Part shown: positions 1 through 64,000 of the stretch, piece after piece
Layout of the letters: each line of letters begins with the position of its first letter
How positions within the stretch are numbered: position 1 is the stretch's first letter
Assembly (NCBI GenBank): GCA_942493265.1
Contig: OW818688.1
Span: 4,191,147-4,255,146, forward strand
DNA length: 64,000 bases
Reading direction: 5' to 3'
Origin: an uncultured Bacteroidota bacterium
Lineage (GTDB): Bacteria; Bacteroidota; Bacteroidia; Bacteroidales; UBA12481
The notes under the pieces: model-generated
Databases searched by the model: none
What the model saw: the letters and a program-made list of their open reading frames with translations, nothing else
What the model was told of the DNA's origin: nothing
Program-made: the position numbers and the translations under genes

Positions 1-693
1 CTCGAGTGGTTCAACAAAAGCTGTTCTCCCGGTGGCGGATTCATCGTGTATTAAACCTTTAATCCGTCGTTTATGCGTAACCGGGATCGGAATCACGAGG
101 CGGCCGTCGCGGATGGAAGCCTGCACATCCTTCTCAATCCATCCCTCACTCCGGGCCTGTTGTAAAACCGACTCCATCCGCTTGCCTATACTTGCCTGAA
201 GATGAACCATTTCGTGACGCAAACGCTTGAGATCAGGCGATGCCTGGTCCTTTACCTGTCCGACTTTATTGAATATCTGGTCGAGCTTTTCCTGAATGAA
301 CGGAAATGTTTTGAGTTGTTTTGACTTCCCCCGGGTAACGGGTAAAACCTCGGCTGGCAGTTTATGAAAAAACAATTCTATCTGCCGCACCGATCCCAGC
401 ATCCTTCGAACATCCAGCCATTCAGGGACATCCAGAAATGAACCGGGTATACGACCTTTCCGGATGGCATTCCGGATATCCACCGGGGCCAGTTCCGGAA
501 AATCAGAATGATTCAGGATGATATCGGCGAATTCCACCACATCCAGCTGCATGGCCGTCACCTCTTCGAAAACGGCTGAGGAATGCATGGATTCAGCCAT
601 TTCACGGCCTAAGGGTGTAACACACAGGTCGACAACCTTGTGCCGTACCTGACTGAAACCGATTTTATCTTCGAAAGTATCAGGATAAACCAA
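1..693 (-). CDS. mutS2: Endonuclease MutS2, N-terminal part (gene runs off the left window edge)
   Basis: Not in the ORF track because it is open at the window edge. My own minus-strand translation from TTG at 691-693 gives (M)VYPDTFEDKIGFSQVRHKVVDLCVTPLGRE.... This matches the typical MutS2 N-terminus (xIYPxxFExKIGFxxIR). The frame appeared open through the stretch I translated by hand and the track lists no competing ORF in 1..693. Confidence 0.7.
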   Translation of the reverse strand, partial: MVYPDTFEDKIGFSQVRHKVVDLCVTPLGREMAESMHSSAVFEEVTAMQLDVVEFADIILNHSDFPELAPVDIRNAIRKGRIPGSFLDVPEWLDVRRMLGSVRQIELFFHKLPAEVLPVTRGKSKQLKTFPFIQEKLDQIFNKVGQVKDQASPDLKRLRHEMVHLQASIGKRMESVLQQARSEGWIEKDVQASIRDGRLVIPIPVTHKRRIKGLIHDESATGRTAFVEPLE

Positions 694-741
694 CTTGCAA
701 TCTTTTAGTTTGACTGCAAAAATAGCAATTTGAATGCGGTT

Positions 742-2487
742 TTACGACAGGTGCGGACTGAGAGCACCCAGAAGTTGTGCCGGCCGGATCGGTTTGGGGA
801 TTGCGGAGATGCATCCCAGATCGAGGCATGTTTTATTCAGGATCGATCCTTCAAATGGAATGATTGCGATAATGGGAATTTCATGCAGACTGACCGACAG
901 AAGGTTAATTGAATCTTCAACTGTTGCATCATTCAGCTGTGCCGAAACTATGACCGCATCAACGGGATTGGTCCTGTCGAGGTAATTCAATGCTTCTTTC
1001 ATGGATTTTGCCCAGAAAAGATTAACACGGGTTTGCCTTAATATCATTTCGATATTCAGGTAAACCATCTCTTCCGGCTCCAGAACCAGAATCACCTTGC
1101 TGTTCCAGTTATCCAAACGGATCGATCCACTCAGGTCAGCCATTTCAGCAATCAGGCCGGCTTCAACCGGAACCTCCTGGATTTCAGGTGCCATAACAGG
1201 AGTAAGCTTACTCACGATATCAATCAGCGATTCGGTTATCGGTTCTTCTTTAAACTGGCTTACCGGCAATGAAACATAGAACGTTGAACCGGCACCCAGA
1301 CTGGATTCCACCCAGATCCGGCCACCCATCAGTTCCGTCAGGCCTTTGCAGATGGCCAGTCCCATTCCCGTTCCGCCATATTCCTGGCGCGTACCGGTCA
1401 TCACGCGGCTGAATCGCTCGAAAATCATTCCCTGCTTCTCGCGGGCTATTCCGATTCCACTGTCCTGAACATAAAATAAAACGGTATCGGTATTGTCCAT
1501 TTTCACACCGAACTCAACAAAACCGCTGCTGGTAAATTTTACGGCATTATCCAGCAGATGGCGCAATATCCGGTTGATCTTCACCCCGTCAGCCATAACC
1601 GTCCAGTCAACCTGCTCACTGATTCCGTCAACCAGCAGCTGAACATCCCTTTTCCCTGATTCCTGCAGGGTTTCATTAAAGTAGGCAAAGAGCTCACCCA
1701 GCAGCCGGGTTAATGAGAGACGCTGGTTTTCCTGAACAATCTGGCCCGCATCCAATTTTGAAATATCAATGATATCGTCGATCAGCTGGAGTAACGATTG
1801 CCCGCTGTTTTTGATATGTTCGATAAACTCGTTGCGCTCCTCTTTACTCACCGATGAATCATTGAGCAAATTGGAGAATCCGATAATTGCATTCATGGGG
1901 GTCCTGATCTCGTGCGACATATTAGCAAGAAACGCAGACTTCAGGTTATCCGCCTGTTCGGCCCGGGCCTTAGCTTCAATCAGCTTAATTTCAGTATTCT
2001 TAAGCGAAGTTACATCATGAAATACAAGCATCTTTCCAAGAATCCCACCGTGCTTGTCGAACAGGGGATTAATATCAAGAAGATAATAGAATACCTCGCT
2101 GCCAACCTGTACCTGGATATCCTGATGTTTTCGTGAAGTGTACCTGAGGTTTTCCAGAACCTCCTTAAAAGATTGGAAAACGGTTTCGGCAGGCTGGCCT
2201 TTCACAGCGGCTAGTGTGACCCTGAAAATTTTCCGTGCAGATGAATTAAGGTCCAGAATGAGATTCTGCCGGTCGAGAATAATCAGCCCGTCAATCATCC
2301 TGTCAACAACGGCCCTCCTGGCTACCATGACGATTTTATTGAACCGGTTAAAATAAACCGGGCGCATTGCCAGCCTCCTTTTCCGCCATATATAAATCAA
2401 TATCGCGACAAAAAAAGCAGCCAGAATAACCAGCGGCAAAAGAAATTTCAAGGTATGGTATGTTGTATCCGTTCCCACTTTTTCCAA
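742..2487 (-). CDS. Membrane PAS sensor histidine kinase with degenerate C-terminal receiver-like domain
   Basis: 581-aa ORF with an N-terminal TM helix (LPLVILAAFFVAILIYIW) and a PAS-like region. H-box FLANMSHEIRTPMNAIIGF. HATPase motifs (DSGIGI, GGTGMGLAICK). The C-terminal ~120 aa have a REC-like layout. Confidence 0.85.
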   Translation of the reverse strand: MEKVGTDTTYHTLKFLLPLVILAAFFVAILIYIWRKRRLAMRPVYFNRFNKIVMVARRAVVDRMIDGLIILDRQNLILDLNSSARKIFRVTLAAVKGQPAETVFQSFKEVLENLRYTSRKHQDIQVQVGSEVFYYLLDINPLFDKHGGILGKMLVFHDVTSLKNTEIKLIEAKARAEQADNLKSAFLANMSHEIRTPMNAIIGFSNLLNDSSVSKEERNEFIEHIKNSGQSLLQLIDDIIDISKLDAGQIVQENQRLSLTRLLGELFAYFNETLQESGKRDVQLLVDGISEQVDWTVMADGVKINRILRHLLDNAVKFTSSGFVEFGVKMDNTDTVLFYVQDSGIGIAREKQGMIFERFSRVMTGTRQEYGGTGMGLAICKGLTELMGGRIWVESSLGAGSTFYVSLPVSQFKEEPITESLIDIVSKLTPVMAPEIQEVPVEAGLIAEMADLSGSIRLDNWNSKVILVLEPEEMVYLNIEMILRQTRVNLFWAKSMKEALNYLDRTNPVDAVIVSAQLNDATVEDSINLLSVSLHEIPIIAIIPFEGSILNKTCLDLGCISAIPKPIRPAQLLGALSPHLS

Positions 2488-2696
2488 TTCTTCCCCTTGC
2501 CTTCCAGATAATGGAAGTTTTAGGATTTCTTAACTAACCCAATGCTAATCCTGATCAAAAACACATAATAGTTAACTAATTCATTATTTGCCAGATAATT
2601 CATTCCGCAGGTTCTTTTTTAAATTAAAAACGCAACGTTTTATATAATTCCGGGAAAATCAGCCAATAATGATGCCATTTTTTTTCCTTTGCAGTT

Positions 2697-3356
2697 ATGG
2701 AAAATTTACCCTTTGCTTACCGGCACATCATTTGGGATTGGAATGGAACTTTACTCAATGACAAGTGGCTATGCATTGAATCCATCGGTACCTTGCTACT
2801 GGCGCGGAATCTGCCGCCTATTGATGAGGAACGTTATGACCGCATTTTCCGGTTTCCGGTAAAAGATTATTACCAGGATGCCGGTTTCAATTTTCTGCTG
2901 GAACCTTTTGAGGTGCCTGCCATGGAATTCATCAGAATTTATGATAGCCGGAAAAAAGAGTGCCGTCTGCACCCGGGAGCAGTCCGGATTTTGGAATTGT
3001 TTGCCTCCCTGGGATGCTCCCAATACCTTCTATCTGCGAGTGAGACCGGAATACTCAGGGAAATGACGGAGCATTTCGGGATATCCGGGTTTTTTACGAA
3101 AATACAAGGTCTTGATAATCATTATGCCCACGGTAAAGGGGATCTGGGACTGGAATTATTGGCAACCATTGATGCGCCAAAGGAATCCATCGTCATGATC
3201 GGCGACACCTGTCATGATAAAGAAGTTGCTGATCTACTTGGAGTTGCATCGATCCTCTGCACCAGCGGACACTTTCCTGAATACCGCCTGATGGGTTGCG
3301 GAAGCCGATTAATTGGAAATCTGGAGGAACTGGCAAACCAGGTATCAGGAATTTAA
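2697..3356 (+). CDS. HAD-superfamily hydrolase (phosphoglycolate phosphatase-like)
   Basis: 219-aa ORF with HAD motif I-like WDWNGTL near the N-terminus and motif IV-like MIGDTCHD. Confidence 0.7.
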   Translation: MENLPFAYRHIIWDWNGTLLNDKWLCIESIGTLLLARNLPPIDEERYDRIFRFPVKDYYQDAGFNFLLEPFEVPAMEFIRIYDSRKKECRLHPGAVRILELFASLGCSQYLLSASETGILREMTEHFGISGFFTKIQGLDNHYAHGKGDLGLELLATIDAPKESIVMIGDTCHDKEVADLLGVASILCTSGHFPEYRLMGCGSRLIGNLEELANQVSGI

Positions 3357-5480
3357 TCCTTTCATAGTCAGCTGTATTCTCTTTCTGGAGGCATCCACCT
3401 CAAGAACCTTGACTTTGACATGCTGATGAAGCTTGACCACCTCTGCAGGATCAGTTATATATTTATCAGCCATTTGCGACACATGGACCAGCCCGTCCTG
3501 CTTGACCCCCACATCAACAAAAGCTCCGAAACGGGTAATATTGGTAACAATTCCGGGTAGTATCATCCCCGGTTTTACATCCTCAATTTTCTGAACCTCC
3601 TGTGAGAATTCAAAAAGGCGGATCTTACCCCGCGGGTCCCGTCCCGGCTTGCTCAGCTCACTCAGGATATCCACCAGCGTTGGTATTCCGATTTCCGCAG
3701 TCACATATTTTTCAGGTTTTATCAGAGCCCGTTTAGCCGGATCATGAATCAATTCAGCAACCGAGCAGCCCATATCGGCAGCCATCCGTTCAACAACCGG
3801 ATAGGCTTCAGGATGCACAGCACTATCATCCAATGGATTAACAGCTCCACGAATCCGCAGGAATCCCGCTGCCTGTTCAAATGCCTTGGCTCCCAAACGG
3901 GGTACTTTCTTTAGCTCCTCACGGCTTTTAAAGGGACCGTTGGTTTTGATAAAGGCCGCCACATTTTTAGCCAGCGACGGTCCCAGTCCGGATACATAAG
4001 TCAGCAAATGATGGCTCGAGGTATTAACCTGAACCCCAACCCGGTTAACACAACTGATAACCACATGGTCGAGGCTTTCCTGCAATTTTTTCTGATCCAC
4101 ATCGTGCTGATACTGGCCAACGCCGATTGATTTAGGATCGATTTTGACCAGCTCGGCGAGCGGATCCATCAGCCGCCTGCCGATGGAGACCGATCCCCTT
4201 ACGGTAACATCGTACTCCGGGAATTCCTGACGGGCAATATCTGAAGCTGAATAAACCGAAGCCCCGTTCTCACTCACTACATATACTTCAATATCCTTCT
4301 CAAAGCGGATATAATTCTTAATGAAATATTCAGTCTCCCGGCTTGCAGTACCGTTACCGATTGCAATAGCCTCTGTTTTATAGGCATCAACCAGCGACTT
4401 CACCTTTTTAGCCGCGACAGAAGTCTCGCGCTGAGGCGGATGAGGGAATATCGTTTCGTTGTGCAGCAGGTTTCCCTGGCGGTCGAGACAAACCAGTTTG
4501 CATCCCGATCTGAAACCCGGATCAATAGCCAGGATATTTTTCTCTCCCAGGGGGGGCATCAGCAGGAGCTGCTGGAGATTATCAGCAAAAACCTTGATTG
4601 CTTCCTCATCGGCCTTATCCTTATAGATGTTCCGGTACTCGGTTTCGATGGAAGGCTCCAGTAAACGGCCATAACTATCCTTAGCGGCCAGCCTTACCTG
4701 TTCAGCATTGGGATTCCGGCCCTTCACCACTGAAGCATTGATCTTATCAAGGGCTTCCATCTGATCGGGCTGAATGCTGACACGCAAAAAGCCCTCCCTT
4801 TCGCCGCGGAAAAGAGCCATAAGGCGATGTGACGGACATTTTCGCAGCGGTTCACAGAAATCGAAATAATCTGAAAATTTGACTCCTTCCTCCTCTTTTT
4901 TCTTGACTACGGATGAAATGACATAAGCCTCACGGTCGAACAGGTTCCGCAAAATATTGCGAACACGCTGATCCTCATTGATCCACTCGGCAATGATATC
5001 GCGCGCACCCTCCAGGGCTTCCTCTTCCGATGCAACCTGGTCATTCAGGTATTTCCCTGCCAGGAGGGCTGGGTCGCCATCGCGCTGAGCCATAATCACC
5101 TGCGCAAGTGGTTCCAGTCCCTTCTCCTTAGCCTTGGTTCCCCTGGTTTTCTTTTTAGGTTTATAAGGCAGATAAAGATCATCGAGTTCAGTCATGGTAT
5201 TCGCCTGCCTGATTTTTTCCGCCAGTTCGGGAGTCAGCAAACCCAAACCGGTAATGGTTTCAATAATCGTTTGGCGCCGGTCATCCATTTCAGCCAGCTT
5301 TTCCGATTGCTTTTTGATTTCCATCAGGGCAACCTCATCGAGGCTCCCGGTTTTTTCCTTTCTATAGCGGCTGATAAACGGGATGGTAGCTGCTTCCTCA
5401 AAAAGGTGCAGGGTATTTCGCACCTGCCATTGCTCAACGTGCAGGTTCGAGGAGATAATCTTTACGTGGTTGTCGTTCAT
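3345..5480 (-). CDS. tex: Tex-like transcription accessory protein (YqgF/HHH/S1 domains)
   Basis: 711-aa ORF. N-terminus IPFISRYRKE and the C-terminal S1 domain (GIVTNITRFGAFVDVGVKQDGLVHVSQM) are characteristic of Tex. Confidence 0.9.
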   Translation of the reverse strand: MNDNHVKIISSNLHVEQWQVRNTLHLFEEAATIPFISRYRKEKTGSLDEVALMEIKKQSEKLAEMDDRRQTIIETITGLGLLTPELAEKIRQANTMTELDDLYLPYKPKKKTRGTKAKEKGLEPLAQVIMAQRDGDPALLAGKYLNDQVASEEEALEGARDIIAEWINEDQRVRNILRNLFDREAYVISSVVKKKEEEGVKFSDYFDFCEPLRKCPSHRLMALFRGEREGFLRVSIQPDQMEALDKINASVVKGRNPNAEQVRLAAKDSYGRLLEPSIETEYRNIYKDKADEEAIKVFADNLQQLLLMPPLGEKNILAIDPGFRSGCKLVCLDRQGNLLHNETIFPHPPQRETSVAAKKVKSLVDAYKTEAIAIGNGTASRETEYFIKNYIRFEKDIEVYVVSENGASVYSASDIARQEFPEYDVTVRGSVSIGRRLMDPLAELVKIDPKSIGVGQYQHDVDQKKLQESLDHVVISCVNRVGVQVNTSSHHLLTYVSGLGPSLAKNVAAFIKTNGPFKSREELKKVPRLGAKAFEQAAGFLRIRGAVNPLDDSAVHPEAYPVVERMAADMGCSVAELIHDPAKRALIKPEKYVTAEIGIPTLVDILSELSKPGRDPRGKIRLFEFSQEVQKIEDVKPGMILPGIVTNITRFGAFVDVGVKQDGLVHVSQMADKYITDPAEVVKLHQHVKVKVLEVDASRKRIQLTMKGLNS

Positions 5481-7603
5481 GAGAGTAGTTCGTCTGATCT
5501 TCTGACTTCTATAACACCTTTAGTTCGTTTGATGCGGTTCATCACAGTTTCCAGATGCGGCCGGTCCTGCACGATCAGCGTATAGGTGCCTTCAAACAGG
5601 CCATCTTTGGAAACCAGGTTCATGGAACGCATGCTGACCTTTAGGTCGGAGGCAATCAACCTGCTTATTTCGTTGACTACCATAATACTGTCTTTTCCAA
5701 TAATAAGAACGTTTACCGTGAAGCCACCGGAGGCTCCATGCTGATCGGTCCAGCGAACCTTCACAATTCGGTAAGGATATCGCTCGATCATCTGTTTGGC
5801 ATTGGGACAATTAACGCGATGAATTTTCGTACCCTCCTTAACAGTTACGAAACCATACACTTCATCGCCGAAAATCGGGTTGCAGCATTTCGAAAGCTTA
5901 TAATCGACATTGCCCAAAGTATCATCAATAACCAGATAATCCTGCGTTTGCGAGGAGGTTTTAACAAAACTGTCGACCGTTTTTGTGGTCGCCAGCTTTT
6001 CTTTGATGAGCTCTGAGGGTGCCTTGTCCCGGAGAAAATCCCGGATGGAAGCCAGGTCGATTTTATTCTCCGACAGCTGCTGATAGAGTTCGAGGGCATC
6101 TTTCAGGTTCAGCCAGTTCACGATGCGCTGGATGGTTGACACATCAAACTTTATCCGCCACTGACTGAGTTTTCGGGTCAGCATCTCTTTTCCAAGATCA
6201 GCATCCTGATAATCAGCTTGTTTTAAAAACCGTTTGATCCGGGCTTTAGCTTTGGACGAAAAGACCCAGTTGAGCCAGTCTGTTTTCGGCTTTTGCTGCT
6301 GGGAGGTGGTCACTTCCACCTGGTCGCCATTGGTCAGTTTAAACCGGATGGGCACCATTTGTCCGTTTACTTTAGCACCCGTGCAATGGTAACCCACATC
6401 GCTGTGAACGGCAAATGCAAAATCCAGAACGGTGGATCCGGCGGTCAGTTTGAGAAGATCGCCTTTGGGAGTGAAAATATATATCTGGTCGGAATAGAGT
6501 TCCGTTTTCGCCTTTGATTCCCCGGCATTTCCTGACTCCACCGCAGCCAGGGCATCGCGGATCTGCGACAGCCATTCGGTTCCCTCGGCATCGCCGCGAT
6601 TTTCCTTATAGCGCCAGTGAGCGGCATGTCCCTTTTCGGCAATGGCATCCATTCGCCCCGTGCGGATCTGGACTTCCACCCAGCGGCCTTCAGGTCCGAT
6701 CACCGTGGTATGCAATGATTCGTATCCGTTCATTTTAGGAGTGGAAATCCAATCGCGCAGCCTGTTTGGATTGGGCTGATAAAGATCTGTTACAAGGGAA
6801 TATACCTGCCAGCAGTCGGCCTTTTCATTTTCCGAAGCATTCCGGAGGATGATACGTATGGCAAAAAGGTCATATACTTCATCAAATTCCACGGACTGAT
6901 GTACCATCTTTTTCCAGATGGAGGGAATAGATTTTGTTCTTCCCTTAATATCACATTGATATCCATGCGATTGCAACTCTTTCGACAGCGGGCTGATAAA
7001 CCTCGCCACATATTCATCCCGGTTCGACCGGGTTTCGGCCAACCGGCGGGAAACATCGCGGTAAATATCCGGAAGGAGGTATTTCATTGATGCCCCCTCA
7101 AATTCATTCTTGATCAGATACAAACCCAGCCGGTGTGCGATGGGGGCAAAGAGGTCGCCGGCATCATGGGCAAGTTTGATACGATTATCTTCCGGAAGTG
7201 ATTCGATCGAGCGGATCTCCTGAAGGCGTTCCCCGGTTTTTATCAGGATTACCCTCACATCATCGGATATACTGAGCAGCAGCTGGATAAATTTATCGGC
7301 ATGAATTTTTGATCGCGAGGTATTGAGCCTTTCAATTTTCTTTAATCCCTCCAGTATATTCACCAGCGGTACGCAGAAATTCTCCATCACCTGTGTGGCG
7401 TCCATCCATCCGTTATTATATGGAATGGTGAGCAGGCAGGCGGCATGTGATGTTTCGCCCAGTCCGAGGTCGTTAAGTATGATCGGGATTAATTCCGAAA
7501 GTTTATTTCGGATCTGGTTGGCTTCCTGCTCAGGTAAAGTTGCCAGATAGTTGTTCAGCCACTCCTGTGCGCGTTCGGGAAGCTTAACTTCCAGCGTATT
7601 CAT
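5477..7603 (-). CDS. RelA/SpoT-homolog (p)ppGpp synthetase; hydrolase HD motif appears degenerate
   Basis: 708-aa ORF. Synthetase motifs are intact (GRTKSIPSIWKKM, YDLFAIRIIL, NGYESLHTTV, EVQIRT, HAAHWRYKE) and TGS/ACT-like C-terminal regions are present. The start overlaps the tex stop by 4 nt. Confidence 0.85.
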   Translation of the reverse strand: MNTLEVKLPERAQEWLNNYLATLPEQEANQIRNKLSELIPIILNDLGLGETSHAACLLTIPYNNGWMDATQVMENFCVPLVNILEGLKKIERLNTSRSKIHADKFIQLLLSISDDVRVILIKTGERLQEIRSIESLPEDNRIKLAHDAGDLFAPIAHRLGLYLIKNEFEGASMKYLLPDIYRDVSRRLAETRSNRDEYVARFISPLSKELQSHGYQCDIKGRTKSIPSIWKKMVHQSVEFDEVYDLFAIRIILRNASENEKADCWQVYSLVTDLYQPNPNRLRDWISTPKMNGYESLHTTVIGPEGRWVEVQIRTGRMDAIAEKGHAAHWRYKENRGDAEGTEWLSQIRDALAAVESGNAGESKAKTELYSDQIYIFTPKGDLLKLTAGSTVLDFAFAVHSDVGYHCTGAKVNGQMVPIRFKLTNGDQVEVTTSQQQKPKTDWLNWVFSSKAKARIKRFLKQADYQDADLGKEMLTRKLSQWRIKFDVSTIQRIVNWLNLKDALELYQQLSENKIDLASIRDFLRDKAPSELIKEKLATTKTVDSFVKTSSQTQDYLVIDDTLGNVDYKLSKCCNPIFGDEVYGFVTVKEGTKIHRVNCPNAKQMIERYPYRIVKVRWTDQHGASGGFTVNVLIIGKDSIMVVNEISRLIASDLKVSMRSMNLVSKDGLFEGTYTLIVQDRPHLETVMNRIKRTKGVIEVRRSDELLS

Positions 7604-8235
7604 GGTGTACCGTTTTGAATAAGCTTAAGATAGATTTCGAGAGAAACCCAGGCATCAGTGGCTGCATAAACCATTTGAGCCTCGGTTAGCGTATCGGCTT
7701 CCCAGTTCGACAATTGCTGTGATTTGGAAATCCGGAAACCCAGCACGATGGCTGCCATCTTTTTTACACCTATATTTTCAATACCATAATTCTTAACAAT
7801 ATCCTGAAGATCAATGAATCCGCTTGTCTGATGCGGATAAACCGCCTTTAGCGCACGAATATCCTCATGGATGGCCGCGCCGATCTTCAACGGGCTGGCG
7901 TGGGTCAGTATTTTCCCGAGTGCCGGGAAATGCCCCAGTTTATGCATCCGGAATAAAAAAGCCTCATCCCGGGTAGCCAGCTGCAACAGAGAAACCGGGT
8001 TTAGCTTACCCTTCTTGAAAGTAGGCTTTGTTTCCGTATCGAAACCGACAATATCGGCCCGGGATAATCTCCGGATCGCTTCAACAGCTTCTTCTTCATT
8101 CGTAATAACATGAATGGTACCCTGAAAACTTCTTAGTGGCAGGGCATTCAATTCATCAGGTTCGATATGACTGGCAAAATTCATTAAAAAATCAAGGTTA
8201 ACCGGTCCAAATATATCCGTTTTATTCTTCTTCAC
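7600..8235 (-). CDS. 3'-5' exonuclease (DEDDy, RNase D / WRN-exonuclease-like)
   Basis: 211-aa ORF with Exo motifs GFDTET and YAATDAW. It overlaps the flanking genes, consistent with an operon. Confidence 0.8.
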   Translation of the reverse strand: MKKNKTDIFGPVNLDFLMNFASHIEPDELNALPLRSFQGTIHVITNEEEAVEAIRRLSRADIVGFDTETKPTFKKGKLNPVSLLQLATRDEAFLFRMHKLGHFPALGKILTHASPLKIGAAIHEDIRALKAVYPHQTSGFIDLQDIVKNYGIENIGVKKMAAIVLGFRISKSQQLSNWEADTLTEAQMVYAATDAWVSLEIYLKLIQNGTP

Positions 8236-10159
8236 CCACCCATTTCAGGAATCCGTCAACCCAGGCGATCAGTTTTCCTTCAAACATATCGTCCAAAATG
8301 CGGGTAATCTTGTCAGGATCAGCTTCAATTTTAACATTAATATCCTGCATGGTCACCGGTCCGTTTTTGATCATTTCGCGAATCTGCCCGGCAAGCTGAT
8401 CCTGATCATAACGGTGGAGCGGCTTTTCCTCACTTTCCATGCAAACATCACACTGTCCGCACCTGAAGGGATCTTTTTCACCAAAATACATCAGCAACAT
8501 CTGGCTGCGGCACCGGTGCTCCTCTGTGGCATAGGTAATCATGGTATCCATCCGCTTCCGGGTTATCTCCTGCTGCTCGTCATATGCAGCTTTTGGAAAA
8601 AGCAACGACTTATCATTCAGCCGTTCAGCAGTAAAAATAATCTGCGGGGTTTTTTTAGGCTTTATATAATATAATATGCCCATGTTATTGAGCGTGGAGA
8701 GAACATTCACAATGGTCAGCACCGGAACCTTGGCTTTTGCCGCGAGGTTATATTCATCAATCCTTACAAAATCGGTAAACATGCCGGAATACACCCGCAG
8801 GATTAATTTTATGATGCCATCGAAACCCTCGTTAACGATCTGAAATTTATACAGCTCATCCCGGTCGACCCGGAAATGTATCCGGGCCGGCAGGTCGATA
8901 TCCTCGGTAAGCTCAATATATCCGGCACGTTCCAGGTGTTTGAGTGCATGAAAGACTACCAGGGAGTGAAAAGGAAATTTTGAGCAGAAGTCCATCAGGT
9001 TGAAATCGAAAACCTGATTTTTGCCGGCGCCGGGCATAACCTGGTAATAATTTCCCAGGGCCTGGTATATCTTTCGTATCAGGTCAATTTCGGGAAATCT
9101 CACCAGATGGCTTTTCTCGAGCGACTGTTTATCTGCAGGCTGGTACAACAAAACCGCGTAAGCCTTTTTTCCATCGCGGCCCGCCCTGCCCGCTTCCTGA
9201 AAATAAGCTTCCGGGGAATCAGGTAAATCCATATGAATCACCACCCTCACATCCGGTTTATCGATACCCATGCCAAAAGCATTGGTGGCTACAATGATCC
9301 TGACCTTGCCGCGCGTCCAGTCATCCTGACGCAGTTTACGCTCCTTCTGATCGAGGCCCGCATGATAAAATTGAGATAAGATGCCCTGTTTGGTCAGGAA
9401 TTCTGCTATTTCCCTGGTTTTCTTTCTATTACGTGCATAAATGATCCCGCATCCTTTTTGCCGGGTGAGTATCCGCACCAGGTAAGCCAGTTTATCTTCG
9501 GTTTTTCTCACGAGATAAACCAGGTTCTTTCGTTCAAACGTCTGGCGGATGGTATTCTTTTCACGAAACAGCAGTTTATCCTGGATATCCTCCGCAACGG
9601 CATCAGTTGCGGTGGCCGTAAGGGCCAGCACGGGAATTCCGGGCAGATACTCGCGGATTCTGGCAATCTGCAGATAGGAAGGCCTGAAATCATAGCCCCA
9701 TTGTGATATGCAATGCGCCTCATCCACAGCGATAAGGTTAACCTTCATGCTTTCGAGGCGCTTGAGAAACAAATCGGATGACAGGCGTTCGGGTGAGAGG
9801 TACAGGAATTTATAATCGCCGTAAATACAATTATCCAGGGCGATATCCAGTTCAAATTTTGAGAGTCCGGAGTGGATGGCTACCGCCCGGATATTTCTCT
9901 TCTTAAGGTTTTCCACCTGGTCCTGCATCAGGGAGATGAGCGGGGTGATCACCAGGCAAAGGCCGTCACGGGCTAGTGCAGGTACCTGAAAGGTAATGGA
10001 TTTCCCTCCGCCGGTTGGCAAAAGAGCCAGCGTGTCCTTGTCCTGCATCACAGAGCGTATGATTTCCTCCTGCAACGGCCGGAACCCTGCATGGCCCCAA
10101 TATTGGGACAGTATTTTGTGAAAGGTCTCCAATTCAGTAAGAAATTTGTAATTTAGCAC
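8222..10159 (-). CDS. recQ: RecQ-family ATP-dependent DNA helicase
   Basis: 645-aa ORF with Walker A PTGGGKS, DEAH box VDEAHCISQWGYDFRPSY, motif VATNAFGMGIDKPDVR and an RQC zinc-finger Cys cluster. Confidence 0.9.
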   Translation of the reverse strand: MLNYKFLTELETFHKILSQYWGHAGFRPLQEEIIRSVMQDKDTLALLPTGGGKSITFQVPALARDGLCLVITPLISLMQDQVENLKKRNIRAVAIHSGLSKFELDIALDNCIYGDYKFLYLSPERLSSDLFLKRLESMKVNLIAVDEAHCISQWGYDFRPSYLQIARIREYLPGIPVLALTATATDAVAEDIQDKLLFREKNTIRQTFERKNLVYLVRKTEDKLAYLVRILTRQKGCGIIYARNRKKTREIAEFLTKQGILSQFYHAGLDQKERKLRQDDWTRGKVRIIVATNAFGMGIDKPDVRVVIHMDLPDSPEAYFQEAGRAGRDGKKAYAVLLYQPADKQSLEKSHLVRFPEIDLIRKIYQALGNYYQVMPGAGKNQVFDFNLMDFCSKFPFHSLVVFHALKHLERAGYIELTEDIDLPARIHFRVDRDELYKFQIVNEGFDGIIKLILRVYSGMFTDFVRIDEYNLAAKAKVPVLTIVNVLSTLNNMGILYYIKPKKTPQIIFTAERLNDKSLLFPKAAYDEQQEITRKRMDTMITYATEEHRCRSQMLLMYFGEKDPFRCGQCDVCMESEEKPLHRYDQDQLAGQIREMIKNGPVTMQDINVKIEADPDKITRILDDMFEGKLIAWVDGFLKWVGEEE

Positions 10160-10186
10160 AAATTTAGCAGAACTAAAATCTCCGAT

Positions 10187-11662
10187 ATGTCATTTGTTTC
10201 CGATAAAGTTGAATTTGAAGGTTTGACCTTCGATGATGTATTGTTAATACCGGCGTATTCTGAAGTTGTGCCCGGCTCAATCAATGTAAGTACGCGGTTT
10301 ACACAGCGAATAATACTTAACGCACCAATAGTATCCGCAGCAATGGATACGGTAACTGAAGCAGCCATGGCGATGGCAATTGCGCGTGAAGGGGGCATCG
10401 GGGTCATCCATAAAAACATGACCATCGAAGAGCAGGCCCGGCAGGTGGTGTCGGTCAAGCGCGCTGAGAACGGCATGATCATGGATCCGATCACCATACA
10501 TCCCGAACAAACCGTCGGAGATGCCCGTCATCTCATGAATGAGTTCCGGATCGGTGGTATTCCGGTAGTTAATGATCACCATATTCTGGTGGGGATCGTA
10601 ACCAATCGTGACCTTCGCTTTGAAAAAGACGACAATCGGCCCATTCGGGAGGTCATGACCACGGAAAATCTGATCACTACCTCTGAAACAGCCAATCTGG
10701 ATACGGCAGCAGACATCCTGCAGAAGAACAAAATCGAAAAACTCCCGGTAGTTGACAAGAATTATAAGCTGATCGGGCTGCTTACCTATAAGGACCTTAC
10801 CATTACCAAGGATCGCCCAAATGCATGCAAGGATGAACGCGGGCGTTTACGAGTGGCTGCAGCAGTTGGAATAGCCGGAAATACACATGAAAGAATCGCG
10901 GAACTGGTTGGTGCCGGTGTGGATGCGATTGTAATTGACACCGCTCACGGCCATACGAAAAGGGTGATCGATATCCTTAAAAAAGCCAAATCCACCTATC
11001 CTGATTTTGAATTTATTGCCGGAAATATTGGAACCGGAGATGCCGCCAAAGCCCTTTTAAAGGCAGGTGCATCAGCGGTTAAAGTTGGAATCGGTCCCGG
11101 TTCAATCTGCACCACCCGTGTGATTGCCGGTGTCGGAATCCCTCAGCTTAGCGCTATATACGAAGTATCCAAGGCTTTGCGCAATGAGGATATACCTGTA
11201 ATCGCCGATGGGGGAATCCGTTATTCGGGCGACATTGTAAAGGCACTTGCTGCAGGCGCAGATTCCGTTATGACAGGATCCTTGTTTGCCGGTACTGAAG
11301 AATCCCCGGGCGAAACCATTATCTACCAGGGCAGAAAATTCAAGTCATACCGTGGCATGGGATCTATCGAAGCCATGAACCAGGGCTCCAAGGATCGATA
11401 TTTTCAGGATGTGGAGGATGACATGAAGAAGCTTGTTCCGGAAGGGATAGCCGCCCGCGTACCCTATAAAGGCACGCTGAATGAGGTTATTTACCAGATG
11501 GTTGGCGGATTAAGAGCCGGAATGTTCTATTGCGGGGCCGGTAATATCAAAGAACTCCAAAAAGCTAAATTCGTAAGGATCACCAACAGCGGTATCGTTG
11601 AGAGTCATCCTCATGATGTAACCATAACCCGGGAATCACCGAATTATTCAAGAGAAGGGTAA
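10187..11662 (+). CDS. guaB: IMP dehydrogenase
   Basis: 491-aa ORF with an inserted CBS pair and the catalytic loop [11 protein letters not shown]. Full-length IMPDH layout. Confidence 0.95.
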
Positions 11663-11727
11663 AACCTATACCAAACGAATCAGTTTAACGTTTTACAGAG
11701 GCATTTCTTATAAACCAGTAAATTATT

Positions 11728-13713
11728 ATGAAGCACAGTTCTTGCTTACGTACCGTATTTGCAGTCATACTGCTGTTACCCGGAATAGTAGCCTTTAATC
11801 AGGAATCCGTTTTAATGACTATCGGCGATAAACCAGTCTATGCCAGCGAGTTTACCCGAATACTGAATAAAAACAAGAATAACCTTTCCGGTCAGAAAAC
11901 TTCCGTTCAGGAGTCCCTCGATATGTTTGTGAACTTCAAACTCAAAGTCAGGGAAGCTGAATCACAGGGACTCGATACCACCGCATCGTTCAAAAAGGAG
12001 CTCGCAAGCAATCGCGAGCAACTTTCAAAGCCTTACCTGATGGATCAGGAAGTGACGGATGAACTGGTTAAGGAGGCATATGAACGCAGCAAATGGGAGG
12101 TCAGGGCCAGTCATATCCTGGTTGGCGTAAAACCTGATGCCCCTGCCGGAGATACCCTGCTTGCCTATCGCAAGGCACTTGCCGTGCGTGACCGGTTGAT
12201 AAAAGGCGAAAAATTTGAAGATGTCGCCAAGGAAGTGAGCGATGACATATCGGCCGCCACCAATGGAGGAGATATTGGCTACATGCCTGTTCTTCAGGTG
12301 GTTTATCCATTCGAAACTGCAATTTTCACCATGAAGATCGGGGAGCTTTCCATGCCGGTGCGCACCCAGTTCGGCTATCACATTATCCGGGTAACGGACA
12401 AGAAGCCTGCCCGCGGAAAGATTCATATAGCAACCATTTGGAAGTCATTTAATTACACGATGACTGACGAAGAAAAAGCAAAAGCAAAAGAAGAAATTCA
12501 GAACATATACCTGCAGCTGAAATCGGGTGCTGATTTCAACGATCTGGCCCGCAAATATTCCGACGACCGCACGATGGCAGTCCGTGGTGATGCCGGTTTC
12601 TGGATGGGTCCGAACCAAAAGGAACCTTCATTTGACCAGGCCGCCTATGGTTTAAAAAATCCGGGCGATATTACTGAACCGGTGGAAACTACATTAGGCT
12701 GGTTTATCATCCGCTTGCTCGACAAGAAGAACCCCGACACCTGGGATGAGGCCAAATCATTTTTATCCAACCAGATATCACGCGATACCCGGTCGCAGAA
12801 AAGCGAACAGGTGGTGGTTGAAAAGCTGAAAAAGGAATACAATTTTAAATTGAATACACCGAATCTTGAAGAATTCTACCGGTTGGTGAATCCTTCCATT
12901 TTCGACGGCAAATGGGATGCAAATCCGGCCCTTCAGAAAACAGGTGTTCTCTTTACATTGGGCGATATCACAGTACTTCAGAATGAATTCGCCAAACATC
13001 TTGTATTGACTTTCAAAAAAGGTACCGTAAGAACCATTGCTGAATTTGTGGATGAAAAATTCAATGATTTCGCCAAGACAAGAATTCTGGAATACGAAAA
13101 GACCCAGCTCGACAGAAAATATCCCGAGTTTCGCGACTTGTACCATGAGTTCCGCGATGGAAATCTCCTGTTCGAAATAACTGACAAAATGGTTTGGTCG
13201 AAAGCATCCAAGGATACCGCCGGCCTGCTTGCATTCTATAATGCCAATCAGGCAAAATACATGTGGCCGCAAAGACTTGATGGAGTAGTGATTTTTGCAA
13301 AAGGTGAGAATAACCTGATGAAAATGGTTGAAGAATACCGTTCAACCTTACAGAAAAAATGCAAGGAAGGCTGCGATGGCGTTACTGTTCAGAATATTCT
13401 CGGTGAAATAACCGAACGGTACTCAGGCAACAGTTTTGAAATAGAGGACAAGTTATTCGCCAAAGGCGATAACTGGATGGTTGATCAGATAAAATGGAAA
13501 CAGGGTGCATCAGATATTATCAATGAACAGGATACAAAAGTTTTTATCTGGACCAATTCCCTTATTGAACCCAGAGTTAAAAATCTTGATGATATTCGCG
13601 GTCAGGTTACTGCTGATTACCAGGATAATCTCGAAAAAGAGTGGATCAGATTATTGAGAGAGAAATATCCCGTAAAAATCAATCAGGATGTGTTATCGAA
13701 GATTAAACTTTAA
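11728..13713 (+). CDS. Periplasmic peptidyl-prolyl isomerase / chaperone (PpiC-type, PpiD/SurA-like)
   Basis: 661-aa ORF with a signal peptide. Two parvulin-like segments (RASHILV...GYHIIRV; GWFIIRL). Confidence 0.8.
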   Translation: MKHSSCLRTVFAVILLLPGIVAFNQESVLMTIGDKPVYASEFTRILNKNKNNLSGQKTSVQESLDMFVNFKLKVREAESQGLDTTASFKKELASNREQLSKPYLMDQEVTDELVKEAYERSKWEVRASHILVGVKPDAPAGDTLLAYRKALAVRDRLIKGEKFEDVAKEVSDDISAATNGGDIGYMPVLQVVYPFETAIFTMKIGELSMPVRTQFGYHIIRVTDKKPARGKIHIATIWKSFNYTMTDEEKAKAKEEIQNIYLQLKSGADFNDLARKYSDDRTMAVRGDAGFWMGPNQKEPSFDQAAYGLKNPGDITEPVETTLGWFIIRLLDKKNPDTWDEAKSFLSNQISRDTRSQKSEQVVVEKLKKEYNFKLNTPNLEEFYRLVNPSIFDGKWDANPALQKTGVLFTLGDITVLQNEFAKHLVLTFKKGTVRTIAEFVDEKFNDFAKTRILEYEKTQLDRKYPEFRDLYHEFRDGNLLFEITDKMVWSKASKDTAGLLAFYNANQAKYMWPQRLDGVVIFAKGENNLMKMVEEYRSTLQKKCKEGCDGVTVQNILGEITERYSGNSFEIEDKLFAKGDNWMVDQIKWKQGASDIINEQDTKVFIWTNSLIEPRVKNLDDIRGQVTADYQDNLEKEWIRLLREKYPVKINQDVLSKIKL

Positions 13714-14572
13714 CTCCGGTCCGATCAAGCTCTCCATACTGGCCATCCTGATACCGGTTTTATTTTCCTGCAGCTCTGAAACCACCAGGAAAAACGAAAA
13801 GCCGATTGCACGTGCCTATGGCAACTATCTGTACAAAAGCGAAATCCAGGGATTGATTCCGGAAGGAACCACGCCTGAGGATAGTACACAACTGGTTAAA
13901 TCATATATTGAACTTTGGCTGAAGAAAAAAGCGGTGGTCAATAAGGCCGAATTCAATCTAACCGAAGCTCAGAAAAATATTGATAACCTGCTGGAAGAAT
14001 ACCGAACATCGCTTCTTACGTATGCCTATGAAAAGCAGATGGTTGAACAAAAACTGGATACTGTTTTGAGTGACAGTGAGGTTCAGAATTACTATTACCA
14101 GTACAAGCAGGATTTCCTCCTGCAGGATCCCATAATCAAGGGAGTGTATTTCAGGATACTGCGAAATTCAAGCCGCCTCCGGGAATTCCGTGATCTTGCC
14201 CACTCCTCCGGCGACCTGGCCTATAAACGATTGGTTGATCTTGGTGCGCAGGTTGCTGAATACACCGATTCATTTGAAGAAAGCTGGCTTTCGTTTCCGC
14301 TTCTGATGCAAAAGATGCCCGGGACCGTGCAGGATCCGAAACAGTTTCTGCAACGTTATAAATATCTGGAAGCCGAAGATGACCGGTATTTCCACTTTGC
14401 CCGGATCATCGATTATAAACTACCCGGTGAATCAGCTCCGCTGGAATTCGTAAAACAGGAAATCCGCGATGTTTTACTCAATAAACGCAAGATGGATTTC
14501 CTCAAGCAGCTGGAAGAATCAATTTACAATGAAGCCGTTATACAAAACGATGTTGAAGTATATGAAAAATAG
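13688..14572 (+). CDS. Hypothetical lipoprotein (SurA-N/chaperone-like context)
   Basis: 294-aa ORF with a lipobox-like LFSCSS after a hydrophobic N-terminus. It sits between two PPIase chaperone genes and overlaps the upstream gene by 26 nt. Confidence 0.6.
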   Translation: MCYRRLNFNSGPIKLSILAILIPVLFSCSSETTRKNEKPIARAYGNYLYKSEIQGLIPEGTTPEDSTQLVKSYIELWLKKKAVVNKAEFNLTEAQKNIDNLLEEYRTSLLTYAYEKQMVEQKLDTVLSDSEVQNYYYQYKQDFLLQDPIIKGVYFRILRNSSRLREFRDLAHSSGDLAYKRLVDLGAQVAEYTDSFEESWLSFPLLMQKMPGTVQDPKQFLQRYKYLEAEDDRYFHFARIIDYKLPGESAPLEFVKQEIRDVLLNKRKMDFLKQLEESIYNEAVIQNDVEVYEK

Positions 14573-15983
14573 AATTACGGGCGTTCCGTCCATTTCGAAG
14601 GTTCCGGTTCTGCTGGCATTATTTGCCATGCTGGCCATGCCCAAATCGCTTGAGGCTCAGATAGTCGGCAAAAATGACACACTGGTTCTCGACCGGGTTG
14701 TTGCCGTAGTGGGCAAATATCCGATCCTTCAGTCGGACATTGAAAATCAGTATACGGAACTGAAAAGGCAAGGGTTTCCCTTTTCGACCGACCCAAGATG
14801 CTATATTCTTGAATCATTGCTGGTTAACAAACTCCTGATCATTCAGGCCGAGATTGACAGCGTGGAGGTCACAGATGAAGATGCACAAAGAACCGTAGAT
14901 TTGAAATTGCAGGAATTCATTATGACGGCAGGATCCCAGGAAAATCTGGAGGGCTATTTTAAAAAGTCGTTGCTCGAGATTAAAAAGGATCTGTTCAAGC
15001 CTCAGAAAGATATGATGATTGCCAAGAAGATGGAGGGCGAGATCACCAGTAAAGTAGCCGTCACCCCATCAGAAGTCCAGAAGTTTTACAAGCAGATTCC
15101 AGCGAATGAGATTCCACTCAGGCCGGCAGCCATGGAAATCCGTGAAATCGTGATCAAGCCGGATGTATCGGAAGCCGAGATCACCCGGATTCAGAACCGG
15201 TTAAAAGAGTTCAGGGACCGGATTCAAAAAGGGGAAAGCTTCACTACACTTGCAGTTCTCTATTCCGAGGACAAAGCCTCTGCTCCACGCGGAGGTGAAC
15301 TGGGTATGATGCCAAGAAGCAACCTGGTGCCGGAATTTGCCGCAGTGGCCTTTAATCTAAAAGGGAACGAAATTTCCAGGGTGGTTAAAACCGAATTCGG
15401 ATATCACATCATGCAGCTGATCGACAGGCGCGGCGACGTGATCAATGTGAAGCATATCCTGCTTTCACCCAAGCCAACGATTGAAGAAAAGGCAGTGGTA
15501 CGCACCAAGCTCGATAGCATTGCGCAGGCAATCAGGGAGAACAAGATCAGCTTCGAGGATGCCGCCCTGAAATACAGCACAGCGAAAGATACCCGCGCAA
15601 ACGGCGGGTTGCTCGTCAATAACGGAAGTCCGCAGAATCCTGAATCACAAAATATCAATACCACCTGGTTTGAACCCCAGGAGTTGAGCCCCGAGATTTT
15701 CAATGCCGTTAAAACACTGAAAATCGGCGAAATATCGAAGGTTATTGAAACAATGGATGATAACAATGCTGTGGTTTATAAAATAGTTTCCATAAAATCG
15801 AATAACCCGGCTCACAAGGCTGATCTCCGTCAGGATTATCAGTATCTGCAAAACCTTGCTCTTGGTAAAAGCAGGCAGAAGACAATCAGTGAGTGGATTG
15901 AAAAGAAGCAGGAATCGATGTATATCCGCATTGACAAGGATTTTCAGTCCTGTAAGTTTGAACATAAAGGATGGGTGAAGTAA
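14562..15983 (+). CDS. SurA-like peptidyl-prolyl isomerase chaperone
   Basis: The track ORF begins at 14469. I prefer the internal ATG at 14562 (MKNRITGVPS...), which is followed by a signal peptide and overlaps the upstream stop by 11 nt. Parvulin motif FGYHIMQLI. Confidence 0.8.
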   Translation: MKNRITGVPSISKVPVLLALFAMLAMPKSLEAQIVGKNDTLVLDRVVAVVGKYPILQSDIENQYTELKRQGFPFSTDPRCYILESLLVNKLLIIQAEIDSVEVTDEDAQRTVDLKLQEFIMTAGSQENLEGYFKKSLLEIKKDLFKPQKDMMIAKKMEGEITSKVAVTPSEVQKFYKQIPANEIPLRPAAMEIREIVIKPDVSEAEITRIQNRLKEFRDRIQKGESFTTLAVLYSEDKASAPRGGELGMMPRSNLVPEFAAVAFNLKGNEISRVVKTEFGYHIMQLIDRRGDVINVKHILLSPKPTIEEKAVVRTKLDSIAQAIRENKISFEDAALKYSTAKDTRANGGLLVNNGSPQNPESQNINTTWFEPQELSPEIFNAVKTLKIGEISKVIETMDDNNAVVYKIVSIKSNNPAHKADLRQDYQYLQNLALGKSRQKTISEWIEKKQESMYIRIDKDFQSCKFEHKGWVK

Positions 15984-15984
15984 T

Positions 15985-16941
15985 ATGGGCGATAAAGAAG
16001 CAGTTGACAAATTAAGGGTCTCATACGAGCAATTCTTCAATGAGATCCGAAAGGTTATCATTGGTCAGGATCAGGTAGTGGAAGAGGTGCTGGTCAGCAT
16101 TTTCAGCCGCGGGCATTGCTTGCTCGTGGGTGTTCCCGGATTGGCCAAAACATTGCTGGTTACCACGATATCCAAAATCCTCGGATTGGATTTTAAAAGG
16201 ATCCAGTTTACTCCCGACCTGATGCCATCTGACATTATCGGAACGGAAATCCTGGATTCGAACCGTCAGTTTAAGTTTGTCAAAGGGCCATTGTTTGCTC
16301 ATATGATTTTGGCCGACGAGATTAACCGGACCCCGCCGAAAACCCAGTCGGCCCTGCTGGAAGCGATGCAGGAAAAATCCGTTACATCCGGTGGTGTCCG
16401 TTATGGATTACCGGATCCCTTTTTCGTGCTGGCCACACAGAATCCGATCGAGCAGGAAGGCACCTATCCGTTGCCGGAGGCACAGCTCGACCGTTTTATG
16501 TTGAATATCCTGCTGGATTATCCGGCCTTTGAGGATGAGATCACTATTGTGAAGAGAACGACTTCTGATACGGAAGCTACCCTGAATCAGGTAATTTCGA
16601 AAGAAGAGATCCTCTTTTACCAGGATCTTATCCGCAGGGTGCCGGTAAACCACAGTGTAATTGAATGGGCAGTAAACCTGGCCTCCAAAACCCGTCCCAC
16701 CAGTCCCCTGGCCCATCCTATGGCCAAGGACAACCTGATCTGGGGTGCAGGTCCGAGGGCATCACAATTCCTGATTATCGGAGCCAAAACACATGCAGTT
16801 TTAAACGGAAAATATTCACCCGATATTGAGGATGTGCGGGCGATTGCTCCGGCAATCCTGAGGCACAGGATTATCAGGAACTACAAAGCCGAAGCAAAGG
16901 GAATTTCGGTTGAAGATATTATCAATGAGATGCTGGCATAA
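15985..16941 (+). CDS. MoxR-family AAA+ ATPase
   Basis: 318-aa ORF with Walker A GVPGLAKT and Walker B ILADEINR. Size and layout are typical of MoxR. Confidence 0.9.
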   Translation: MGDKEAVDKLRVSYEQFFNEIRKVIIGQDQVVEEVLVSIFSRGHCLLVGVPGLAKTLLVTTISKILGLDFKRIQFTPDLMPSDIIGTEILDSNRQFKFVKGPLFAHMILADEINRTPPKTQSALLEAMQEKSVTSGGVRYGLPDPFFVLATQNPIEQEGTYPLPEAQLDRFMLNILLDYPAFEDEITIVKRTTSDTEATLNQVISKEEILFYQDLIRRVPVNHSVIEWAVNLASKTRPTSPLAHPMAKDNLIWGAGPRASQFLIIGAKTHAVLNGKYSPDIEDVRAIAPAILRHRIIRNYKAEAKGISVEDIINEMLA

Positions 16942-18433
16942 ATGGTGGATCCTGACAGCCATTGTGCTGTCATCAAACCTGGCCGTGCAGTCCCAGGAAA
17001 CCAAGATCGTTGATTTCTACGCCGAACTGACCACTGTTGACCCGTCAATCGGTAATGGCATTACGCGTTTGATCGGGAATGTGTGGATGAAGCATAACAA
17101 CCTGACGCTTACCTGCGACAGTGCCTATCTGGATCAAACAACCAATGTATTTAAAGGATTCAGCCGTGTCCATATCATCAAGGCTGACACGCTTCACGTT
17201 TGGGCAAAGAAGCTCGATTACAACGGTCAGACTGAACTTGCCCGGTTAGAGGGTAATGTTCTGATGGACAATGGGAAAGAGACACTAAAGGCTCCGAGGC
17301 TCGATTACGATATGAAAGATGAAACGGCCGTATATTATGGCGGAGGCCAGATCATCGACAGTTTAAATGTGGTGGAAAGTTTCTGGGGATACTATTATTT
17401 AAAGCTGGATGAATTTGTGTTTAAGGATAATGTATCGCTCACCAATCCCGACAATACCCTCTTTACCGACAGTCTGAGATATAATTCCAAAACTGAGACC
17501 ATGAGGTTCGAAGGCCCTTCGGAGATATTCAGCGATTCAAACTATATAGCCTGCAACCGCGGCTATCTGGATACCCGGAACAAAACATCCACCTTTTCCA
17601 AAGATGTGTACATGCAGGCACGGCAGCAGAATTTGCACACCGACAGTCTGTTATACAATCAGAACGGGAATTTCACCGAAGCTTTCCGGAATGTTATCCT
17701 GAAGGACACCGTGGAGAACATGATTATTCACGGGGAGCATCTGTTTTACGATGAAGGCAACAACCGGTTCCAGATCACAGAGGATGTGCTATACATCATG
17801 ACCGGCGAAAAGGACAGTTTGTTCCTGCATTCCGATACGCTGATATCAACACGGGAAACGGTGAGTGAATCCAGGCGTATTCAGGCGTATCCGCATGTTC
17901 AGTTTTACCGGGCAGATATACAGGGGCGGTGTGATTCACTTGATTACCTGGTAATCGACAGTTTGATACAATTATTCAAGGAACCGGTTATCTGGCAGAA
18001 TAACAATCAGTTATCGGCAGATACGATTGGTATCCGGCTGGGGACAAAGGTAATAGAGCAGATGGAATTGAAGAGCGGGGGCTTTATGATTACGCAGGAG
18101 GACAGCATTAAGTTTAATCAGATAAAGGGAAAAGAAATAATCGGATATTTTGTTTCTGACCAGCTGAATCATGTAGATGTAACCGGCAATGGCGAATCCC
18201 TTTTCTACCCGAAAGACGGGGAGCAATTCATCGGCCAGAACAAGGTATTAAGCAGTATTATTAAAATCTATTTTATTTCAGGAAAAGTCGACCGGATTGC
18301 CTCCATTACGGATCCGGATTCCAGGCTGACACCAATAAAGGACCTGACTGAGAAAGATTTATATCTGGAGGGATTTAAGTGGCAGGGGGACAAACGACCA
18401 CTCACCCGTGATGACATCAGGGTATGGAAATAA
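16925..18433 (+). CDS. OstA/LptA-like domain periplasmic protein
   Basis: The track ORF starts at TTG 16910. I prefer ATG 16925 (MRCWHKWWILTAIVLSS..., signal-like). The repetitive beta-rich sequence resembles OstA-like_N repeats. The function call is tentative. Confidence 0.5.
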   Translation: MRCWHKWWILTAIVLSSNLAVQSQETKIVDFYAELTTVDPSIGNGITRLIGNVWMKHNNLTLTCDSAYLDQTTNVFKGFSRVHIIKADTLHVWAKKLDYNGQTELARLEGNVLMDNGKETLKAPRLDYDMKDETAVYYGGGQIIDSLNVVESFWGYYYLKLDEFVFKDNVSLTNPDNTLFTDSLRYNSKTETMRFEGPSEIFSDSNYIACNRGYLDTRNKTSTFSKDVYMQARQQNLHTDSLLYNQNGNFTEAFRNVILKDTVENMIIHGEHLFYDEGNNRFQITEDVLYIMTGEKDSLFLHSDTLISTRETVSESRRIQAYPHVQFYRADIQGRCDSLDYLVIDSLIQLFKEPVIWQNNNQLSADTIGIRLGTKVIEQMELKSGGFMITQEDSIKFNQIKGKEIIGYFVSDQLNHVDVTGNGESLFYPKDGEQFIGQNKVLSSIIKIYFISGKVDRIASITDPDSRLTPIKDLTEKDLYLEGFKWQGDKRPLTRDDIRVWK

Positions 18434-18437
18434 AACA

Positions 18438-18453
18438 GGCACCTTTCGGTGCC
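18438..18453 (-). terminator. Hairpin between convergent genes (GGCACC-TTTC-GGTGCC)
   Basis: Perfect 6-bp GC-rich stem. On the minus strand it is followed by TGTTTTATTT, downstream of the DUF2795 gene. Confidence 0.4.
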
Positions 18454-18463
18454 CGTTCAACTA

Positions 18464-18685
18464 TTAATATTCTTCCTCATTAAAGAAGAAATCGTCCTTG
18501 CTGGGGTAATCAGGCCAGATGTCCTCTATACTTTCATAGATTTCACCTTCATCTTCAATTTCCTGCAAATTTTCGATCACTTCGAGAGGCGCTCCGGAAC
18601 GAATGCCAAAATCGATAAGCTCATCCTTGGTTGCTGGCCAGGGAGCATCTTCCAGTTTGGATGCTAATTCAAGTGTCCAATACAT
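18464..18685 (-). CDS. Small DUF2795-like protein
   Basis: 73-aa ORF. The sequence WPATKDELIDFGIRSGAPLEVIENLQ matches the DUF2795 pattern as I remember it. Confidence 0.6.
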   Translation of the reverse strand: MYWTLELASKLEDAPWPATKDELIDFGIRSGAPLEVIENLQEIEDEGEIYESIEDIWPDYPSKDDFFFNEEEY

Positions 18686-18768
18686 ATCTGTAGATTATTA
18701 GGGGCTAATTTTCCGCAAATGTAAATTAATTCCCATAATATGCAATAGCCTCAAAAGAATGTTGATAA

Positions 18769-19473
18769 CTAGACAATTCTGCGTTCGTTGGGCTTATCGC
18801 TCTCGATATGACCATCAAGCAAACGGATGATTCTTTGTGCCCGCTGGGCGATATCCTCTTCGTGTGTGACTACAATTATAGTATTGCCCTGTTCATGAAT
18901 ATCTCCGATGAGTTTCATGATATCAACAGATGTTTTTGAATCCAGGTTTCCGGTAGGTTCATCCGCCAGAATAATGGCAGGATTGTTAACCAAAGCCCGC
19001 GCAACAGCAACGCGCTGACGCTGTCCGCCGGACAGTTCGTTAGGCTTATGGGTGACCCTGTCGGAAAGGCCAACCTTATCCAGCACCTTCAGTCCACGGG
19101 CGCGACGCTCATGTTTGGGAATTCCGCCATAGATCAATGGAAGGATAACATTTTCCAGCGCATCATAGCGGGGAAGGAGGTTGAAAGTTTGAAAAATAAA
19201 ACCAATCTCCTTGTTTCGGATTACTGCCAGTTCATCATCAACCATCTGACTGACATCGGTGCCGTTCAAAAAATAGTGACCGCTTGTTGGAGTATCCAGG
19301 GCGCCCAGAATATTCATCAGGGTAGATTTTCCAGATCCTGAAGGGCCCATTATGGCAACATATTCACCCTTTTTTATCACCAGGTCGATTCCGCGCAAGG
19401 CTTCCACAACCTGAGTTCCTACCATATAATTTTTGACGAGTCCCTTAAGGGAAATCATTTGTTCCATAATCAA
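18769..19473 (-). CDS. ABC transporter ATP-binding protein (MacB/LolD-type)
   Basis: 234-aa ORF with Walker [10 protein letters not shown], signature LSGGQRQR and Walker B ILADEPTG. Confidence 0.9.
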
Positions 19474-19579
19474 AGCGGTTTGGGGTACAAAATTATCCGG
19501 TAAATCATGATTATGGTATTATTGCGGAATTATTAACAATATTTAACAAAGCCGGCGATAACTGCTAAATTCGTGCGCA

Positions 19580-21691
19580 ATGGATTCCCTGCTTCAATCA
19601 GACATAAAATTCCTGCCCGGCGTTGGTCCCCGGAGGGCCGAAATGCTGTTTAACGAACTTGGAGTAAGAAGCTTCGAGGACCTACTGCGTCATTATCCAT
19701 ATAAATATACCGACCGCACCCGCTTTTACACCATCAGTGAGATTAATTCAGTTGAAGCGATGATCCAGCTGCGCGGGAAGGTGACGTTCATGGAGCTGAT
19801 CGGCAAGAAGCCCCGTCAAAGGCTTACTGCACGATTTGAAGATTCCACCGGATCCATGGAGCTGATCTGGTTCCAGGGAATCAAATGGGTTCAGCAAACA
19901 GTGAAGCTGGGCGTTGAATACGTAATATTCGGAAAGCCAGCAATTTTTAACGGCAAATACTCCATCATGCACCCTGAAATGGAGGAATCCGCGAAAACCG
20001 AGCAGGTGGCCTATCCGTATACTTACCAGGCAGCCTACCCTACTACAGAAAAAATGAAATCCAACTTTCTGAGTTCCAGGGCTATTCACAAGCTTCAATA
20101 TCAACTGCTTCAAAAAACATATGGCAAAATCCCGGAAACCCTTCCGGCAACTCTTCTGGCTACGCTCAAATTTCCGGGCATTAATGATACCATCCTGAAT
20201 GTGCATTTCCCGAAAGATCAGGAATCATTGAAAACTGCGCGCTACCGGTTAAAATTCGAAGAATTCTTTTTGATCCAGCTGGGACTGCTCCGCCAGAAGA
20301 ACTTCAAGAACCGTAAGATCAAGGGATTTGTATTTCCGAAGATCGGGGAATTATTCAATCGGTTCTATGCTGAGCATCTTCCATTTGAAATGACCGGAGC
20401 GCAGAAAAGGGTAATGCGTGAAATCCGCAAGGATCTGGGAACGGGATTGCAGATGAACCGGCTGCTTCAGGGAGATGTGGGCAGCGGAAAAACCCTGGTG
20501 GCCCTGCTAAGCATGCTCATTGCCCTCGACAACGGTTTCCAGGTATGTTTGATGGCTCCCACTGAAATTCTGGCACAGCAGCATTACCAGACCTTTACCC
20601 GCATGCTTGCCAACCTTCCGATACATGTGAGGCTTCTTACCGGGTCCACAAAAAATGCTCACCGTACCTCCCTTCATGAAGAATTGCGCGAAGGGGAACT
20701 GGATATCCTGATCGGAACGCACGCATTGATTGAGGATACGGTGCAATTCAAGAATCTCGGTCTGGTTGTGATCGATGAACAGCACCGTTTCGGGGTGGCC
20801 CAGCGCGCCCGGTTGTGGGCAAAGGCTGATGATATCCTGCCCCATATCCTGGTTATGACCGCCACGCCGATTCCGAGAACGCTGGCTATGACTCTGTATG
20901 GTGACCTTGACATATCGGTGATTGATGAGCTGCCTCCGGGTCGTAAACCCATTCAAACCGTGCATTACTATGATTCCAAGCGGCTGGTGGTATTTGAATT
21001 CCTTAGAAAACAGATTGCTCAGGGCCGGCAAATTTATATTGTTTATCCATTGATTCAGGAATCGGAAAAACTGGACTTCAAAAACCTGTATGATGGTTAT
21101 GAAAGTATTACGCGGGCATTTCCGGCTCCGGAATACGCGGTATCCGTTTTGCATGGCCAGATGAAAGCCGAAGAAAAGGCCAAAGCAATGGACTATTTTG
21201 TAAAAGGGATTACCAAGATCATGGTTTCCACCACAGTTATTGAGGTGGGGGTTGATGTGCCCAATGCTTCCGTTATGATGATCGAGAGTGCTGAACGATT
21301 CGGATTGAGCCAGCTGCATCAGCTCAGGGGACGGGTTGGACGCGGAGCCGATCAATCCTATTGCATCCTGATGAGCGGATTCAAGCTCTCGAAAGAGGGA
21401 AAAACCCGGATTGAAACCATGGTACGAACCAACGACGGATTTGAAATCGCAGAGGTTGATATGAAATTAAGGGGTCCGGGCGATCTGGAAGGCACCCAGC
21501 AAAGTGGAGTGCCCTTTAACCTGTCGATCGCCAATCTTCTGACCGACACCAAGATACTCGAACATGCCCGACGGGTGGCACAGGATGTACTTGAAAATGA
21601 TCCGTTGCTGGAAACAAATGAAAATCAGATTCTTGTTGAACAATTAGCCCGGCAGAAACGTGAAGTAAAAGACTGGAGCCGGATTTCGTAA
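19580..21691 (+). CDS. recG: ATP-dependent DNA helicase RecG
   Basis: 703-aa ORF with a wedge-domain N-terminus, GDVGSGKT, DEQHRFG and the RecG-type C-terminus. Confidence 0.9.
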   Translation: MDSLLQSDIKFLPGVGPRRAEMLFNELGVRSFEDLLRHYPYKYTDRTRFYTISEINSVEAMIQLRGKVTFMELIGKKPRQRLTARFEDSTGSMELIWFQGIKWVQQTVKLGVEYVIFGKPAIFNGKYSIMHPEMEESAKTEQVAYPYTYQAAYPTTEKMKSNFLSSRAIHKLQYQLLQKTYGKIPETLPATLLATLKFPGINDTILNVHFPKDQESLKTARYRLKFEEFFLIQLGLLRQKNFKNRKIKGFVFPKIGELFNRFYAEHLPFEMTGAQKRVMREIRKDLGTGLQMNRLLQGDVGSGKTLVALLSMLIALDNGFQVCLMAPTEILAQQHYQTFTRMLANLPIHVRLLTGSTKNAHRTSLHEELREGELDILIGTHALIEDTVQFKNLGLVVIDEQHRFGVAQRARLWAKADDILPHILVMTATPIPRTLAMTLYGDLDISVIDELPPGRKPIQTVHYYDSKRLVVFEFLRKQIAQGRQIYIVYPLIQESEKLDFKNLYDGYESITRAFPAPEYAVSVLHGQMKAEEKAKAMDYFVKGITKIMVSTTVIEVGVDVPNASVMMIESAERFGLSQLHQLRGRVGRGADQSYCILMSGFKLSKEGKTRIETMVRTNDGFEIAEVDMKLRGPGDLEGTQQSGVPFNLSIANLLTDTKILEHARRVAQDVLENDPLLETNENQILVEQLARQKREVKDWSRIS

Positions 21692-21701
21692 AACCTAACC
21701 G

Positions 21702-23360
21702 ATGATTAAAAACCTGTTCACCGCCGCGTCGCTGTTCCTGATGTTTATGCTCCCGGAGATGGGATTATCAAAGGACGGATATCCCCGCAGTCCGGGAATC
21801 GACATTCTCCATTACTGCTTCCGTATAAACCTGAACGACAGCACGAACCGCATCGATTGCAAAGCGGATATCTCAGCTGGCATAACCATGGAGGCGAAAA
21901 GTATCGCACTCGACCTTACAGGAGTCAGCGGGTTGGGAAAAGGTATGCGTGTAGACCGGGTAATGTGGGAGGAGAAGCCACTGACCTGGAACCATGAAAA
22001 CAACCGGCTCAAAATAGAAATTCCGGACACACCAAGAACCTCTGCGGTGTTCATTTGCACGGTATATTATTCAGGCATTCCGGCCGACGGACTGATCATT
22101 TCGAAAAACAAATTTGGGGAGCGCACCTTTTTCAGCGACAACTGGCCCGACCGTGCCAGAAACTGGCTGCCTTGCGTGGATCATCCATCGGATAAGGCCA
22201 CGGTTGAGTTTATCATAACTGCGCCGGAAAATTATGAAGTGGTCAGTAACGGGTACATTGTGTCAGAATATACAGTAACAAGCGATGCAATGGGCCGCCA
22301 GAAAGTCACACACTGGAAGGAAAATGTGCCGATCCCGACTAAGGTGATGGTGTTTGGAGCGGCAGACTTCGCCTGGACCACAGCAGGTTTTTCCCATGGG
22401 ACCCCGGTACAGAGCTATGTTTATGCTCAAAACCGGGAGGCAGGCTTTACGGATTATAATCCGGCAGTTGACATTATGACTTATTATCAGGATCTGATCG
22501 GTCCATACAGTTATGAAAAACTGGCAAACGTTCAGTCAAAAACCATGTTTGGCGGAATGGAGAATTCAGGATGCATTTTTTACTATGAGAATTCGGTTAC
22601 CGGGAAGAATAAATTGCACAGTTTGCTGGCCCATGAAATTGCACATCAATGGTTCGGAGATGCAGTAACGGAAAACGACTGGCATCATGTTTGGCTGAGT
22701 GAAGGATTCGCAACCTACCTGGAAGCCTGCTATGCCGATTCGCTTATTCCCGGAAGGCAACTGGATGCCAGTATGGCGGAAATGCGGAAATCCGTTGTTG
22801 AGTACTACAAAAGGACGCATAAGCCGGTGATTGACACTACAATAACCAACAACATGGAGCTGCTGAGCACCAATTCCTATCAGAAAGGTGCCTGGGTTTT
22901 GCACATGCTGAGGCAGGAGGTGGGTGAAACCTTGTTTTGGAATGGCATCCGCACTTTTTACGCCACCTACCGCGACAAGAATGCCATGACCGCCGATTTT
23001 CAAAACGTCATGGAACAGGTCTCCGGACGGGATCTGAATGCTTTTTTCCGACAATGGCTGGAAATTCCCGGACAACCTGACATCCAATGGTCATGGACCT
23101 GGAATAAAAAGAGAGGCGAAGTGGAAATAATCATTGAACAGACTCAAAGTCATTTCAATTTTGCTTTTTCCCTGCCGGTTCAGGTTTGTGGGAAACCGTC
23201 GGCTGCTGATCCTGCGGTGCCCGGCTATTCGGTTGAATATCAGGTTCCGGTGAGTGAAAAAACCACCAAAATCGTACTTCCTGCAGATTTCCCGGTAAGT
23301 GAAATCCGTCTGGATCCTCATTCACACCTGCTTTTTCAGGAAGTTCTATTGAAAAAATAG
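21702..23360 (+). CDS. M1-family zinc aminopeptidase
   Basis: 552-aa ORF with a signal peptide, GMEN exopeptidase motif (MFGGMEN), HEIAHQWFG and WLSEGFATY. Confidence 0.9.
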   Translation: MIKNLFTAASLFLMFMLPEMGLSKDGYPRSPGIDILHYCFRINLNDSTNRIDCKADISAGITMEAKSIALDLTGVSGLGKGMRVDRVMWEEKPLTWNHENNRLKIEIPDTPRTSAVFICTVYYSGIPADGLIISKNKFGERTFFSDNWPDRARNWLPCVDHPSDKATVEFIITAPENYEVVSNGYIVSEYTVTSDAMGRQKVTHWKENVPIPTKVMVFGAADFAWTTAGFSHGTPVQSYVYAQNREAGFTDYNPAVDIMTYYQDLIGPYSYEKLANVQSKTMFGGMENSGCIFYYENSVTGKNKLHSLLAHEIAHQWFGDAVTENDWHHVWLSEGFATYLEACYADSLIPGRQLDASMAEMRKSVVEYYKRTHKPVIDTTITNNMELLSTNSYQKGAWVLHMLRQEVGETLFWNGIRTFYATYRDKNAMTADFQNVMEQVSGRDLNAFFRQWLEIPGQPDIQWSWTWNKKRGEVEIIIEQTQSHFNFAFSLPVQVCGKPSAADPAVPGYSVEYQVPVSEKTTKIVLPADFPVSEIRLDPHSHLLFQEVLLKK

Positions 23361-23495
23361 GAAAAACTGACAACTTTGCCGATCGGTAAACGTTTTAAAA
23401 ATGGCATGATTTATGCTTATATCCATATATCTACATATATTTGTGTCGTAGATTGAATGAAACGTTAAATTCTGATAATTAATTACTTAAATAAA

Positions 23496-23963
23496 ATGAG
23501 AAAATCAATTCCGGTAATCCTGATCACCCTGATGGTGGCCTTAGGAAGTTTTGCCAGTGTTCCGGTAACCAACGGACCCGTAGCAGAATCCAAACCCATT
23601 ACGCTTACAAAGAGCGAATTCATCAAACGTGTGATGGATTACGAAAAGAACAAAACCGAATGGGTTTACAAGGGCGACAAGCCTGCCATTATTGACTTTT
23701 ATGCTGACTGGTGTGCACCATGTAAAAAGGTAGCACCGGCACTGGAAGAACTTGCATCAGAATATGCCGGAAAGGTATATATCTACAAGATCAACATTGA
23801 CAAGGAGCCTGAGCTTGCCGGGTTATTTGGTGTGAAGAACATCCCTACCTTCCTGGTTGTTCCGATGAAGGGCAAACCACAGATGTCGTCGGGTGCCAGC
23901 AGCAACCACGCCGAGAACAAAACCCGTTTCAAGAAAATTATTGACGAGGTGCTACTTAAGTAA
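23496..23963 (+). CDS. Exported thioredoxin
   Basis: 155-aa ORF with a signal peptide and the WCAPCK active site. Confidence 0.9.
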   Translation: MRKSIPVILITLMVALGSFASVPVTNGPVAESKPITLTKSEFIKRVMDYEKNKTEWVYKGDKPAIIDFYADWCAPCKKVAPALEELASEYAGKVYIYKINIDKEPELAGLFGVKNIPTFLVVPMKGKPQMSSGASSNHAENKTRFKKIIDEVLLK

Positions 23964-23976
23964 TACCCGTTGGGTA

Positions 23977-24651
23977 CTACTCATTCAAATACTTCAGCAG
24001 TCCGGGCTTATTGAGGATTTTTACGGATCGGTTTTGAGCGGCAATCAATCCCTCATCCTCAAGTTCACCAAGTGCCCGGGCTACTGATGGCCGCGCAACG
24101 CCAAAAAGATCTGCCAGTTCCTGCTGACTGGCAGGAATCCTGATAGTTGCATTCTGATCCTGTTTGAGACCGATCAGATAATGTGCGATTTTTCCCTTTA
24201 TAGTTTTAAAGGAGAGGAACTTGATCTTTTTCGAAAGGAACTGGGCCTTTGACCCAACCAGATTCAGGTAGTTCATCTGAATGGTTTCATTCATGCGCAG
24301 CAGCTTAAGAAACTCGCTGCGATAAATCACCAGCACCTTCACCGGTTCATTGGCTACCACATCCACCGGAAACCTGTTTTCATTGCCAAAAAGAAAGGCT
24401 CCGGCCAATGGTTTCGGAGCAGGCACATCCTCAATCTTTATGATATGACCTGAAAAATCGGTCATTTCTCCCCGGGCTGAGCCGGCTAGCAAAATCATCA
24501 AACGGTTAACCTCCTCACCCTGAATAGCCAGAATTTCATCTTTATTGTACGATTTCACCTGAAACTGCAGTTTCTCAAAAAGTTCAAGCAGGGTATCAGT
24601 CGGAACCCCCTTTAATATGGGGCATTGGGAAGCACTTTCGATCCAATTCAT
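23977..24651 (-). CDS. Crp/Fnr-family transcriptional regulator
   Basis: cNMP-binding-like beta-roll plus a C-terminal HTH (QQELADLFGVARPSVARALGELEDEGLI). The track ORF extends to 24726. I prefer ATG 24649-24651 (MNWIESAS...), which leaves a 77-nt divergent intergenic region. Confidence 0.85.
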   Translation of the reverse strand: MNWIESASQCPILKGVPTDTLLELFEKLQFQVKSYNKDEILAIQGEEVNRLMILLAGSARGEMTDFSGHIIKIEDVPAPKPLAGAFLFGNENRFPVDVVANEPVKVLVIYRSEFLKLLRMNETIQMNYLNLVGSKAQFLSKKIKFLSFKTIKGKIAHYLIGLKQDQNATIRIPASQQELADLFGVARPSVARALGELEDEGLIAAQNRSVKILNKPGLLKYLNE

Positions 24652-24663
24652 AACATCACGAAT

Positions 24664-24681
24664 ATTGTAACAATTGTAACA
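24664..24681. promoter_or_regulatory. Candidate Crp/Fnr-type operator (tandem ATTGTAACA x2; TGTAA-N6-TAACA)
   Basis: A perfect tandem 9-mer at 24664-24672 and 24673-24681. Read as TGTAA-CAATTG-TAACA it matches 8 of 10 positions of the CRP-type TGTGA-N6-TCACA. It lies in the divergent region next to the Crp/Fnr gene. Confidence 0.35.
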
Positions 24682-24685
24682 TTTT

Positions 24686-24710
24686 TTTGCCAAAAAAGAA
24701 GATAGATTTG
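24686..24710 (+). promoter_or_regulatory. Candidate Bacteroidota sigma-A promoter for the ferredoxin-domain gene
   Basis: TTTG at 24686-24689 and a perfect TAnnTTTG (TAGATTTG) at 24703-24710, 18 nt before ATG 24729. The spacing between the two elements is shorter than I expect for this promoter class. Confidence 0.35.
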
Positions 24711-24728
24711 CCACAAAATAAGACAAAA

Positions 24729-25706
24729 ATGAAAAGGGAAATTATAACTATCGATGAGGACCTTTGCAATGGATGCGGATTGTGTGTACCCAATTGTCAT
24801 GAAGGAGCCTTGCAGATCATCGACGGGAAGGCCCGTCTGGTCAGCGATTTAATGTGCGACGGGCTCGGAGCCTGCATCGGACATTGTCCGGAAGGAGCCA
24901 TTACCATTGAGGAGCGCGAGGCCGAGCCATACGATGAGATCAAGGTGATGCATCAAATGATTGGCAAAGGGAAAAACACCATGATAGCCCATCTCGGTCA
25001 TCTGAAGGAGCATGGAGAAAAAGAATTTCTGCGCCAGGGGGTAAAATTCATGCTGGAAAATCAGGATAAGCTGGATTACAATGCGGATGATGTGCTGGAA
25101 GCCGTGCATAACCTGCCGATGGGAAAAGGAGCAAAAGCAAAAGAGGAGCATCAGCACCATGATCACGGTAGTCATCACGAACAACATAAGCATCACGGTC
25201 ATCACGCTCACAGTCATGCAGCTGAAGAGATCAGTGGCGGATGCGGATGTGCGGGTTCAAAAACTCAGACCTTCGCACCCATCCCGGTTGAGCCATTCTC
25301 CGGCCGGCCGGTTGCCTCAGCACTTACCCACTGGCCTGTACAGATGCACCTGATCAATCCGCGCGCGGGTCATTTCCAGGGATCACACTTATTAATGGCT
25401 GCGGATTGCACGGCTTTCAGCCTGGGCAATTTCCATCCCGGATTCCTTCAGGGCAAAACACTGGCAATAGCCTGTCCGAAACTCGATTCCAACCGCGAAG
25501 TTTATGTTGAAAAACTGAAGATCCTGATTGATGAGAGTGAGATCGATATGATGACCGTCATGATCATGGAAGTTCCCTGCTGCTCAGGTCTCCTTCAGAT
25601 GGTTGAACTGGCCCTTTCGCAATGCGTGAGGCAGGTACCTGTTAAGCTTATCATTGTATCGGTGGACGGGCAGATCAAGCAGGAAAAATGGCATAAAATT
25701 GCCTGA
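24729..25706 (+). CDS. 4Fe-4S ferredoxin-domain protein with His-rich linker and Cys-containing C-terminal domain
   Basis: Start taken at ATG 24729 (MKREIITIDEDLCNGCGLCVPNC). The second cluster motif is CDGLGACIGHCP. His-rich run HQHHDHGSHHEQHKHHGHHAHSH. The C-terminal domain carries conserved-looking Cys residues (DCTAF, IACPKLD, VPCCSG). Confidence 0.75.
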   Translation: MKREIITIDEDLCNGCGLCVPNCHEGALQIIDGKARLVSDLMCDGLGACIGHCPEGAITIEEREAEPYDEIKVMHQMIGKGKNTMIAHLGHLKEHGEKEFLRQGVKFMLENQDKLDYNADDVLEAVHNLPMGKGAKAKEEHQHHDHGSHHEQHKHHGHHAHSHAAEEISGGCGCAGSKTQTFAPIPVEPFSGRPVASALTHWPVQMHLINPRAGHFQGSHLLMAADCTAFSLGNFHPGFLQGKTLAIACPKLDSNREVYVEKLKILIDESEIDMMTVMIMEVPCCSGLLQMVELALSQCVRQVPVKLIIVSVDGQIKQEKWHKIA

Positions 25707-25742
25707 CCGGATTACCGTGTAAGGAAGGGCAATCGCTCTTCC

Positions 25743-27209
25743 TTATGCGGTCATTTCGAAGCAGGCAAATACTTTATTCAAAGCCTCACGGGTTTCAGAA
25801 AGCACAAATAATTTATCATTGGCTTCCAGAATGGTGGCCCCATTTGGGGTAATATACTTGCCATCGCGCTCAATCATAGAGATCAGGGTAGTTTTAGGCA
25901 ATCCCAGTTGAACCACAGGCTTGCCAACAGCGCTGCACTCCTGAGGAATTACAATCTCCGTGAGAAGAGACTTGATACTGTCAACCAGTTCAAGATCGGT
26001 GTGGGTGCGTTGCTTGGCCTTTTCAGGCAAGATCAGGTGCAGCCATTTTGCGACCTGCGGTAAACTTGTTCCTTGAATAAGCACAGAAGTTACGGAGATA
26101 AAAAACACAACATTGAAAATCATCTGTGCCTTTTCGGCCCCGGCAATCAACGGATAGGTAGCAAAAACGATCGGCACCGCTCCACGCAAACCCACCCAGG
26201 AGATAAACCACCGGCTGCGGTTCCTGACCTTAAAGGGAAGCAGGCTCAGAAAAACGCTGGCTGGTCGTGCAATCAGAATAAGAAATACTGAGATTACCAT
26301 GCCAATGCCAATAACAGGAAGGATCTGGCTTGGGAAAACAAGTAATCCCAGGGTTAAGAACAAGATTATCTGCATGAGCCAGGCAAAACTGTCGAAAGAC
26401 TTGATTATTTTCTTTTTGTGAATCAGCTCCTGGTTCCCCAGATAAATGCCGCACAAGTATACCGCAAGGAATCCATTCCCTCCAACGAAATCTGTGGCTG
26501 AAAAGCTGAAGAACATCATCGCGATAAACAAAACAACATACAGTCCTTCAAAATCGAGCTTAATGCTATTTACGATCACCTTACCGATTTTCCCGAACAG
26601 CAGTCCGAGTACTCCCCCTAAAATGATTTGCTGAAAAAACAGCGGAATCGTACCCAGCAAACTGGCATCTTCATTAATCACCAATCCGGTAAACGCGATG
26701 GTCAGAATATAGGCCATGGCATCGTTACTGCCGCTTTCGAGCTCAAGAATGGGCCGCAAATTGCCCTTCAATGCCAGTTTTTTTGATCTCAGAATATTTA
26801 AAACTGCAGAAGAATCTGTTGCAGAGACTATTGAACCCAGCAATAATCCCTCATACAGGGTAAAATCCGTTATTGCCCAAACAAAGACTCCGACAATCCC
26901 GGCAGTGAGTAATACTCCGAGGGTTGAGAGGGTAATTCCCTGCCAGAGAACAGGTTTTATCGCATTCCAGTCGGTATCGAATCCCCCGGAAAAGAGAATA
27001 AAATTCAAAGCGATAATACCTATAAACTGGGCAGTCTCCGGGTTAGAAAAATTGATTTTGCCGATACCTTCCGAGCCTGCCAGCATCCCGATAGCGAGGA
27101 ACAGGATTAAAACCGGCACTCCGAATTTATAGGATGTTTTCCCGGCCAGCAGGGAAATGAACAGCAGGATAGAGCCAACCAATAAAATATTTTCCGTAGT
27201 CAGATTCAT
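25743..27209 (-). CDS. K+/H+ (cation:proton) antiporter, CPA1 family with C-terminal TrkA-C domain
   Basis: Polytopic membrane protein with a soluble TrkA-C-like C-terminus (ECSAVGKPVVQLGLP...ILEANDKLFVL). I prefer ATG 27207-27209 (MNLTTENILLVGS) over the track start at 27341. Confidence 0.8.
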   Translation of the reverse strand: MNLTTENILLVGSILLFISLLAGKTSYKFGVPVLILFLAIGMLAGSEGIGKINFSNPETAQFIGIIALNFILFSGGFDTDWNAIKPVLWQGITLSTLGVLLTAGIVGVFVWAITDFTLYEGLLLGSIVSATDSSAVLNILRSKKLALKGNLRPILELESGSNDAMAYILTIAFTGLVINEDASLLGTIPLFFQQIILGGVLGLLFGKIGKVIVNSIKLDFEGLYVVLFIAMMFFSFSATDFVGGNGFLAVYLCGIYLGNQELIHKKKIIKSFDSFAWLMQIILFLTLGLLVFPSQILPVIGIGMVISVFLILIARPASVFLSLLPFKVRNRSRWFISWVGLRGAVPIVFATYPLIAGAEKAQMIFNVVFFISVTSVLIQGTSLPQVAKWLHLILPEKAKQRTHTDLELVDSIKSLLTEIVIPQECSAVGKPVVQLGLPKTTLISMIERDGKYITPNGATILEANDKLFVLSETREALNKVFACFEMTA

Positions 27210-27382
27210 TGAAATAAAATTCGGGTTCCTTTTTGGAAAAATACCAAACCCTGCTGAGACTTCCAAAATCCCGGCTCCAAAAAGGCTAAAGCATCGGCTA
27301 ATCAGCCACAGGTTGCGGAGTTCAATCTGCTGCTTCATCAACTTTTCATTAACTTCGCTTGCTAAATCAAGCCCGGACCACG

Positions 27383-30259
27383 ATGCCTCCAGCTGCTATT
27401 TTGAGAAAAACCTTCTGTTGTCTGATTGCCATAATTTGCATTCATCTATTTTCGATCCAAACCTTTGCGCAGGATTTTGGCGGATTTAAGCCGGGCATAA
27501 AATGGCAACAGTTCAACACTCCGGCTGTGCGGGTGATATTCCCGCAGGGGCTTGAACTCCAGGCGAGCCGGGTAGCCGGGAATATTCAGTATTTAAACGA
27601 TAAAAACCGTAGCAGCATCGGACCCTTATCGAAAAAAATCGATCTGATCCTCAACAATCAGGGAGTGCTTTCAAATGGGTACGTAACTTTAATGCCTTAT
27701 CGTTCTGAGTTTTACACCACCCCTCCCCAGGATGGGTTTTCACTTGGCACGCTTTCATGGCTGGATATGCTTTCCGTTCACGAATACCGGCATGCCCTGC
27801 AATACATGAACCTTCGGCAGGGATACACCAAATACGCCTGGTGGTTATTCGGAGATGCCGGCTGGGGAACCATGATCAACCTCACCACCCCAACCTGGTT
27901 TTTCGAGGGTGATGCAGTCGCCACTGAAACGGCACTATCGAATCAGGGCCGGGGGCGCATGCCTTCGTTTCTGCAGCCATATAAGAGTTTGCTGCTCACC
28001 GGAAGGAACTACACCTATATGAAGGCACGGAACGGGTCCTATCGGGATATGGTGCCTGACGCGTATGAACTGGGATACCTGCTGTGCAGTTATGGCAGGG
28101 AAAAATTCGGCAATGACTTATGGTCCAAGGTAATCACCCGTACAGCCTGGATGAACGGAATCATTTATCCCTTTTCGGATGCGGTGATGGTGCTTACCGG
28201 GTTGAATACCCGGCAGTTTTACAAAAAGGCTCTTGCCGACTATACAGAGACCTGGTCAAATGACCTGAGGAATATTGAAACCACGCCATTTACCACGGTA
28301 TCAGAACCCTCACGTACCGTTACGGATTACCGGTTTCCGGTATATCAACCCAACGGGAACCTGCTGGTTTACAAGAAAAGCTACAAGGAAACCGGTGCGA
28401 TTTACCAAATTGCCGGCGACGGATCGGAGCGGAGGATTTGCACAACCGGAATATCCTCAGACCCCTATTTTACGGCCAATGGCAAACAGATCACCTGGAC
28501 AGAGGTGACCTGGGATGAAAGATATTCTGCAAAGAATTATTCAGATGTAGTAATCTACCAGACAGACCGGTCCAGGAAAATCTACCTTACCCGGAAACAG
28601 CGGTATTTCTCACCGTCATTTTCGCCTGACGGCACCCGGATAGCGGTGGTTGAAATCGACTCAGCCGGAATTTCCAGAATAAAGATTCTGGACAGCCAGT
28701 CAGGAGTAGTCATGCACACCCTTCCCAACCCCGCTGAGCTGATCCACACCTATCCAAAATGGGATATTGACGGAAACAGTATAATCTGTTCAGCCAGAAC
28801 ACCGGAGGCCAATATGCTGATTATCAGCCAATCCATATCAACAGGCAAAATATCCGGATTAACTTCCGGATATAATCAGGTGATTGGCGAAGTTCTGGTA
28901 ACTCCGGAATCCATCCTGTTTACCTCAGGATTCAGCGGGATCAACAATATTTTTTCATTGTCACGGGCTGACGGGTCTATCAGGCAGCTCACCGGATCAA
29001 CATTCGGCGCGTATTATCCAGCCATCAGTCCCGACAATAAAGTGCTGGTTTATACAGATTACCATTCCCGGGGATACAGTCTGGTATCTGCCTCCGTTGA
29101 CTCCTTGCTCTGGAAACCGGTAAATCCTGAATCACAAAAAAGTGCAGATAAGTTCAACTTCAGCTACTTTCAGACTGAAGGCGGAAATATTTTCGATAAA
29201 ATCCCGGACCTGAAACCTGAGGCTGGTCCTTATCGCCCGCTCGGACATCCGGCCAGCATTCACAGCTGGAGCCTTTCGCCCACGGTTTATTCCACCGGAC
29301 TCAATATCACCTCCGACAACGTTCTGAACAATCTCCATTTTGAAGGCGGATTCCGGTATTATTATATCGAGGAGGCGCCGGGATATAATGCAAGCATTAA
29401 ATATGGCGGGTTCTATCCGGTTCTGTCGGCAGGGATCTCCCGATATTACCGGCATGCCGGAATATTGGAGGTTCTTACGGAAGGCATGTCCCGGGTAACA
29501 CAATCCGTTGACAATCAGATTTCACTAAATCTGGAGGTTCCCTTGAACTTTACCAAAGGGGCATTCTACCGCCAGGCGAATATCGGTATCGGCTACAACT
29601 TTATATCCGTCAAGGACCTCTCCGAAGGATTTAACACACCGGGTGATCCCTTTATAGTCAGCGCTCTGGAAGGAAATGCCAGTGTGACGATTAAAAAGAA
29701 AAGGGCATATCAGAATATCACCACACCGCTTGGACTGGGGTTGGAACTGACAGCCAATCATTCGATCGCCTTTACCCGGGGAATGCAGTATCAGGCGATT
29801 GCCGACTTTGCCATCCGCGGTCTGGCGCCCAATCATAATCTGGTATTGAGTGCAGGATGGAAATATGAGCCAGATCACAATGAGTACCGTTTTATGGATC
29901 TTTTCCTGTATCCAAGAGGTTACCAGACTCCGGCCTATGATTGGATGTTTACCCTGCAGAGCTCCTACCATTTGCCGCTGGCTTATCCGGATTTCGGATT
30001 TTTAGGCATTTTCTACTGTTCACGCATACGTGTATCGCTATATGCGGATTTCGGATATGCTTCGGCACCAGGCAGTTTAAACTTGAATTCAAACGGAATA
30101 CTGGGCTCCGCCGGGGCAGAACTGATTTTCGATACCCGCTGGTTAAATCTGGTGGATATCCCTATGGGAGTCAGGTTTTCTTTACTTTTAACCCCCGAGG
30201 CAAACGATCCGCCGGTAAAAATGAATTGGGAATTTGTTGTTCCGATAATAAGATTGTGA
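27383..30259 (+). CDS. Large exported protein: HExxH region + TolB-like PD40 repeats + C-terminal beta-rich region
   Basis: I prefer ATG 27383 (MPPAAILRK..., signal peptide ending TFAQ). HEYRH at 27779-27793. PD40-like repeats (FSPSFSPDGTRIAVVE, YYPAISPDNKVLVYTDY). Confidence 0.7.
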   Translation: MPPAAILRKTFCCLIAIICIHLFSIQTFAQDFGGFKPGIKWQQFNTPAVRVIFPQGLELQASRVAGNIQYLNDKNRSSIGPLSKKIDLILNNQGVLSNGYVTLMPYRSEFYTTPPQDGFSLGTLSWLDMLSVHEYRHALQYMNLRQGYTKYAWWLFGDAGWGTMINLTTPTWFFEGDAVATETALSNQGRGRMPSFLQPYKSLLLTGRNYTYMKARNGSYRDMVPDAYELGYLLCSYGREKFGNDLWSKVITRTAWMNGIIYPFSDAVMVLTGLNTRQFYKKALADYTETWSNDLRNIETTPFTTVSEPSRTVTDYRFPVYQPNGNLLVYKKSYKETGAIYQIAGDGSERRICTTGISSDPYFTANGKQITWTEVTWDERYSAKNYSDVVIYQTDRSRKIYLTRKQRYFSPSFSPDGTRIAVVEIDSAGISRIKILDSQSGVVMHTLPNPAELIHTYPKWDIDGNSIICSARTPEANMLIISQSISTGKISGLTSGYNQVIGEVLVTPESILFTSGFSGINNIFSLSRADGSIRQLTGSTFGAYYPAISPDNKVLVYTDYHSRGYSLVSASVDSLLWKPVNPESQKSADKFNFSYFQTEGGNIFDKIPDLKPEAGPYRPLGHPASIHSWSLSPTVYSTGLNITSDNVLNNLHFEGGFRYYYIEEAPGYNASIKYGGFYPVLSAGISRYYRHAGILEVLTEGMSRVTQSVDNQISLNLEVPLNFTKGAFYRQANIGIGYNFISVKDLSEGFNTPGDPFIVSALEGNASVTIKKKRAYQNITTPLGLGLELTANHSIAFTRGMQYQAIADFAIRGLAPNHNLVLSAGWKYEPDHNEYRFMDLFLYPRGYQTPAYDWMFTLQSSYHLPLAYPDFGFLGIFYCSRIRVSLYADFGYASAPGSLNLNSNGILGSAGAELIFDTRWLNLVDIPMGVRFSLLLTPEANDPPVKMNWEFVVPIIRL

Positions 30260-30267
30260 GGAGAACT

Positions 30268-31056
30268 ATGAAAATATTTCAGGTAGATGCATTCAGTTCG
30301 AGACTATTCAGTGGCAATCCGGCTGCAGTGGTGCCTTTGGAAGAGTGGCTTGATGATGAAACCATGCAGCGGATAGCCAAAGAGAACAACCTGGCTGAAA
30401 CGGCATTTTTTGTTCCAACGGGTGAAGGGTTTCATATCCGCTGGTTTACCCCGTTGGTTGAGGTTGATCTATGTGGCCATGCAACTCTGGCAACCACACA
30501 TGTATTATACCATCATCTGGGATTCGACGGCCCGGAATTGAAATTCTCATCGCGCAGCGGTCCCTTGCGGACTTTCCGCGAAGGCAAAAGATACGTTCTT
30601 GATTTTCCGGCTGATGATTATGATCCGGCCGAGATGCCCGATGGAATGCTTGAAGCGCTTGGCGGGCATGAGCCCATGTTCTGTTATCTGGGCAAAACGG
30701 ACTACATGCTGATATATGAAAATCAGTCAGTTATTGAAAACATGAAGCCTGACTTTGTGAAGCTGGGGAAAGTTAAGGCCCGCGGGGTGATCGTCAGCGC
30801 CCCGGGAGACTGGGTTGATGTTGTATCCCGTTTTTTCGGTCCCCAGGTTGGCATCAATGAAGACCCGGTAACGGGATCGGCGCATACCACCATGGTTCCT
30901 TACTGGAGCCGGCAATTAGCCAAAACTGAATTAACGGCCCGGCAATTATCGGAACGCGGCGGAGATCTCTTTTGCCGTAACCGTGGCAGCAGGGTGGAGA
31001 TCGGTGGTGAAGCCATCACTTTCCTGGAAGGTGAGATACTGAATATCAGCAAATAA
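30268..31056 (+). CDS. PhzF-family isomerase
   Basis: Start at ATG 30268 (MKIFQVDAFSSRLFSGNPAAVV, the typical PhzF N-terminus). The track ORF from 29941 overlaps the previous gene and is rejected as an over-extension. Confidence 0.85.
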   Translation: MKIFQVDAFSSRLFSGNPAAVVPLEEWLDDETMQRIAKENNLAETAFFVPTGEGFHIRWFTPLVEVDLCGHATLATTHVLYHHLGFDGPELKFSSRSGPLRTFREGKRYVLDFPADDYDPAEMPDGMLEALGGHEPMFCYLGKTDYMLIYENQSVIENMKPDFVKLGKVKARGVIVSAPGDWVDVVSRFFGPQVGINEDPVTGSAHTTMVPYWSRQLAKTELTARQLSERGGDLFCRNRGSRVEIGGEAITFLEGEILNISK

Positions 31057-31064
31057 GCAAATCA

Positions 31065-32222
31065 GTGAAGGTCAAGCTTTTCAAGGGCCCTGAAAAGGAG
31101 TTTCTACTGGGAATCAGTATCACACTGGCCCTCATGCAGTTGGGATTATTGCTGGTTATGCCTTTCCTGGCTGTTTTCGGGAAAGGATTGGAGGGAAATA
31201 CTCCCGGTTTGGTAGGGTTTTCAATCGGAGTTTTCGGACTCACGCAGGCCTTTCTTCAGATTCCCTATGGTAACTGGAGTGATCGATACGGCCGAAAGAA
31301 AATGATTCTCATAGGGCTGTCGATCAATGCCATCGGTTTGATTCTGGGTTTTTTCGCACACGATATCTGGATGCTCATCCTGGCCAGGGCTGTACAGGGG
31401 GCCGGGGCCATTGGAACCGTCCTTTTTGCCTGGATCGGTGACCGGATAGAACCGGAACGCCGCAGCAGGGCAATGGCATACCCGGGCATCTTTGTGGGAA
31501 TAGCCAGCATACTCTCGTTTATTGTGGGACCGGTATTGCACCGGTTCATGTCGGTGAATGATATATTTCTGGCCATATTCATTCTGGTTATCGGAGTGAT
31601 CATTTATATCAGGATCACACTGCCCGCGCATATTCCGGCAAAACGAACCGGGATCAAAAGAAAAGATATTTTAACCGTTTTCAGGCAACGTAAGGTTTGG
31701 GGATACCTGATAGCCGGAGTGATGATGAACTATGTACTGACCTCCTTTTTCTTCCTCATTCCCGTTCACCTCGAATTAATGGATAAAACCAATCTGAACT
31801 GGGTGATATTTGTTCCGACCACACTGACGGCACTGGCTTTTCTTAGAATAAGCAGTATCATGGCCGACAGGGGCAGGCTGACCACCGTGCTGGTATCGGG
31901 TTTTTCGCTGCTGCTGGCCAGCATGGCTGTTCTTCTTCTATTCAAGGTAACATTCATTTCCCTGATAATCAGCGCATTTTTCTTCATGGCAGGATTTATG
32001 TCACTGAACACCACCCTTCCCGCGGCGGTAACTTTACTCACCGGCAGCGAGATTCGCGGAACGGTAACGGGAGTTTACAGCACTTTCCAGAATATCGGAT
32101 CATTCATCGGAAGCACTCTCACCGGAGTTCTGTTCGGTGTCGGGCATAAAATCCCCGTAATGGTTGAGGGAGGTTTGCTGGTGATGGTTATTGCGGTACT
32201 CGCCTCCACCAAAAGGAAATAA
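31065..32222 (+). CDS. MFS transporter
   Basis: 385 aa with about 11-12 TM segments and an MFS motif A-like WSDRYGRKKMILIG. The GTG start is uncertain. Confidence 0.8.
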   Translation: MKVKLFKGPEKEFLLGISITLALMQLGLLLVMPFLAVFGKGLEGNTPGLVGFSIGVFGLTQAFLQIPYGNWSDRYGRKKMILIGLSINAIGLILGFFAHDIWMLILARAVQGAGAIGTVLFAWIGDRIEPERRSRAMAYPGIFVGIASILSFIVGPVLHRFMSVNDIFLAIFILVIGVIIYIRITLPAHIPAKRTGIKRKDILTVFRQRKVWGYLIAGVMMNYVLTSFFFLIPVHLELMDKTNLNWVIFVPTTLTALAFLRISSIMADRGRLTTVLVSGFSLLLASMAVLLLFKVTFISLIISAFFFMAGFMSLNTTLPAAVTLLTGSEIRGTVTGVYSTFQNIGSFIGSTLTGVLFGVGHKIPVMVEGGLLVMVIAVLASTKRK

Positions 32223-32276
32223 TGTTTCAACAAACTGCGCGGCAATCTGTATAAGAGAAAAACTTAACCTGCTTCA

Positions 32277-33254
32277 ATGAGCCTTCATTCAATTTATCAT
32301 CCGGAAATATTTCAGGGCAGCATCAGGCGGACCAACTATTTTGAAGGCTGGTATTTCAAGCAGGTGGCCGCAGATTTCAGTGAGGTATTATCCATCATTC
32401 CGGGTATTTCGCTGGCAAAAAACCCGCATGCTTTTATTCAGGTTATCAATGGCATGAGCGGTGCCACACATTATTTTGAATATCCCGTTTCAGAATTCCA
32501 TGCCGATCGCCGGAAACTGATTATTCAGATCGGGGAAAGCACTTTTACCCCGGAGGGAATAAAACTCAACATTGACAAACAGGATTTATACCTTTCCGGT
32601 ACACTTGAATTCAGTAACAGGGTCACCTGGCCCAGGCGCTTATGGGCACCCGGGATCATGGGATGGTACAGCTTTGTTCCCCGCATGGAATGCTACCATG
32701 CGGTGGTCTCGCTCGATCATGGGGTGGCTGGAAAGCTGCTCTATCAGGATCACGAAATGAATTTTACCGATGGCAGGGGGTATATTGAAAAAGATTGGGG
32801 CACCTCTATGCCGGAGAGCTGGATATGGCTGCATACCAACACATTTGAAAGTAAGGGAACCTCGGTAATGCTTTCAATTGCCAAAATCCCCTGGGGGAAA
32901 AGCTTTTTTACAGGATTTATTGCATTCGTTTTGCATGAAGGAAAAATCTATCGGTTTGCCACCTATAACGGAAGCAGGATATTATCCTTTAACCTTCATA
33001 ATCAGGATCTTCACGTTTCTTTAGGCAACAAGGATTTCACGCTCGAAATCACCGCCCGCCAAAAGACAGCCGGAAAATTAAAAGCGCCGGTAAAAGGGCT
33101 GATGGAAAGATACATCAAGGAGAGCATTGACTCAGATGTTGAAATCCGGCTCAGCAGCAAACCGGGATCCCTGATTTTCAGCGGTAAGGCTGGCAGATCG
33201 GGGATGGAGCTTGTGGGTATCCCGGAAAGTCTGATCCCGCAAACTGACATTTAA
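32277..33254 (+). CDS. Tocopherol-cyclase-like family protein (function unknown in bacteria)
   Basis: 325 aa. The N-terminal YFEGWYFK motif is typical of the tocopherol cyclase (VTE1-like) family. Confidence 0.55.
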   Translation: MSLHSIYHPEIFQGSIRRTNYFEGWYFKQVAADFSEVLSIIPGISLAKNPHAFIQVINGMSGATHYFEYPVSEFHADRRKLIIQIGESTFTPEGIKLNIDKQDLYLSGTLEFSNRVTWPRRLWAPGIMGWYSFVPRMECYHAVVSLDHGVAGKLLYQDHEMNFTDGRGYIEKDWGTSMPESWIWLHTNTFESKGTSVMLSIAKIPWGKSFFTGFIAFVLHEGKIYRFATYNGSRILSFNLHNQDLHVSLGNKDFTLEITARQKTAGKLKAPVKGLMERYIKESIDSDVEIRLSSKPGSLIFSGKAGRSGMELVGIPESLIPQTDI

Positions 33255-33286
33255 TTTGCATTTCTCAATTCTCTTGTTCAACTTTG
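33255..33286 (+). promoter_or_regulatory. Candidate promoter of the trp leader/operon (-33 TTTG, -7 CAACTTTG)
   Basis: TTTG at 33255-33258. A 20-nt spacer precedes CAACTTTG at 33279-33286, which is a partial TAnnTTTG. The predicted start site lies at or just before the leader ATG. Confidence 0.3.
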
Positions 33287-33293
33287 CACCGCT

Positions 33294-33338
33294 ATGAAAC
33301 AGAATTCGAACTTTAACAATTGGTGGCACGTAACCTGA
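33294..33338 (+). CDS. trpL: trp operon leader peptide MKQNSNFNNWWHVT (tandem Trp codons)
   Basis: My own reading gives 14 sense codons plus TGA. Trp-Trp sits at codons 10-11 (33321-33326), 43 nt upstream of a strong terminator and 97 nt upstream of trpE. Confidence 0.65.
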   Translation: MKQNSNFNNWWHVT

Positions 33339-33381
33339 TCCGGTTTCCGTGAGAAAACGTGTTGCCCTATACTCTATACAG

Positions 33382-33410
33382 GCCCGTCGTACTCACGACG
33401 GGCTTTTTTA
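33382..33410 (+). terminator. Rho-independent terminator (attenuator) upstream of trpE
   Basis: GCCCGTCGT (33382-33390), loop ACTC, ACGACGGGC (33395-33403), followed by TTTTTTA. Perfect 9-bp GC-rich stem. Confidence 0.8.
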
Positions 33411-33434
33411 TTTACCAGCGCTAAAAAAAACACA

Positions 33435-34829
33435 ATGTACCGAATACGAACGCATACACTTACCACCCTGTCCGACACACTCACTCCGGTGAGCCTTTAC
33501 CTGAAGGTGCGCGACCTGTTTCCGCGGTCGATATTGCTGGAAAGCAGCGATTATCATGGCGGCCGCGACAATTATTCATTCATCTGTCTGGAGCCGCTGG
33601 CCGGAATTATGGTTGAAAATGGCCGGGTGAAACAGTCATTTCCCGGCAAGGACGCAGAAACCATTGAAGGAAAAGACATTCCGGCTATGCTGGATCATTT
33701 CGTGTCGCTTTTTGAAACCAGTGATGCCTCAAAAAGCAACCGTCTGAATGGATTTTTTGGATACATGGGCTATGATGCCGCCTGCCATTTCGAAGCGGTT
33801 CCGGCTCCCAAAGACAAAAACGATCCGCTGATGATCCCTGAAATCCGGTATCACCTTTACCATTACCTGATTGCGATCAACCATTTCCGGAATACCGTCA
33901 CCCTGATTGAAAACCGGTTCGACGATGAGCCCTCAACTCTGGGAACCGTTCAAACGCTGCTCACCAACCGGAATTTTTCCTTTTTTCCGTTTACAGTAAG
34001 TGGAGAATGCGATTCCAACCTGACCGATGAGGAATATACCCGGCTGGTATCGGCAGGAAAGCACCATTGCCATGTTGGGGATGTTTACCAGATTGTGCTC
34101 TCCAGGCGGTTCGACCAGCCTTTTCTTGGCGATGAGTTCAATGTATACCGCAACCTCAGGTCTGTGAATCCTTCGCCCTACCTGTTTTACTTTGATTACG
34201 GCAGTTACCGGATATTCGGATCATCGCCCGAGGCTCACCTGGTAGTTAAAAACGGTAAGGCCACCATCGCACCGATTGCCGGAACCCTTCGCAGATCGGG
34301 TGATGATGACCACGACCGGGTGCTGGCCGGACAATTATCCGCGGATCCTAAAGAAAATGCGGAACACGTAATGCTGGTGGATCTGGCACGAAACGACCTC
34401 AGCCGTCATGCCACCGGGGTTTCAGTAGATACCTACAAGGAAATACAATTCTTCTCGCATGTACTCCACATGGTTTCAAGCGTATCCGGTGATCTGACCG
34501 AAAATCCGCAACTGTTCAGGCTCCTCGGCGACACCTTCCCGGCCGGAACGCTTAGCGGGGCGCCGAAAATGAGGGCTATGGAACTGATCAGCCAGTATGA
34601 AAAAACCAACCGGGGATTTTACGGAGGCTGCATCGGGCAGATCGGATTTGATAAAAGCCTGAACCAGGCCATCATGATCCGGTCCTTCCTTTCCATCGGA
34701 AACCATCTCATTTTTCAGGCTGGCGCAGGCATTGTAGCCGATTCCGTTGAAGAGAATGAACTTCAGGAGGTCAATAACAAACTGGGGGCCCTTCGGGAGG
34801 CCATCCGGCTGGCAGATACCAGTAAATAA
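33435..34829 (+). CDS. trpE: Anthranilate synthase component I
   Basis: 464 aa with chorismate-binding motifs (GAPKMRAMELI, GFYGGCIG, GAGIVADS). Confidence 0.95.
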   Translation: MYRIRTHTLTTLSDTLTPVSLYLKVRDLFPRSILLESSDYHGGRDNYSFICLEPLAGIMVENGRVKQSFPGKDAETIEGKDIPAMLDHFVSLFETSDASKSNRLNGFFGYMGYDAACHFEAVPAPKDKNDPLMIPEIRYHLYHYLIAINHFRNTVTLIENRFDDEPSTLGTVQTLLTNRNFSFFPFTVSGECDSNLTDEEYTRLVSAGKHHCHVGDVYQIVLSRRFDQPFLGDEFNVYRNLRSVNPSPYLFYFDYGSYRIFGSSPEAHLVVKNGKATIAPIAGTLRRSGDDDHDRVLAGQLSADPKENAEHVMLVDLARNDLSRHATGVSVDTYKEIQFFSHVLHMVSSVSGDLTENPQLFRLLGDTFPAGTLSGAPKMRAMELISQYEKTNRGFYGGCIGQIGFDKSLNQAIMIRSFLSIGNHLIFQAGAGIVADSVEENELQEVNNKLGALREAIRLADTSK

Positions 34830-34846
34830 ATAAATATCAGTCTATT

Positions 34847-35416
34847 ATGAATATTTTATTGCTCGACAATTACGATAGTTTCACCTACAATATAGCCCAT
34901 TACCTGCGGGAACTCACCGGCAGCGAGATTCCTGTCATCCGGAACGACCAGATAAGTCTGGAGGCAGTGGGAAAATATGATGCGATAGTGCTTTCGCCCG
35001 GACCCGGCTTGCCGGCAGATGCCGGTATCATGAACGACCTGATCCGGAAATATGCCGGAACCAGGAAAATTCTCGGAATCTGTCTGGGCATGCAGGCGAT
35101 CGGTGAAGTATTTGGTGGCACACTATTAAATCTGCCATCCGTTTTTCACGGGGTGGCAACCACTACAGATATTGTGGTCGACGATGAGATACTTTTCCGG
35201 GGACTGCCGAAAAAAATCGAGGTTGGCCGCTACCATTCCTGGGTAGTCGACGAACATAACCTTCCATCGGATCTGGAAATTACCGCCACCGATGAAACCG
35301 GCCGCATCATGGCCCTGCGGCACAAAAAATTTGATGTCAGGGGCGTACAATTCCATCCCGAATCCGTTCTTACCCCTCACGGCAAAACCATGCTCAACAA
35401 CTGGATACAGGGCTAA
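34847..35416 (+). CDS. trpG: Anthranilate synthase component II (glutamine amidotransferase)
   Basis: 189 aa with a GATase-1 triad context (GICLGMQ, FHPES). Confidence 0.95.
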   Translation: MNILLLDNYDSFTYNIAHYLRELTGSEIPVIRNDQISLEAVGKYDAIVLSPGPGLPADAGIMNDLIRKYAGTRKILGICLGMQAIGEVFGGTLLNLPSVFHGVATTTDIVVDDEILFRGLPKKIEVGRYHSWVVDEHNLPSDLEITATDETGRIMALRHKKFDVRGVQFHPESVLTPHGKTMLNNWIQG

Positions 35417-35445
35417 CCGACAACAGATAACAGACAACCGACAAA

Positions 35446-36441
35446 ATGAAAGACATACTTCACCAACTCTTTGAATATAAAACCCTCTCGAGGCAGCAGG
35501 CTGAAGAGGTTCTGCGGCAAATCGCATCCGGACAGGTAAATGAAACCCAGATGGCCGTGTTCATGGCGGTATTCCTGATGCGGAGCATCACCATCGAGGA
35601 ACTGATCGGCTTCAGGGAAGCGCTGAAATCGCTTGCCATCCCGGTTGATTTGTCCGATTACAATACCATAGACCTATGCGGTACCGGCGGAGATGGCAAG
35701 AACACCTTCAACATATCAACCATGACCTCCTTTGTGGTTGCCGGAACCGGTGCAAAAGTAGCCAAACATGGCAACTACGGGGTTTCATCCTCCTGCGGAT
35801 CCTCCAATGTATTAGAGTATTTCGGATACAAATTTTCCAACGATCAGGAAAAGCTGAAAAAGGAAATCGAGGAAGCCGGAATATGCTTTCTGCATGCTCC
35901 GCTCTTCAATCCGGCAATGAAAAACATCGCTCCCGTGCGGCGCCAGCTGGGAATTAAAACTTTTTTCAATATCCTGGGACCGATGATCAATCCCTCGTCA
36001 CCGCAAAACCAAATGGCCGGTGTATTCAGTCTGGAGCTTGCTCGCATGTATAACTATCTTTATCAGGAACTTGATGTTAATTATGCCATCATCCACAGTT
36101 TGGATGGGTATGATGAAATTTCACTCACCGCGCCTTTCCAGCTGATCACCAAACAAGGTGAAAAGATTATGGATCCCGCCGATCTGGGATTCTCTCGGAT
36201 CGATCCCAAAGAGATATCGGGAGGTGATTCAGTGGAAGAATCTGCTGCCATTTTCAAGCGCATCCTTTCCGGAGATGGCACCCAATCAGAAAAAAATGTA
36301 ATTGTGGCCAATGCCGGTCTGGCGCTAACCCTCCTACACCCTGAACTGCCGCTTGATGATTGCCTGGCCATGGCAAAAGAATCCATGGAATCAGGGAAAG
36401 CACTTTCATCATTCAGGAAGCTGATTCCTGAAACCCTTTAG
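35446..36441 (+). CDS. trpD: Anthranilate phosphoribosyltransferase
   Basis: 331 aa with the GTGGDG motif and KHGN. Confidence 0.95.
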   Translation: MKDILHQLFEYKTLSRQQAEEVLRQIASGQVNETQMAVFMAVFLMRSITIEELIGFREALKSLAIPVDLSDYNTIDLCGTGGDGKNTFNISTMTSFVVAGTGAKVAKHGNYGVSSSCGSSNVLEYFGYKFSNDQEKLKKEIEEAGICFLHAPLFNPAMKNIAPVRRQLGIKTFFNILGPMINPSSPQNQMAGVFSLELARMYNYLYQELDVNYAIIHSLDGYDEISLTAPFQLITKQGEKIMDPADLGFSRIDPKEISGGDSVEESAAIFKRILSGDGTQSEKNVIVANAGLALTLLHPELPLDDCLAMAKESMESGKALSSFRKLIPETL

Positions 36442-36445
36442 AACG

Positions 36446-37240
36446 ATGAACCAACTGGAAACCATAGCAGCCTTCAAGCGTACCGAGGTAGCAGGAAGGA
36501 AAGAGATCTACCCTGTCAATAAGCTGGAGAACAGTGCGTTATTTGACCGAAAAACGGTATCACTGACCGACAGGATCCTACAAAACGGATCTACCGGAAT
36601 TATCGCTGAATTCAAGCGAAAAAGCCCGTCGAAAGGCATGATCAATGCCCATTCGGATGTGGCCGAGGTAACCCGCGGATATATTAAGGCCGGAGCAGCA
36701 GCCCTATCGGTTCTTACCGACAGCCGTTTTTTCGGCGGAAACTCTGAAGATCTGTTGAAGGCAAGGGAGGTAAATGATTGTCCGGTTTTGCGGAAGGAAT
36801 TCATAGTAGATCCGTATCAGATTATTGAAGCCAAATCGATTGGTGCGGATGCCATATTACTGATAGCCGCCATTTTAACTCCCGCTGAAACGTTGAATTT
36901 TGCAACACTTGCACGTTCGCTGGGGATGGCAGCCATTTTGGAAATACATGGAAAAGAAGAACTTGGGCACTTGAATGACCAGATCACCATATTGGGGGTA
37001 AACAACCGGAACCTGGCAGATTTCAGTGTATCACTGGAGATCTCGCTGTCATTGGCACCATTTATCGCCAATGGCATAACGGCCATTTCAGAAAGTGGCA
37101 TCCGCCATCCTGCTGATATCCTCCTGTTAAAACAAGCCGGATACAAAGGTTTTTTGATTGGAGAGCAGTTCATGTCGACTGATGATCCGGCATTTGCCTG
37201 CCACACCTTTATCTCCCAGCTAAACCAAATGCAAAAATGA
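36446..37240 (+). CDS. trpC: Indole-3-glycerol phosphate synthase
   Basis: 264 aa with EFKRKSPSKG and the typical TIM-barrel layout. Confidence 0.95.
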   Translation: MNQLETIAAFKRTEVAGRKEIYPVNKLENSALFDRKTVSLTDRILQNGSTGIIAEFKRKSPSKGMINAHSDVAEVTRGYIKAGAAALSVLTDSRFFGGNSEDLLKAREVNDCPVLRKEFIVDPYQIIEAKSIGADAILLIAAILTPAETLNFATLARSLGMAAILEIHGKEELGHLNDQITILGVNNRNLADFSVSLEISLSLAPFIANGITAISESGIRHPADILLLKQAGYKGFLIGEQFMSTDDPAFACHTFISQLNQMQK

Positions 37241-37863
37241 AAGCCGGGCTAGTCAAAATATGCGGTCTTACCGATCCCGGGAATATCCTTGAAGTAATCC
37301 GGCTGAGGCCCGACTTTATCGGGTTGATCTTTCATCCGGGATCTCCGAGATATATATCTGACCCTGAAGAACTTGTATTCCTGAATAAACTTCATGAACG
37401 TCCGTTGGTAACGGGAGTTTTTGTCAACTCGGATATTGCGCGGATCCGTGAAATCTCAAACAGGATCCGGCTGGATGTCATCCAGTTGCATGGGACAGAA
37501 ACCCCGGAATACTGTGAGGAACTCAAAAATTGCAACCAAATGGTTATCAAGGCCTTTGGCATCCGGCCCGGATTTGATTTTCAGGAAACGGAACCTTACC
37601 GGGGGCTGGTCCGGTATTTCCTGTTCGACAGCGACAGTCCGAAATTTGGTGGCACCGGCCAGCCTTTCGACCATGAAATTTTAAAAAATTACCAGGGGGA
37701 TACGCCCTTCCTTCTTAGCGGGGGGATATCTTCTGAAACGCAGATATTTCCAGATCACCGGCAATTTGCCGGGGTGGATTTGAATTCCAGGTTTGAAACT
37801 GCGCCCGGAATCAAGGATATTGAATTATTGCAAACCTTTTTAAAAAACTTCAGGCATGAATAA
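37237..37863 (+). CDS. trpF: Phosphoribosylanthranilate isomerase
   Basis: 208 aa with N-terminal VKICGL. ATGA overlap with trpC. Confidence 0.9.
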
Positions 37864-39055
37864 ACCAGAATATTTCCCCGATAAAGATGGCTACTATGGT
37901 GAATTCGGAGGTGCTTTTATTCCGGAGATGCTGGTACCCAACATCAAAGAATTGCGCGACAGCTACCTCAGGATAATTGAAAGCCAAGAATTCAGGGATG
38001 AATTTCATGAGTTGCTACGCGACTATTCAGGCCGGCCCACCCCACTCTATCTGGCAAAAAGGTTATCTGAAAAATACCGCACCAACATTTTCCTGAAACG
38101 TGAGGATCTGAATCATACCGGGGCTCACAAGATCAACAACACCATCGGGCAGGTTTTGCTGGCAGAAAAACTGGGCAAAAAGAGGATTATCGCCGAAACC
38201 GGCGCGGGGCAGCATGGGGTTGCCACGGCCACCGTGTGTGCGCTGAAAGGGCTTGAATGCGTTGTATACATGGGAGCTCTGGATGTTGAGCGTCAGGCGC
38301 CGAATGTAACCAAGATGAAAATGCTAGGAGCCACGGTAGTCCCGGTACAATCGGGCAATAAAACGCTTAAGGATGCCACCAATGAGGCTATGCGTGACTG
38401 GATCAATCATCCCGACGATACCTATTATATAATCGGATCCGTTGTTGGGCCACATCCTTATCCGGATCTGGTAGCCAGGATGCAATCGGTTATCAGTTAT
38501 GAGATATCGGTTCAGATTAATGCCCGGACCGGCAGGAATTATCCGGATTATGTTTTGGCATGCGTTGGAGGAGGCAGTAATGCGGCAGGCGGCTTTTATG
38601 CTTTCCTGGATAATCCGGCAGTCAGGCTGATCGGTGCAGAAGCGGCCGGGATGGGTATTGACACCAGTGAAACCGCAGCTACACTGGCATTGGGCCGGAC
38701 AGGCATACTACACGGAAGCAAATCGAAGCTCATACAAGACGAGTATGGCCAGGTTATTGAGCCCTACTCGATCTCGGCAGGACTGGATTATCCGGGAGTG
38801 GGTCCGTTGCATTCTCATCTTCAGGCAACCGGCAGATGCACATACCTGCCGGTAACGGACCGGGAGGCACTGGATGCCGCCATGGAACTCACCCGACTTG
38901 AGGGCATCATCCCTGCGCTGGAATCGGCACATGCGCTGGCCCTGCTTCCAAAACTGAGCTGGGACCCGAATGAGCAGGTTGTGATCGTATTAAGCGGTCG
39001 CGGCGATAAGGATATGGATACTTACAGTAAATATTTCGACCATGAATCGCATTGA
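37856..39055 (+). CDS. trpB: Tryptophan synthase beta chain
   Basis: 399 aa with the PLP lysine motif HTGAHKINN and GGGSNA. Confidence 0.95.
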
Positions 39056-39848
39056 CGAACTTTTCATACGCAAGAAAGAATCGATACTATCGGTTTATTT
39101 CACAGCTGGTTATCCCGAATTAGCAGATACCGCGCTGGTCATCTCCGGTCTGGAAAAAGCCGGAGCAGACCTGATTGAGATCGGGTTTCCCTTTTCCGAT
39201 CCCGTTGCTGACGGACCGGTTATACAGGCGAGCAGCCATCAGGCATTAATCAACGGAATGAATCTTGACATCCTTTTTGATCAGCTCAGGGAACTCAGAA
39301 AGACCAGCAGCATACCCAAAATCATGATGGGTTATTACAATACCGTTTATCAATATCAAATGGAACGGTTTATAGATCAATGTGTTGAATGTGGGATCGA
39401 TGGCGTGATCATCCCCGATCTGCCGCCTGAAATTTATGAAAGAGAATACCGGACACTTTTTGAAAAGTCTGGCATTCATTTTATCTGCCTTGTGGCCCCG
39501 AAAACTTCACCGGATAGAACAAAATATCTGGTTTCGCTGAGTCGCGGGTTCATCTACCTGTTGTCGTCCTCCTCAACCACCGGCAACAATTCCGCTGCAG
39601 GAAAAGAGGACTTGAGTGCCGTCGCACATCTGAAAGGGCAAAACACCCTGATCGGCTTTGGCATACATGACCATGAAACATTTGAGATGGCTTGCCGGCA
39701 GGCTAATGGAGCGATTATCGGGACCGCCTTTATCCGGCACCTGAACGAGGGTTTCGGAGTATTGAGATCGGCTGAAAAATCAAAAATCGGCCGGGCAAGC
39801 ACCATTGAAACCCTTTGCAGGGAATTCGTTGGCCGGATACGAGGGTAA
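39042..39848 (+). CDS. trpA: Tryptophan synthase alpha chain
   Basis: 268 aa with [15 protein letters not shown]. Confidence 0.95.
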
Positions 39849-39940
39849 TCTTTTTGTGTAATGTATACTGATAATCAGTGAAAGAGGCTAACTTTAACGG
39901 CACGAAAGCCTGCCCTTTACCTTTGCAAACAAGTTTAGTC

Positions 39941-41155
39941 ATGAGAAAAGTGATGCCGACTTATGAAGAATTAGAGAAAAGAATCGTTGAACTTGAGGAG
40001 ATCATCCGAAAGAACACTTATACAACCGGAAGCCAATTAACAGACTCGATCAAATCCAGAGAGGATTTGCTTACACTCTTCATAAAACATTCCCCAATAT
40101 ATGCTTATATCAAAGAGGTAGCTCCCAGCGAAAGTCGTGTAATGATTGCCAGTGAGAATTATATTGACATGATAGGCGTAAAAGGCTCCGAAATGGTCAA
40201 TAAAACCATGGAAGAACTGTTCCCCCCGGAATTCGCCGCAAAGATTACGGCAGATGACTGGATTGTTGTTTCTGATGGAAGGGAATTAAAGCTGGATGAA
40301 GAATTGAATGACCGGAGCTACACAACAATCAAGTACCCGATTTATCACCAGGAAAAAAACCTGCTGGCAGGCTATACAATTGATCTGACTGAACTCAAGC
40401 AGGCGCAGCGGGATGTAATCACCAAGAATGAAGAGTTGTTGAAACTGGTTGCCGAAAAGGACAAATTCTTTTCCGTCATGGCCCATGACCTGCGCAGCCC
40501 GTTTACCGCACTGCTCGGCTTTACCCAGATGCTTGTTGAAGACCTGGCCGAGCTGAGTCAGGACGAGGTGCACAAGATTGCCCTAATATTGAGGAATACA
40601 TCAAACAGCTTATACAGCTTGCTGGAAAACCTGCTCGAATGGTCGCGCATTCAGAGAGGGATAACTTCCTTTAAACCCAAAGGGTTCGAGCTTCTGCCGA
40701 AGATTAATGAAAGTTTGGAATTGGTTATGGAATCAGCCAATAAAAAGGAAATCGAAATCGGATTCCAGGTTCCCTCAGGTCTGTTTGTTTTTGCAGAACC
40801 GAATATGATCGGGTCAACTATCCGGAACTTAGTCTCCAATGCGGTGAAGTATACCGCCAAGGGCGGAAAGATCATGGTTTCGGCCAGGCCGGTGAGCGGC
40901 AACCTGATTGAAATTTCCATACGCGACAATGGTATCGGCATGAACCAACTGATTATTGATAAACTATTCCGTCTGGATGAGCATCCCAGTCGGAAAGGAA
41001 CTGAAGGTGAACCCAGTACCGGATTGGGGCTGATCATCTGCAAAGACTTTACCGAAAAAAACGGAGGAAAGATCTGGGCAGAGAGTCAGGAGGGGAAAGG
41101 TTCAATATTTCATTTTACCGTTCCACAATTGCCGGAAAATCTGCCGGATCAGTAA
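39941..41155 (+). CDS. Cytoplasmic PAS sensor histidine kinase
   Basis: I prefer ATG 39941 (MRKVMPTYEEL) over GTG 39878. A perfect TAnnTTTG (TACCTTTG, 39918-39925) lies 16 nt upstream. H-box FFSVMAHDLRSPF and HATPase motifs (DNGIGM, GLGLIICK). Confidence 0.85.
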   Translation: MRKVMPTYEELEKRIVELEEIIRKNTYTTGSQLTDSIKSREDLLTLFIKHSPIYAYIKEVAPSESRVMIASENYIDMIGVKGSEMVNKTMEELFPPEFAAKITADDWIVVSDGRELKLDEELNDRSYTTIKYPIYHQEKNLLAGYTIDLTELKQAQRDVITKNEELLKLVAEKDKFFSVMAHDLRSPFTALLGFTQMLVEDLAELSQDEVHKIALILRNTSNSLYSLLENLLEWSRIQRGITSFKPKGFELLPKINESLELVMESANKKEIEIGFQVPSGLFVFAEPNMIGSTIRNLVSNAVKYTAKGGKIMVSARPVSGNLIEISIRDNGIGMNQLIIDKLFRLDEHPSRKGTEGEPSTGLGLIICKDFTEKNGGKIWAESQEGKGSIFHFTVPQLPENLPDQ

Positions 41156-41167
41156 AGGTCGAACTAT

Positions 41168-42286
41168 ATGAGTTGCCGGATTCTGCTGGTGGTTCTGCTA
41201 TTCACTGCCGGACTGGGTCAGTCGCAGGACACCGTTTATTTACGGTATGGCCGGTCGAAAAATGATACCATCGTTTATAAGCGTATCATCGACTTCGATA
41301 ATAGCAGCAAACTATACCAGGTAAGAGACTATTATCCGGGCGGACAGATCGAAATGGAAGCCTGGTACAGTAGCTTCGACCCGGTCATCAAGGAAAGCTG
41401 GCAATGCAATTACCTGACCAACACCAAACAGGGACCATACAATCAATGGTATGAGAATGGCCAGATAAAATTCTCCGGAACTTTCAAAAACGGACTCGCA
41501 CACGGGCGCGACCGGTGGTGGTATCAGAATGGCCGGATTGAGGCCGATGAAGGTCGAAAGAAAGGGCAGCTTCATGGCCGTGTTCGTTACTGGACCCCGG
41601 AGGGAGTGCCTGAACATGATTTAAACTATAAAAAAGGGGTGAATCAGAATCCAAAAAAGGTTACCTACCCCTATCTGGTGAATCTCCCAAAGGAATATGA
41701 ATCCGACACTTTAAAACGATGGCCGCTGATTATCTATTTACACGGAGGATCACAGCGCGGTACCGTTTTAAAACGGCTGTACGATTCCGGCATTCCGGAT
41801 CAGGTTTACCGGGGCAGGGAGTTTCCGTTCATCATCATTTCACCCCTTTGTCCGCTGCATTTAAGATGGTCGACCGAGGAGTGGTTCGAAGAATTTTTCA
41901 GAGACATCACGCAGCATTACCGGATAGATCCCACCCGCGTTTATCTGACCGGTCTGAGTCTGGGTGCCTCCGGCACCTGGTATCTGGCCGAAAAATATCC
42001 TGAAAAATTTGCAGCCATCGCACCCATCAGCGGATTTACGCATGGCGAATCAAACTTTATCAAAAAGAAAGTTCACCGGTTGGATAACATCCCTGTCTGG
42101 GCCTTTCACGGAAAGATTGATGACGTGGTTCCCTTTGAAGAAACTGAAAAGATGGTTAGGAAACTGGAAGGGAAAAACCCGGATCTGAAATTCAAGGCCG
42201 AGCCTGCGGTTGGGCATTGGCTGCACTGGATGGTTTATCCGGGGGAGGAACTTTATGCTTGGTTTCTGACCCACATCAAAAATTAG
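41168..42286 (+). CDS. Exported MORN-repeat-variant / alpha-beta hydrolase (esterase) fusion
   Basis: 372 aa with a signal peptide. MORN-variant repeats (WYENGQIKFSGTFKNGLAHG, WYQNGRIEADEGRKKGQLHG). Nucleophile elbow GLSLGASG and a C-terminal His (VGHW). Confidence 0.7.
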   Translation: MSCRILLVVLLFTAGLGQSQDTVYLRYGRSKNDTIVYKRIIDFDNSSKLYQVRDYYPGGQIEMEAWYSSFDPVIKESWQCNYLTNTKQGPYNQWYENGQIKFSGTFKNGLAHGRDRWWYQNGRIEADEGRKKGQLHGRVRYWTPEGVPEHDLNYKKGVNQNPKKVTYPYLVNLPKEYESDTLKRWPLIIYLHGGSQRGTVLKRLYDSGIPDQVYRGREFPFIIISPLCPLHLRWSTEEWFEEFFRDITQHYRIDPTRVYLTGLSLGASGTWYLAEKYPEKFAAIAPISGFTHGESNFIKKKVHRLDNIPVWAFHGKIDDVVPFEETEKMVRKLEGKNPDLKFKAEPAVGHWLHWMVYPGEELYAWFLTHIKN

Positions 42287-42498
42287 GTTCCCCTGCGCCC
42301 CAACACACATAAGCTTTTCAGAAGCATTGTAGATTTTTTCATCACCTGTTGAATATTTACACACTCATTATATCTGTCTGTGTACTAATACTTTGCCCCA
42401 TTTCGTCAAAATTTGTGTAGAATTTCTCTACAATTCTGGTGTTGCTAATTTCATCGCCTTACATCCTATCATTCTGTTATTCTGATACTTATAACAAT

Positions 42499-42514
42499 TG
42501 GCAAGGTAATTGAA
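42499..42514 (+). promoter_or_regulatory. Weak candidate sigma-54 (-24/-12) promoter TGGCAAGGTAATTGAA
   Basis: The TGGCA -24 element is present with correct spacing to TTGA, but the conserved C of the -12 GC is an A. It lies 32 nt upstream of ATG 42546, and a sigma-54 activator is encoded at the end of the cluster. Confidence 0.2.
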
Positions 42515-42545
42515 TTGCCTGATTTGAATTGTTTAAAAAGGAATA

Positions 42546-44264
42546 ATGAACACAAATTTAAAGGCCATGAAAAAGTTAGTTTTAGTACTCATCGGAGCCA
42601 CCCTGATGTTTTCATCTCAGGCAGGCAATTTTCTCAATTCAGGAGGAGATGAGCAGAAATCATCGGATGTAAAAGGGTCAATGACCATTTCCAGCACACC
42701 CGACCTGTTTAAACTGGCAACAGGATGGGCCAGTGAATACTCGGTGATCAATCCGAAAATAAAAATCAATGTGGTTAGTCTGGCCGATCAAACGGGGGAC
42801 CTGTCCACCGGTACGGGAGATAACCTGGCCTTTATTTCAAATGAATCCAACCCTGCCCTGGTCGACGGATCGAAATGGAAAATGGTGATCGGCCGTGATG
42901 CTATTGTACCGGTTATGAATTCATCCAATCCATACCTTGCGGAAATTATCCGGCAGGGGATATCTGCGGCAGAGTTTGCTGGATTTTTCAATTCACCCGA
43001 TCAGCATACCTGGGCCAACCTCCTGGAAGGCGGAAAGAATGTACCGGTGAATTTTTATATGCCGGGCGATGAATCCATAAAATCCACGCTGGCGAACTTC
43101 GCCGGGATCAATTCAAATATGATCCGATCAACGGAAGTAGCAGGCGGACCCGAAATGATCGCTGCCATACAGAATGATCCGATGGCAATCGGCTTTTGTA
43201 AATTGGCTGATATTACTGATCTCTCGGGCCAGAACCTTGTTAATCAGATCAGTTTATTACCCATCGACAAGAACGCGAATGGCAGGATGGATTATATCGA
43301 GAAGATTTATGAAAATGTGACCGACTTATCAAGAGGAATCTGGATCGGGAAATATCCGAAAGAACTTTGCAGGAATTTATATGTAATTGCCCCGGTTAAG
43401 CCAACCGGTGACGAAGAAGTTGCTTTCCTGAAATATGTTCTGTCGGCCGGACAGCAATTCCTCGATATGACCGGATTCAACAGTTTGAACAATACGGAGC
43501 GGCTTTCGAAGATCGATCGGCTGCCGACTGTCTTTCTGACCACGAAAACCTCAAACGGAATTAATTATACCCAGCTGATCATTACCATCCTGGCCGGATT
43601 GATATTCATTGCAGCGGTTATCGCATTTATTCTCAGGTACAGGCGGGCAAACAGTCCGGTAATCCGGAAAACCGCACAGCATTCGGTTCATTCGATCAGC
43701 CAGCATACCATGGAAATCCCCAAAGGTCTCTTTTTCGATAAAACCCATACCTGGGCATTCATGGAAAAAGATGGAACCGTGAAAGTCGGGATCGATGATT
43801 TCCTGCAGCACGTTACCGGGAAGATCACCAGCATCAAGCTGAAAAATCGCGGCGACAAGGTCATCAAAGGAGAACCGGTACTCACCATCATTCAGAATGG
43901 CAAGCGATTAACCATCAGTTCACCCTGTTCGGGAATCATCAGGGATGAAAACCTGATCCTGTTCACTGATCCGTCGTTACTGAACAGTGCACCGTACACC
44001 CAAGGGTGGATATACCTGATGGAGCCAACTAACTGGATGCGGGAAACCCAGTTCCTGTTTATGTCGGAAAAATATTCAGAATGGCTGAAGAAAGAATTTT
44101 CAAGGTTACGGGATTTCCTGGCTCATGCCATAAAACCTGATGTACCTGAATATGCATATGTTATTCTTCAGGATGGAGGTGAAATAACAGATCACTTACT
44201 GGAGAATCTCGGACCAGAAGTATGGGAAGAATTCCAGACCAATTTTATTGAGGCAACCAAATAA
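42546..44264 (+). CDS. Membrane protein: periplasmic PstS/PBP-like domain, one TM helix, cytoplasmic GcvH-like domain plus helical tail
   Basis: 572 aa with a signal peptide and a divergent PBP_like_2-type pattern (MTISSTPDL..., VIGRDAIVPVMNSSNP). TM helix LIITILAGLIFIAAVIAFIL followed by RYRRANSPVIRK. The GcvH-like segment is HTWAFMEKDGTVKVGIDDFLQHVTGKI...QNGKRLTISSPCSGII...PYTQGWIYLMEP. Confidence 0.7.
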   Translation: MNTNLKAMKKLVLVLIGATLMFSSQAGNFLNSGGDEQKSSDVKGSMTISSTPDLFKLATGWASEYSVINPKIKINVVSLADQTGDLSTGTGDNLAFISNESNPALVDGSKWKMVIGRDAIVPVMNSSNPYLAEIIRQGISAAEFAGFFNSPDQHTWANLLEGGKNVPVNFYMPGDESIKSTLANFAGINSNMIRSTEVAGGPEMIAAIQNDPMAIGFCKLADITDLSGQNLVNQISLLPIDKNANGRMDYIEKIYENVTDLSRGIWIGKYPKELCRNLYVIAPVKPTGDEEVAFLKYVLSAGQQFLDMTGFNSLNNTERLSKIDRLPTVFLTTKTSNGINYTQLIITILAGLIFIAAVIAFILRYRRANSPVIRKTAQHSVHSISQHTMEIPKGLFFDKTHTWAFMEKDGTVKVGIDDFLQHVTGKITSIKLKNRGDKVIKGEPVLTIIQNGKRLTISSPCSGIIRDENLILFTDPSLLNSAPYTQGWIYLMEPTNWMRETQFLFMSEKYSEWLKKEFSRLRDFLAHAIKPDVPEYAYVILQDGGEITDHLLENLGPEVWEEFQTNFIEATK

Positions 44265-44280
44265 TTAAAAACAAGAAATC

Positions 44281-45147
44281 ATGGGAGTAGATCGCAGAGT
44301 ATTTATGAAAACGCTGGGGTTAACCGGAACTGCCCTGGCCCTGGGTAAGAATTTGGGGGCCGCCCCTAAAAGCAAAAGCGACGTTGAATTTTACGGAGTA
44401 TTGTATGATTCAACCCGCTGCGTTGGTTGCCAGACTTGTGAAGTCACCTGTGCCGAAGCTCATGGCTATCCGGCACCTACTGATGTTCCGGAAGCGGGAG
44501 TTACCCGGAAAACAAATGAAAACTGCCGTACGGTGGTTAATGCTTTCAAAACTTCGAAAGGGGAGGTATACAGCAAGCAGCAGTGCATGCATTGCAATGA
44601 ACCGGCCTGCGCAGCTGCCTGTCTCACCCAGGCCATGTATAAAACCAAGGAAGGCCCGGTTATCTGGCGTGCCGATAAATGCATGGGGTGCCGTTACTGC
44701 ATGGTTTCCTGTCCGTTTGATGTTCCAAAATTTGAGTTCCATAGTGCCAATCCAAAGATTGTAAAATGCGACATGTGCTATGACCGCCTCAAGGAAGGAA
44801 AGAAGCCTGCATGTGCCGAAAACTGTCCGGCCGAAGCCATAACGTTCGGAACCCGCAGGGAACTGCTGCATGAAGCGCAGAAACGCATTCATGACCAGCC
44901 CGATGTTTATCAGGACTATATTTATGGGGCACATGAAGCCGGTGGAACCGGTGAATTGTATGTAGCACAGGTACCGCCTGCCGAGCTGGGATTCAGGACC
45001 AATCTTCAGCAGGAATCGTATCCGGCATTATCAAAGGGATTTTTGTACAGCGTTCCCTCCGTATTCGTATTGCTGCCCGTTTTATTGCTGGGCATACATG
45101 AAACCACCAAGAATAAAAACCATAATGAAGGAGATGAAAATGAGTAA
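44281..45147 (+). CDS. Tat-exported 4x[4Fe-4S] ferredoxin-type subunit (HybA/NrfC/PsrB/DsrO family) with C-terminal TM anchor
   Basis: 288 aa with the twin-arginine motif DRRVFMK. Four Cys groups: CVGCQTCEVTC, CMHCNEPACAAAC, CMGCRYCMVSCP, CDMC...CAENCP. C-terminal hydrophobic helix VPSVFVLLPVLLLGI. Confidence 0.85.
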   Translation: MGVDRRVFMKTLGLTGTALALGKNLGAAPKSKSDVEFYGVLYDSTRCVGCQTCEVTCAEAHGYPAPTDVPEAGVTRKTNENCRTVVNAFKTSKGEVYSKQQCMHCNEPACAAACLTQAMYKTKEGPVIWRADKCMGCRYCMVSCPFDVPKFEFHSANPKIVKCDMCYDRLKEGKKPACAENCPAEAITFGTRRELLHEAQKRIHDQPDVYQDYIYGAHEAGGTGELYVAQVPPAELGFRTNLQQESYPALSKGFLYSVPSVFVLLPVLLLGIHETTKNKNHNEGDENE

Positions 45148-46366
45148 CTCAGCCTATCCTCTTGCGAAAGACAATGATGGAAAATCCATCTTTAAGTTCA
45201 TACTCAGTGAATTCAAACCGAAAGACAAGTTGCTGACACCGTTCAATATCATTTCCATTCCGGTCATAATATTGGGGGTGGTGCTGATTGTCATCCGGTT
45301 TTGGAAAGGAATCGGTTCAGTCACGAATCTCACCCAGGAAGTTCCCTGGGGCCTTTGGATCGGCTTTGATGTGGTTACCGGTGTGGCCTTTGCCGGAGGC
45401 GCCTATGTGCTCACTTTCATTGTTTACATCCTCAACAACCAGAAATACCATTCCATTGTTAGGATCACGGTTTTAAACGGATTTCTCGCCTATGTATTCT
45501 ATGCAGGGGCCTTGCTTCTTGATCTGGGCCGACCATGGAATGTGATCAACCCGATTATTGGAAATAATTTCGGGACCAGTTCGGTCCTATTCCTGGTAGC
45601 CTGGCATTTTCTGCTGTACATGCTGGCACAACTGATTGAATTCTCTCCTGCCGTGGCAGAGTGGCTCGGTGCACGGCGGGCGCGCAAAATCCTATCTGGA
45701 ATGACCATTGCAGCGGTGATTTTCGGGATCACGCTATCCACCCTGCATCAATCCGGACTGGGAGCGCTATATCTGATGGCTAAGGACAAGATCCATCCAC
45801 TCTGGTACTCCGAATTTATTCCGATCATGTTTCTGATATCCAGCATATTTGCCGGACTTTCGATGGTTATTTTCGAAGGATCGATCAGTCATCGCGTGTT
45901 TTTCAGCCAGATTTCTGAGAAAAACCATCACGCGCAGAACGGCATTATCCAGGGGTTATCGAAAATTTGTGCCGGGGCCATGTTCGCTTACTTTTCCCTC
46001 CAGATCCTGGTATTTATCCACGAAAAACGGTGGGATCTTATCAATACTCCTATGGGATACTGGTATTTGGTTGAAATGATCGGTTTTGTGCTGATTCCCA
46101 TGATACTGTTCGTTTACAGTTACCGGAGAAAAAACATTAATCTGATCAAGGTGGCCGCCATCATGACCATGGTGGGAGTCATACTCAACCGGCTTAACGT
46201 AACGGTAATCGGATTCAGGTGGGATGAAGCAATCCGGTATGTTCCATCCTGGATGGAAGTTGTGATCACTTTGACCGTGATTTTCACCGAGATCTGGATC
46301 TTCCGATGGGTAGTGAGGCGGATGCCCGTATTGCGTGAATCACCCTCCTGGGTTGAAAAAGAGTAA
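45140..46366 (+). CDS. NrfD/HybB/PsrC-family integral membrane (quinone-interacting) subunit
   Basis: I prefer ATG 45140 (MSNSAYP...), which overlaps the upstream stop within ATGAGTAA. About 8-10 TM helices and a HybB/NrfD-like motif VPWGLWIGFDVVTGVAFAGG. Confidence 0.8.
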   Translation: MSNSAYPLAKDNDGKSIFKFILSEFKPKDKLLTPFNIISIPVIILGVVLIVIRFWKGIGSVTNLTQEVPWGLWIGFDVVTGVAFAGGAYVLTFIVYILNNQKYHSIVRITVLNGFLAYVFYAGALLLDLGRPWNVINPIIGNNFGTSSVLFLVAWHFLLYMLAQLIEFSPAVAEWLGARRARKILSGMTIAAVIFGITLSTLHQSGLGALYLMAKDKIHPLWYSEFIPIMFLISSIFAGLSMVIFEGSISHRVFFSQISEKNHHAQNGIIQGLSKICAGAMFAYFSLQILVFIHEKRWDLINTPMGYWYLVEMIGFVLIPMILFVYSYRRKNINLIKVAAIMTMVGVILNRLNVTVIGFRWDEAIRYVPSWMEVVITLTVIFTEIWIFRWVVRRMPVLRESPSWVEKE

Positions 46367-46388
46367 TAAACATTTAAAAAATATTAAA

Positions 46389-47105
46389 ATGGACGGATTT
46401 AGTTATTCCAACATCTTCGAAACAAAAGGGATTGAATATCTGGCAATCATTGCATTCTTTGCCATCCTGATCCCCTTCTGGATCATTCTGAACAGGCAGG
46501 CAAAAACCAGAAGACTGCAAAAACTTGCAGGAACCTTGTCGCCCGCTACGCTGCGCATTCCCCAGGGGCTTTTCTTCAGCAGGAACCATACCTGGACCCA
46601 TCTCGAAAGATCAGGTATTGCCAAAATCGGGCTCGACGACATGCTGATCAGGATTACCGGTGACATTAAGGTTATCAACCATGCGAAACCCGGCGATTCC
46701 ATCAGGAAAGGCGAATTGCTCGCCGAGATAGATCACAACGGAAAACAGCTCAGGGTGTACTCCCCTGTTTCAGGAGAAGTAAAGTGCACAAACTCTTTGC
46801 TCAATGAACAGCCGGAAATCATGAATGAAGATCCTTTCCGCAAAGGATGGATTTATCAGGTAATTCCTTCCAACTGGGTGGAAGAAACCCGGTCGTACTA
46901 CCTGGCAGGCGAAGCCACCAGCTGGATGTCGAAGGAACTCATAAGATTCAAGGATTTCCTGATGATGTCGGCCGGAAGAAACTCCATTGAAACTTCTGGT
47001 ATAATCCTGCAGGACGGAGGTGAGCTGCGCGATAATACACTTGCGGAAATGCCCGAAGAACTGTGGCATGACTTTCAGAAGAATTTTATGAGCAAAAACG
47101 ACTGA
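46389..47105 (+). CDS. Membrane-anchored GcvH-like domain protein (paralog of the C-terminal half of 42546..44264)
   Basis: I prefer ATG 46389 (MDGFSYSNIFE...). One TM helix (LAIIAFFAILIPFWIIL) followed by NRQAKTRRLQK. The GcvH-like segment is HTWTHLERSGIAKIGLDDMLIRITGDI...HNGKQLRVYSPVSGEV...PFRKGWIYQVIP. It shares the tail ILQDGGE...W.(D/E)FQ.NF with the first protein. Confidence 0.7.
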   Translation: MDGFSYSNIFETKGIEYLAIIAFFAILIPFWIILNRQAKTRRLQKLAGTLSPATLRIPQGLFFSRNHTWTHLERSGIAKIGLDDMLIRITGDIKVINHAKPGDSIRKGELLAEIDHNGKQLRVYSPVSGEVKCTNSLLNEQPEIMNEDPFRKGWIYQVIPSNWVEETRSYYLAGEATSWMSKELIRFKDFLMMSAGRNSIETSGIILQDGGELRDNTLAEMPEELWHDFQKNFMSKND

Positions 47106-47187
47106 AATATTGAATAATTCAACACTTTTTGATCGGTAATGCCTAAATTTACAAGCATCGGTCTGATGTTTGAATTAATAAATATGC

Positions 47188-48870
47188 ATGTTGAAAAGAG
47201 GAAAAAACAAAACCTGGATCGGAAGTCCATCCTTAAGAAAAAAGTACCTCAGGTTCCGATCATCGATTTACAGCCGCGTTGTCCTGGTTATCGGAATATT
47301 ATCCATTTTCCTGCTTGTATCCAACAATGTTATTTTCAGGTCGGTCAATGACGGATACATAAACTCCGTCATCCATCAGAACGGAAGCAATATAGGGTCA
47401 ATTGTTGAAGGGGCCTTATACCATTCCATGCTTGAAAATAACAGAAGCGCTCTACAGAATACGCTGGATGTTATCAATACAATGCCGGGGATCGATGATG
47501 TTAACATGTATGATAATCAGGACAATCTGGCCTATTCCTCCTTTTCTGAATCCAGGGAGGGCCACATTGATCCCAATTGCAAGGGGTGCCATAAGGATTT
47601 AGCCACAATGTTTCCGGTACAGGAGAAATCATACCGGATCATCGACAGCCACAGTGAATGCCTGATGAGTCAAACGGATAACAATACCCGGCATTTGCTG
47701 ATCCGGTCGCCTATCCTGAACGAACCCTCCTGTTATAATTCCAAGGCCTGTCATGCCCATGATCCGAATGAAGCGGTTCTGGGTTCCCTGTTTATTAAGA
47801 TGCCATTGGCAGATGTTGATGCAGCCGTTAAAAAATCATCGACTGAATTCTTTTTGCTTGCTGCGCTGATGACTCTTTTTATGGCGTCATTTCTAGTGCT
47901 TTTTACGCGCAATAACATTAAAAATCCGCTGAACGCAATCATCAAGGCCAGCGAAGCCGTATCAACCGGGGATAACAGCGCCCGTTTGGAAGTCAGTCCG
48001 GACCAGCTCGATGATATCAGAATGCTCTCCTATGCATTCAACCATATGCTGGATAATCTCCAGACTGCCAATACGGAACTTCAGAACTGGTCGAAACAGC
48101 TGGAGTACAAAGTCCAGAAAAAATCGGAAGAATTGGGCGAGGTTCAAAACGAACTTATTAATATTGAGCGAATTGCATCACTTGGAAAGCTATCATCCTC
48201 TGTTGCCCATGAGATCAACAACCCCTTATCCGGGATATTGGTATACACTAAGCTGGTTCATAAAAAGCTGAGTACGGAGAACATAGATCCCGAGAAAAAG
48301 AAATCCATGCTAACGCACCTGAAGCTCATCGAAGATGAAACAAAACGGTGCGGGGATATTGTGAAGGGACTGCTGGATTTCTCCAGAAAGGACCAGGATG
48401 ATTTTGAAACCAGGCATCTGAATGAAATTCTGCTGGAGACATACAACCTGATGGCGCATCCGATCAACATTGCCAATATCAACTTTCTGACAGACTTCAG
48501 CGCGGTTCATGATTTAACCTGGTGCAGTCCCAATCAGATCAAGCAGGCATGCGTGGCTATACTGGTCAACGCTTCCGAGGCGGTGGCTGAAAATGGAGAA
48601 GTTGTGTTCAGGAGCAGTAATCCGGATGCGGATACCATAAAATTCGAGATAACCGATAACGGAGCAGGCATCGCTCCGGAGGACATTCCGCATGTTTTCC
48701 AGCCGTTTTTCACAACCAAGAGCAACGGTGCCGGCATCGGACTCGGATTATCGATTGTACACGGTATTATTCAGAGTCATAACGGTAAAATTGATATAAA
48801 ATCAGAGCCGGGAAAGGGAACCACCGTTTCGATAACCCTGCCACTGGTAACTAATAAAGGAGACGAATGA
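47188..48870 (+). CDS. Sensor histidine kinase with periplasmic Cys/His-rich domain (one CXXCH), HAMP, HisKA, HATPase
   Basis: 560 aa with two TM helices flanking a ~190-aa loop. The loop contains CKGCH (47578-47592) and C-X5-CHAH (47731-47760). A HAMP-like segment follows, then H-box SSVAHEINNPLSGI and the G-box GAGIGLGLSIV. Confidence 0.85.
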   Translation: MLKRGKNKTWIGSPSLRKKYLRFRSSIYSRVVLVIGILSIFLLVSNNVIFRSVNDGYINSVIHQNGSNIGSIVEGALYHSMLENNRSALQNTLDVINTMPGIDDVNMYDNQDNLAYSSFSESREGHIDPNCKGCHKDLATMFPVQEKSYRIIDSHSECLMSQTDNNTRHLLIRSPILNEPSCYNSKACHAHDPNEAVLGSLFIKMPLADVDAAVKKSSTEFFLLAALMTLFMASFLVLFTRNNIKNPLNAIIKASEAVSTGDNSARLEVSPDQLDDIRMLSYAFNHMLDNLQTANTELQNWSKQLEYKVQKKSEELGEVQNELINIERIASLGKLSSSVAHEINNPLSGILVYTKLVHKKLSTENIDPEKKKSMLTHLKLIEDETKRCGDIVKGLLDFSRKDQDDFETRHLNEILLETYNLMAHPINIANINFLTDFSAVHDLTWCSPNQIKQACVAILVNASEAVAENGEVVFRSSNPDADTIKFEITDNGAGIAPEDIPHVFQPFFTTKSNGAGIGLGLSIVHGIIQSHNGKIDIKSEPGKGTTVSITLPLVTNKGDE

Positions 48871-50210
48871 TGGCAAAGAAAATCTCAATTTTAATCGTCG
48901 ATGATGAACGATCGGTGCGTGATTCGCTCTTTAATTGGTTTATCGAGGACGGATACCGGGTTGAATGTGCTGAAAATGCCAAAGCTGCCTTAACAATGCT
49001 GGAATCCGACAATTTCGACATCATTCTGGCCGATATCAAAATGCCGGGTATGGACGGACTGGAAATGCTGAGGAGAATAAAATCCCTGAAAAAGGAATCG
49101 ATAGTCATTGTTATGACGGCATTTGCAACCGTGGATACCGCTGTACAGGCATTGAAGGACGGAGCATTTGATTATGTGACCAAACCATTTGATCCTGACG
49201 ACTTATCCCATCTGATCAGGAACGCATCAAAACAGATCATACTCAGTGATGAAAACGAATCGCTGAAGGAGCGGGTGGTATCGCTGGAAAACGTTGAAGA
49301 TCTGATTGGCACCAGCGAAGCAATTCAGATGGTGCTGAAGCAGGTTGAAAGTGTTGCCCAATCCAATTCTTCGGTCATAATCACCGGAGAGAGCGGAACT
49401 GGCAAAGAACTCATTGCCAGGGCTATTCACGCCAATTCACCCCGAAAATTCTTTCCTTTGGTGAGTGTACATTGCGGAGCGCTTACCGAGAGTTTGCTGG
49501 AGAGTGAGCTGTTTGGCCATGAGAAGGGAGCATTTACCGGAGCCATGTACAATCGGAAAGGCCGGTTTGAAATGGCTGATGGCGGCACCATTTTCCTGGA
49601 TGAGATTGCCACGATTTCAACCAAAATGCAGGTAGAACTGCTTCGGGTACTGGAATCAAAAAGCTTTATCAGGGTTGGCGGAAATAAAGAGATTACCTCA
49701 GATTTCAGGGTCATATGTGCCACCAACAGGGATTTAAAAAGTATGGTAGAGAACGGTACTTTTCGCGAAGATTTGTATTACCGGTTGAATGTGGTCAACA
49801 TCCATGTTCCACCCTTACGTGACCGGACCGGGGATATCCCGCAGCTGGTTGAGTATTTCATCAGAAAATATTGCACTTCGATGAACCGGCTTCCGGTTAC
49901 CATCGAGGCCCAGGCATTAAAACGTTTGCAGGAATTCGATTTCCCGGGAAATATCAGGGAATTGGAGAACATGGTTGAACGGGCCATTGTCATTGGAAAC
50001 GGCAGGAAGATTACCATGAAAGACCTGCCACTGCAAAAAAGTATCATTACCAATTCCACGGAAAGCCTGGATGATGTTGAAAAGCACCACATTCTGCAAA
50101 TTCTGACCAATCACGAATGGAACATAACGCGAACGGCAAAAGCATTACAGGTTGACCGGGTGACCCTCTACAACAAAATCAAGAAATACAATCTCAAGCC
50201 TATTGATTGA
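48867..50210 (+). CDS. Sigma-54-dependent response regulator (REC, AAA+, Fis-type HTH; NtrC family)
   Basis: 447 aa with REC (ILIVDDE...ADIKMPGMDG), Walker A GESGTGKE, the GAFTGA loop (EKGAFTGA) and a C-terminal HTH. ATGA overlap with the kinase gene. Confidence 0.9.
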   Translation: MMAKKISILIVDDERSVRDSLFNWFIEDGYRVECAENAKAALTMLESDNFDIILADIKMPGMDGLEMLRRIKSLKKESIVIVMTAFATVDTAVQALKDGAFDYVTKPFDPDDLSHLIRNASKQIILSDENESLKERVVSLENVEDLIGTSEAIQMVLKQVESVAQSNSSVIITGESGTGKELIARAIHANSPRKFFPLVSVHCGALTESLLESELFGHEKGAFTGAMYNRKGRFEMADGGTIFLDEIATISTKMQVELLRVLESKSFIRVGGNKEITSDFRVICATNRDLKSMVENGTFREDLYYRLNVVNIHVPPLRDRTGDIPQLVEYFIRKYCTSMNRLPVTIEAQALKRLQEFDFPGNIRELENMVERAIVIGNGRKITMKDLPLQKSIITNSTESLDDVEKHHILQILTNHEWNITRTAKALQVDRVTLYNKIKKYNLKPID

Positions 50211-50246
50211 TAATGCATTAAACAAATTTAATACGGGCTGTGCCTC

Positions 50247-50780
50247 ATGATTGAAAAAGGAGTGGAACTAATCTCATTCGGATATTTTGAGGATGATTTT
50301 CTCGAAAAGATTGCCCATTCCGTAGCCCGCGAGTATAATGTCCAGGTGCATTTCAGGGAAGGCCATTTTGATCTCAGTGAATTTTATGATCCCGCCCGAA
50401 GGCAATACAATGGCAATCTGCTGTTGCAGGAAGTTGACAGACAATATGCTGCAGAATCCTCGAAAACTTTCGGATTGTTTTATGTAGATCTGTTCATCCC
50501 GATTCTGACCTATATATTCGGACAGGCATTTTTGGGAGGAAGAACCGCGATTGCCTCGATTTACCGGCTCAGCAATGAGCGCTATGGATTAAGGGAATAC
50601 GAGGATCTTCTGCTGGAGCGGCTCACCAAGGAGGTTATCCACGAACTCGGGCACACTTTCGGGTTGATTCACTGTCATGTTCCGGCCTGTGTAATGGGTT
50701 CAAGCACCTATGTGGAAGATATCGACCAGAAGAGCCCGAACCTGTGCAGCAAGTGCAGGGAGGAGGTGCAGTTGTTATGA
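50247..50780 (+). CDS. Archaemetzincin-like zinc metalloprotease
   Basis: 177 aa. HELGHTFGLIHCHVPACVM...CSKC closely matches the archaemetzincin signature HEXXHXXGX3CX4CXM...CXXC. Confidence 0.7.
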   Translation: MIEKGVELISFGYFEDDFLEKIAHSVAREYNVQVHFREGHFDLSEFYDPARRQYNGNLLLQEVDRQYAAESSKTFGLFYVDLFIPILTYIFGQAFLGGRTAIASIYRLSNERYGLREYEDLLLERLTKEVIHELGHTFGLIHCHVPACVMGSSTYVEDIDQKSPNLCSKCREEVQLL

Positions 50781-50795
50781 ATCCCATGTTAAACA

Positions 50796-50861
50796 GTGTG
50801 AATTGTGTAACTTAATTGAATAATTGTGTAACACCAACAGGGCTTGCAATCATCATCTTTG
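50796..50861 (+). promoter_or_regulatory. Conserved 66-bp promoter/operator module, copy 1 (upstream of the AraC-family gene)
   Basis: GTGTGAAT-TG-TGTAAC, N10, AATTGTGTAAC, N24, CTTTG. The 11-mer AATTGTGTAAC occurs twice, 21 bp apart (50801 and 50822). The same architecture recurs at 54636 and 59267. Confidence 0.6.
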
Positions 50862-50888
50862 CCTGTTAGAGTATAAAAAAATGGAAAC

Positions 50889-51479
50889 TTGAAAATATTC
50901 ATCAAATATATGGTCAGCAACCGATGCATCATGGTGGTGAAGGAAGAATTGAAAAAACTCGGACTTCACTTTATCGTGGTAGACATGGGCGTGGTTGACA
51001 TTATGGAGGATATCACGAGCGATCAGAGGGAGCAGATCAGAACTTCGCTGATTAATTCCGGTTTGGAACTCATGGATGACAAAAAAGCAATGCTGATTGA
51101 GAAAATCAAATCGGTTATCATTGAAATGGTGCACCATTCGAATGAACTGATCAAAAGGAATTTTTCGGATTATTTAAGCGAAAAGTTGAATCATGATTAC
51201 ACCTATATGGCAAACCTGTTCTCCGAGGTACAGGGTACAACGATTGAGCATTTCATTATCTCCCATAAAATTGAAAGAATCAAGGAACTGATCATCTATG
51301 GCGAATTAAACATCACTGAGATTGCCTGGAAGATGAATTACAGCAGCGTAGCCCATCTGTCCAATCAGTTTAAAAAGGTAACAGGGCTTTCACCTTCCCA
51401 TTTTAAGAAATTGAAAGATAAGAGGAGAAATCCGATCGAGGACATAGGTTTACTGGAGCATCCGAACACACAAAACTAA
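50889..51479 (+). CDS. AraC-family transcriptional regulator (small N-terminal domain plus HTH_18)
   Basis: 196 aa with a TTG start, which gives the N-terminus MKIFIKYMVSNRCIMVVKEEL typical of this Bacteroidota AraC subfamily. AraC-type HTH (ITEIAWKMNYSSVAHLSNQFKKVTGLSPSHF). Confidence 0.8.
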   Translation: MKIFIKYMVSNRCIMVVKEELKKLGLHFIVVDMGVVDIMEDITSDQREQIRTSLINSGLELMDDKKAMLIEKIKSVIIEMVHHSNELIKRNFSDYLSEKLNHDYTYMANLFSEVQGTTIEHFIISHKIERIKELIIYGELNITEIAWKMNYSSVAHLSNQFKKVTGLSPSHFKKLKDKRRNPIEDIGLLEHPNTQN

Positions 51480-51480
51480 A

Positions 51481-54198
51481 ATGGACAAAACAATCACACC
51501 TCAGTCACAATACGCAAGCAGTTTGATCGAAGCCAGTCTGGACCCGCTAATAACAATCAGTCCCGTTGGAATTATCACTGATATGAACGGTGCCATGCTC
51601 AGCATCACAGGCATGACCCGCGAGGAACTCACCGGTACCGACTTTTTTGAATATTTTACTGAACCGGCAAAGGCCCGAAGGGTAATGCAGCTGGTTATTA
51701 CCAAAGGATTTGTTACTGATTCTCCCCTCACCCTTCGGCATGCGAACGGACGGCTGACCGATGTTTTGTTTAATGGTACAGTGTATAAGGATCGCGAAGG
51801 TATCGTTCAGGGAGTTATAATTGTAACGCGGGATATTGGCGAACAAAAATGGGCCATTGAGCTACTCAAAGCCAATAAAGAGCTTGCCTTTCAAAACCAG
51901 GTAAAAGAGAAGCGGGCCGCGGAGCTGGTGATCGCCAACAAGGAACTTGCTTTCCAAAACGATGAGAAAGAAAAGAGGGCAGCAGAATTGGTGATTGCCA
52001 ACAAGGAACTTGCTTTTCAAAATGACGAAAAAGGAAAGCGGGCTGCGGAGCTGGTGATTGCCAACAAGGAACTTGCCTTTCAAATCGGAGAAAAAGCAAA
52101 GCGCGCAGGTGAATTAGTTTTGGCGGATAAGGAGCTGGTCTATCAGAACAAGGAGAAGAAAAAGCAGGAAATTGCTACAATAGAGCTTAAAGCAGTCAGT
52201 AATTCAGCAAAACTCGACTCACAATATTCACGGAGCCTGATAGAAGCGAGTCTGGACCCGCTGTTCACGATCAATCTGGAAGGAAAAATCACTGATCTGA
52301 ATGATGCTTCTGCCAACATTACCGGTGTTTCCAGGGATAATTTAATCGGCTCGGACTTCTTCGACTATTTCACCGAACCTCAGAACGCACGTGAAGTGTA
52401 TCAGGAGGTATTTGCAAAAGGTTTTGTGGCAGATTATCCATTAACCATCCGGGACGGCAAGCTGACCGATGTTTTGTTCAACGGATCTGTTTATAAAAAT
52501 GACAGTGGCGACGTACAGGGAGTGGTGGTGGTTGCCAGGGACATAACCGATCAGAAAAGAAATGCCGCTGAATTAACTGAGGCGATTGTGTTTGCCGAGC
52601 TGGCAACAGGTTTTGCTGAGGAAGCCAAATTAAAAGCCGAAAGTGCCACGATTATTGCTGAAAATGCCGTGAAGGCCAAGCAGCAATTTCTTTCGAACAT
52701 GAGTCATGAGATCCGTACCCCGATGAATGCCATTATCGGATTTACGAAAGTTCTGCTTAAAACCGAACTCACATCCAAGCAAAATGAATACTTAACCGCC
52801 ATAAAAATGAGCGGCGATGCTTTAATCGTACTGATCAATGACATCCTGGACCTGGCAAAAGTTGATGCCGGAAAAATGACATTTGAGCAAACCCCATTCA
52901 AAATGGCCCTGTCGATATCAGCCATGCTCCATTTGTTTGAAACAAAAATCCAGGAAAAAAACCTGAAACTCATAAAGGAATACGACAGAAGGATCCCGGA
53001 GATATTGGTTGGTGACCCGGTTCGGTTACACCAGATCATATTAAACCTGGTTAGCAATGCCGTTAAATTCACAACCAAAGGATCTATTACGGTTGCGGTG
53101 CGTTTACTGAATGAAGATGAGGAGAAGGCAACCGTCGAATTCTCCGTTAAGGATACCGGTATAGGCATACCGGAAAATAAAATAGGAAAGATCTTTGAAA
53201 ATTTCCAGCAGGCATCAAGCGGAACCTCAAGGCTTTACGGCGGAACCGGTTTGGGCCTGGCCATTGTGAAGCAATTGGTGGAACCACAGGGAGGCACTAT
53301 TAAAGTTGTGAGCAAGATGGGTGAAGGATCGACCTTCAGCTTCATTCTGAACTTTCAGAAAACCACCGCTCAAACCCAGCTGGAATCGGAAATTGTAGAA
53401 CTCGACAGTGAAATCACCAACATCAGGGTGCTGGTTGTTGAAGACATTCCACTGAATCAATTATTGATGAAAACATTACTGGATGAGTTCAAATTTGAAT
53501 GTGAGATTGCTGGAAATGGTCAAATCGCCGTTGATAAGTTAATGGCTAATTCCTTTGATATCGTCCTCATGGACTTACAGATGCCTGAAATGAACGGATT
53601 CGAAGCTACGGATTACATCAGGGGCAAGTTGAAGTCGGATATCCCGATCATCGCCCTTACGGCCGATGTAACCACCGTTGACCTGGCAAAATGCAAGGCA
53701 GTGGGCATGAACGATTATATCGCAAAACCCGTTGACGAAAGATTACTGTACAGCAAGATTGTTGGACTGGTAAAAAATCCGAACCTCATTAAAACTGCTA
53801 AAATAGAGGACATGTGTACTGAAGATAACGAAAAGGTCCGGTGCATCGACCTCGATTACCTGACACACCGTACAAAATCAAATCCAAAGCTGATGGCGGA
53901 AATGATTGCAGCCTATCTGGAACAAACCCCTCCACTGATTTCAGCCATGAAAAAAAGTCTGGCCGAAAAAGACTGGAACCTGTTGTATTCAGCGGTTCAT
54001 AAAATGATTCCGTCATTTTCCATCATGGGAATCAGCATGGATTTCGAAATTATGGCCAAAACCGTTCAGGAATTTGCCAGCACGCAAAAACAGGCTGAAG
54101 GCATACCGGCTTTGGTTTTGAAACTAGAAAACATTTGCAATCAGGCTTGTGACGAATTAAATGAAGAGTTAACCCGTATAAATGAAACCAACTCATGA
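51481..54198 (+). CDS. Hybrid sensor histidine kinase: PAS, repeat linker, PAS, HisKA, HATPase, REC, HPt
   Basis: 905 aa with two PAS domains (SLIEASLDPL... appears twice). H-box FLSNMSHEIRTPMNAIIGF, HATPase (DTGIGI, GGTGLGLAIVK), REC (VLVVEDIPLN...LMDLQMPEMNG...KP) and a helical HPt-like C-terminus. Confidence 0.9.
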   Translation: MDKTITPQSQYASSLIEASLDPLITISPVGIITDMNGAMLSITGMTREELTGTDFFEYFTEPAKARRVMQLVITKGFVTDSPLTLRHANGRLTDVLFNGTVYKDREGIVQGVIIVTRDIGEQKWAIELLKANKELAFQNQVKEKRAAELVIANKELAFQNDEKEKRAAELVIANKELAFQNDEKGKRAAELVIANKELAFQIGEKAKRAGELVLADKELVYQNKEKKKQEIATIELKAVSNSAKLDSQYSRSLIEASLDPLFTINLEGKITDLNDASANITGVSRDNLIGSDFFDYFTEPQNAREVYQEVFAKGFVADYPLTIRDGKLTDVLFNGSVYKNDSGDVQGVVVVARDITDQKRNAAELTEAIVFAELATGFAEEAKLKAESATIIAENAVKAKQQFLSNMSHEIRTPMNAIIGFTKVLLKTELTSKQNEYLTAIKMSGDALIVLINDILDLAKVDAGKMTFEQTPFKMALSISAMLHLFETKIQEKNLKLIKEYDRRIPEILVGDPVRLHQIILNLVSNAVKFTTKGSITVAVRLLNEDEEKATVEFSVKDTGIGIPENKIGKIFENFQQASSGTSRLYGGTGLGLAIVKQLVEPQGGTIKVVSKMGEGSTFSFILNFQKTTAQTQLESEIVELDSEITNIRVLVVEDIPLNQLLMKTLLDEFKFECEIAGNGQIAVDKLMANSFDIVLMDLQMPEMNGFEATDYIRGKLKSDIPIIALTADVTTVDLAKCKAVGMNDYIAKPVDERLLYSKIVGLVKNPNLIKTAKIEDMCTEDNEKVRCIDLDYLTHRTKSNPKLMAEMIAAYLEQTPPLISAMKKSLAEKDWNLLYSAVHKMIPSFSIMGISMDFEIMAKTVQEFASTQKQAEGIPALVLKLENICNQACDELNEELTRINETNS
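51859..52173 (+). repeat. Five in-frame tandem 63-bp repeats encoding ELVIANKELAFQN(D/Q)EKEKRAA-type 21-mers
   Basis: Read directly from the sequence. The copies differ mainly at synonymous or conservative positions. They lie between the two PAS domains of the hybrid kinase. Confidence 0.9.
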
Positions 54199-54626
54199 GT
54201 AAAGAGAAAATAAAAATCTACCTGGTAGATGACGATGCTGTATTTTTAAAATCCCTGGAAATTGATTTCCTGCAGCATGCCGACTTTACGATTGAAACTT
54301 TTGCAACAGGTGAACTATGCATTGGGGCATTGTCGGACTCCCCCGACGTGATCATCCTGGACTATTTCCTTGACGGAATAGATAAGAATGCTATGAACGG
54401 GATTGAAACACTTGATAAAATCAAGGCATTCAACCCGGAAATTCCCGTTATCATATTGTCATGTCAGGACAAGATCGAAGTAGCGGTTAACTGCATGCAT
54501 CATTTGGCATTTGACTATGTTGTCAAGAGTGAAACGGCCTTTGTACGGTTACAAAAAATTATCACATCCATTTTCCGCCAACAAAAACTGGAAAAAGAAT
54601 TAAACTGGTACATGGATAGAATGTAG
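54195..54626 (+). CDS. Single-domain response regulator (CheY-like receiver)
   Basis: 143 aa with IYLVDDD, ILDYFL and a conserved K (VVKSE). No output domain. ATGA overlap with the hybrid kinase gene. Confidence 0.85.
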   Translation: MSKEKIKIYLVDDDAVFLKSLEIDFLQHADFTIETFATGELCIGALSDSPDVIILDYFLDGIDKNAMNGIETLDKIKAFNPEIPVIILSCQDKIEVAVNCMHHLAFDYVVKSETAFVRLQKIITSIFRQQKLEKELNWYMDRM

Positions 54627-54635
54627 CCCGCAGAT

Positions 54636-54701
54636 GTGTGAATGATGTAACTCTTTGCATCAATTGTGTAAGGGTTATGCACCCTGGCTGAATGATCTTT
54701 G
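54636..54701 (+). promoter_or_regulatory. Conserved 66-bp promoter/operator module, copy 2 (upstream of AI-2E / GH130 / GT4)
   Basis: GTGTGAAT-GA-TGTAAC, N10, AATTGTGTAAG, N24, CTTTG. Spacing is identical to copies 1 and 3. Confidence 0.6.
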
Positions 54702-54774
54702 CTTTTGTTAAACTTAACAGAAAGCATAGAGATCATGAAAGCGGACCCATTATCAACGCCAAATTCCGGAAGCC

Positions 54775-55884
54775 ATGCTTAGTCCGGAATTAAAATTGCC
54801 GTTTTATGCAAAGTCAACGATCTTCTTTGTCGGAATAATCGCCCTGACGATTATCCTGTATATCGGCAAAAGCATATTCGTACCGATCGTATTTGCAATC
54901 ATTATAGCGATTGTGCTGCATCCGGTGGTGAATTCCATGGTACGCCTGAAAATAAACAGAGTAATGGCAATCATTATCACCTTGCTGCTCACCGCATTAA
55001 TCCTGTTTGCATTTGTTTCCCTACTTGTATCCCAGGCCAGTCGGTTTACAGAAACCTGGCCCCTGCTGGTAGAAAAATTCAACGGCACCATTGACGAAGC
55101 AATCATCTGGGCATCAGCTAATTTTGATATCAATCCGGAGAAGAGCCACGAATGGATCGCGAAAACCACCGCAGAAATCGCCAATAGAAGTACGGCTGCC
55201 ATCGGACAAACGCTGGTCATTTTCGGAAGTGTGGTAGTGGTACTCTTTTTAATTCCGGTATATGTCTTTCTGATCCTTTTTTACCAGCCTATCCTGCGCG
55301 ATTTTATCCGGAGGCTTTTTGGTGAGAGTGATCAGGGACAGGTAAACCAGATTGTAACACAAACAAAGACAGTTATCCAGCGCTATCTGGTCGGACTGGT
55401 TATCGAGGCGGTCATTGTAGCCTTGCTGGACACGGCAGCGCTGCTGATTTTAGGAATCGACTATGCGATCCTTCTGGCCATCATTGCAGCTGTTTTAAAC
55501 GTCATTCCATACATCGGGGGACTTGTGGCGGTAGCTCTTCCCATGATGGTCGCACTGGCTACCAAATCGACGCCCATGTATGCCGTTTACGTACTGATCG
55601 CCTATTACATTATACAATTGATCGACAACAACTATATCGTACCCATGATCGTGGCCTCCAAAGTTAAAATCAACGCGCTATTCTCCATAATAGTGGTATT
55701 CGTGGGCAATGCACTGTGGGGCATTCCCGGCATGTTTCTTTCCATCCCCCTCCTGGCCATTCTCAAGCTCTTCTTCGACAATATTGATCCTTTAAAACCA
55801 TGGGGATTCCTGTTGGGCGACACCATGCCTTCCCTTTTGGAGATTAAACCGATTTTGAAAATAATTAAAAAGAAACCAGCATGA
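54775..55884 (+). CDS. AI-2E family transporter (PerM/YhhT-like permease)
   Basis: 369 aa polytopic protein with the typical AI-2E C-terminal region (IPYIGG..., FLSIPLLAILK). Confidence 0.8.
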   Translation: MLSPELKLPFYAKSTIFFVGIIALTIILYIGKSIFVPIVFAIIIAIVLHPVVNSMVRLKINRVMAIIITLLLTALILFAFVSLLVSQASRFTETWPLLVEKFNGTIDEAIIWASANFDINPEKSHEWIAKTTAEIANRSTAAIGQTLVIFGSVVVVLFLIPVYVFLILFYQPILRDFIRRLFGESDQGQVNQIVTQTKTVIQRYLVGLVIEAVIVALLDTAALLILGIDYAILLAIIAAVLNVIPYIGGLVAVALPMMVALATKSTPMYAVYVLIAYYIIQLIDNNYIVPMIVASKVKINALFSIIVVFVGNALWGIPGMFLSIPLLAILKLFFDNIDPLKPWGFLLGDTMPSLLEIKPILKIIKKKPA

Positions 55885-56924
55885 TCCAGGTAAAAAAAGA
55901 AGGAGTCATAATTTATAAAACGGATCTGGAATTTGAAAATGAGGGCGTTCTTAATCCCGCGGTAATCCGTGAAGGAGACTCCGTACATATGTTTTACCGG
56001 GCCGTGCAGCAAGGGAATCACTCAAGTATCGGCTATTGCAGGCTGGATGGCCCTTTAAACGTTGTTGAACGGTGGAACCAGCCGATGCTGGTGCCCGAAT
56101 TTGATTATGAAACGCATGGCGTTGAAGATCCAAGGATTACAAGAATTGATGATACCTATTACATGACTTACACAGCCTATGACGGGATTAATGCGAGAGG
56201 AGCCCTGGCGACTTCAAAGAAATTAAGTCACTTCAAGAAAAAAGGGATAATTGTTCCGCCGGTAACCTATTCCGAATTTGTGTTTCTGGCAGAATCAGCA
56301 GGTAAAGTGAACGAGAATTATTACCATAATCACAAGTTTTATTATCAGGCAGCAGATCCTGAAAAAAAAATAATGGTATGGGACAAAAATGTAGTGTTTT
56401 TCCCCCGCAAAATTCAGGGCCAGTTTGTTTTTCTGCACCGGATAAGGCCAGGTATTCAGATTGCATCAGTAAAAAGTTTAGCCGGACTCACCAAGGCATA
56501 TTGGGATGCTTACTTTCTCAATTTCCAGGATCATATTGTGCTGGATCCGATCCATCAGCATGAGTCAAGCTACATTGGAGGGGGGTGTCCACCCATTGAA
56601 ACCGAACATGGCTGGCTCTTAATATATCATGGGGTGGAAGAAACGGAAAGAGGGCTGGTTTATTCAGCTTGTGCAGCCTTGCTGGATCTTGAAAATCCTT
56701 CAAAGGAGATTGCCCGGCTGCCCTATGCGCTATTCTCTCCACAATATAAATGGGAAGTGAAAGGGGAAGTGAATAATGTTGTATTCCCAACAGGAACAGC
56801 AATATTCGGTGATACGCTGTTTATTTATTATGGTGCCGCCGATACCCAGATTGCCTGTGCTTCGGTTCGCTTAACTGAATTACTGGCCGAGTTACTAATC
56901 AATATATCAAAAAATGAAATTTAA
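55881..56924 (+). CDS. Glycoside hydrolase family 130-like protein (beta-mannoside phosphorylase/hydrolase family, DUF377-type)
   Basis: 347 aa with the GH130-like motifs GVEDPRI, YMTYTAYDG and YYGAADT. ATGA overlap with the transporter gene. Confidence 0.7.
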   Translation: MIQVKKEGVIIYKTDLEFENEGVLNPAVIREGDSVHMFYRAVQQGNHSSIGYCRLDGPLNVVERWNQPMLVPEFDYETHGVEDPRITRIDDTYYMTYTAYDGINARGALATSKKLSHFKKKGIIVPPVTYSEFVFLAESAGKVNENYYHNHKFYYQAADPEKKIMVWDKNVVFFPRKIQGQFVFLHRIRPGIQIASVKSLAGLTKAYWDAYFLNFQDHIVLDPIHQHESSYIGGGCPPIETEHGWLLIYHGVEETERGLVYSACAALLDLENPSKEIARLPYALFSPQYKWEVKGEVNNVVFPTGTAIFGDTLFIYYGAADTQIACASVRLTELLAELLINISKNEI

Positions 56925-59265
56925 AATCGATTCTCAACGCTTCGAGGAAGGGTTAAACATAACCGGTCCATCGTATCCTTATATAAATCAGATACATCCA
57001 GGCAAGAACATTTCCAAAACCAAATCAAACGCAGTACACGAAGAAAAAGGCGGAGTGGCTGGAATTCTGATGATAACTTCCTATCCACCGAGAGAATGCG
57101 GAATTGCCACCTATTCGCAGGATTTAATCAAATCAATTAAAAACAAATTCAGCAGTTCGCTATCGATAAAGGTTTGCGCCCTTGAATCGGGGACCGAGAG
57201 CTATTCTTATCCACGTGAAGTAAAATATACGCTCAATACCAGTGCAGAGGAGGATTTTGACAGCCTGGCCAATAAAATCAATATCGACAGCCAGATTGAC
57301 ATTGTTTTGGTCCAGCATGAATTTGGCTTTTACAAACTGCAGGAACAAAAATTCGAACAGTTACTGCAGCAGCTGACCAAGCCGGTTGTGATCGTATTTC
57401 ATACCGTATTACCCAATCCGGATCAACAGCTTAAAACTAAAGTCCGGAATATTGCAGCCGCATGCAGGTCAATTATTGTTATGACCAATAATTCCGCAGA
57501 ATTACTGAGCGGATCCTATGATATCCCAAAACAAAAAATAACAGTCATTTCTCATGGAACCCATCTGGTTCAGCACCTGAGCAAAAAATTCCTGAAGGCG
57601 AAATATGGATTCAAGGGGCGGAGCATCCTCACCACCTTTGGGCTGCTCAGTTCGGGCAAAAGCCTTGAAACAACATTGGATGCACTTCCGGCAATCATAA
57701 AAAACAGTCCGGAAATTCTATTTCTGATTTTGGGAAAGACTCATCCCGAGGTTGTGAAATCAGAGGGTGAAAAATATCGTAACAGTTTGATTGCCAAAAT
57801 AGCACTCAATAAACTGACTGATCACGTTAAATTTGTCAACTCCTATCTTGCCCTACCGGATTTGCTGGAATATCTGCAGCTAACTGATATTTACCTCTTT
57901 ACCACGAACGACCCCAATCAGGCGGTGAGCGGAACTTTTGCTTATGCAATGAGCTGTGCCTGCCCGATCATCTCCACACCGATTCCACATGCAAAAGAAG
58001 TTTTGACTGACGATACAGGAATTATTTTTGACTTCCGGAACTCAGAACAGCTGGCTCATGGTGTTATCAGATTACTGAATGATGAAACACTACGTAAAAA
58101 CATCAGTTCTAACGTTTTACATAAAATCGTTCCAACCTCATGGGAGAATTCAGCGGTTGCACATGCCAGCCTGTTTGAAAAGATTGCGGGAGAAAATTTC
58201 AAAATACAATATGATCATCCGGTAATAAACCTGGACCATCTGACCAGGATGACAACGGAATCCGGCATGATTCAATTCTCAAAAATCAACCAGCCGGATA
58301 TCCGGTCGGGTTATACCCTGGACGATAATGCGCGGGCACTTGTTGCATGCTGCATGAATTTCAAATTGACGGGTGATGAAGAGATGGTATTTGAAATTCA
58401 GAATTACCTCCGGTTCATCAAGCGTTGCCTGCAATCAGACGGAAGTTTCCTGAATTACATTGATTCATCCAACGTGTTCTCCAATCAGAATTTCACTGAA
58501 AACCTCGACGACGCAAACGGGCGTGCTGTTTGGGCCCTGGGCTACCTGATATCGTTAAAATCATTGTTACCTGCCGGAATCATTTCCGAAGCAGAAAAAA
58601 TCATTAAAAAATCGCTGAAACGCATTGGCAATGTGCACTCCACCCGGGCAATGGCGTTTGCCATTAAAGGGTTGTATTACTATCAGGGCACCGTACCGTC
58701 AGCTGAGAATGTGAGTCTCATAAAAACATTTGCCGATCGTTTGCGCGAGATGTACAGACATGAATCCAATGAAAAATGGGAATGGTTTGAAGCCTATCTT
58801 ACTTATGCCAACAGCATTCTGCCTGAAGCCATGCTAATGGCATGGCTGGTTACAGGAAAGACTGATTATAAAGACATTGCGATACCGTCGCTCAGATTTC
58901 TTTTGCAACAAACATTTAAGGAAAAATGGATTGAGGTCATTTCGAACAAAAACTGGCTGCAAAAGGGTCAGGAAGCGAAACATTCAGGTGAACAGCCGAT
59001 TGATGTTGCCTACACCGTTATGACATTAGGCCATTTTTACGATGCCACCGGGGACCCGGCTTACCTGGCGAAAATGAAAATTGCATTCTCCTGGTTTTTA
59101 GGGAACAACAGGTTAAATCAGATTATTTATAACCCCTGCACCGGGGGCTGTTATGACGGTCTTGAGGATACCCATGTTAACCTGAATCAGGGTGCTGAAT
59201 CCACGGTAAGTTACCTCATGGCACGATTATCGGTCGAAAAATATCAGAAACATGATCCGGCATGA
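56914..59265 (+). CDS. GT4-family glycosyltransferase fused to a ~330-aa C-terminal domain of unknown function
   Basis: 783 aa. The N-terminal half has the GT4 layout (ILMITSYPPRECGIATYSQDL ... EPNQ-like region FTTNDPNQAVSGTFAYAM). The C-terminal half (from about TTESGMIQFSKI) is unassigned. 11-nt overlap with the GH130 gene. Confidence 0.7.
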   Translation: MKFKIDSQRFEEGLNITGPSYPYINQIHPGKNISKTKSNAVHEEKGGVAGILMITSYPPRECGIATYSQDLIKSIKNKFSSSLSIKVCALESGTESYSYPREVKYTLNTSAEEDFDSLANKINIDSQIDIVLVQHEFGFYKLQEQKFEQLLQQLTKPVVIVFHTVLPNPDQQLKTKVRNIAAACRSIIVMTNNSAELLSGSYDIPKQKITVISHGTHLVQHLSKKFLKAKYGFKGRSILTTFGLLSSGKSLETTLDALPAIIKNSPEILFLILGKTHPEVVKSEGEKYRNSLIAKIALNKLTDHVKFVNSYLALPDLLEYLQLTDIYLFTTNDPNQAVSGTFAYAMSCACPIISTPIPHAKEVLTDDTGIIFDFRNSEQLAHGVIRLLNDETLRKNISSNVLHKIVPTSWENSAVAHASLFEKIAGENFKIQYDHPVINLDHLTRMTTESGMIQFSKINQPDIRSGYTLDDNARALVACCMNFKLTGDEEMVFEIQNYLRFIKRCLQSDGSFLNYIDSSNVFSNQNFTENLDDANGRAVWALGYLISLKSLLPAGIISEAEKIIKKSLKRIGNVHSTRAMAFAIKGLYYYQGTVPSAENVSLIKTFADRLREMYRHESNEKWEWFEAYLTYANSILPEAMLMAWLVTGKTDYKDIAIPSLRFLLQQTFKEKWIEVISNKNWLQKGQEAKHSGEQPIDVAYTVMTLGHFYDATGDPAYLAKMKIAFSWFLGNNRLNQIIYNPCTGGCYDGLEDTHVNLNQGAESTVSYLMARLSVEKYQKHDPA

Positions 59266-59266
59266 T

Positions 59267-59332
59267 GTGTGAATCATGCAACTTCCTTGAAAAGTTATGT
59301 AACATTTTCCGGTGCTGATGTAAAGACCTTTG
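59267..59332 (+). promoter_or_regulatory. Conserved 66-bp promoter/operator module, copy 3 (upstream of mlaEFD-dps)
   Basis: GTGTGAAT-CA-TGCAAC, N10, AGTTATGTAAC, N24, CTTTG. It starts 2 nt after the GT4 stop codon. Confidence 0.6.
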
Positions 59333-59349
59333 GCAGGAATTATAATACC

Positions 59350-60201
59350 ATGAAAAAAATAACTCATCCTTTAAAAATAAAGCCCATCCTGCGTGATGCG
59401 GAGAATGCCACGATCAGGATCAGTGAGAAAACTCTTGCAACCACCGAAAAGGTAAGCAATGTGATGACTGATTTCGCGGATGTTGTCCTCTTCATGGCAC
59501 GGATCTTCAAAGAAACCTTCAGCGGTAAATTTGAGTACCGGGAATTTTTCTATCAATGTTACAAGATCGGATACAAAACCGTACCGCTCATCTCCATTAC
59601 CGGAGCCATCATGGGTTTGGTACTGACCATTCAATCCCGCCCGACGCTGGCTGATTTCGGGGCAGTTTCACTGCTTCCGGGAATGGTAACGGTGTCGCTG
59701 ATCCGGGAGATGGGACCGGTGATAACCGCCCTTATCTGTGCAGGTAAAATCGGTTCGGGCATGGGTGCAGAATTAGGATCGATGCGGGTAACCGAGCAAA
59801 TCGATGCCATGGAAGTATCCTCCACCAATCCAATGAAGTTTTTGGTGGTCACCCGGGTACTTGCCGCAACCATCATGATACCCCTCCTGATTCTATACGC
59901 TGATGCCTTGGGCATTTTAGGAAGCTGGGCCGGAGCGAACCTCAAAGGTGACGTAACATTCGGACTCTTCTTCGCACAGGCATTCAATTATATCGGTTTT
60001 ATCGACTTGTTACCCGCCGTAATAAAATCCTTCTTTTTCGGTGCGGCGATAGGGGTGGTTGGATGCTATAAAGGGTACAATGCCGGCCGGGGCACTGAAA
60101 GTGTTGGACTGGCCGCTAACTCAGCTGTGGTAACCGGATCCCTGCTCGTGATCATTATTGACCTGGTAGCCGTACAATTCACCGACATGCTCGTATCATG
60201 A
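59350..60201 (+). CDS. mlaE: MlaE-like ABC transporter permease
   Basis: The track ORF starts at GTG 59269 and would translate the promoter module. I use ATG 59350, and ATG 59464 (MTDFADVV...) is an equally plausible start. MlaE-type TM pattern. Confidence 0.8.
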   Translation: MKKITHPLKIKPILRDAENATIRISEKTLATTEKVSNVMTDFADVVLFMARIFKETFSGKFEYREFFYQCYKIGYKTVPLISITGAIMGLVLTIQSRPTLADFGAVSLLPGMVTVSLIREMGPVITALICAGKIGSGMGAELGSMRVTEQIDAMEVSSTNPMKFLVVTRVLAATIMIPLLILYADALGILGSWAGANLKGDVTFGLFFAQAFNYIGFIDLLPAVIKSFFFGAAIGVVGCYKGYNAGRGTESVGLAANSAVVTGSLLVIIIDLVAVQFTDMLVS

Positions 60202-60941
60202 AAACATCTCAAAATGAATCGGTTATAGAAATCCGCAATCTGCAGAAATCTTTCGGACCGCAAGCGGTATTGCAGGATGTTACCTTACAGCTCTTCAAGG
60301 AGGAAAACCTGGTGGTACTGGGCAAATCGGGTAATGGGAAATCAGTATTGATAAAATGCATTGCCGGATTATTGGATTTTGAAGCAGGAAGTATTGACGT
60401 ATTTGGCAAAAACATAGCTGAACTAACGCGTGAAGAATTAGGTGAACTGCGACAGAAAATCGGATTTCTTTTTCAAAGCGGGGCACTGTATGATTCCATG
60501 ACAGTTAAGCAGAATCTTGAATTTCCGCTGCGCAGGATAAAAAGGGACCTGAGCGAGGCCAGTATAAAGGAAAAGGTAAATGAAGTGTTAGAAAATGTTG
60601 GACTGGCCGATGCATTGGACAAAATGCCATCCCAATTATCGGGCGGCATGCGGAAAAGGATCAGTCTGGCAAGAACAATTATAGTTGACCCGCTGATCAT
60701 GCTGTATGATGAGCCCACCACCGGACTTGACCCGTCGACATCAGATGAAATAAGTTCGCTGATCAATGCGGTTCAGAAGAAATACAAGACCTCCTCAATG
60801 ATCATCACGCATGATATAAATTGTGCAAGAAAAACCGGTGATCGGATTATCATGCTCGAAGAAGGTAAAATTTTTAAAGAAGGAAGCGTTAAGGATTTTG
60901 AAACCTCAGATAATGAGTTAATAAAATCATTTTTTATTTAA
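60198..60941 (+). CDS. mlaF: MlaF-like ABC transporter ATP-binding protein
   Basis: 247 aa with Walker A GKSGNGKS, signature LSGGMRKR and Walker B MLYDEPTTGLD. Confidence 0.9.
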   Translation: MKTSQNESVIEIRNLQKSFGPQAVLQDVTLQLFKEENLVVLGKSGNGKSVLIKCIAGLLDFEAGSIDVFGKNIAELTREELGELRQKIGFLFQSGALYDSMTVKQNLEFPLRRIKRDLSEASIKEKVNEVLENVGLADALDKMPSQLSGGMRKRISLARTIIVDPLIMLYDEPTTGLDPSTSDEISSLINAVQKKYKTSSMIITHDINCARKTGDRIIMLEEGKIFKEGSVKDFETSDNELIKSFFI

Positions 60942-60968
60942 AAACATAAGGATTTAAATTATAACAAA

Positions 60969-61676
60969 ATGGAAGCACACTCACACAAATTCAAAATACG
61001 GCTGGGCCTTTTTATTGCAGGCGGGCTGGCCATTTTCGTGATAGCGATTTTCATAATCGGCAAACAGAAAAACCTTTTTAATCCGGTATTTAAGCTGACG
61101 TCGGCATTTTATAATGTAAGCGGATTGCAGGTCGGAAATAACGTCAGGTTTTCCGGCATTAATGTAGGTACAGTTGATAGAATCACCATCATAAATGATT
61201 CAACTGTGAGAGTAGATATGATGGTCAGGAAAGAGGTAAACCAATTTATTAAAAGTGACTGCGGGGTGTCAATTGGATCGGAAGGTTTAATTGGCGACCG
61301 GCTGCTGATCATCTCACAGGGCAGCACAGATGCCCCGTTAGCCAAAGATGGGCAGCAACTTACATCAACGGAGCCGGTTGAAACGGATGCTATTGTAGCA
61401 AGCGTGCAGGTATCTGCCTTTAATTTTGAAATCATTACCCAGCAGCTGGCGGAGATTATGATCAACGTAAACAGCGGAGAAGGGACACTTGGCAAATTGA
61501 TTGCGGACACCTCCATTGCGCGGAATATCGACAGGACAATCCTGAACCTGAGGAAAAGCACCAAAGGATTAAATGAAAATATGGAAGCCGCCAAAGAAAA
61601 TATTCTTCTTAAAGGCTACTTCAACAGAAAGGCAAAAGAAGCTGAAAAAAAATCAAAAGAAGCTGAAAAAAAATGA
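60969..61676 (+). CDS. mlaD: MlaD-like MCE-domain protein
   Basis: 235 aa with an N-terminal TM helix and an MCE domain (VSGLQVGNNVRFSGINVGTVDRI). Lys/Glu-rich tail. Confidence 0.85.
   Translation: MEAHSHKFKIRLGLFIAGGLAIFVIAIFIIGKQKNLFNPVFKLTSAFYNVSGLQVGNNVRFSGINVGTVDRITIINDSTVRVDMMVRKEVNQFIKSDCGVSIGSEGLIGDRLLIISQGSTDAPLAKDGQQLTSTEPVETDAIVASVQVSAFNFEIITQQLAEIMINVNSGEGTLGKLIADTSIARNIDRTILNLRKSTKGLNENMEAAKENILLKGYFNRKAKEAEKKSKEAEKK
61633..61674 (+). repeat. Perfect 21-bp tandem duplication (CAAAAGAAGCTGAAAAAAAAT x2), each copy with an A8 run
   Basis: Read directly from the sequence. It encodes the KEAEKKSKEAEKK tail of the MlaD-like protein and ends at the ATGA junction with dps. Confidence 0.9.
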
Positions 61677-62146
61677 AAACCAACATAGGAATACCGGGTA
61701 ACGACATTGAGGCAATTTCTACGCTGCTCAACACCCTGCTGGCGGATGAATATACCTTGTACACTAAAACCCGGAACGCGCACTGGAATATCACCGGGTC
61801 GAACTTCAGTGAGCTGCACGAGTTTTTCAAAGCTGAATACATTGAACTGGATACTGTTATTGACAGCCTGGCACAAAGGATCCGTTCACTCGGTCATTTC
61901 GCACTCGGGAATCTGAAGGATTACCTGACTGTCACACATCTGGATGAAGACAACCACGACTTCAGCAATGCCAGGCAGATTCTCAGGACCTTATTCAACG
62001 ACCACGAAACGCTGATCCGGATAATCAGGAATGATATTGCGCCGGTTTCCTTGGAATTCAAAGACCTGGGTACAGCCGACTTCCTGACCGGTTTGATGGA
62101 ACTGCATGAAAAAATGGCCTGGGAACTCAGAGCGTTCTTATCTTAA
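61673..62146 (+). CDS. dps: Dps-family DNA-protection / ferritin-like protein
   Basis: 157 aa with LLADEYTLYTKTRNAHWNITGSNFSELHEFF, a typical Dps ferroxidase-site region. Confidence 0.9.
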   Translation: MKTNIGIPGNDIEAISTLLNTLLADEYTLYTKTRNAHWNITGSNFSELHEFFKAEYIELDTVIDSLAQRIRSLGHFALGNLKDYLTVTHLDEDNHDFSNARQILRTLFNDHETLIRIIRNDIAPVSLEFKDLGTADFLTGLMELHEKMAWELRAFLS

Positions 62147-62159
62147 ACAAATTCCACTA

Positions 62160-63428
62160 ATGACTAACGTAACCTTGCATAAAACTACATTAATTACAAT
62201 CCTGGTATTTGGCTGCATAATTGGCAGTTATGCTCAGCGCCCATTGACACCCGATGCATCGGTCACTCAGAAATTTTACTCGATCAATCATCATCAGCTG
62301 TTTTGGTTTTCCTCAGGAAAAAATCTGAAAAAAGCGGCTGAATGGCTGAAGGTAATTGAGTCATCCGGGCATTTAGGAATCCAGGTGGACCCAATCACCA
62401 TAAAAAACATCCGGACTGCATTAATGAACAGGAATGCACTCGATGGAGGCTATAAAGAACAGGCTGACAAACAGATAACCGAATTGGTTTTAAACTACAT
62501 GAGGGAGCTGCAACAAGGTAATATAAGCCTTGATTATGATGAAATCAGCCAGAACAGGGATACCCTTTATATTGACCGGCTGTTGAATTCCAAATTCTGG
62601 GAATCCGTGCCAAAAATAGTTGTGCGGCTCGATTGCAAAGACCCTGATTACCAGGCTTTGAAACAATACCTGCGGGATTCAGTCGCTGCAACGGACACCT
62701 TAAAATACAAAGCGGTAGTCATGGGAATGAATTACCGCAGATACCTTACCGTTAACCATCCGCCGGAATATATCCTGGTCAATATCCCGGAAGCTGAAGC
62801 GGCATATTACCAGAATGATTTGCGGGTGCTGAAGATGCGGGTAGTGGTTGGCAAAAAGAAAAATCCCACTCCGCTGATTGCTTCCAATATCACCAGCATT
62901 GTAACCTTTCCACATTGGAACGTACCCTATCAGATTGCCGTAACGGAACTGCTGCCAAAGGTTCAGAAGAATGAAAATTACCTGGAGCAGAACAATTTTG
63001 AGATAGTAGATGCGAAGGGCAATGTAGTGGACGATTCAGATTTGAACTGGTCGGAATATGATACCCGGAATTTTCCCTATTTTTTCAAGCAGGCAACAGG
63101 AGCCGACAATTCGCTGGGTGTTTTGAAGTTCAACCTTCAGAACCCTTTCAGCATATTCCTTCACTCTACCAGCGCATTGAATTCCTTTTCGAAAGACTTC
63201 AGGTTTCTAAGCCATGGCTGCGTTAGGCTTGAAAAGCCGTTTGAACTGGCTGATGCGCTGCTCCGGGGCAATATTGACCTGGAAGCGTTAAAGGGCGGGA
63301 AGAAAGACACTGAATCAAAAACGATCAAATTACCCGTGAAGATCCCGGTATTTATCATTTACATGCCCGTGAAAGTGGTGGGTGAACAAGTAACCGTGCT
63401 GAAGGATATTTACGGCCTAATTAAGTAA
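62160..63428 (+). CDS. L,D-transpeptidase (YcbB/YkuD-type)
   Basis: I prefer ATG 62160 (MTNVTLHKTT..., signal-like). YkuD catalytic motif HSTS...SHGCVRL. Confidence 0.85.
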   Translation: MTNVTLHKTTLITILVFGCIIGSYAQRPLTPDASVTQKFYSINHHQLFWFSSGKNLKKAAEWLKVIESSGHLGIQVDPITIKNIRTALMNRNALDGGYKEQADKQITELVLNYMRELQQGNISLDYDEISQNRDTLYIDRLLNSKFWESVPKIVVRLDCKDPDYQALKQYLRDSVAATDTLKYKAVVMGMNYRRYLTVNHPPEYILVNIPEAEAAYYQNDLRVLKMRVVVGKKKNPTPLIASNITSIVTFPHWNVPYQIAVTELLPKVQKNENYLEQNNFEIVDAKGNVVDDSDLNWSEYDTRNFPYFFKQATGADNSLGVLKFNLQNPFSIFLHSTSALNSFSKDFRFLSHGCVRLEKPFELADALLRGNIDLEALKGGKKDTESKTIKLPVKIPVFIIYMPVKVVGEQVTVLKDIYGLIK

Positions 63429-64000
63429 AGAAGAGGAGCCGATATAATCAGTGTCGGGATTATAAATAAACAGGCAGGTTCCCCCCTTGATGGTTTCAAT
63501 GATTGGTTTATTCAAATCAGGAGGAAGGGCCGGACAGCCCAGACTTCTGCCGAGCCGGCCATTTTTCAGGATGAAATTTTCAGTTGCATAATCTGCAGCA
63601 TGAATAATAATTTCCCTTTTACTGGCATTATCATTAATCCCCTTCTCCACCCCGTTGATCATCAGGGCAAATCCTGTATGGGATCCCTGAATGGGGTTTT
63701 CAGTTACGTAAAATCCCAGACTGCTTTTTAGGGAGCCTTCCTTGTTCGAAAACGACTCTGCGAACTCATCACCGGTATTCCGGCCATGCGCAACGTAAGT
63801 ATTGAACAACAACTTTTTATGTTGCAAATCAATCACATACAACCGCTTATGATTTGACGACTGTGAATAATCTGCTATGGTTACAATATTTGAATTCTTT
63901 AATCTGCCCTTAGATTCCAATTTCCGCATTCCTTTTATGGCCAGGTCAAAAATATCCCTCGACAAACCAAGTTCCGTCAGATTTACAGCGGAATAAACAT
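63417..64000 (-). CDS. L,D-transpeptidase catalytic-domain family protein (YkuD_2-type), N-terminus beyond the window
   Basis: Motifs IIIHAADY and GRSLGCPAL. The frame remains open upstream of the TTG at 63965 through to the window end, so the gene is probably 5'-truncated here. Confidence 0.75.
   Translation of the reverse strand, partial: VYSAVNLTELGLSRDIFDLAIKGMRKLESKGRLKNSNIVTIADYSQSSNHKRLYVIDLQHKKLLFNTYVAHGRNTGDEFAESFSNKEGSLKSSLGFYVTENPIQGSHTGFALMINGVEKGINDNASKREIIIHAADYATENFILKNGRLGRSLGCPALPPDLNKPIIETIKGGTCLFIYNPDTDYIGSSSLLN

Follow-up and report, generated by a model that had tools for sequence, protein, structure and literature searches.

A probable ribosome-mediated tryptophan attenuator, divergent within the Bacteroid-trp class, upstream of the trp operon of an uncultured Bacteroidales bacterium

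The window analysed here is a 64,000-nucleotide stretch of contig OW818688.1, from an uncultured Bacteroidota bacterium (Bacteroidales; UBA12481). It contains a seven-gene tryptophan operon, for all of whose proteins there are NCBIfam matches, and upstream of its first gene, trpE, a short leader ORF followed by a terminator hairpin. The nearest public relatives of the genome are metagenome-assembled genomes (MAGs) labelled uncultured Bacteroidales or 'Porphyromonadaceae', from groundwater and lakes. Directly upstream of the leader promoter is a co-directional 325-aa ORF (32277-33254, + strand), which ends with TAA at 33252-33254 and has no NCBIfam match. Because a different sequence precedes the trp leader in three relatives (L002, L003 and L005), this ORF is not linked to the operon. 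On the other side, 29 nt past trpA and on the same strand, is a sensor histidine kinase gene (39878-41155, + strand) whose best NCBIfam match, FimS-like, lies far below the cut-off. The features of the leader region and the operon are as follows.

33255-33258, + strand: TTTG, -33 promoter element
33279-33286, + strand: CAACTTTG, -7 promoter element
33291, + strand: predicted transcription start (about +/-2 nt)
33294-33338, + strand: trpL-like leader ORF, MKQNSNFNNWWHVT plus TGA stop (direct reading; relatives)
33321-33326, + strand: predicted regulatory Trp codons, UGG UGG
33322-33331, + strand: region 1, GGUGGCACGU, predicted 5' strand of a 1:2 anti-antiterminator or pause hairpin
33348-33353, + strand: region 2a, CGUGAG, conserved 5' strand of the antiterminator core
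33357-33366, + strand: region 2b, ACGUGUUGCC
33380-33405, + strand: intrinsic terminator hairpin of 11 pairs with loop ACUC at 33391-33394 (terminator scan; RNAfold; RNAalifold on relatives)
33392-33397, + strand: CUCACG, target of the antiterminator core, three loop nucleotides plus the first three of the 3' arm (duplex tests; constrained folds)
33404-33409, + strand: terminator U-run, U6 (direct reading; terminator scan)
33435-39848, + strand: trpE-trpG-trpD-trpC-trpF-trpB-trpA operon

The leader ORF begins with ATG at 33294, carries TGG TGG at 33321-33326 and ends with TGA at 33336-33338, and would thus encode a 14-aa peptide with tryptophan at positions 10 and 11. Direct reading bears out these coordinates, which were those of the original prediction. 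The E. coli leader peptide TrpL is likewise 14 aa long with tryptophan at positions 10-11, and the geometry had been described as E. coli-like on that account. The length and Trp positions are true of the window, but the match is a coincidence, because the eight closest relatives encode 15-aa leader peptides with WWW. In other lineages the leader peptide is approximately 10-26 aa long with two to four tryptophans; the Trp run has three codons in most relatives and four in some. The two Trp codons and 14-aa length in the window look like the product of a derived 3-nt loss. Outside the Trp run, the peptide is poorly conserved among relatives. The leader ATG is preceded by CACCGCU, which is not A-rich, and there is no Shine-Dalgarno sequence at the window's leader.

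Related elements were collected by way of TrpE searches, which yielded 22 full-length trpE loci, drawn from the same genus and family and from other families in the order. At 20 of these, a leader ORF with WW, WWW or WWWW and a GC-rich terminator is found just upstream of trpE, and in the alignment of these 20 sequences UGGUGG is invariant. A covariance model, R1, was built from the 20 leaders. In a sample of 151 genomes from across the order it has matches in 91, and in the window's own genome the trp leader is the only copy of the element that it finds. Among the 90 full-length order-wide matches, 52 are directly before trpE and 24 before trpB, and 14 are weak and have no Trp ORF. Beyond these genomes, matches occur in other Bacteroidales families (Prolixibacteraceae, Rikenellaceae and a Bacteroides fragilis MAG), as well as in Flavobacteriaceae and Saprospiraceae. 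The matched trpE leaders include those of Mangrovibacterium, Sunxiuqinia, Gaoshiqia, the B. fragilis MAG, Rikenellaceae, Saprospiraceae, Salegentibacter, Autumnicola, Hanstruepera and Gangjinia.

The Trp codons of these elements are consistently part of an ORF. An upstream ATG, defined as one at least four codons 5' of UGGUGG, in the same frame and with no stop between, is present in 121 of 125 distinct R1 matches with UGGUGG; in the other two frames, only 1 and 3 of the same 125 have one. The small ORF and its Trp run are therefore conserved in related genomes, in the 20 leaders as in the wider set.

In several relatives from other families, tandem leader-plus-terminator units (two complete) precede a single trp gene, whereas the window has one. 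In L018, for example, MNTNRLNNYWWWQFTYSFYREEGKLS is followed by MNNSNLHIWWWHNSGIKP. The tandem units are located as follows.

L018, 2949-3231, - strand: tandem Trp leader units
L051, 1501-1782, + strand: tandem Trp leader units
L061, 424-735, - strand: tandem Trp leader units
L065, 439-825, - strand: tandem Trp leader units
L075, 409-708, - strand: tandem Trp leader units
L089, 401-667, + strand: tandem Trp leader units

Candidate promoter boxes had been named at 33255 and 33279, and both are present. TTTG at 33255 fits the -33 consensus of the Bacteroidetes sigma-A promoter (PMC7366714), and after a 20-nt spacer the -7 box agrees with the consensus TAnnTTTG at 7 of 8 specified or free positions, the exception being its first T, which is C. 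In eight close genus members, TTTG at -39 and nAnnTTTG at -11 from the leader ATG are the same, while the sequence further upstream diverges; other families have canonical TAnnTTTG. In Flavobacterium psychrophilum, the sigma-A box lies at -12 to -5 (PMC9723704), and by that analogy transcription would start near 33291, 5 nt after G33286 and 3 nt before the AUG. The leader mRNA would then be nearly leaderless, with a 5' UTR of approximately 3 nt. This is unusual for Bacteroidetes, in which 5' UTRs shorter than 10 nt make up only 3.7% in Bacteroides thetaiotaomicron (PMC7366714) and leaderless mRNAs only 5.5% in F. psychrophilum (PMC9723704).

Downstream of the leader ORF, the terminator has the arms GCCCGTCGT (33382-33390; GCCCGUCGU as RNA) and ACGACGGGC (33395-33403), separated by ACTC and followed by T6. 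The original prediction had described it as a GC-rich 9-bp hairpin with a T-run, 43 nt past the leader stop codon; it is present there, and the terminator scan extends its stem to 11 pairs. RNAalifold on 20 relatives finds compensatory changes at 5 of 10 terminator pairs. The 25 nt from the U-run to the trpE start (33411-33434) are A-rich, CUAAAAAAAACACA AUG, and lack a Shine-Dalgarno sequence, as Bacteroidota start sites commonly do.

Two alternative pairings had also been suggested by eye, and both can be read directly from the sequence: GGCACGT (33325-33331) with ACGTGTTGCC (33357-33366), and CGTGAG (33348-33353) with CTCACG (33392-33397). The first is part of a 10-bp helix of the minimum-energy fold, in which region 1 pairs with region 2b (the 1:2 helix). 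The second is the conserved, covarying core of an antiterminator, in which region 2a pairs across the terminator loop and into its 3' arm. In constrained and truncated folds, region 2b can instead pair with the terminator 5' arm (ACG with CGU at 33388-33390 and GCC with GGC at 33381-33383), and most relatives have a comparable GCC-type segment that pairs at the base of that arm.

In the window the 1:2 duplex is clear, with an energy of -14.6 kcal/mol (z = -2.3), but family-wide this helix is only loosely conserved and statistically weak, with 20% of leaders at p<=0.05. The CGUGAG:CUCACG duplex of the window (-9.7 kcal/mol) is not significant by itself, since 6.5% of shuffles are as good (p about 0.065), and its reality thus rests on comparative data. 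Both MAFFT and covariance-model alignments (A1-A4) shift the register of CGUGAG between families, for which reason alignment-based counting of antiterminator pairs was dropped in favour of register-free duplex optimisation with shuffled or permuted controls.

Across 74 non-redundant leaders compared with dinucleotide shuffles, the segment after the Trp codons pairs with the loop and initial 3'-arm bases of the terminator with a mean z of -2.45, and 59% of the leaders reach p<=0.05. A classical 2:3 antiterminator, in which the same region would pair with the 5' arm only, was rejected, as that complementarity is at chance in the 74 leaders (mean z = -0.09); the 5' arm is engaged only via short 3-bp helices that extend the core. 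Cognate partners average -9.46 kcal/mol against -6.81 +/- 0.24 kcal/mol for permuted partners, with 0 of 10,000 permutations as good, and the 33 leaders lacking UCACG in the terminator give -8.37 against -5.21 +/- 0.38 kcal/mol, again with 0 of 10,000 as good, although these permutation figures overstate significance because the leaders, mostly from different families, were treated as independent and are not fully so.

The core itself varies in a compensated manner. Besides CGUGAG/CUCACG, the variants include UCGAAAA/UUUUCGG, CCGAGU/ACUCGG and CCGGGAA/UUCCCGA, as well as GUCGUAAG/CUUGCGGC, GCUGUGAU/AUCACAGC, CCGGUGAAA/UUUCACCGG and GCUUCCUGU/ACAGGAAGC. Comparison of the regions upstream of trpE orthologues, which had been proposed as a check, thus reveals covariation in both the terminator and the antiterminator core. 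The 5'-strand motif of the antiterminator is conserved whichever of the three frames it occupies with respect to the leader ORF, which means that the constraint acts on the RNA. This strand begins a median of 19 nt (IQR 17-21) past the last Trp codon, which is just beyond a stalled ribosome, and in the commonest arrangement the leader's UGA stop lies inside it. A small hairpin, CCGG-UUU-CCG (33339-33352), sequesters CGUGA in the window's minimum-energy fold; it is not conserved in L006-L008 (GGUUAACG) and was for that reason left out of the mechanism.

The two structures are mutually exclusive in folding. RNAfold of 33290-33415 gives -34.7 kcal/mol (z = -2.66 compared to shuffles), with the 10-bp 1:2 helix and the terminator, and in the full ribosome-free transcript these have probabilities of 0.98 and 0.95, respectively. 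When a ribosome with its A site on the second Trp codon is modelled as a mask and the transcript end is varied, an extended antiterminator dominates for transcripts ending at 33397-33399 (P = 0.98-0.99). It consists of 33348-33353 with 33392-33397, 33357-33359 with 33388-33390, 33364-33366 with 33381-33383 and an apical hairpin of 33368-33371 with 33375-33378, so that region 2 captures the terminator 5' arm, its loop and the first bases of its 3' arm. Once 33401-33403 have emerged, however, the terminator is the thermodynamically favoured structure even if the ribosome remains stalled. The antiterminator sought in the folding check is thus energetically competitive up to 33397-33399 and not from 33401 onward; in these models it is only metastable, and read-through would have to be kinetic, as in other attenuators. 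Capture of the loop and 3' arm, with at least 4 nt paired with upstream sequence, is observed in truncated folds of 70 of the 74 relatives.

These observations suggest how the element may work. Transcription would start a few nucleotides before the leader AUG, and region 1, which overlaps both Trp codons, would pair with region 2b as long as no ribosome is present. If charged tRNA-Trp is scarce, a ribosome translating the leader would stall with a UGG codon in its A site, covering region 1 and leaving the RNA from 33338 onward free. The freed region 2 (CGUGAG...ACG...GCC, 33348-33366) could then pair with GGC...CGU...CUCACG (33381-33397), a stretch made up of the 5' arm and loop of the terminator together with three nucleotides at the start of its 3' arm. 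With these bases occupied, the hairpin would not be able to form during the passage of RNA polymerase over the U-run, and transcription would continue into trpE. If tryptophan is plentiful, the ribosome would reach the UGA and leave, the 1:2 helix would re-form or region 2a would be occluded, the 11-bp terminator would form and transcription would stop at approximately 33405-33410. In the window's genus, the stop codon lies 12 nt before CGUGAG, and a simple mask for the footprint of a ribosome at the stop codon leaves 5 of 6 core pairs possible (P = 0.83). Because most of the core stays free in that situation, the terminating branch probably needs ribosome release and 1:2 refolding, or steric effects.

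Like classical attenuators, the element has a leader ORF with tandem regulatory codons and an intrinsic terminator between that ORF and the first structural gene, and the modelled antiterminator, exclusive with the terminator, would be exposed by a ribosome stalled at the Trp codons. The reading as a ribosome-mediated Trp attenuator, made in the original prediction, is strongly supported by comparative sequence data, which show conservation or covariation of the ORF, the Trp run, the terminator and the CGUGAG:CUCACG pairing both within the order and outside it. Together, the mini-gene and the switchable terminator very probably form a real tryptophan sensor. The probability that the element is a ribosome-mediated, leader-peptide attenuator of trpEGDCFBA and a divergent Bacteroidales member of the Bacteroid-trp class can be put at roughly 0.85.

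It is conceivable that a genuine RNA switch is governed instead by a TRAP-like protein, by direct binding of tRNA or another ligand or by Rho, and that the Trp codons are incidental. An additional factor could help an antiterminator that is only metastable. However, no TRAP (PF02081) or TrpR (PF01371) homologue was found in the complete genome, in searches in which control genomes gave matches; no T-box or riboswitch family in Rfam 15 is matched; and a (G/U)AG repeat array is likewise absent. A ribosome footprint predicts just what is seen, UGG codons that are invariantly in frame and stand at a fixed 17-21 nt from the antiterminator strand, and these features would otherwise go unexplained, making such a switch very unlikely.

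Slimmer still is the chance of an additional or predominant role in trans for the terminated leader transcript (approximately 115 nt) or its peptide. There is an alpha-proteobacterial precedent, in that rnTrpL and peTrpL of Sinorhizobium meliloti are reported to act in trans (PMC6614838, PMC7298713), and under plentiful tryptophan an attenuated transcript would be expected to build up, given its stable terminator hairpin. The poor conservation of the peptide outside the Trp run nevertheless argues against a peptide function, and a role in trans would add to attenuation in cis rather than replace it.

That the hairpin is merely a terminator of the upstream gene or a constitutive insulator, and the 14-codon ORF a chance frame with no regulatory role, deserves hardly any credence: the hairpin does lie in an intergenic region after a co-directional gene, and the window alone gives modest statistics for the alternative pairing, but conserved promoter boxes separate that gene from the ORF, the leader and terminator remain attached to trpE in L002, L003 and L005 despite unrelated upstream sequence, the Trp runs are in frame in nearly all related elements and, in operons headed by trpB, the element stands before that gene.

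The Bacteroid-trp leader (RF01692; Weinberg et al. 2010, Genome Biol 11:R31, PMC2864571), presumed to act by attenuation, is described as controlling trpB and trpE in Bacteroidetes and as having at least two conserved UGG codons, 'presumably a peptide leader', and 'a loosely conserved hairpin', with no consensus diagram (PMC2864571, Additional file 1). The window's leader resembles it in its place upstream of trpE, in the UGGUGG within its short ORF and in the loose hairpin over the Trp codons, here 33322-33331 with 33357-33366, an equivalent of which appears in the RF01692 alignment of the same-order relative L020. It differs in that the published description has no antiterminator, whereas an antiterminator core and its spacing are defined here.

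In Rfam searches of the whole window, no family reached its gathering threshold. RF01692 gave no match at E<=10 in a 1.1-kb scan of the window and none in the whole genome, and its gathering cut-off of 49 bits was thus not reached. The best permissive match is Trp_leader (RF00513), at 26.8 bits (E = 0.0054) against a gathering cut-off of 41, and the resemblance is limited to the UGGUGG run and the terminator. The 'trpB ncRNA motif' (RF04312) is also matched below threshold, with 23.4 bits in the window (33321-33415) and 22.3 bits in L020 (1379-1469) against a cut-off of 59; its consensus alignment looks like another hairpin-plus-terminator leader. Other permissive matches are terminator-driven sRNA look-alikes.

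The RF01692 model fares differently in other families. It scores Salegentibacter (L166) at 67.3 bits and Hanstruepera (L153) at 63.3 bits, above the cut-off, where R1 gives 61.5 and 65.5 bits; L020 falls just short at 47.5 bits. There is no match at E<=0.05 on the tested Bacteroidales trpE leaders, including that of the B. fragilis MAG (L155, 420-553), L118, L143 and L172, with the sole exception among these tested loci of a Lentimicrobiaceae MAG (L148) at a sub-threshold 46.7 bits. In total, 0 of 11 scanned Bacteroidales trpE loci score above the cut-off, while Flavobacteriaceae leaders lie well above it. The model, which stops at the terminator 5' arm, seems tuned to Flavobacteriales. Since R1 also picks up the two elements that RF01692 places above its cut-off, the window's leader belongs biologically to the Bacteroid-trp class.

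The E. coli trpL attenuator (RF00513) offers a second comparison. The window shares with it the 14-aa peptide with W10-W11, three codons from the Trp pair to the stop, the position upstream of trpE and, as proposed above, the 1:2/2:3/3:4 logic. Unlike E. coli trpL, it has no Shine-Dalgarno sequence, a promoter of the Bacteroidetes -33/-7 type and no TrpR, and its strongest antiterminator helix crosses the terminator loop and enters the 3' arm, and is not confined to the 5' arm.

A clear instance of trp attenuation in Bacteroidota had been considered worth documenting in itself. That framing does not hold, because Trp leader peptides of Bacteroidetes have been catalogued as RF01692 since 2010. 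No experimental work on trp attenuators of Bacteroidota turned up in the literature searched, nor did a description of an antiterminator and spacing rule for the Bacteroid-trp class. Attenuators in Bacteroidetes/Chlorobi were reportedly predicted by Vitreschak et al. in FEMS Microbiol Lett in 2004.

The device is thus not new in kind. What is added is a divergent member missed by Rfam and, for the class, a definition of the antiterminator and of its spacing. It may be that Bacteroidota trp leaders share one geometry across the phylum, in which the antiterminator strand lies a fixed 17-21 nt past the last Trp codon, contains the stop codon (NCG-UGA) in most lineages and invades the terminator loop and the first 3'-arm bases rather than the 5' arm only, and to which this genus adds an almost leaderless mRNA (5' UTR of approximately 3 nt) translated without Shine-Dalgarno pairing. 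This combined proposal is tentative, its chances falling a little short of even.

No new kind of mechanism is opened by these results. Given that none of the scanned Bacteroidales loci scores above the RF01692 cut-off, such leaders go unannotated, and the antiterminator and spacing rule could be used to improve the covariance model. Both the CGUGAG:CUCACG pairing and the spacing rule can be mutated and tested in genetically tractable relatives, Bacteroides thetaiotaomicron and Flavobacterium johnsoniae among them. For the organism itself, the implication is that ribosome-sensed attenuation is most likely the means by which a lineage with neither a TrpR nor a TRAP homologue regulates tryptophan synthesis.

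Follow-up and report, generated by a model that had tools for sequence, protein, structure and literature searches.

A self-contained FeS–NrfD membrane module with two anchored H-protein-fold proteins, conserved in anaerobic Bacteroidia

A cluster of seven genes in the window (the whole stretch of DNA analysed, 64,000 nucleotides) is a real module, self-contained and probably inducible, in which a quinone-linked FeS membrane pair is combined with two anchored H-protein-fold proteins. The module is an undescribed variation on the FeS–NrfD quinone modules of the HybAB/HmcBC type. A literature search found no paper describing a complex of such composition, in line with the sequence-only reading of this DNA, which had known of no characterised complex of this kind. 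Statements below on the substrate of the module and on the role of its H-protein domains are proposals made from sequence.

Gene organization and distribution

All seven genes are located on the + strand. The product of g1 (42546..44264, 572 aa) contains a signal peptide, a PstS-like periplasmic domain, a TM helix, an H-protein-fold domain and a C-terminal extension. The second gene, g2 (44281..45147, 288 aa), encodes an HmcB/HybA-like, tail-anchored ferredoxin with a Tat-type DRRVFMK motif and four [4Fe-4S] motifs, and g3 (45140..46366, 408 aa) an HmcC/HybB-like polytopic membrane subunit of the NrfD family. The product of g4 (46389..47105, 238 aa) consists of a periplasmic stub of 16 aa, a TM helix, a cytoplasmic H-protein-fold domain and a C-terminal extension. 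A sensor histidine kinase with a periplasmic single-Cache/PDC-like domain, HAMP, HisKA and HATPase_c is encoded by g5 (47188..48870, 560 aa), an NtrC-type response regulator and sigma-54 activator (receiver, AAA+ with GAFTGA, HTH_8) by g6 (48867..50210, 447 aa), and a zinc metalloprotease of the archaemetzincin family (HELGHTFGLIH plus a Cys4 site) by g7 (50247..50780, 177 aa). According to the ORF map, g1 and g2 are separated by 16 nt, g2 and g3 overlap by 8 nt, g3 and g4 are separated by 22 nt, g4 and g5 by 82 nt, and g5 and g6 overlap by 4 nt. The first six ORFs had been listed in the sequence-only reading with the same strand and coordinates, and its domain assignments for them are borne out by profile searches. 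Its six-gene cluster is thus real, but it overlooked the co-conserved g7, and also the control region ahead of g1 with a sigma-54-type promoter and enhancer-like palindromes (42328-42513) and the C-terminal extension shared by g1 and g4.

The module is widespread among anaerobic Bacteroidia. About 85 loci from different species (L001-L080 and the more distant L083, L084, L085 and L091) share the gene order g1-g7; they span many families and have intact reading frames, and g7 always closes the module. The recurrence of an identical gene order in about 85 independent loci is beyond chance, and the four structural genes, whose co-conservation had been proposed as a check, occur in these loci as one unit. 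In the data surveyed, all occurrences are in Bacteroidia MAGs, the exceptions being one MAG with the label Omnitrophica and three contigs that are phage-like. A relative of g4 is present in 361 species genomes. At E<=1e-30, 377 clusters (50% identity) match, and the best 150 of the 377 (all E<=1e-52) are nearly all of g4-type or g1-type length. Among the PADLOC defence models, g1-g5 and g7 have no match, and g6 only generic AAA+/receiver matches.

No catalytic or multihaem partner for the FeS–NrfD pair is encoded in the 64-kb window, where the remaining genes are housekeeping genes, and the survey of flanking genes in the approximately 85 loci revealed no conserved catalytic subunit or partner. 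The commonest flanking family, Lgt, accompanies 12 of 80 loci, and SecA, RF3 and ferritin are also among the neighbours. As no flanking family exceeds this frequency, no catalytic partner has been lost from the module. The earlier statement that such a partner is missing nearby holds well beyond this genome, and a catalytic subunit that is usually adjacent elsewhere and lost here was not seen in any of the loci.

Membrane subunits

The product of g2 carries a Fer4_11 domain, with HmcB (300 bits) and HybA (220 bits) as its top NCBIfam matches, both below the equivalog cut-offs (NF045715, 300 vs 420; NF008134, 219.8 vs 263). DRRVFMK occupies residues 4-10 and the hydrophobic C-terminal tail residues 254-272. 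Sixteen cysteines (47/50/53/57, 102/105/110/114, 134/137/140/144 and 163/166/178/182) are all conserved in 65 orthologues. The protein is a Tat-dependent, tail-anchored four-cluster ferredoxin of the HybA-like class, with cluster binding and export predicted. For g3, NrfD (PF03916) was detected with 63.9 bits vs a cut-off of 25.8, together with about ten hydrophobic segments; the top matches, HmcC (NF045714, 405 vs 550) and HybB (NF008133, 265 vs 450), again fall below the equivalog cut-offs. Across families, identity of g3 is 74-92% in most loci and 53-62% in three Lentimicrobiaceae-like loci. All known FeS–NrfD pairs work for a partner that is catalytic or a cytochrome, and the surveyed contexts of tail-anchored FeS/HybB-like pairs are limited to hydrogenase, octahaem-cytochrome and Hmc (PMC10924467).

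The GcvH-like assignment of g1 and g4 survives both profile search and structure comparison. GCV_H (PF01597, cut-off 22.2) matches g1 with 80.6 and g4 with 72.7 bits, and in Foldseek the AF2 model of the H-protein-fold domain superimposes on the E. coli H-protein (3a8i_E) with a TM-score of 0.92 and an rmsd of 1.3 Å. Against the glycine-cleavage H-protein model TIGR00527 (cut-off 115.85), the two proteins remain below, at 61.9 and 67.8 bits. In the alignment, Gly118 of g4 and Gly452 of g1 stand opposite the lipoyl-Lys65 of E. coli (Met-1 numbering); the residue in the canonical column is Gly, Asp, Asn or Glu, with the lysine displaced by one residue. Work on lipoyl domains indicates that such a displacement blocks lipoylation. 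In g1 (Gly452-Lys453, 43893-43907) the lysine is invariant in 66 of 66 orthologues and preceded by an invariant glycine, so that Lys453 may be covalently modified at the shifted position. Lys119 of g4 is replaced by Arg in 3 of 25 orthologues, and P0254 likewise has Arg; the phage copies and L086 retain a Lys at this column. Neither the two cysteines conserved in LbpA nor any other invariant Cys is present. With Gly at the lipoyl-lysine position and Lys one residue later, the lipoyl swinging arm proposed in the sequence-only reading becomes doubtful.

The C-terminal extensions of g1 and g4 are paralogous, with about 70 residues in which RFKDF…LQDGGE…W..FQ is invariant (LQDGGE of g1 at 44166-44183, + strand). 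The TM helix of g1 (43566-43634, + strand), a single helix ahead of the H-protein-fold domain, is 20% identical across orthologues. In g4 the corresponding values are 92% for the stub, 86% for the TM helix and 62% for the GcvH domain. A net charge of +5 follows the TM helix in both proteins, and the N-terminal stub of g4 has a charge of -2. The positive-inside rule thus agrees with the topology proposed earlier, with both H-protein domains predicted in the cytoplasm and the FeS and PBP-like parts outside.

Less can be retained of the ligand-binding role that had been ascribed to the PBP-like domain of g1. It matches PBP_like_2 weakly (31.4 bits vs a cut-off of 27), TIGR02136 with 25.8 vs 206.6, and PstS structures in the PDB with E about 1e-4. 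By inspection, the Ser/Thr/Arg anion-binding positions of the PstS type are not conserved among 66 g1 orthologues. At 38% identity, this domain is conserved less than any other part of the module, and it is mostly or wholly missing in some lineages and in the phage copies. An EF-hand-like loop, DKNANGRMDYIE, is located within it (43266-43301, + strand).

Two large phages encode GcvH-type subunits alone, without FeS or NrfD proteins, and the GcvH-type subunits might therefore act independently of the redox pair. One phage carries them as a tandem pair, and extra GcvH-type paralogues are found in L042 and L086, which shows that these subunits behave as a unit.

Promoter, two-component system and protease

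A sigma-54-type promoter, TGGCAA-GGTAA-TTGA (42499..42513; -24 TGGCA, -12 TTGA), lies 33 nt ahead of the g1 start codon; this and the following sites are on the + strand. Three enhancer-like palindromes precede it. TGTAGA-N5-TCTACA (42416..42432), 83 nt upstream of the -24 element, is likely to be a binding site of the g6 activator. TGTTGAATATTTACACA (42347..42363) is placed 152 nt upstream of the -24 element, and a site at -152 to -164 occurs in most of 62 loci. The distal TGTAGATTTTTTCATCA (42328..42344) has one mismatch to TGTWKA-N5-TMWACA, and a site at about -171/-181 relative to the -24 element was found in many loci. Generally, two or three 17-bp palindromes accompany the promoter upstream of g1.

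Of 64 loci, 61 have the sigma-54-type motif (TGGCAC-N5-TTGA) no more than 300 nt ahead of g1 (background 0.2 per kb), and at least one palindrome lies upstream of the promoter in 59 of 62 loci, at fixed offsets, typically -83 or -93. At -12, TTGA or TTGG takes the place of the canonical TTGC in 60 of 61 loci. The regulon scan, covering DNA within ±10 kb of the cluster, identified the combination of palindrome and promoter 69 times in 1.52 Mb, and 67 of these are directly upstream of g1. Through this conserved promoter and its palindromes, the structural genes are linked to the kinase and activator encoded in the cluster itself. Kinase and activator genes are separated from the structural genes by a gap of 80-1000 nt and probably have their own promoter. 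Another palindrome, TATTGAATAATTCAACA (47108..47124), immediately 3' of the g4 stop codon and upstream of the kinase gene, is a possible extra activator site ahead of g5; it is conserved in the four closest relatives only (L001, L003, L004, L007).

In g5, CKGCH (residues 131-135; CXXCH at 47578-47592) is located between two TM segments and is invariant in 34-36 orthologues. Further conserved residues are C158xM160 and C182x5C188-H189-x-H191 (47731-47760). The periplasmic domain (about residues 51-220) has a single Cache/PDC topology in the AF2 model (pLDDT 75), with Foldseek matches to WalK, CusS, KinD, DctB and the haem-c sensor GSU0935 (E 2e-4). It does not match Pfam DUF3365 (Cache_haem), and no relatives were detectable beyond its own orthologous group, which suggests co-evolution with the module. 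Response_reg (113 bits), Sigma54_activat (237 bits), HTH_8 (48.8 bits) and GAFTGA at residues 221-226 identify g6, by sequence, as an NtrC-class bacterial enhancer-binding protein. The protease g7 matches NF033823 with 156.5 bits vs a cut-off of 145 and contains HELGHTFGLIH and four conserved Cys.

Proposed working and related systems

The reading tentatively preferred here, to which slightly less than an even chance is given, is that of an inducible membrane module whose FeS–NrfD pair would link the menaquinone pool to a periplasmic partner from outside the cluster, with the H-protein domains as non-lipoylated adaptors. The invariant CXXCH and the predicted fold suggest that covalent haem in the Cache-like domain would let g5 respond to a redox or gas signal in the periplasm; judged from its family, g5 would phosphorylate g6. 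The activator would then bind the two or three palindromes and open the sigma-54 promoter before g1. The strictly co-conserved g1-g4 would be produced and assemble into one complex, in which the FeS–NrfD pair could shuttle electrons between menaquinone and a partner in the periplasm that is not encoded in cis; candidates are the haem of the kinase, a small molecule with redox activity or a protein whose gene lies elsewhere. On the cytoplasmic face, g1 and g4 would present their H-protein domains, most likely adaptor or regulatory domains rather than lipoyl carriers, with g4 docking via its highly conserved stub and TM helix. The product of g7 would be a co-conserved cytoplasmic protease. Beyond this, it is conceivable, with somewhat lower confidence, that the module represents a new class of membrane complex, in which TM-tethered H-protein subunits with a new C-terminal domain couple the FeS/NrfD module to a cytoplasmic output, either a sigma-54 signal or chemistry on the displaced Lys; the GcvH-type pair would be its functional heart, copied by large Bacteroidia phages to take over the system.

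TorT/TorS, PstSCAB-PhoU/PhoR and PspBC/PspA/PspF are the models for a different, rather unlikely reading, in which the FeS–NrfD, PBP-like and H-protein parts carry no metabolic flux and form an accessory sensing complex that would inform the haem kinase or the activator of the menaquinone redox state or of a ligand in the periplasm, feeding back on its own sigma-54 promoter. The kinase holds the only haem motif of the cluster, beside a periplasmic FeS protein without another partner in cis, and the isolated position of its sensor domain fits this idea, as do the weak PstS-like domain fused to a cytoplasmic domain in g1 and a cis-regulatory signature that is specific to the operon within the DNA examined. 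However, the scan behind that specificity spans only ±10 kb around the cluster, the inducible target is the structural genes, as in substrate-induced respiratory operons, and kinase and activator stand apart behind their gap, probably with a promoter of their own. Moreover, some lineages do without the PBP-like domain, and the identity of g3 in most loci fits a core subunit of energy transduction better than an accessory to a sensor.

It is less probable still that the invariant Lys beside the hairpin tip of g1 (usually also present in g4) carries lipoate or another acyl cofactor, with the tethered H-protein domains passing on reducing equivalents or an intermediate bound to them on the cytoplasmic side of the membrane, a relay modelled on LbpA in sHdr and on the biotin carriers of Na+-translocating decarboxylases. 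The genuine H-protein fold, the invariant Gly-Lys of g1, the lysine at the same column in phage copies and L086 and the precedent of LbpA in a redox system would accommodate such a relay; it conflicts with the displaced Lys, its replacement by Arg in some g4 proteins and the missing LbpA-type cysteines. In addition, none of the loci or their surroundings encode a lipoate ligase or synthase (L086 has a radical-SAM gene, but not a LipA-like one), and NrfD subunits have no cofactor for carrying electrons to the cytoplasmic side. It is hardly credible, finally, that the cluster is what remains of a decayed hydrogenase-2, Hmc or Nhc operon, in which the FeS–NrfD pair was left after loss of its catalytic or cytochrome subunit and the neighbours are adjacent by chance. 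The best matches of g2 and g3, all under equivalog cut-offs, speak for such a remnant, but the synteny survey effectively rules it out: the seven-gene order persists in about 85 loci of many families with intact frames and high g3 identity, all 16 cluster cysteines and the dedicated promoter architecture are conserved, and the flanks vary between loci.

Several features of the module have counterparts in known systems. As in ZraS/ZraR and AtoS/AtoC, and in ttrBCA/ttrSR and torCAD/torSTR, respiratory operons induced by their substrates, a HisKA/HATPase kinase and a receiver-AAA+(GAFTGA)-Fis-type HTH activator are encoded beside the regulated membrane redox genes, and the upstream enhancer-like palindromes with a putative -24/-12 promoter would be a further feature in common with ttrBCA/ttrSR, torCAD/torSTR and NtrC-family pairs. 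The module differs from ZraSR/AtoSC-type pairs and the ttr/tor operons by scores far under the equivalog cut-offs, the -12 TTGA and a regulated operon without catalytic reductase. A periplasmic PAS/Cache-type fold, as predicted for g5, with CXXCH between two TM helices and a cytoplasmic signalling module also characterize the Geobacter PAS-like sensors GSU0935/GSU0582 and Cache_haem/DUF3365 (PMC12889525), whereas in g5 the CXXCH is in a loop between model beta-strands and a second Cys/His/Met set is present.

The H-protein-fold domains share with GcvH the fold and a GCV_H score far over the cut-off. GcvH-like LbpA proteins function in a redox system (PMC6067878), and LbpA of sHdr sulfur oxidation is a precedent, beyond glycine cleavage, for the recruitment of an H-protein relative to a redox complex. 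In contrast to GcvH and LbpA, g1 and g4 possess an N-terminal TM anchor, Gly at the lipoyl-lysine column and an extra C-terminal extension, lack the LbpA cysteines, and have a neighbourhood without glycine-cleavage, Hdr-like or lipoate-maturation genes. With HybA/HybB of E. coli hydrogenase 2 and HmcB/HmcC of Desulfovibrio (also the Nhc/Ohc type), the module has in common a Tat-exported, C-tail-anchored four-[4Fe-4S] ferredoxin followed by a cofactor-less, quinone-interacting subunit of the NrfD type; translational coupling of the FeS and NrfD genes is shared with HybA/HybB and HmcB/HmcC. The order of periplasmic protein, FeS protein, NrfD and single-pass TM protein resembles hmcA-B-C-D. The differences from Hyb, Hmc and Nhc are that hydrogenase, multihaem cytochrome, cytochrome b and HdrD-like subunit are missing, and the H-protein-flanked arrangement is not among the published contexts (PMC10924467). 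Compared with Hyb and Hmc, the pair is instead bracketed by two TM-anchored subunits with the H-protein fold.

Gene content and genomic setting

The cluster comprises six + strand ORFs, which are separated by short gaps or overlap slightly and lie exactly where the sequence-only reading had placed them, and profile searches bore out every one of its domain calls. The product of the first gene, g1 (42546-44264), combines a strong GCV_H match (80.6 bits) with a weak match to the PstS-type PBP_like_2 family (31.4 bits; cut-off 27). The FeS protein g2 (44281-45147) matches Fer4_11 and, among curated families, scores highest with HmcB (300 bits) and HybA (220 bits). The NrfD-family protein g3 (45140-46366) matches HmcC (405 bits) and HybB (265 bits) best; for both proteins all of these scores lie under the curated equivalog cut-offs. 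The g4 protein (46389-47105), with one TM helix, scores 72.7 bits with GCV_H. Then follow a HAMP-HisKA-HATPase_c kinase, g5 (47188-48870), and an activator with receiver, sigma-54 AAA+ (GAFTGA) and HTH_8 domains, g6 (48867-50210). A seventh gene on the same strand, g7 (50247-50780), encodes an archaemetzincin (NF033823, 156.5 bits; cut-off 145). The database names of the module genes ('glycine cleavage system protein H', 'HybB-like protein', 'polysulfide reductase NrfD') say nothing about the system. No PDB sequence relatives of g3 were found, and, apart from generic AAA+/receiver hits of g6, none of the defence-system models searched matched the module.

The g2 protein carries the twin-arginine motif DRRVFMK, 16 cysteines grouped into four cluster motifs and, at its C-terminal end, a hydrophobic tail, all kept in 65 orthologues. 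About ten hydrophobic segments are seen in g3 by hydropathy. Topology was judged by hydropathy and the positive-inside rule. In both g1 and g4 a net charge of +5 directly follows the TM helix, and the 16-residue N-terminal stub of g4 has a net charge of -2. On the basis of these counts the H-protein domains are predicted to be cytoplasmic and the FeS protein and PBP-like domain periplasmic, in agreement with the topology proposed earlier.

In a scan of one genome per species, a g4 relative was present in 361 genomes. Almost all of the best 80 are MAGs from Bacteroidia, with labels such as Prolixibacteraceae, Lentimicrobiaceae, Mariniphaga, Draconibacterium and Tangfeifania. Carriers of the module number in the hundreds; they are uncultured anaerobic Bacteroidia that come from lakes, sediments, groundwater and digesters. 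Failure of the genes to be co-conserved had been named beforehand as grounds for rejecting the module; tblastn with the window proteins found the order g1-g2-g3-g4-g5-g6 in essentially all of the 80 best genomes, with g7 always directly after it. The same seven genes were recovered from more distant loci (L083, L084, L085, L091) by exhaustive profile search. The most conserved protein is g3, for which most loci show 74-92% identity and three Lentimicrobiaceae-like ones 53-62%; the least conserved is g1 (37-66%). A homologue search with g3 returned very close relatives only. One complete module lies on a contig labelled as an Omnitrophica MAG (L026, JBLMZZ010000202.1), all other loci being from Bacteroidia; the label is probably a binning error and not a real occurrence outside this class.

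When all flanking ORFs were clustered, the commonest genes were Lgt, SecA, RF3 and ferritin. The flanks are housekeeping in character, as is the remainder of the 64-kb window, and no conserved catalytic gene was found around the 80 loci. Upstream of the cluster lies a co-directional ORF run (33435-39848), judged from the translations alone to be a tryptophan-biosynthesis operon, the last two ORFs of which (37856-39055 and 39042-39848) we take to be trpB and trpA. Elsewhere these two adjoin the cluster only in close relatives (both in L004, trpA alone in L006), which argues that the module is inserted in variable contexts. An ORF with a tocopherol-cyclase-family match (32277-33254; PF14249, E=3e-21) adjoins an MFS transporter. 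On the 3' side a hybrid PAS histidine kinase (51481-54198) contains five tandem 21-residue units (…ELVIANKELAFQNDEKEKRAA…; 51871-52185) between two PAS regions. It is preceded by an AraC-like ORF (50889-51479) and followed by a stand-alone receiver (54195-54626), and these three ORFs also lie 3' of the cluster in L002 and L040.

Putative control region and sensor kinase

The canonical sigma-54 consensus (TGG-N9-TGC) had no match upstream of g1 in 50 loci. Alignment of the upstream regions, with the -12 element relaxed to TTG[AG], exposed the conserved motif TGGCA[C/T]-N5-TTG[A/G]. Of 64 loci, 61 have it no more than 300 nt upstream of g1 (background 0.2 per kb). In the window it reads TGGCAAGGTAATTGA (42499-42513), with the -12 element TTGA in place of the textbook TTGC. 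Upstream of the promoter motif, 17-bp palindromes of the form TGTWKA-N5-TMWACA were found in 59/62 loci; a pattern with a 6-nt spacer gave no matches, the correct spacer being 5 nt. Their offsets from the -24 element are nearly fixed, at about -83/-93, -152/-162 and often -171/-181, and the copies in the window lie at 42416-42432, 42347-42363 and 42328-42344. Palindrome and promoter occur in combination 69 times in 1.52 Mb of DNA from the loci, 67 times directly upstream of g1. Judged from sequence, the region appears to have the architecture expected for an operon under an NtrC-type activator. The obvious candidate is g6, which would bind upstream of g1 and drive its transcription.

The gap between g4 and g5 varies from 67 to 1040 nt across the loci, and the kinase, activator and protease genes are probably under a separate promoter. 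A near-perfect palindrome of the enhancer-site type, TATTGAATAATTCAACA (47108-47124), stands right after the g4 stop, upstream of g5. It is kept only in the four closest relatives and was rejected as a general feature.

The periplasmic domain of the kinase spans approximately residues 51-220. Invariant residues, scored in 34-36 orthologues, are H..P.C131xxC134H135, C158xM160 and C182x5C188H189xH191. The latter two motifs, encoded within 47653-47667 (residues 156-160) and 47731-47760 (residues 182-191), could bind either a metal or, in a non-standard site, a second haem. Searches for Pfam matches, PDB sequence matches and relatives outside its own kinase family found none for this domain. An AlphaFold2 model built from an alignment of database homologues (pLDDT 75) has a long helix and five strands in a single Cache/PDC topology. 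Its Foldseek matches are WalK, CusS, KinD, DctB and the haem-c sensor domain of Geobacter GSU0935. Given the invariant CXXCH residues, the Cache/PDC model and GSU0935 among its matches, it is plausible that g5 is a Cache-type sensor that would bind haem c. In concept the domain stands near the Cache_haem family, which was described recently (PMC12889525), yet it is no recognised member.

H-protein-fold subunits

The AlphaFold2 model of g4 (pLDDT 80) consists of the TM helix, the H-protein domain and two extra C-terminal helices (173-195, 223-233). The GcvH-like assignment made from sequence holds in profile searches and is made solid by superposition of the domain on the E. coli H-protein (TM-score 0.92, rmsd 1.3 Å). 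A C-terminal extension (W…E..RFKDF…LQDGGE…W..FQ..F) is common to g1 and g4 and is lacking in ordinary H-proteins. An exhaustive profile search gave 377 clusters (50% identity) at E<=1e-30, the best 150 of which are nearly all about 235-245 aa (g4 type) or 540-590 aa (g1 type) in length. Identity in g4 is 92% in the periplasmic stub, 86% in the TM helix and 62% in the GcvH domain; in g1 it is 20% in the TM helix and 38% in the periplasmic domain. This difference suggests that g4 is docked through a specific intramembrane contact, most plausibly with the equally conserved g3, whereas the g1 helix would be a generic anchor only.

The PBP-like call for g1 stood as a weak profile match, but the PstS-type anion-binding positions are not conserved in the orthologues checked. 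Within the periplasmic domain, conservation is highest in an EF-hand-like loop and the RG.W.GKYP stretch that follows it. This loop, DKNANGRMDYIE (D-x-N-x-N-G-x-x-D-x-x-E; 43266-43301, residues 241-252), lies inside the PstS-like domain and, from its sequence, may be a calcium site.

Some lineages have a third TM-GcvH paralogue around the FeS-NrfD pair. It stands between g1 and g2 in L042 (2079-2795) and related Lentimicrobiaceae-like loci, including the L069/L074 group. L086 (1540-5921) has the order GcvH(233)-FeS-NrfD-GcvH(243)-degenerate GcvH(251)-kinase without a PBP domain, the degenerate copy of 251 aa matching GCV_H at E=1e-3. A shortened g1 of 334 aa is found in L091. Two large IMG/VR phage genomes (3300025121_000023, 112 kb; 3300022555_000086, 49 kb) and one phage-like contig encode TM-GcvH-type subunits only, without FeS or NrfD genes; a second scan with a broader profile returned the same two contigs, leaving three cases in all. 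These subunits are 43-45% identical to g4, with all motifs present. One locus has a tandem pair of 229 and 233 aa (L088, 7307-8702). The other two (L087, 7305-8669; L081, 3328-4692) have a 454-aa protein in which a truncated g1-type periplasmic domain is fused to a g4-type stub and TM helix. Besides a signal peptide, this protein has the conserved C-terminal part of the g1-type periplasmic domain with the EF-hand-like loop retained, the stub and helix just named, and an H-protein domain together with the C-terminal extension. Neighbours of the phage copies include an SbcC-like nuclease, homing endonucleases, a head-tail adaptor and NAD-salvage auxiliary genes (isochorismatase and NAPRTase in L087). 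Since phages encode only these subunits, the GcvH-type pair appears to work as a unit, which suggests that it can plug into a host complex or act alone.

Proposed function and relation to known systems

We tentatively read the cluster, at somewhat under an even chance, as a Hyb/Hmc-type module for periplasmic electron transfer that is inducible and linked to menaquinone. It would be controlled by the haem-sensor kinase and the sigma-54 activator of the same cluster; two cytoplasmic adaptor subunits with the H-protein fold, and a metalloprotease that is likewise cytoplasmic, would have been acquired. The analysis establishes the parts, their co-conservation, the cis-regulatory layout and the folds; we infer assembly into one complex, haem binding, the quinone chemistry, the direction of electron flow and the adaptor role of the H-protein domains. 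The main rival, which we consider rather unlikely, makes the whole assembly an accessory sensor that would report the state of the quinone pool or a periplasmic ligand to the kinase or activator. A decayed operon is effectively excluded. No flanking family recurs in more than 12 of the 80 loci and the surroundings are housekeeping, from which it follows that the cluster has not lost a catalytic subunit here; the earlier statement that none is adjacent stands.

The sequence-only reading had also raised a swinging-arm relay through the H-protein domains. To our knowledge, the H-protein fold has no other known role than that of a lipoyl carrier, and LbpA is the one precedent for its relatives in a redox system. 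In ungapped HMMER and MAFFT alignments the modified lysine of the E. coli and Thermus H-proteins falls opposite Gly452 in g1 and Gly118 in g4. A lysine one residue further on is invariant in g1 (66/66), which would favour a relay, but in g4 it is Arg in 3 of 25 orthologues and in P0254. LbpA strictly keeps the lysine and has two added cysteines (PMC6067878), and g1 and g4 share neither feature. No lipoate-handling genes were found near any locus; a radical-SAM gene beside the L086 variant, considered as a lipoyl synthase, is generic and YydG-like, not LipA. Because the lysine is displaced or replaced, the LbpA features are absent and lipoate-handling genes are lacking nearby, a lipoyl relay is improbable, and more so for g4 than for g1.

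With every part and the promoter mapped, the proposed electron-transfer module is directly testable. Once its function is known, genes annotated across many genomes as 'glycine cleavage system protein H' and 'HybB-like protein' would gain a meaning, and the phage carriage of GcvH-type subunits would be explained. Such knowledge would test the idea that NrfD subunits pass conformational or ionic signals to the cytoplasmic side. It would also define a clean sigma-54 regulatory unit in Bacteroidia, with sensor, activator, binding sites and promoter.

The standard way of linking periplasmic enzymes to the quinone pool is an FeS-NrfD pair, usually understood through its catalytic partner. The pair described here lacks a partner in cis and invariably comes together with H-protein-fold subunits. 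No description of a cluster joining GcvH, NrfD, HybA/B, HmcB/C, archaemetzincin or a Bacteroidia sigma-54 regulon was found in the open-access literature, in keeping with the earlier remark that no characterised complex is known to have this composition. Neither the core pair nor the regulator class nor the folds are new; the novelty lies in the composition, in the lack of a catalytic partner and in the membrane-tethered, probably non-lipoylated H-protein subunits with their C-terminal extension; the combination would surprise a specialist in bioenergetics or Bacteroidia, the function being that proposed here. Surveyed contexts of tail-anchored FeS/HybB-like pairs are hydrogenase 2, octahaem cytochrome modules, Hmc and periplasmic [FeFe] hydrogenase (PMC10924467), and unlike this module none of the four has GcvH-type subunits. 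In its arrangement the cluster resembles substrate-induced respiratory operons that have a two-component system of their own. Its gene order (periplasmic protein, FeS, NrfD, single-pass protein) is similar to that of hmcA-B-C-D, with the cytochromes of Hmc replaced by non-redox modules.

Follow-up and report, generated by a model that had tools for sequence, protein, structure and literature searches.

Why does one and the same 66-bp module stand ahead of three neighbouring operons of an uncultured Bacteroidota bacterium? The window, by which we mean the whole 64,000-nucleotide stretch of DNA that was analysed (GCA_942493265.1 OW818688.1:4191147-4255146), contains three gap-free copies of it, at 50796, 54636 and 59267, and no others. 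The first-pass annotation had read them as an AraC-type local regulon; the coordinates and gapless alignment of the copies were borne out, as was the repeat geometry (boxes 21 bp apart from start to start, a 24-nt spacer and a terminal xA(T/C)CTTTG). Most likely, an AraC-type regulator of unusual conservation docks on the module and turns on genes of the envelope and of stress protection, a conclusion reached without binding or start-site data. The elements listed below were read from the sequence; promoter roles are inferred, and start sites are inferred rather than mapped, since their positions assume the sigmaA -7 box at -12 to -5 (PMC9723704).

50796-50861, plus strand: module copy 1, inferred promoter of the regulator-kinase-receiver operon, 53.8 bits with the other-genome profile
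50796-50803, plus strand: copy 1 upstream element, GTGTGAAT
50806-50811, plus strand: copy 1 distal box, TGTAAC
50827-50832, plus strand: copy 1 proximal box, TGTAAC
50854-50861, plus strand: copy 1 -7-like box, CATCTTTG
near 50866, plus strand: copy 1 inferred start site
54636-54701, plus strand: module copy 2, inferred promoter of the AI-2E transporter-GH130-GT4 operon, 56.6 bits
54636-54643, plus strand: copy 2 upstream element, GTGTGAAT
54646-54651, plus strand: copy 2 distal box, TGTAAC
54667-54672, plus strand: copy 2 proximal box, TGTAAG
54694-54701, plus strand: copy 2 -7-like box, GATCTTTG
near 54706, plus strand: copy 2 inferred start site
59267-59332, plus strand: module copy 3, inferred promoter of the mlaEFD-dps-L,D-transpeptidase operon, 56.8 bits
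59267-59274, plus strand: copy 3 upstream element, GTGTGAAT
59277-59282, plus strand: copy 3 distal box, TGCAAC
59298-59303, plus strand: copy 3 proximal box, TGTAAC
59325-59332, plus strand: copy 3 -7-like box, GACCTTTG
near 59337, plus strand: copy 3 inferred start site

A repeat finder placed the three copies in one family of 38 nt, with 71% and 79% identity to copy 1. Searching for GTGTGAATNNTGYAAC with up to 2 mismatches returned only three sites in the 64 kb, all exact, at a shuffle expectation of 0.83. With a profile of 136 instances from other genomes the copies reached 53.8-56.8 bits, while no other site in the window exceeded 3.1 bits and 100 resampled windows gave 7.7 bits at most. 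This profile had been seeded with a pattern from the window, but the circularity is removed by the columns which the search pattern left free, as these alone also pick out the three copies (ranks 1, 2 and 3 of 127,862 positions). At spacer positions 13-14 (module positions 50-51) the three copies do share the TG earlier described as conserved, but it is not conserved in 139 instances elsewhere, and we therefore regard it as a coincidence.

Across the phylum the module takes the form AATGTGTGAATnATGTAAC, 15 nt, TGTAAC, 24 nt and nAnCTTTG, with rigid spacing. Scanning for it gave at least 120 matches, nearly all in Bacteroidota, with about 9 chance matches in the whole collection by our own estimate. 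Positions not fixed by the pattern are conserved as well: among 139 unique instances A occurs at +60 in 127, the three Ts at +63 to +65 in 136, 134 and 119, respectively, and the AAT preceding position 1 is also kept. The repeat columns are conserved, and at loci selected by protein the boxes are separated by 15 nt in 72 of 74 instances, as expected for two direct repeats about 21 bp apart; TTTG lies 24-25 nt past the proximal box in 68 of 82 instances. The module, including the -7-like box at its fixed distance, is thus kept in related and distant genomes. Of the proposed local regulon, the sharing of the module by three neighbouring operons stands, but the word local is too narrow for a phylum-wide regulon, because the regulator gene was within the fetched DNA in only 24 of 120 motif-selected stretches, among the matches listed. 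No earlier description of the module was found in the literature.

Instances of the module are intergenic and oriented towards a gene: only 6% lie wholly within a long ORF, compared with 75% of random 66-mers, and a start codon follows the box at a median distance of 40 nt. By this location the motif is not a dispersed repeat. We propose that each module would be an activator-dependent promoter for the Bacteroidota housekeeping sigma factor, with the nAnCTTTG 3' end serving as a weakened -7 box. Compared with TAnnTTTG, the A (127/139) and the TTTG are at their fixed positions, and the box is atypical in that the first T is present in 53 of 139 instances (38%) and C is conserved at +62 (72%). 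A TTTG at -33, which would precede the -7 box by about 19 nt, is absent, and a TGTAAC box is found there instead. By arithmetic from the assumed -7 box, this proximal box would occupy the -33 region (about -39 to -34), the second TGTAAC box, exactly 21 bp upstream, would fall at -60 to -55, and the GTGTGAAT element ahead of it at -70 to -63.

The gene calls of the first-pass annotation proved correct, and the genes that follow the three copies are these:

50889-51479, plus strand: AraC-family regulator, 196 aa, TTG start (Pfam HTH_18, 57.8 bits, cut-off 33.6; HTH_AraC, 26.8 bits, cut-off 26.6)
51481-54198, plus strand: hybrid histidine kinase, 905 aa (Pfam; motifs; repeats; ArcB/TorS/EvgS alignment)
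54195-54626, plus strand: single-domain receiver, 143 aa (Pfam Response_reg; DDD acidic pocket, acceptor Asp56, Ser89, Lys111)
54775-55884, plus strand: AI-2E family transporter, first gene of unit 2 (Pfam)
55881-56924, plus strand: GH130-family glycoside phosphorylase or hydrolase (Pfam, NCBIfam)
56914-59265, plus strand: GT4 glycosyltransferase fusion protein, 783 aa (Pfam)
59350-60201, plus strand: mlaE (Pfam)
60198-60941, plus strand: mlaF (Pfam)
60969-61676, plus strand: mlaD (Pfam)
61673-62146, plus strand: dps-type ferritin (Pfam)
62106-63428, plus strand: YkuD L,D-transpeptidase (Pfam; ORF map)

Unit 3 ends at the L,D-transpeptidase gene, since the next gene is convergent. For MlaE, the GTG at 59269, the head of the mechanical ORF, was considered as a start and rejected in favour of the ATG at 59350. 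Putative targets within the window would be the regulator's own operon, AI-2E-GH130-GT4 and mlaEFD-dps-L,D-transpeptidase. Their cargo is encountered elsewhere: other loci also have the AI-2E transporter close to the regulator or the module, one locus (L003) has the same gene set with GH130 and a 775-aa homolog of the GT4 fusion in the same context, in at least 12 further loci the module is followed by MlaE, and MlaEFD, the transporter, GH130 and GT4 recur in other genomes as targets or neighbours. Cargo recurring across the phylum comprises ice-binding-like proteins, CsbD, YtxH, OmpA, glycine-zipper proteins, DUF5670 and others.

The regulator, for which no specific NCBIfam family was found, is predicted by a structure model and fold search to consist of an N-terminal HMA-like beta-alpha-beta-beta-alpha-beta domain, in which SxxC replaces CxxC, a long helix and a two-HTH AraC DNA-binding domain; the seven helices of the model and the colinear alignment with MarA are those of the AraC/XylS domain. 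Its identity to homologs in Flavobacterium, Paludibacter and Prolixibacteraceae is 76-86%. In 50 of 72 loci chosen by the regulator protein alone the regulator gene is preceded by a full module, usually at 22-30 nt from its start codon, and in about 15 loci no module was seen there. The 623 kb around regulator genes hold 150 sites, compared with 0 in reversed controls. A motif in this position is equally expected if the gene is merely the target of another factor.

Two regulator molecules would bind the module head to tail. Each would cover about 20 bp, with the first HTH on the upstream half and the second HTH on the TGTAAC box. The distal site would be the complete one, and the weaker proximal site, overlapping the -33 region, would let the regulator recruit RNA polymerase. 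As the regulator would activate its own operon, the proposed loop is positive. Activator-dependent promoters served by an autoregulated, tandemly binding AraC-type regulator are in our opinion the best explanation as a whole, and we hold it with good confidence, although binding, activation as opposed to repression, start sites and phosphorelay coupling are inferred. Each prediction of the earlier interpretation that could be tested in silico had the expected outcome.

The kinase is composed of PAS, five 21-aa repeats, PAS, HisKA, HATPase, receiver and an HPt-like C-terminus (VHKMIPSFSIMG), and its alignment to ArcB, TorS and EvgS extends to residues 883-898. All parts of a His-Asp-His-Asp phosphorelay are present, namely SHEIRTP, the receiver domain, VHKMIPSFSIMG and the separate receiver with DDD, D56, S89 and K111; phosphotransfer itself is inferred. 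A receiver gene follows that of the regulator at 28 of 34 protein-selected loci, the trio as a whole is kept at 25 of the 34, and kinase and receiver usually follow the regulator gene. Kinase and receiver would most likely set regulator activity, perhaps via the HMA-like domain; there is no evidence of their action on the regulator, and the trigger is likewise inferred.

The same regulator and sites could also work by repression, or by a repressor turned activator, with the operons off until a signal comes. AraC itself has both modes. In Flavobacterium psychrophilum, counterparts of these genes are jointly silent: in each of the 32 published conditions (64 samples) they stay within the lowest quartile of expression, a result that fits permanent repression as well as an absent activator; they were matched by annotation, size and gene order only, and motif presence there is unverified. 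However, promoters dependent on an activator typically show this combination of a missing -33 element and a weakened -7 box, the proximal site stops upstream of the -7 box and covers neither this box nor the start site, and AraC/XylS members are mostly activators, so that we consider repression unlikely.

It could further be argued that an unlinked DNA-binding protein, e.g. a LytTR-type response regulator, reads the repeats and that the AraC-family gene is only a frequent target. LytTR sites also show 21-bp repeat periodicity beside the -35 region, and a motif before a gene does not by itself make the product of that gene the reader. Against this, the AraC-family gene alone among DNA-binding genes keeps a consistent link with the module, the roughly 20 bp conserved at each site are what a single two-HTH AraC domain would cover, and residues in the two recognition helices of the regulator were observed to co-vary separately with the two DNA elements. 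Residue 108 changes with the base that opens the upstream element (9 of 10 versus 1 of 43) and residue 159 with the box (5 of 6 versus 0 of 47); in uncoupled cases the matching DNA element alone is changed. In the alignment residues 108 and 159 match Q45 and R96 of MarA, respectively, which belong to recognition helices 3 and 6. The counts are without correction for phylogeny, and the S108/S159 group is probably a single flavobacterial lineage. To an unlinked reader we assign only a slim chance; the autoregulated AraC-type model, for which there are no binding data, is supported by this co-variation together with the position of the module before the regulator gene.

Reading TGTAAC as -35 and CTTTG as -10 would make the module an alternative sigma promoter, comparable to stress regulons of other phyla. 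The AAC of the box resembles ECF -35 elements, the conserved C at +62 goes beyond the sigmaA consensus, the cargo is like that of the sigmaB, sigmaS and EcfG regulons, and the atypical -7 box and the C could point to another sigma factor. Nevertheless, the proximal box is 22 nt from the A of the downstream box, as opposed to 16-18 nt in sigma-70-family promoters, conservation extends to about -73 with a second box one repeat further up, where sigma factors are not known to read, and a conserved sigma gene was not found nearby. We judge this reading very unlikely. Two particular classes were tried and rejected: sigma-54 (GG-N10-GC), as the GG-to-GC spacing in copy 2 is 13 nt, not 10, and copy 3 has no GC, and an ECF-sigma promoter (AAC at -35 and a CGT-type -10), as no conserved element lies 16-17 nt past the box.

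The envelope or stress programme suggested for the regulon rests only on the identity of the cargo; the annotation-matched F. psychrophilum genes, in the only expression data found, showed no induction in growth phases including stationary, or by NaCl/osmotic stress, peroxide, hypoxia, iron limitation, starvation or freshwater. Of the features of a general stress regulon, the cargo is present (CsbD, YtxH, Dps and similar small protective proteins); induction by many stresses or in stationary phase is not met in that species, with correspondence by annotation and gene order only, and neither is a dedicated alternative sigma factor, with no linked sigma gene and a geometry unlike that of a sigma-only promoter.

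An RNA element or a mobile, dispersed repeat instead of a promoter can practically be discounted: the module does lie 2-16 nt behind the stop codon of the co-directional gene before it, and read-through transcripts could therefore contain it, but the covariance models of Rfam 15 gave no match at E<=1 in 47000-64000, the copies have no fold in common and ordinary stability (z-scores +1.0, -0.96 and +0.52), their flanks are not conserved, and the module always faces a gene.

Among known systems, sigmaB with RsbK/RsbY/RsbM of Bacillus cereus, sigmaS of E. coli and EcfG-NepR-PhyR of Alphaproteobacteria share cargo with the regulon (CsbD, YtxH, Dps, glycine-zipper and OmpA-type proteins) and, as is inferred here, an autoregulated master regulator that answers to a phosphorelay. 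A CheR-CheB-CHASE3/GAF hybrid kinase adjoins the trio in loci of Flavobacterium and Paludibacter, as RsbM and RsbK do (PMC9912610, PMC12848376). Unlike in those systems, the regulator is inferred to act as a transcription factor alongside the housekeeping sigma instead of being an alternative sigma itself, and the F. psychrophilum data lack their stress and stationary-phase induction. By sequence, the solved DNA-binding domains nearest to that of the regulator belong to YesN/AraT-type response regulators (6swi, 3lsg). These follow the same idea of phosphorelay output via an AraC-type domain, but their receiver is fused, whereas in the present system it is a separate protein and the HMA-like domain takes its place in the regulator. 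The MarA/SoxS/Rob marbox is likewise asymmetric and about 20 bp long, its two recognition elements are separated by one helical turn, and the co-varying residues have their counterparts in MarA, as given above; its sequence is unrelated, and MarA binds one site as a monomer, whereas the module has two tandem sites. Closest in architecture are the class II promoters araBAD I1-I2 of AraC, Pm of XylS and rhaBAD of RhaS, which, like the module, have two direct-repeat sites 21 bp apart and, by inference here, a proximal site overlapping the -35/-33 region, a stronger distal site and one two-HTH domain per site with the second HTH on the promoter side. The present system differs from them in the HMA-like ferredoxin fold that replaces the cupin sugar-binding domain, the Bacteroidota -7 type of promoter, the co-transcription of the regulator gene with the hybrid kinase and receiver, and the conservation of both protein and site over the whole phylum.

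The three copies of the 66-bp module align without gaps over 66 nt and were recovered by the repeat finder as a single three-member family, and a core pattern search of the 64 kb returned three sites, these copies only. Short gaps of 16, 10 and 2 nt separate copies 1, 2 and 3 from the preceding co-directional stop codon, and the following start codon is found after 27, 73 and 17 nt, respectively. The gene calls of the first-pass annotation turned out to be correct for all three units located downstream:

Copy 1, start 50796; unit 1: AraC-family protein (the regulator; 50889..51479, plus strand, TTG start at 50889), PAS hybrid kinase (51481..54198) and single-domain receiver (54195..54626)
Copy 2, start 54636; unit 2: AI-2E transporter, GH130 and a 783-aa GT4 fusion
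Copy 3, start 59267; unit 3: mlaE (ATG at 59350), mlaF, mlaD, Dps-type ferritin and YkuD L,D-transpeptidase

Within every unit the genes abut or overlap, and unit 3 is bounded by a convergent gene. Using a scoring profile of 136 instances, all from outside the window, we obtained 53.8-56.8 bits for the copies, 3.1 for the next-best window site and 7.7 for the best in 100 resamples. When only the free columns, not set by the pattern, were considered, the copies took ranks 1-3 among 127,862 positions. The window copies are members of a phylum-wide module family. Copy 3 also contains a third TGTAAA (59319-59324) inside the spacer, exactly 21 nt past the proximal box; it was rejected as a third repeat and is probably due to chance, since the shifted register scores only -2.6 bits. 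A 15-codon ORF, MKADPLSTPNSGSHA (window 54736-54783), lies in the interval from module 2 to the AI-2E gene, whose start codon it overlaps. It may represent an upstream ORF; alternatively, the transporter start may have been assigned wrongly.

In a loose search four modules were found in a Prolixibacteraceae locus and two in Paludibacter, with spacings unchanged. The pattern GTGTGAATNNTGYAAC-N15-TGTAA, scanned over one genome per species, matched at least 120 stretches, the chance expectation being estimated at about 9 matches in 596 Gb. Among the matches listed nearly all belong to Bacteroidota (Bacteroidales, Prolixibacteraceae, Chitinophagaceae, Saprospiraceae, Flavobacteriales, Hymenobacter, Lentimicrobiaceae), with single matches each in Ignavibacteriae and Chlorobiales; the source genome of the window was absent from the loci retrieved. 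The 139 unique instances among the matches listed are conserved also where the pattern leaves positions free, i.e. at AAT ahead of the first G, A10, T17, T20, A27 and TT29-30. Their downstream box has A at +60 in 127/139, C at +62 in 100/139 and TTTG at +63..66 in 136, 134, 119 and 92 of 139. Because these unfixed positions are conserved, the 24-nt spacer and the terminal box, which had been proposed from the three copies alone, can be regarded as real family features; the spacer 'TG' (module positions 50-51), also put forward as conserved, is not conserved in the 139 instances listed. The check in related genomes thus shows a phylum-wide module with the same spacings. In loci found by the regulator protein alone (protein-selected loci), which are unbiased for spacing, the inter-box distance is exactly 15 nt in 72/74 instances, and TTTG is located 24-25 nt past the proximal box in 68/82.

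Several variants were noticed. Outside Bacteroidota, tandem boxes with conserved flanks occur in an Ignavibacteriae MAG (L051, position 1299) and a Chlorobiales MAG (L015, position 913), where the downstream box deviates (TTTTTG, or none), as would be expected if sister phyla use other promoter types or if the contigs are misbinned. A flavobacterial dialect, C(A/T)GTGAAT-nn-TACAAC ... TATAAC, is present in locus L001 (9915-9985) and upstream of the regulator in loci L148, L158, L190, L196 and L199, and it accompanies regulators with S108, T128 and S159. Some regulator copies are preceded by a single-site promoter variant composed of AATGTGTGAATTATGTAAC, about 20 nt, TATCTTTG and then an approximately 110-nt leader (loci L128-L135, upstream of the regulator match; Paludibacter L005, 9822-9870). 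Paludibacter carries three regulator paralogs within 10 kb.

The possibility that the motif is merely a dispersed repeat was checked and is not borne out, as the instances lie mostly outside long frames and face genes: only 6% are fully inside a long open frame vs 75% of random 66-mers, and a same-strand ORF starts downstream in 133/141 instances at a median distance of 40 nt. In Flavobacterium psychrophilum the sigmaA -7 box TAnnTTTG occupies -12..-5 (PMC9723704). Applying this position to the modules, we infer putative, unmapped start sites near 50866, 54706 and 59337. On this assignment the proximal box would span -39..-34, the distal box -60..-55 and GTGTGAAT -70..-63. The -33 TTTG was looked for in the module and is absent; the -7 element is a weakened one, with the first T in only 38% of instances listed. 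As expected for Bacteroidota, a sigma-70 consensus scan gave no match at the modules. With no start site mapped, the module has the look of a promoter needing an activator bound over the -33 region. Such a mechanism would be familiar from the AraC/XylS family, where class II activation operates from tandem repeats; the binding itself is inferred here. It is also possible that the same protein represses the modules.

Activation by the regulator is the reading we prefer. Homologs of this protein, 76-86% identical, are found in Flavobacterium, Paludibacter, Prolixibacteraceae and unclassified Bacteroidota, and none of the curated NCBIfam families covers it beyond generic AraC similarity. With the regulator protein as the only selection criterion, 80 metagenome loci were retrieved. 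A stretch of at least 200 nt is available ahead of the gene in 72 of them, and in 50 of these 72 a full module (at least 12 bits) precedes the gene, the box being usually 22-30 nt from the start codon; about 7 further loci have the single-site variant there. The 80 loci (623 kb) contain 150 sites, 132 of them on the regulator strand, vs 0 in reversed controls. Conversely, the regulator gene is found inside 24/120 of the stretches listed that were selected by motif, each no longer than 8 kb.

The strongest link between regulator and module is their co-variation, analysed in 53 protein-selected loci. The upstream element starts with a base other than G in 9/10 loci with S108 and in 1/43 with A108 (Fisher p 2e-8), while the distal box reads TACAAC in 5/6 loci with S159 and in 0/47 others, residue 159 being otherwise typically N (Fisher p 2e-6); H159 accompanies TGCAAx in 2/2 loci. 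The two positions can be separated: in loci with S108 and N159 (n=4) the upstream element alone is altered in 3/4, the module of the fourth (L161) being unchanged, and in H159 loci the box alone is altered. We take it that MarA residues Q45 and R96 both contact DNA in the MarA-DNA structure. In a colinear alignment, residue 108 corresponds to Q45 (helix 3) and residue 159 to R96 (helix 6), the MarA sequence used being identical to PDB 1bl0. Since the statistics ignore phylogeny, the co-variation is support, not proof. It suggests a small recognition code, in which N159S is predicted to shift the preference to TACAAC and A108S to CTGTGAAT.

Another reader of the module, e.g. a LytTR-type regulator, is unlikely because both the linkage and the co-variation speak against it. 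A promoter of an alternative sigma factor does not fit, as the spacing is wrong and the 40-bp upstream conservation would stay unexplained; sigma-54 (wrong spacing, copy 3 without GC) and ECF-type promoters (no -10 element at 16-17 nt) were rejected individually. An RNA element has no support, with no Rfam match in window 47000-64000 and no shared or stable fold.

As to the regulator and its putative signalling partners, regulator, hybrid kinase and receiver stand in a row in the Flavobacterium, Prolixibacteraceae MAG and Paludibacter loci; downstream of the regulator gene the kinase is present in 26/34 loci, the receiver in 28/34 and both in 25/34. The structure model of the regulator (mean pLDDT 70) opens with a beta-alpha-beta-beta-alpha-beta domain at the N-terminus, followed by a long helix and then the AraC domain with seven helices. 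Residues 1-70 (window 50889-51100) are modelled as an HMA metallochaperone fold, with a TM-score on target of about 0.7 and rmsd of 2.1-2.6 Å to Atx1 and GolB-type metallochaperones, at weak Foldseek E-values. The CxxC metal site reads SxxC (S10-x-x-C13) and is invariant, together with M8 and R12, in 35 homologs; the lone conserved cysteine might sense redox state or metal. The receiver has all phospho-acceptor residues, and the kinase combines an H-box and a receiver domain with an HPt-like C-terminus. In the mechanism we propose, the phosphorylated single-domain receiver would act on the HMA-like domain of the regulator, forming a 'split response regulator'. Between the PAS domains of the kinase, five tandem 21-residue units ANKELAFQNxEKxKRAAELVI are encoded (51871-52165), with a 63-bp period and a DNA identity of roughly 80%; they probably form an extended coiled coil, which could differ in length according to the number of units. 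Next to the trio, Flavobacterium and Paludibacter encode a CHASE3/4HB-GAF hybrid kinase together with a CheR-CheB pair (L001, 14334-19407; L002, 4645-10099; L005, 10623-15739), an architecture resembling RsbM/RsbK, which control sigmaB in Bacillus cereus.

The cargo was tallied by Pfam family, counting the first gene that follows each module. Motif-selected loci listed (130 genes) gave Ice_binding 10, CsbD 8, OmpA 7, regulator 7, glycine-zipper 6, MlaE 5, DUF748 5 and DUF5670 4; the 85 neighbours in protein-selected loci gave Ice_binding 13, MlaE 7, DUF6629 4, OmpA 4 and YtxH 4. The Prolixibacteraceae locus has, downstream, GH130, the AI-2E transporter and a 775-aa GT4 protein, plus CsbD, YtxH and DUF5670 genes. 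On the basis of the tallies across loci, the window mla operon and the AI-2E/GH130/GT4 unit are recurrent regulon members. Judged by its content, the regulon resembles a protection programme for envelope and cytoplasm. Ice-binding-like (DUF3494) proteins are the commonest cargo among tallied loci, and Paludibacter L005 (3471-9731) has six such genes consecutively. In Psychroflexus torquis, PAS/GAF two-component clusters beside an ice-binding gene have been described, with mention of a suggested light-sensing role (PMC3914696). Upstream in the window, 42546-50780 encodes a PBP-like/glycine-cleavage-H fusion, a 4Fe-4S protein, an NrfD-type membrane protein and a second GCV_H protein, followed by a sigma-54-dependent two-component system and an M54 (archaemetzincin-type) peptidase. 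The genes of this cluster showed no module linkage elsewhere, and the two-component system and peptidase were rejected as parts of the system, being beside the regulator in 1/205 loci.

Published F. psychrophilum expression data list 103 genes in the lowest quartile in all 64 samples (Table S4, PMC9723704), many of them in one stretch, THC0290_1141-1210 (PMC9723704). Besides many small proteins, the always-low genes include:

THC0290_1150: AraC-family, 540 bp
THC0290_1152: hybrid kinase
THC0290_1153: receiver, 435 bp
THC0290_1157: permease
THC0290_1158: BrkB-type 'RNase BN'
THC0290_1166: PH1107-type glycosidase
THC0290_1167: 778-aa group-1 glycosyltransferase
THC0290_1182: UspA
THC0290_1187 and THC0290_1188: ABC permease and ATPase

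The conditions covered growth phases, freshwater, mucus, plasma, blood, NaCl, peroxide, hypoxia and iron limitation, and the sole remark of the authors on the always-low genes is 'mostly of unknown function' (PMC9723704). The 57-kb stretch has four mapped start sites only, and the F. psychrophilum start-site table contains none upstream of the matching genes. Correspondence with the window genes rests on annotation, size and order only. With this reservation, the silence fits joint control by an activator never switched on and speaks against a general stress response of the classical kind. Only if the correspondence is right is the regulator a candidate explanation for a block silent in every one of the 32 conditions of the largest transcriptome study in flavobacteria.

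We tentatively propose, at somewhat less than even confidence, that a protection or dormancy programme shared across Bacteroidota has the AraC-type protein as its master switch, under 'split response regulator' control. The ice-binding-like, CsbD, YtxH, Dps, envelope-lipid and cell-wall cargo suggests an insult such as freezing or drying. Literature searches yielded nothing that describes this regulator, motif or regulon; as far as they show, the subfamily (HMA-like domain, phosphorelay trio), the rigid phylum-wide promoter module and the regulon are new. For Bacteroidota, nothing equivalent to the sigmaS, sigmaB or EcfG stress regulons has to our knowledge been described, and full-text literature searches likewise gave none. 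A regulator 76-86% identical across classes would potentially fill this gap, with a candidate signalling trio provided. The 66-bp architecture is precise enough to search any genome of the phylum, and genetic tools for Bacteroidota could use the module as an inducible promoter that is tightly off. Among known systems, YesN/AraT-type regulators have the closest solved DNA-binding domains to that of the regulator, and the proposed receiver and regulator pair would be a split version of them. Programmes of Proteobacteria and Firmicutes use an alternative sigma factor, whereas the proposed programme of Bacteroidota would rely on a transcription factor acting with the housekeeping sigma.
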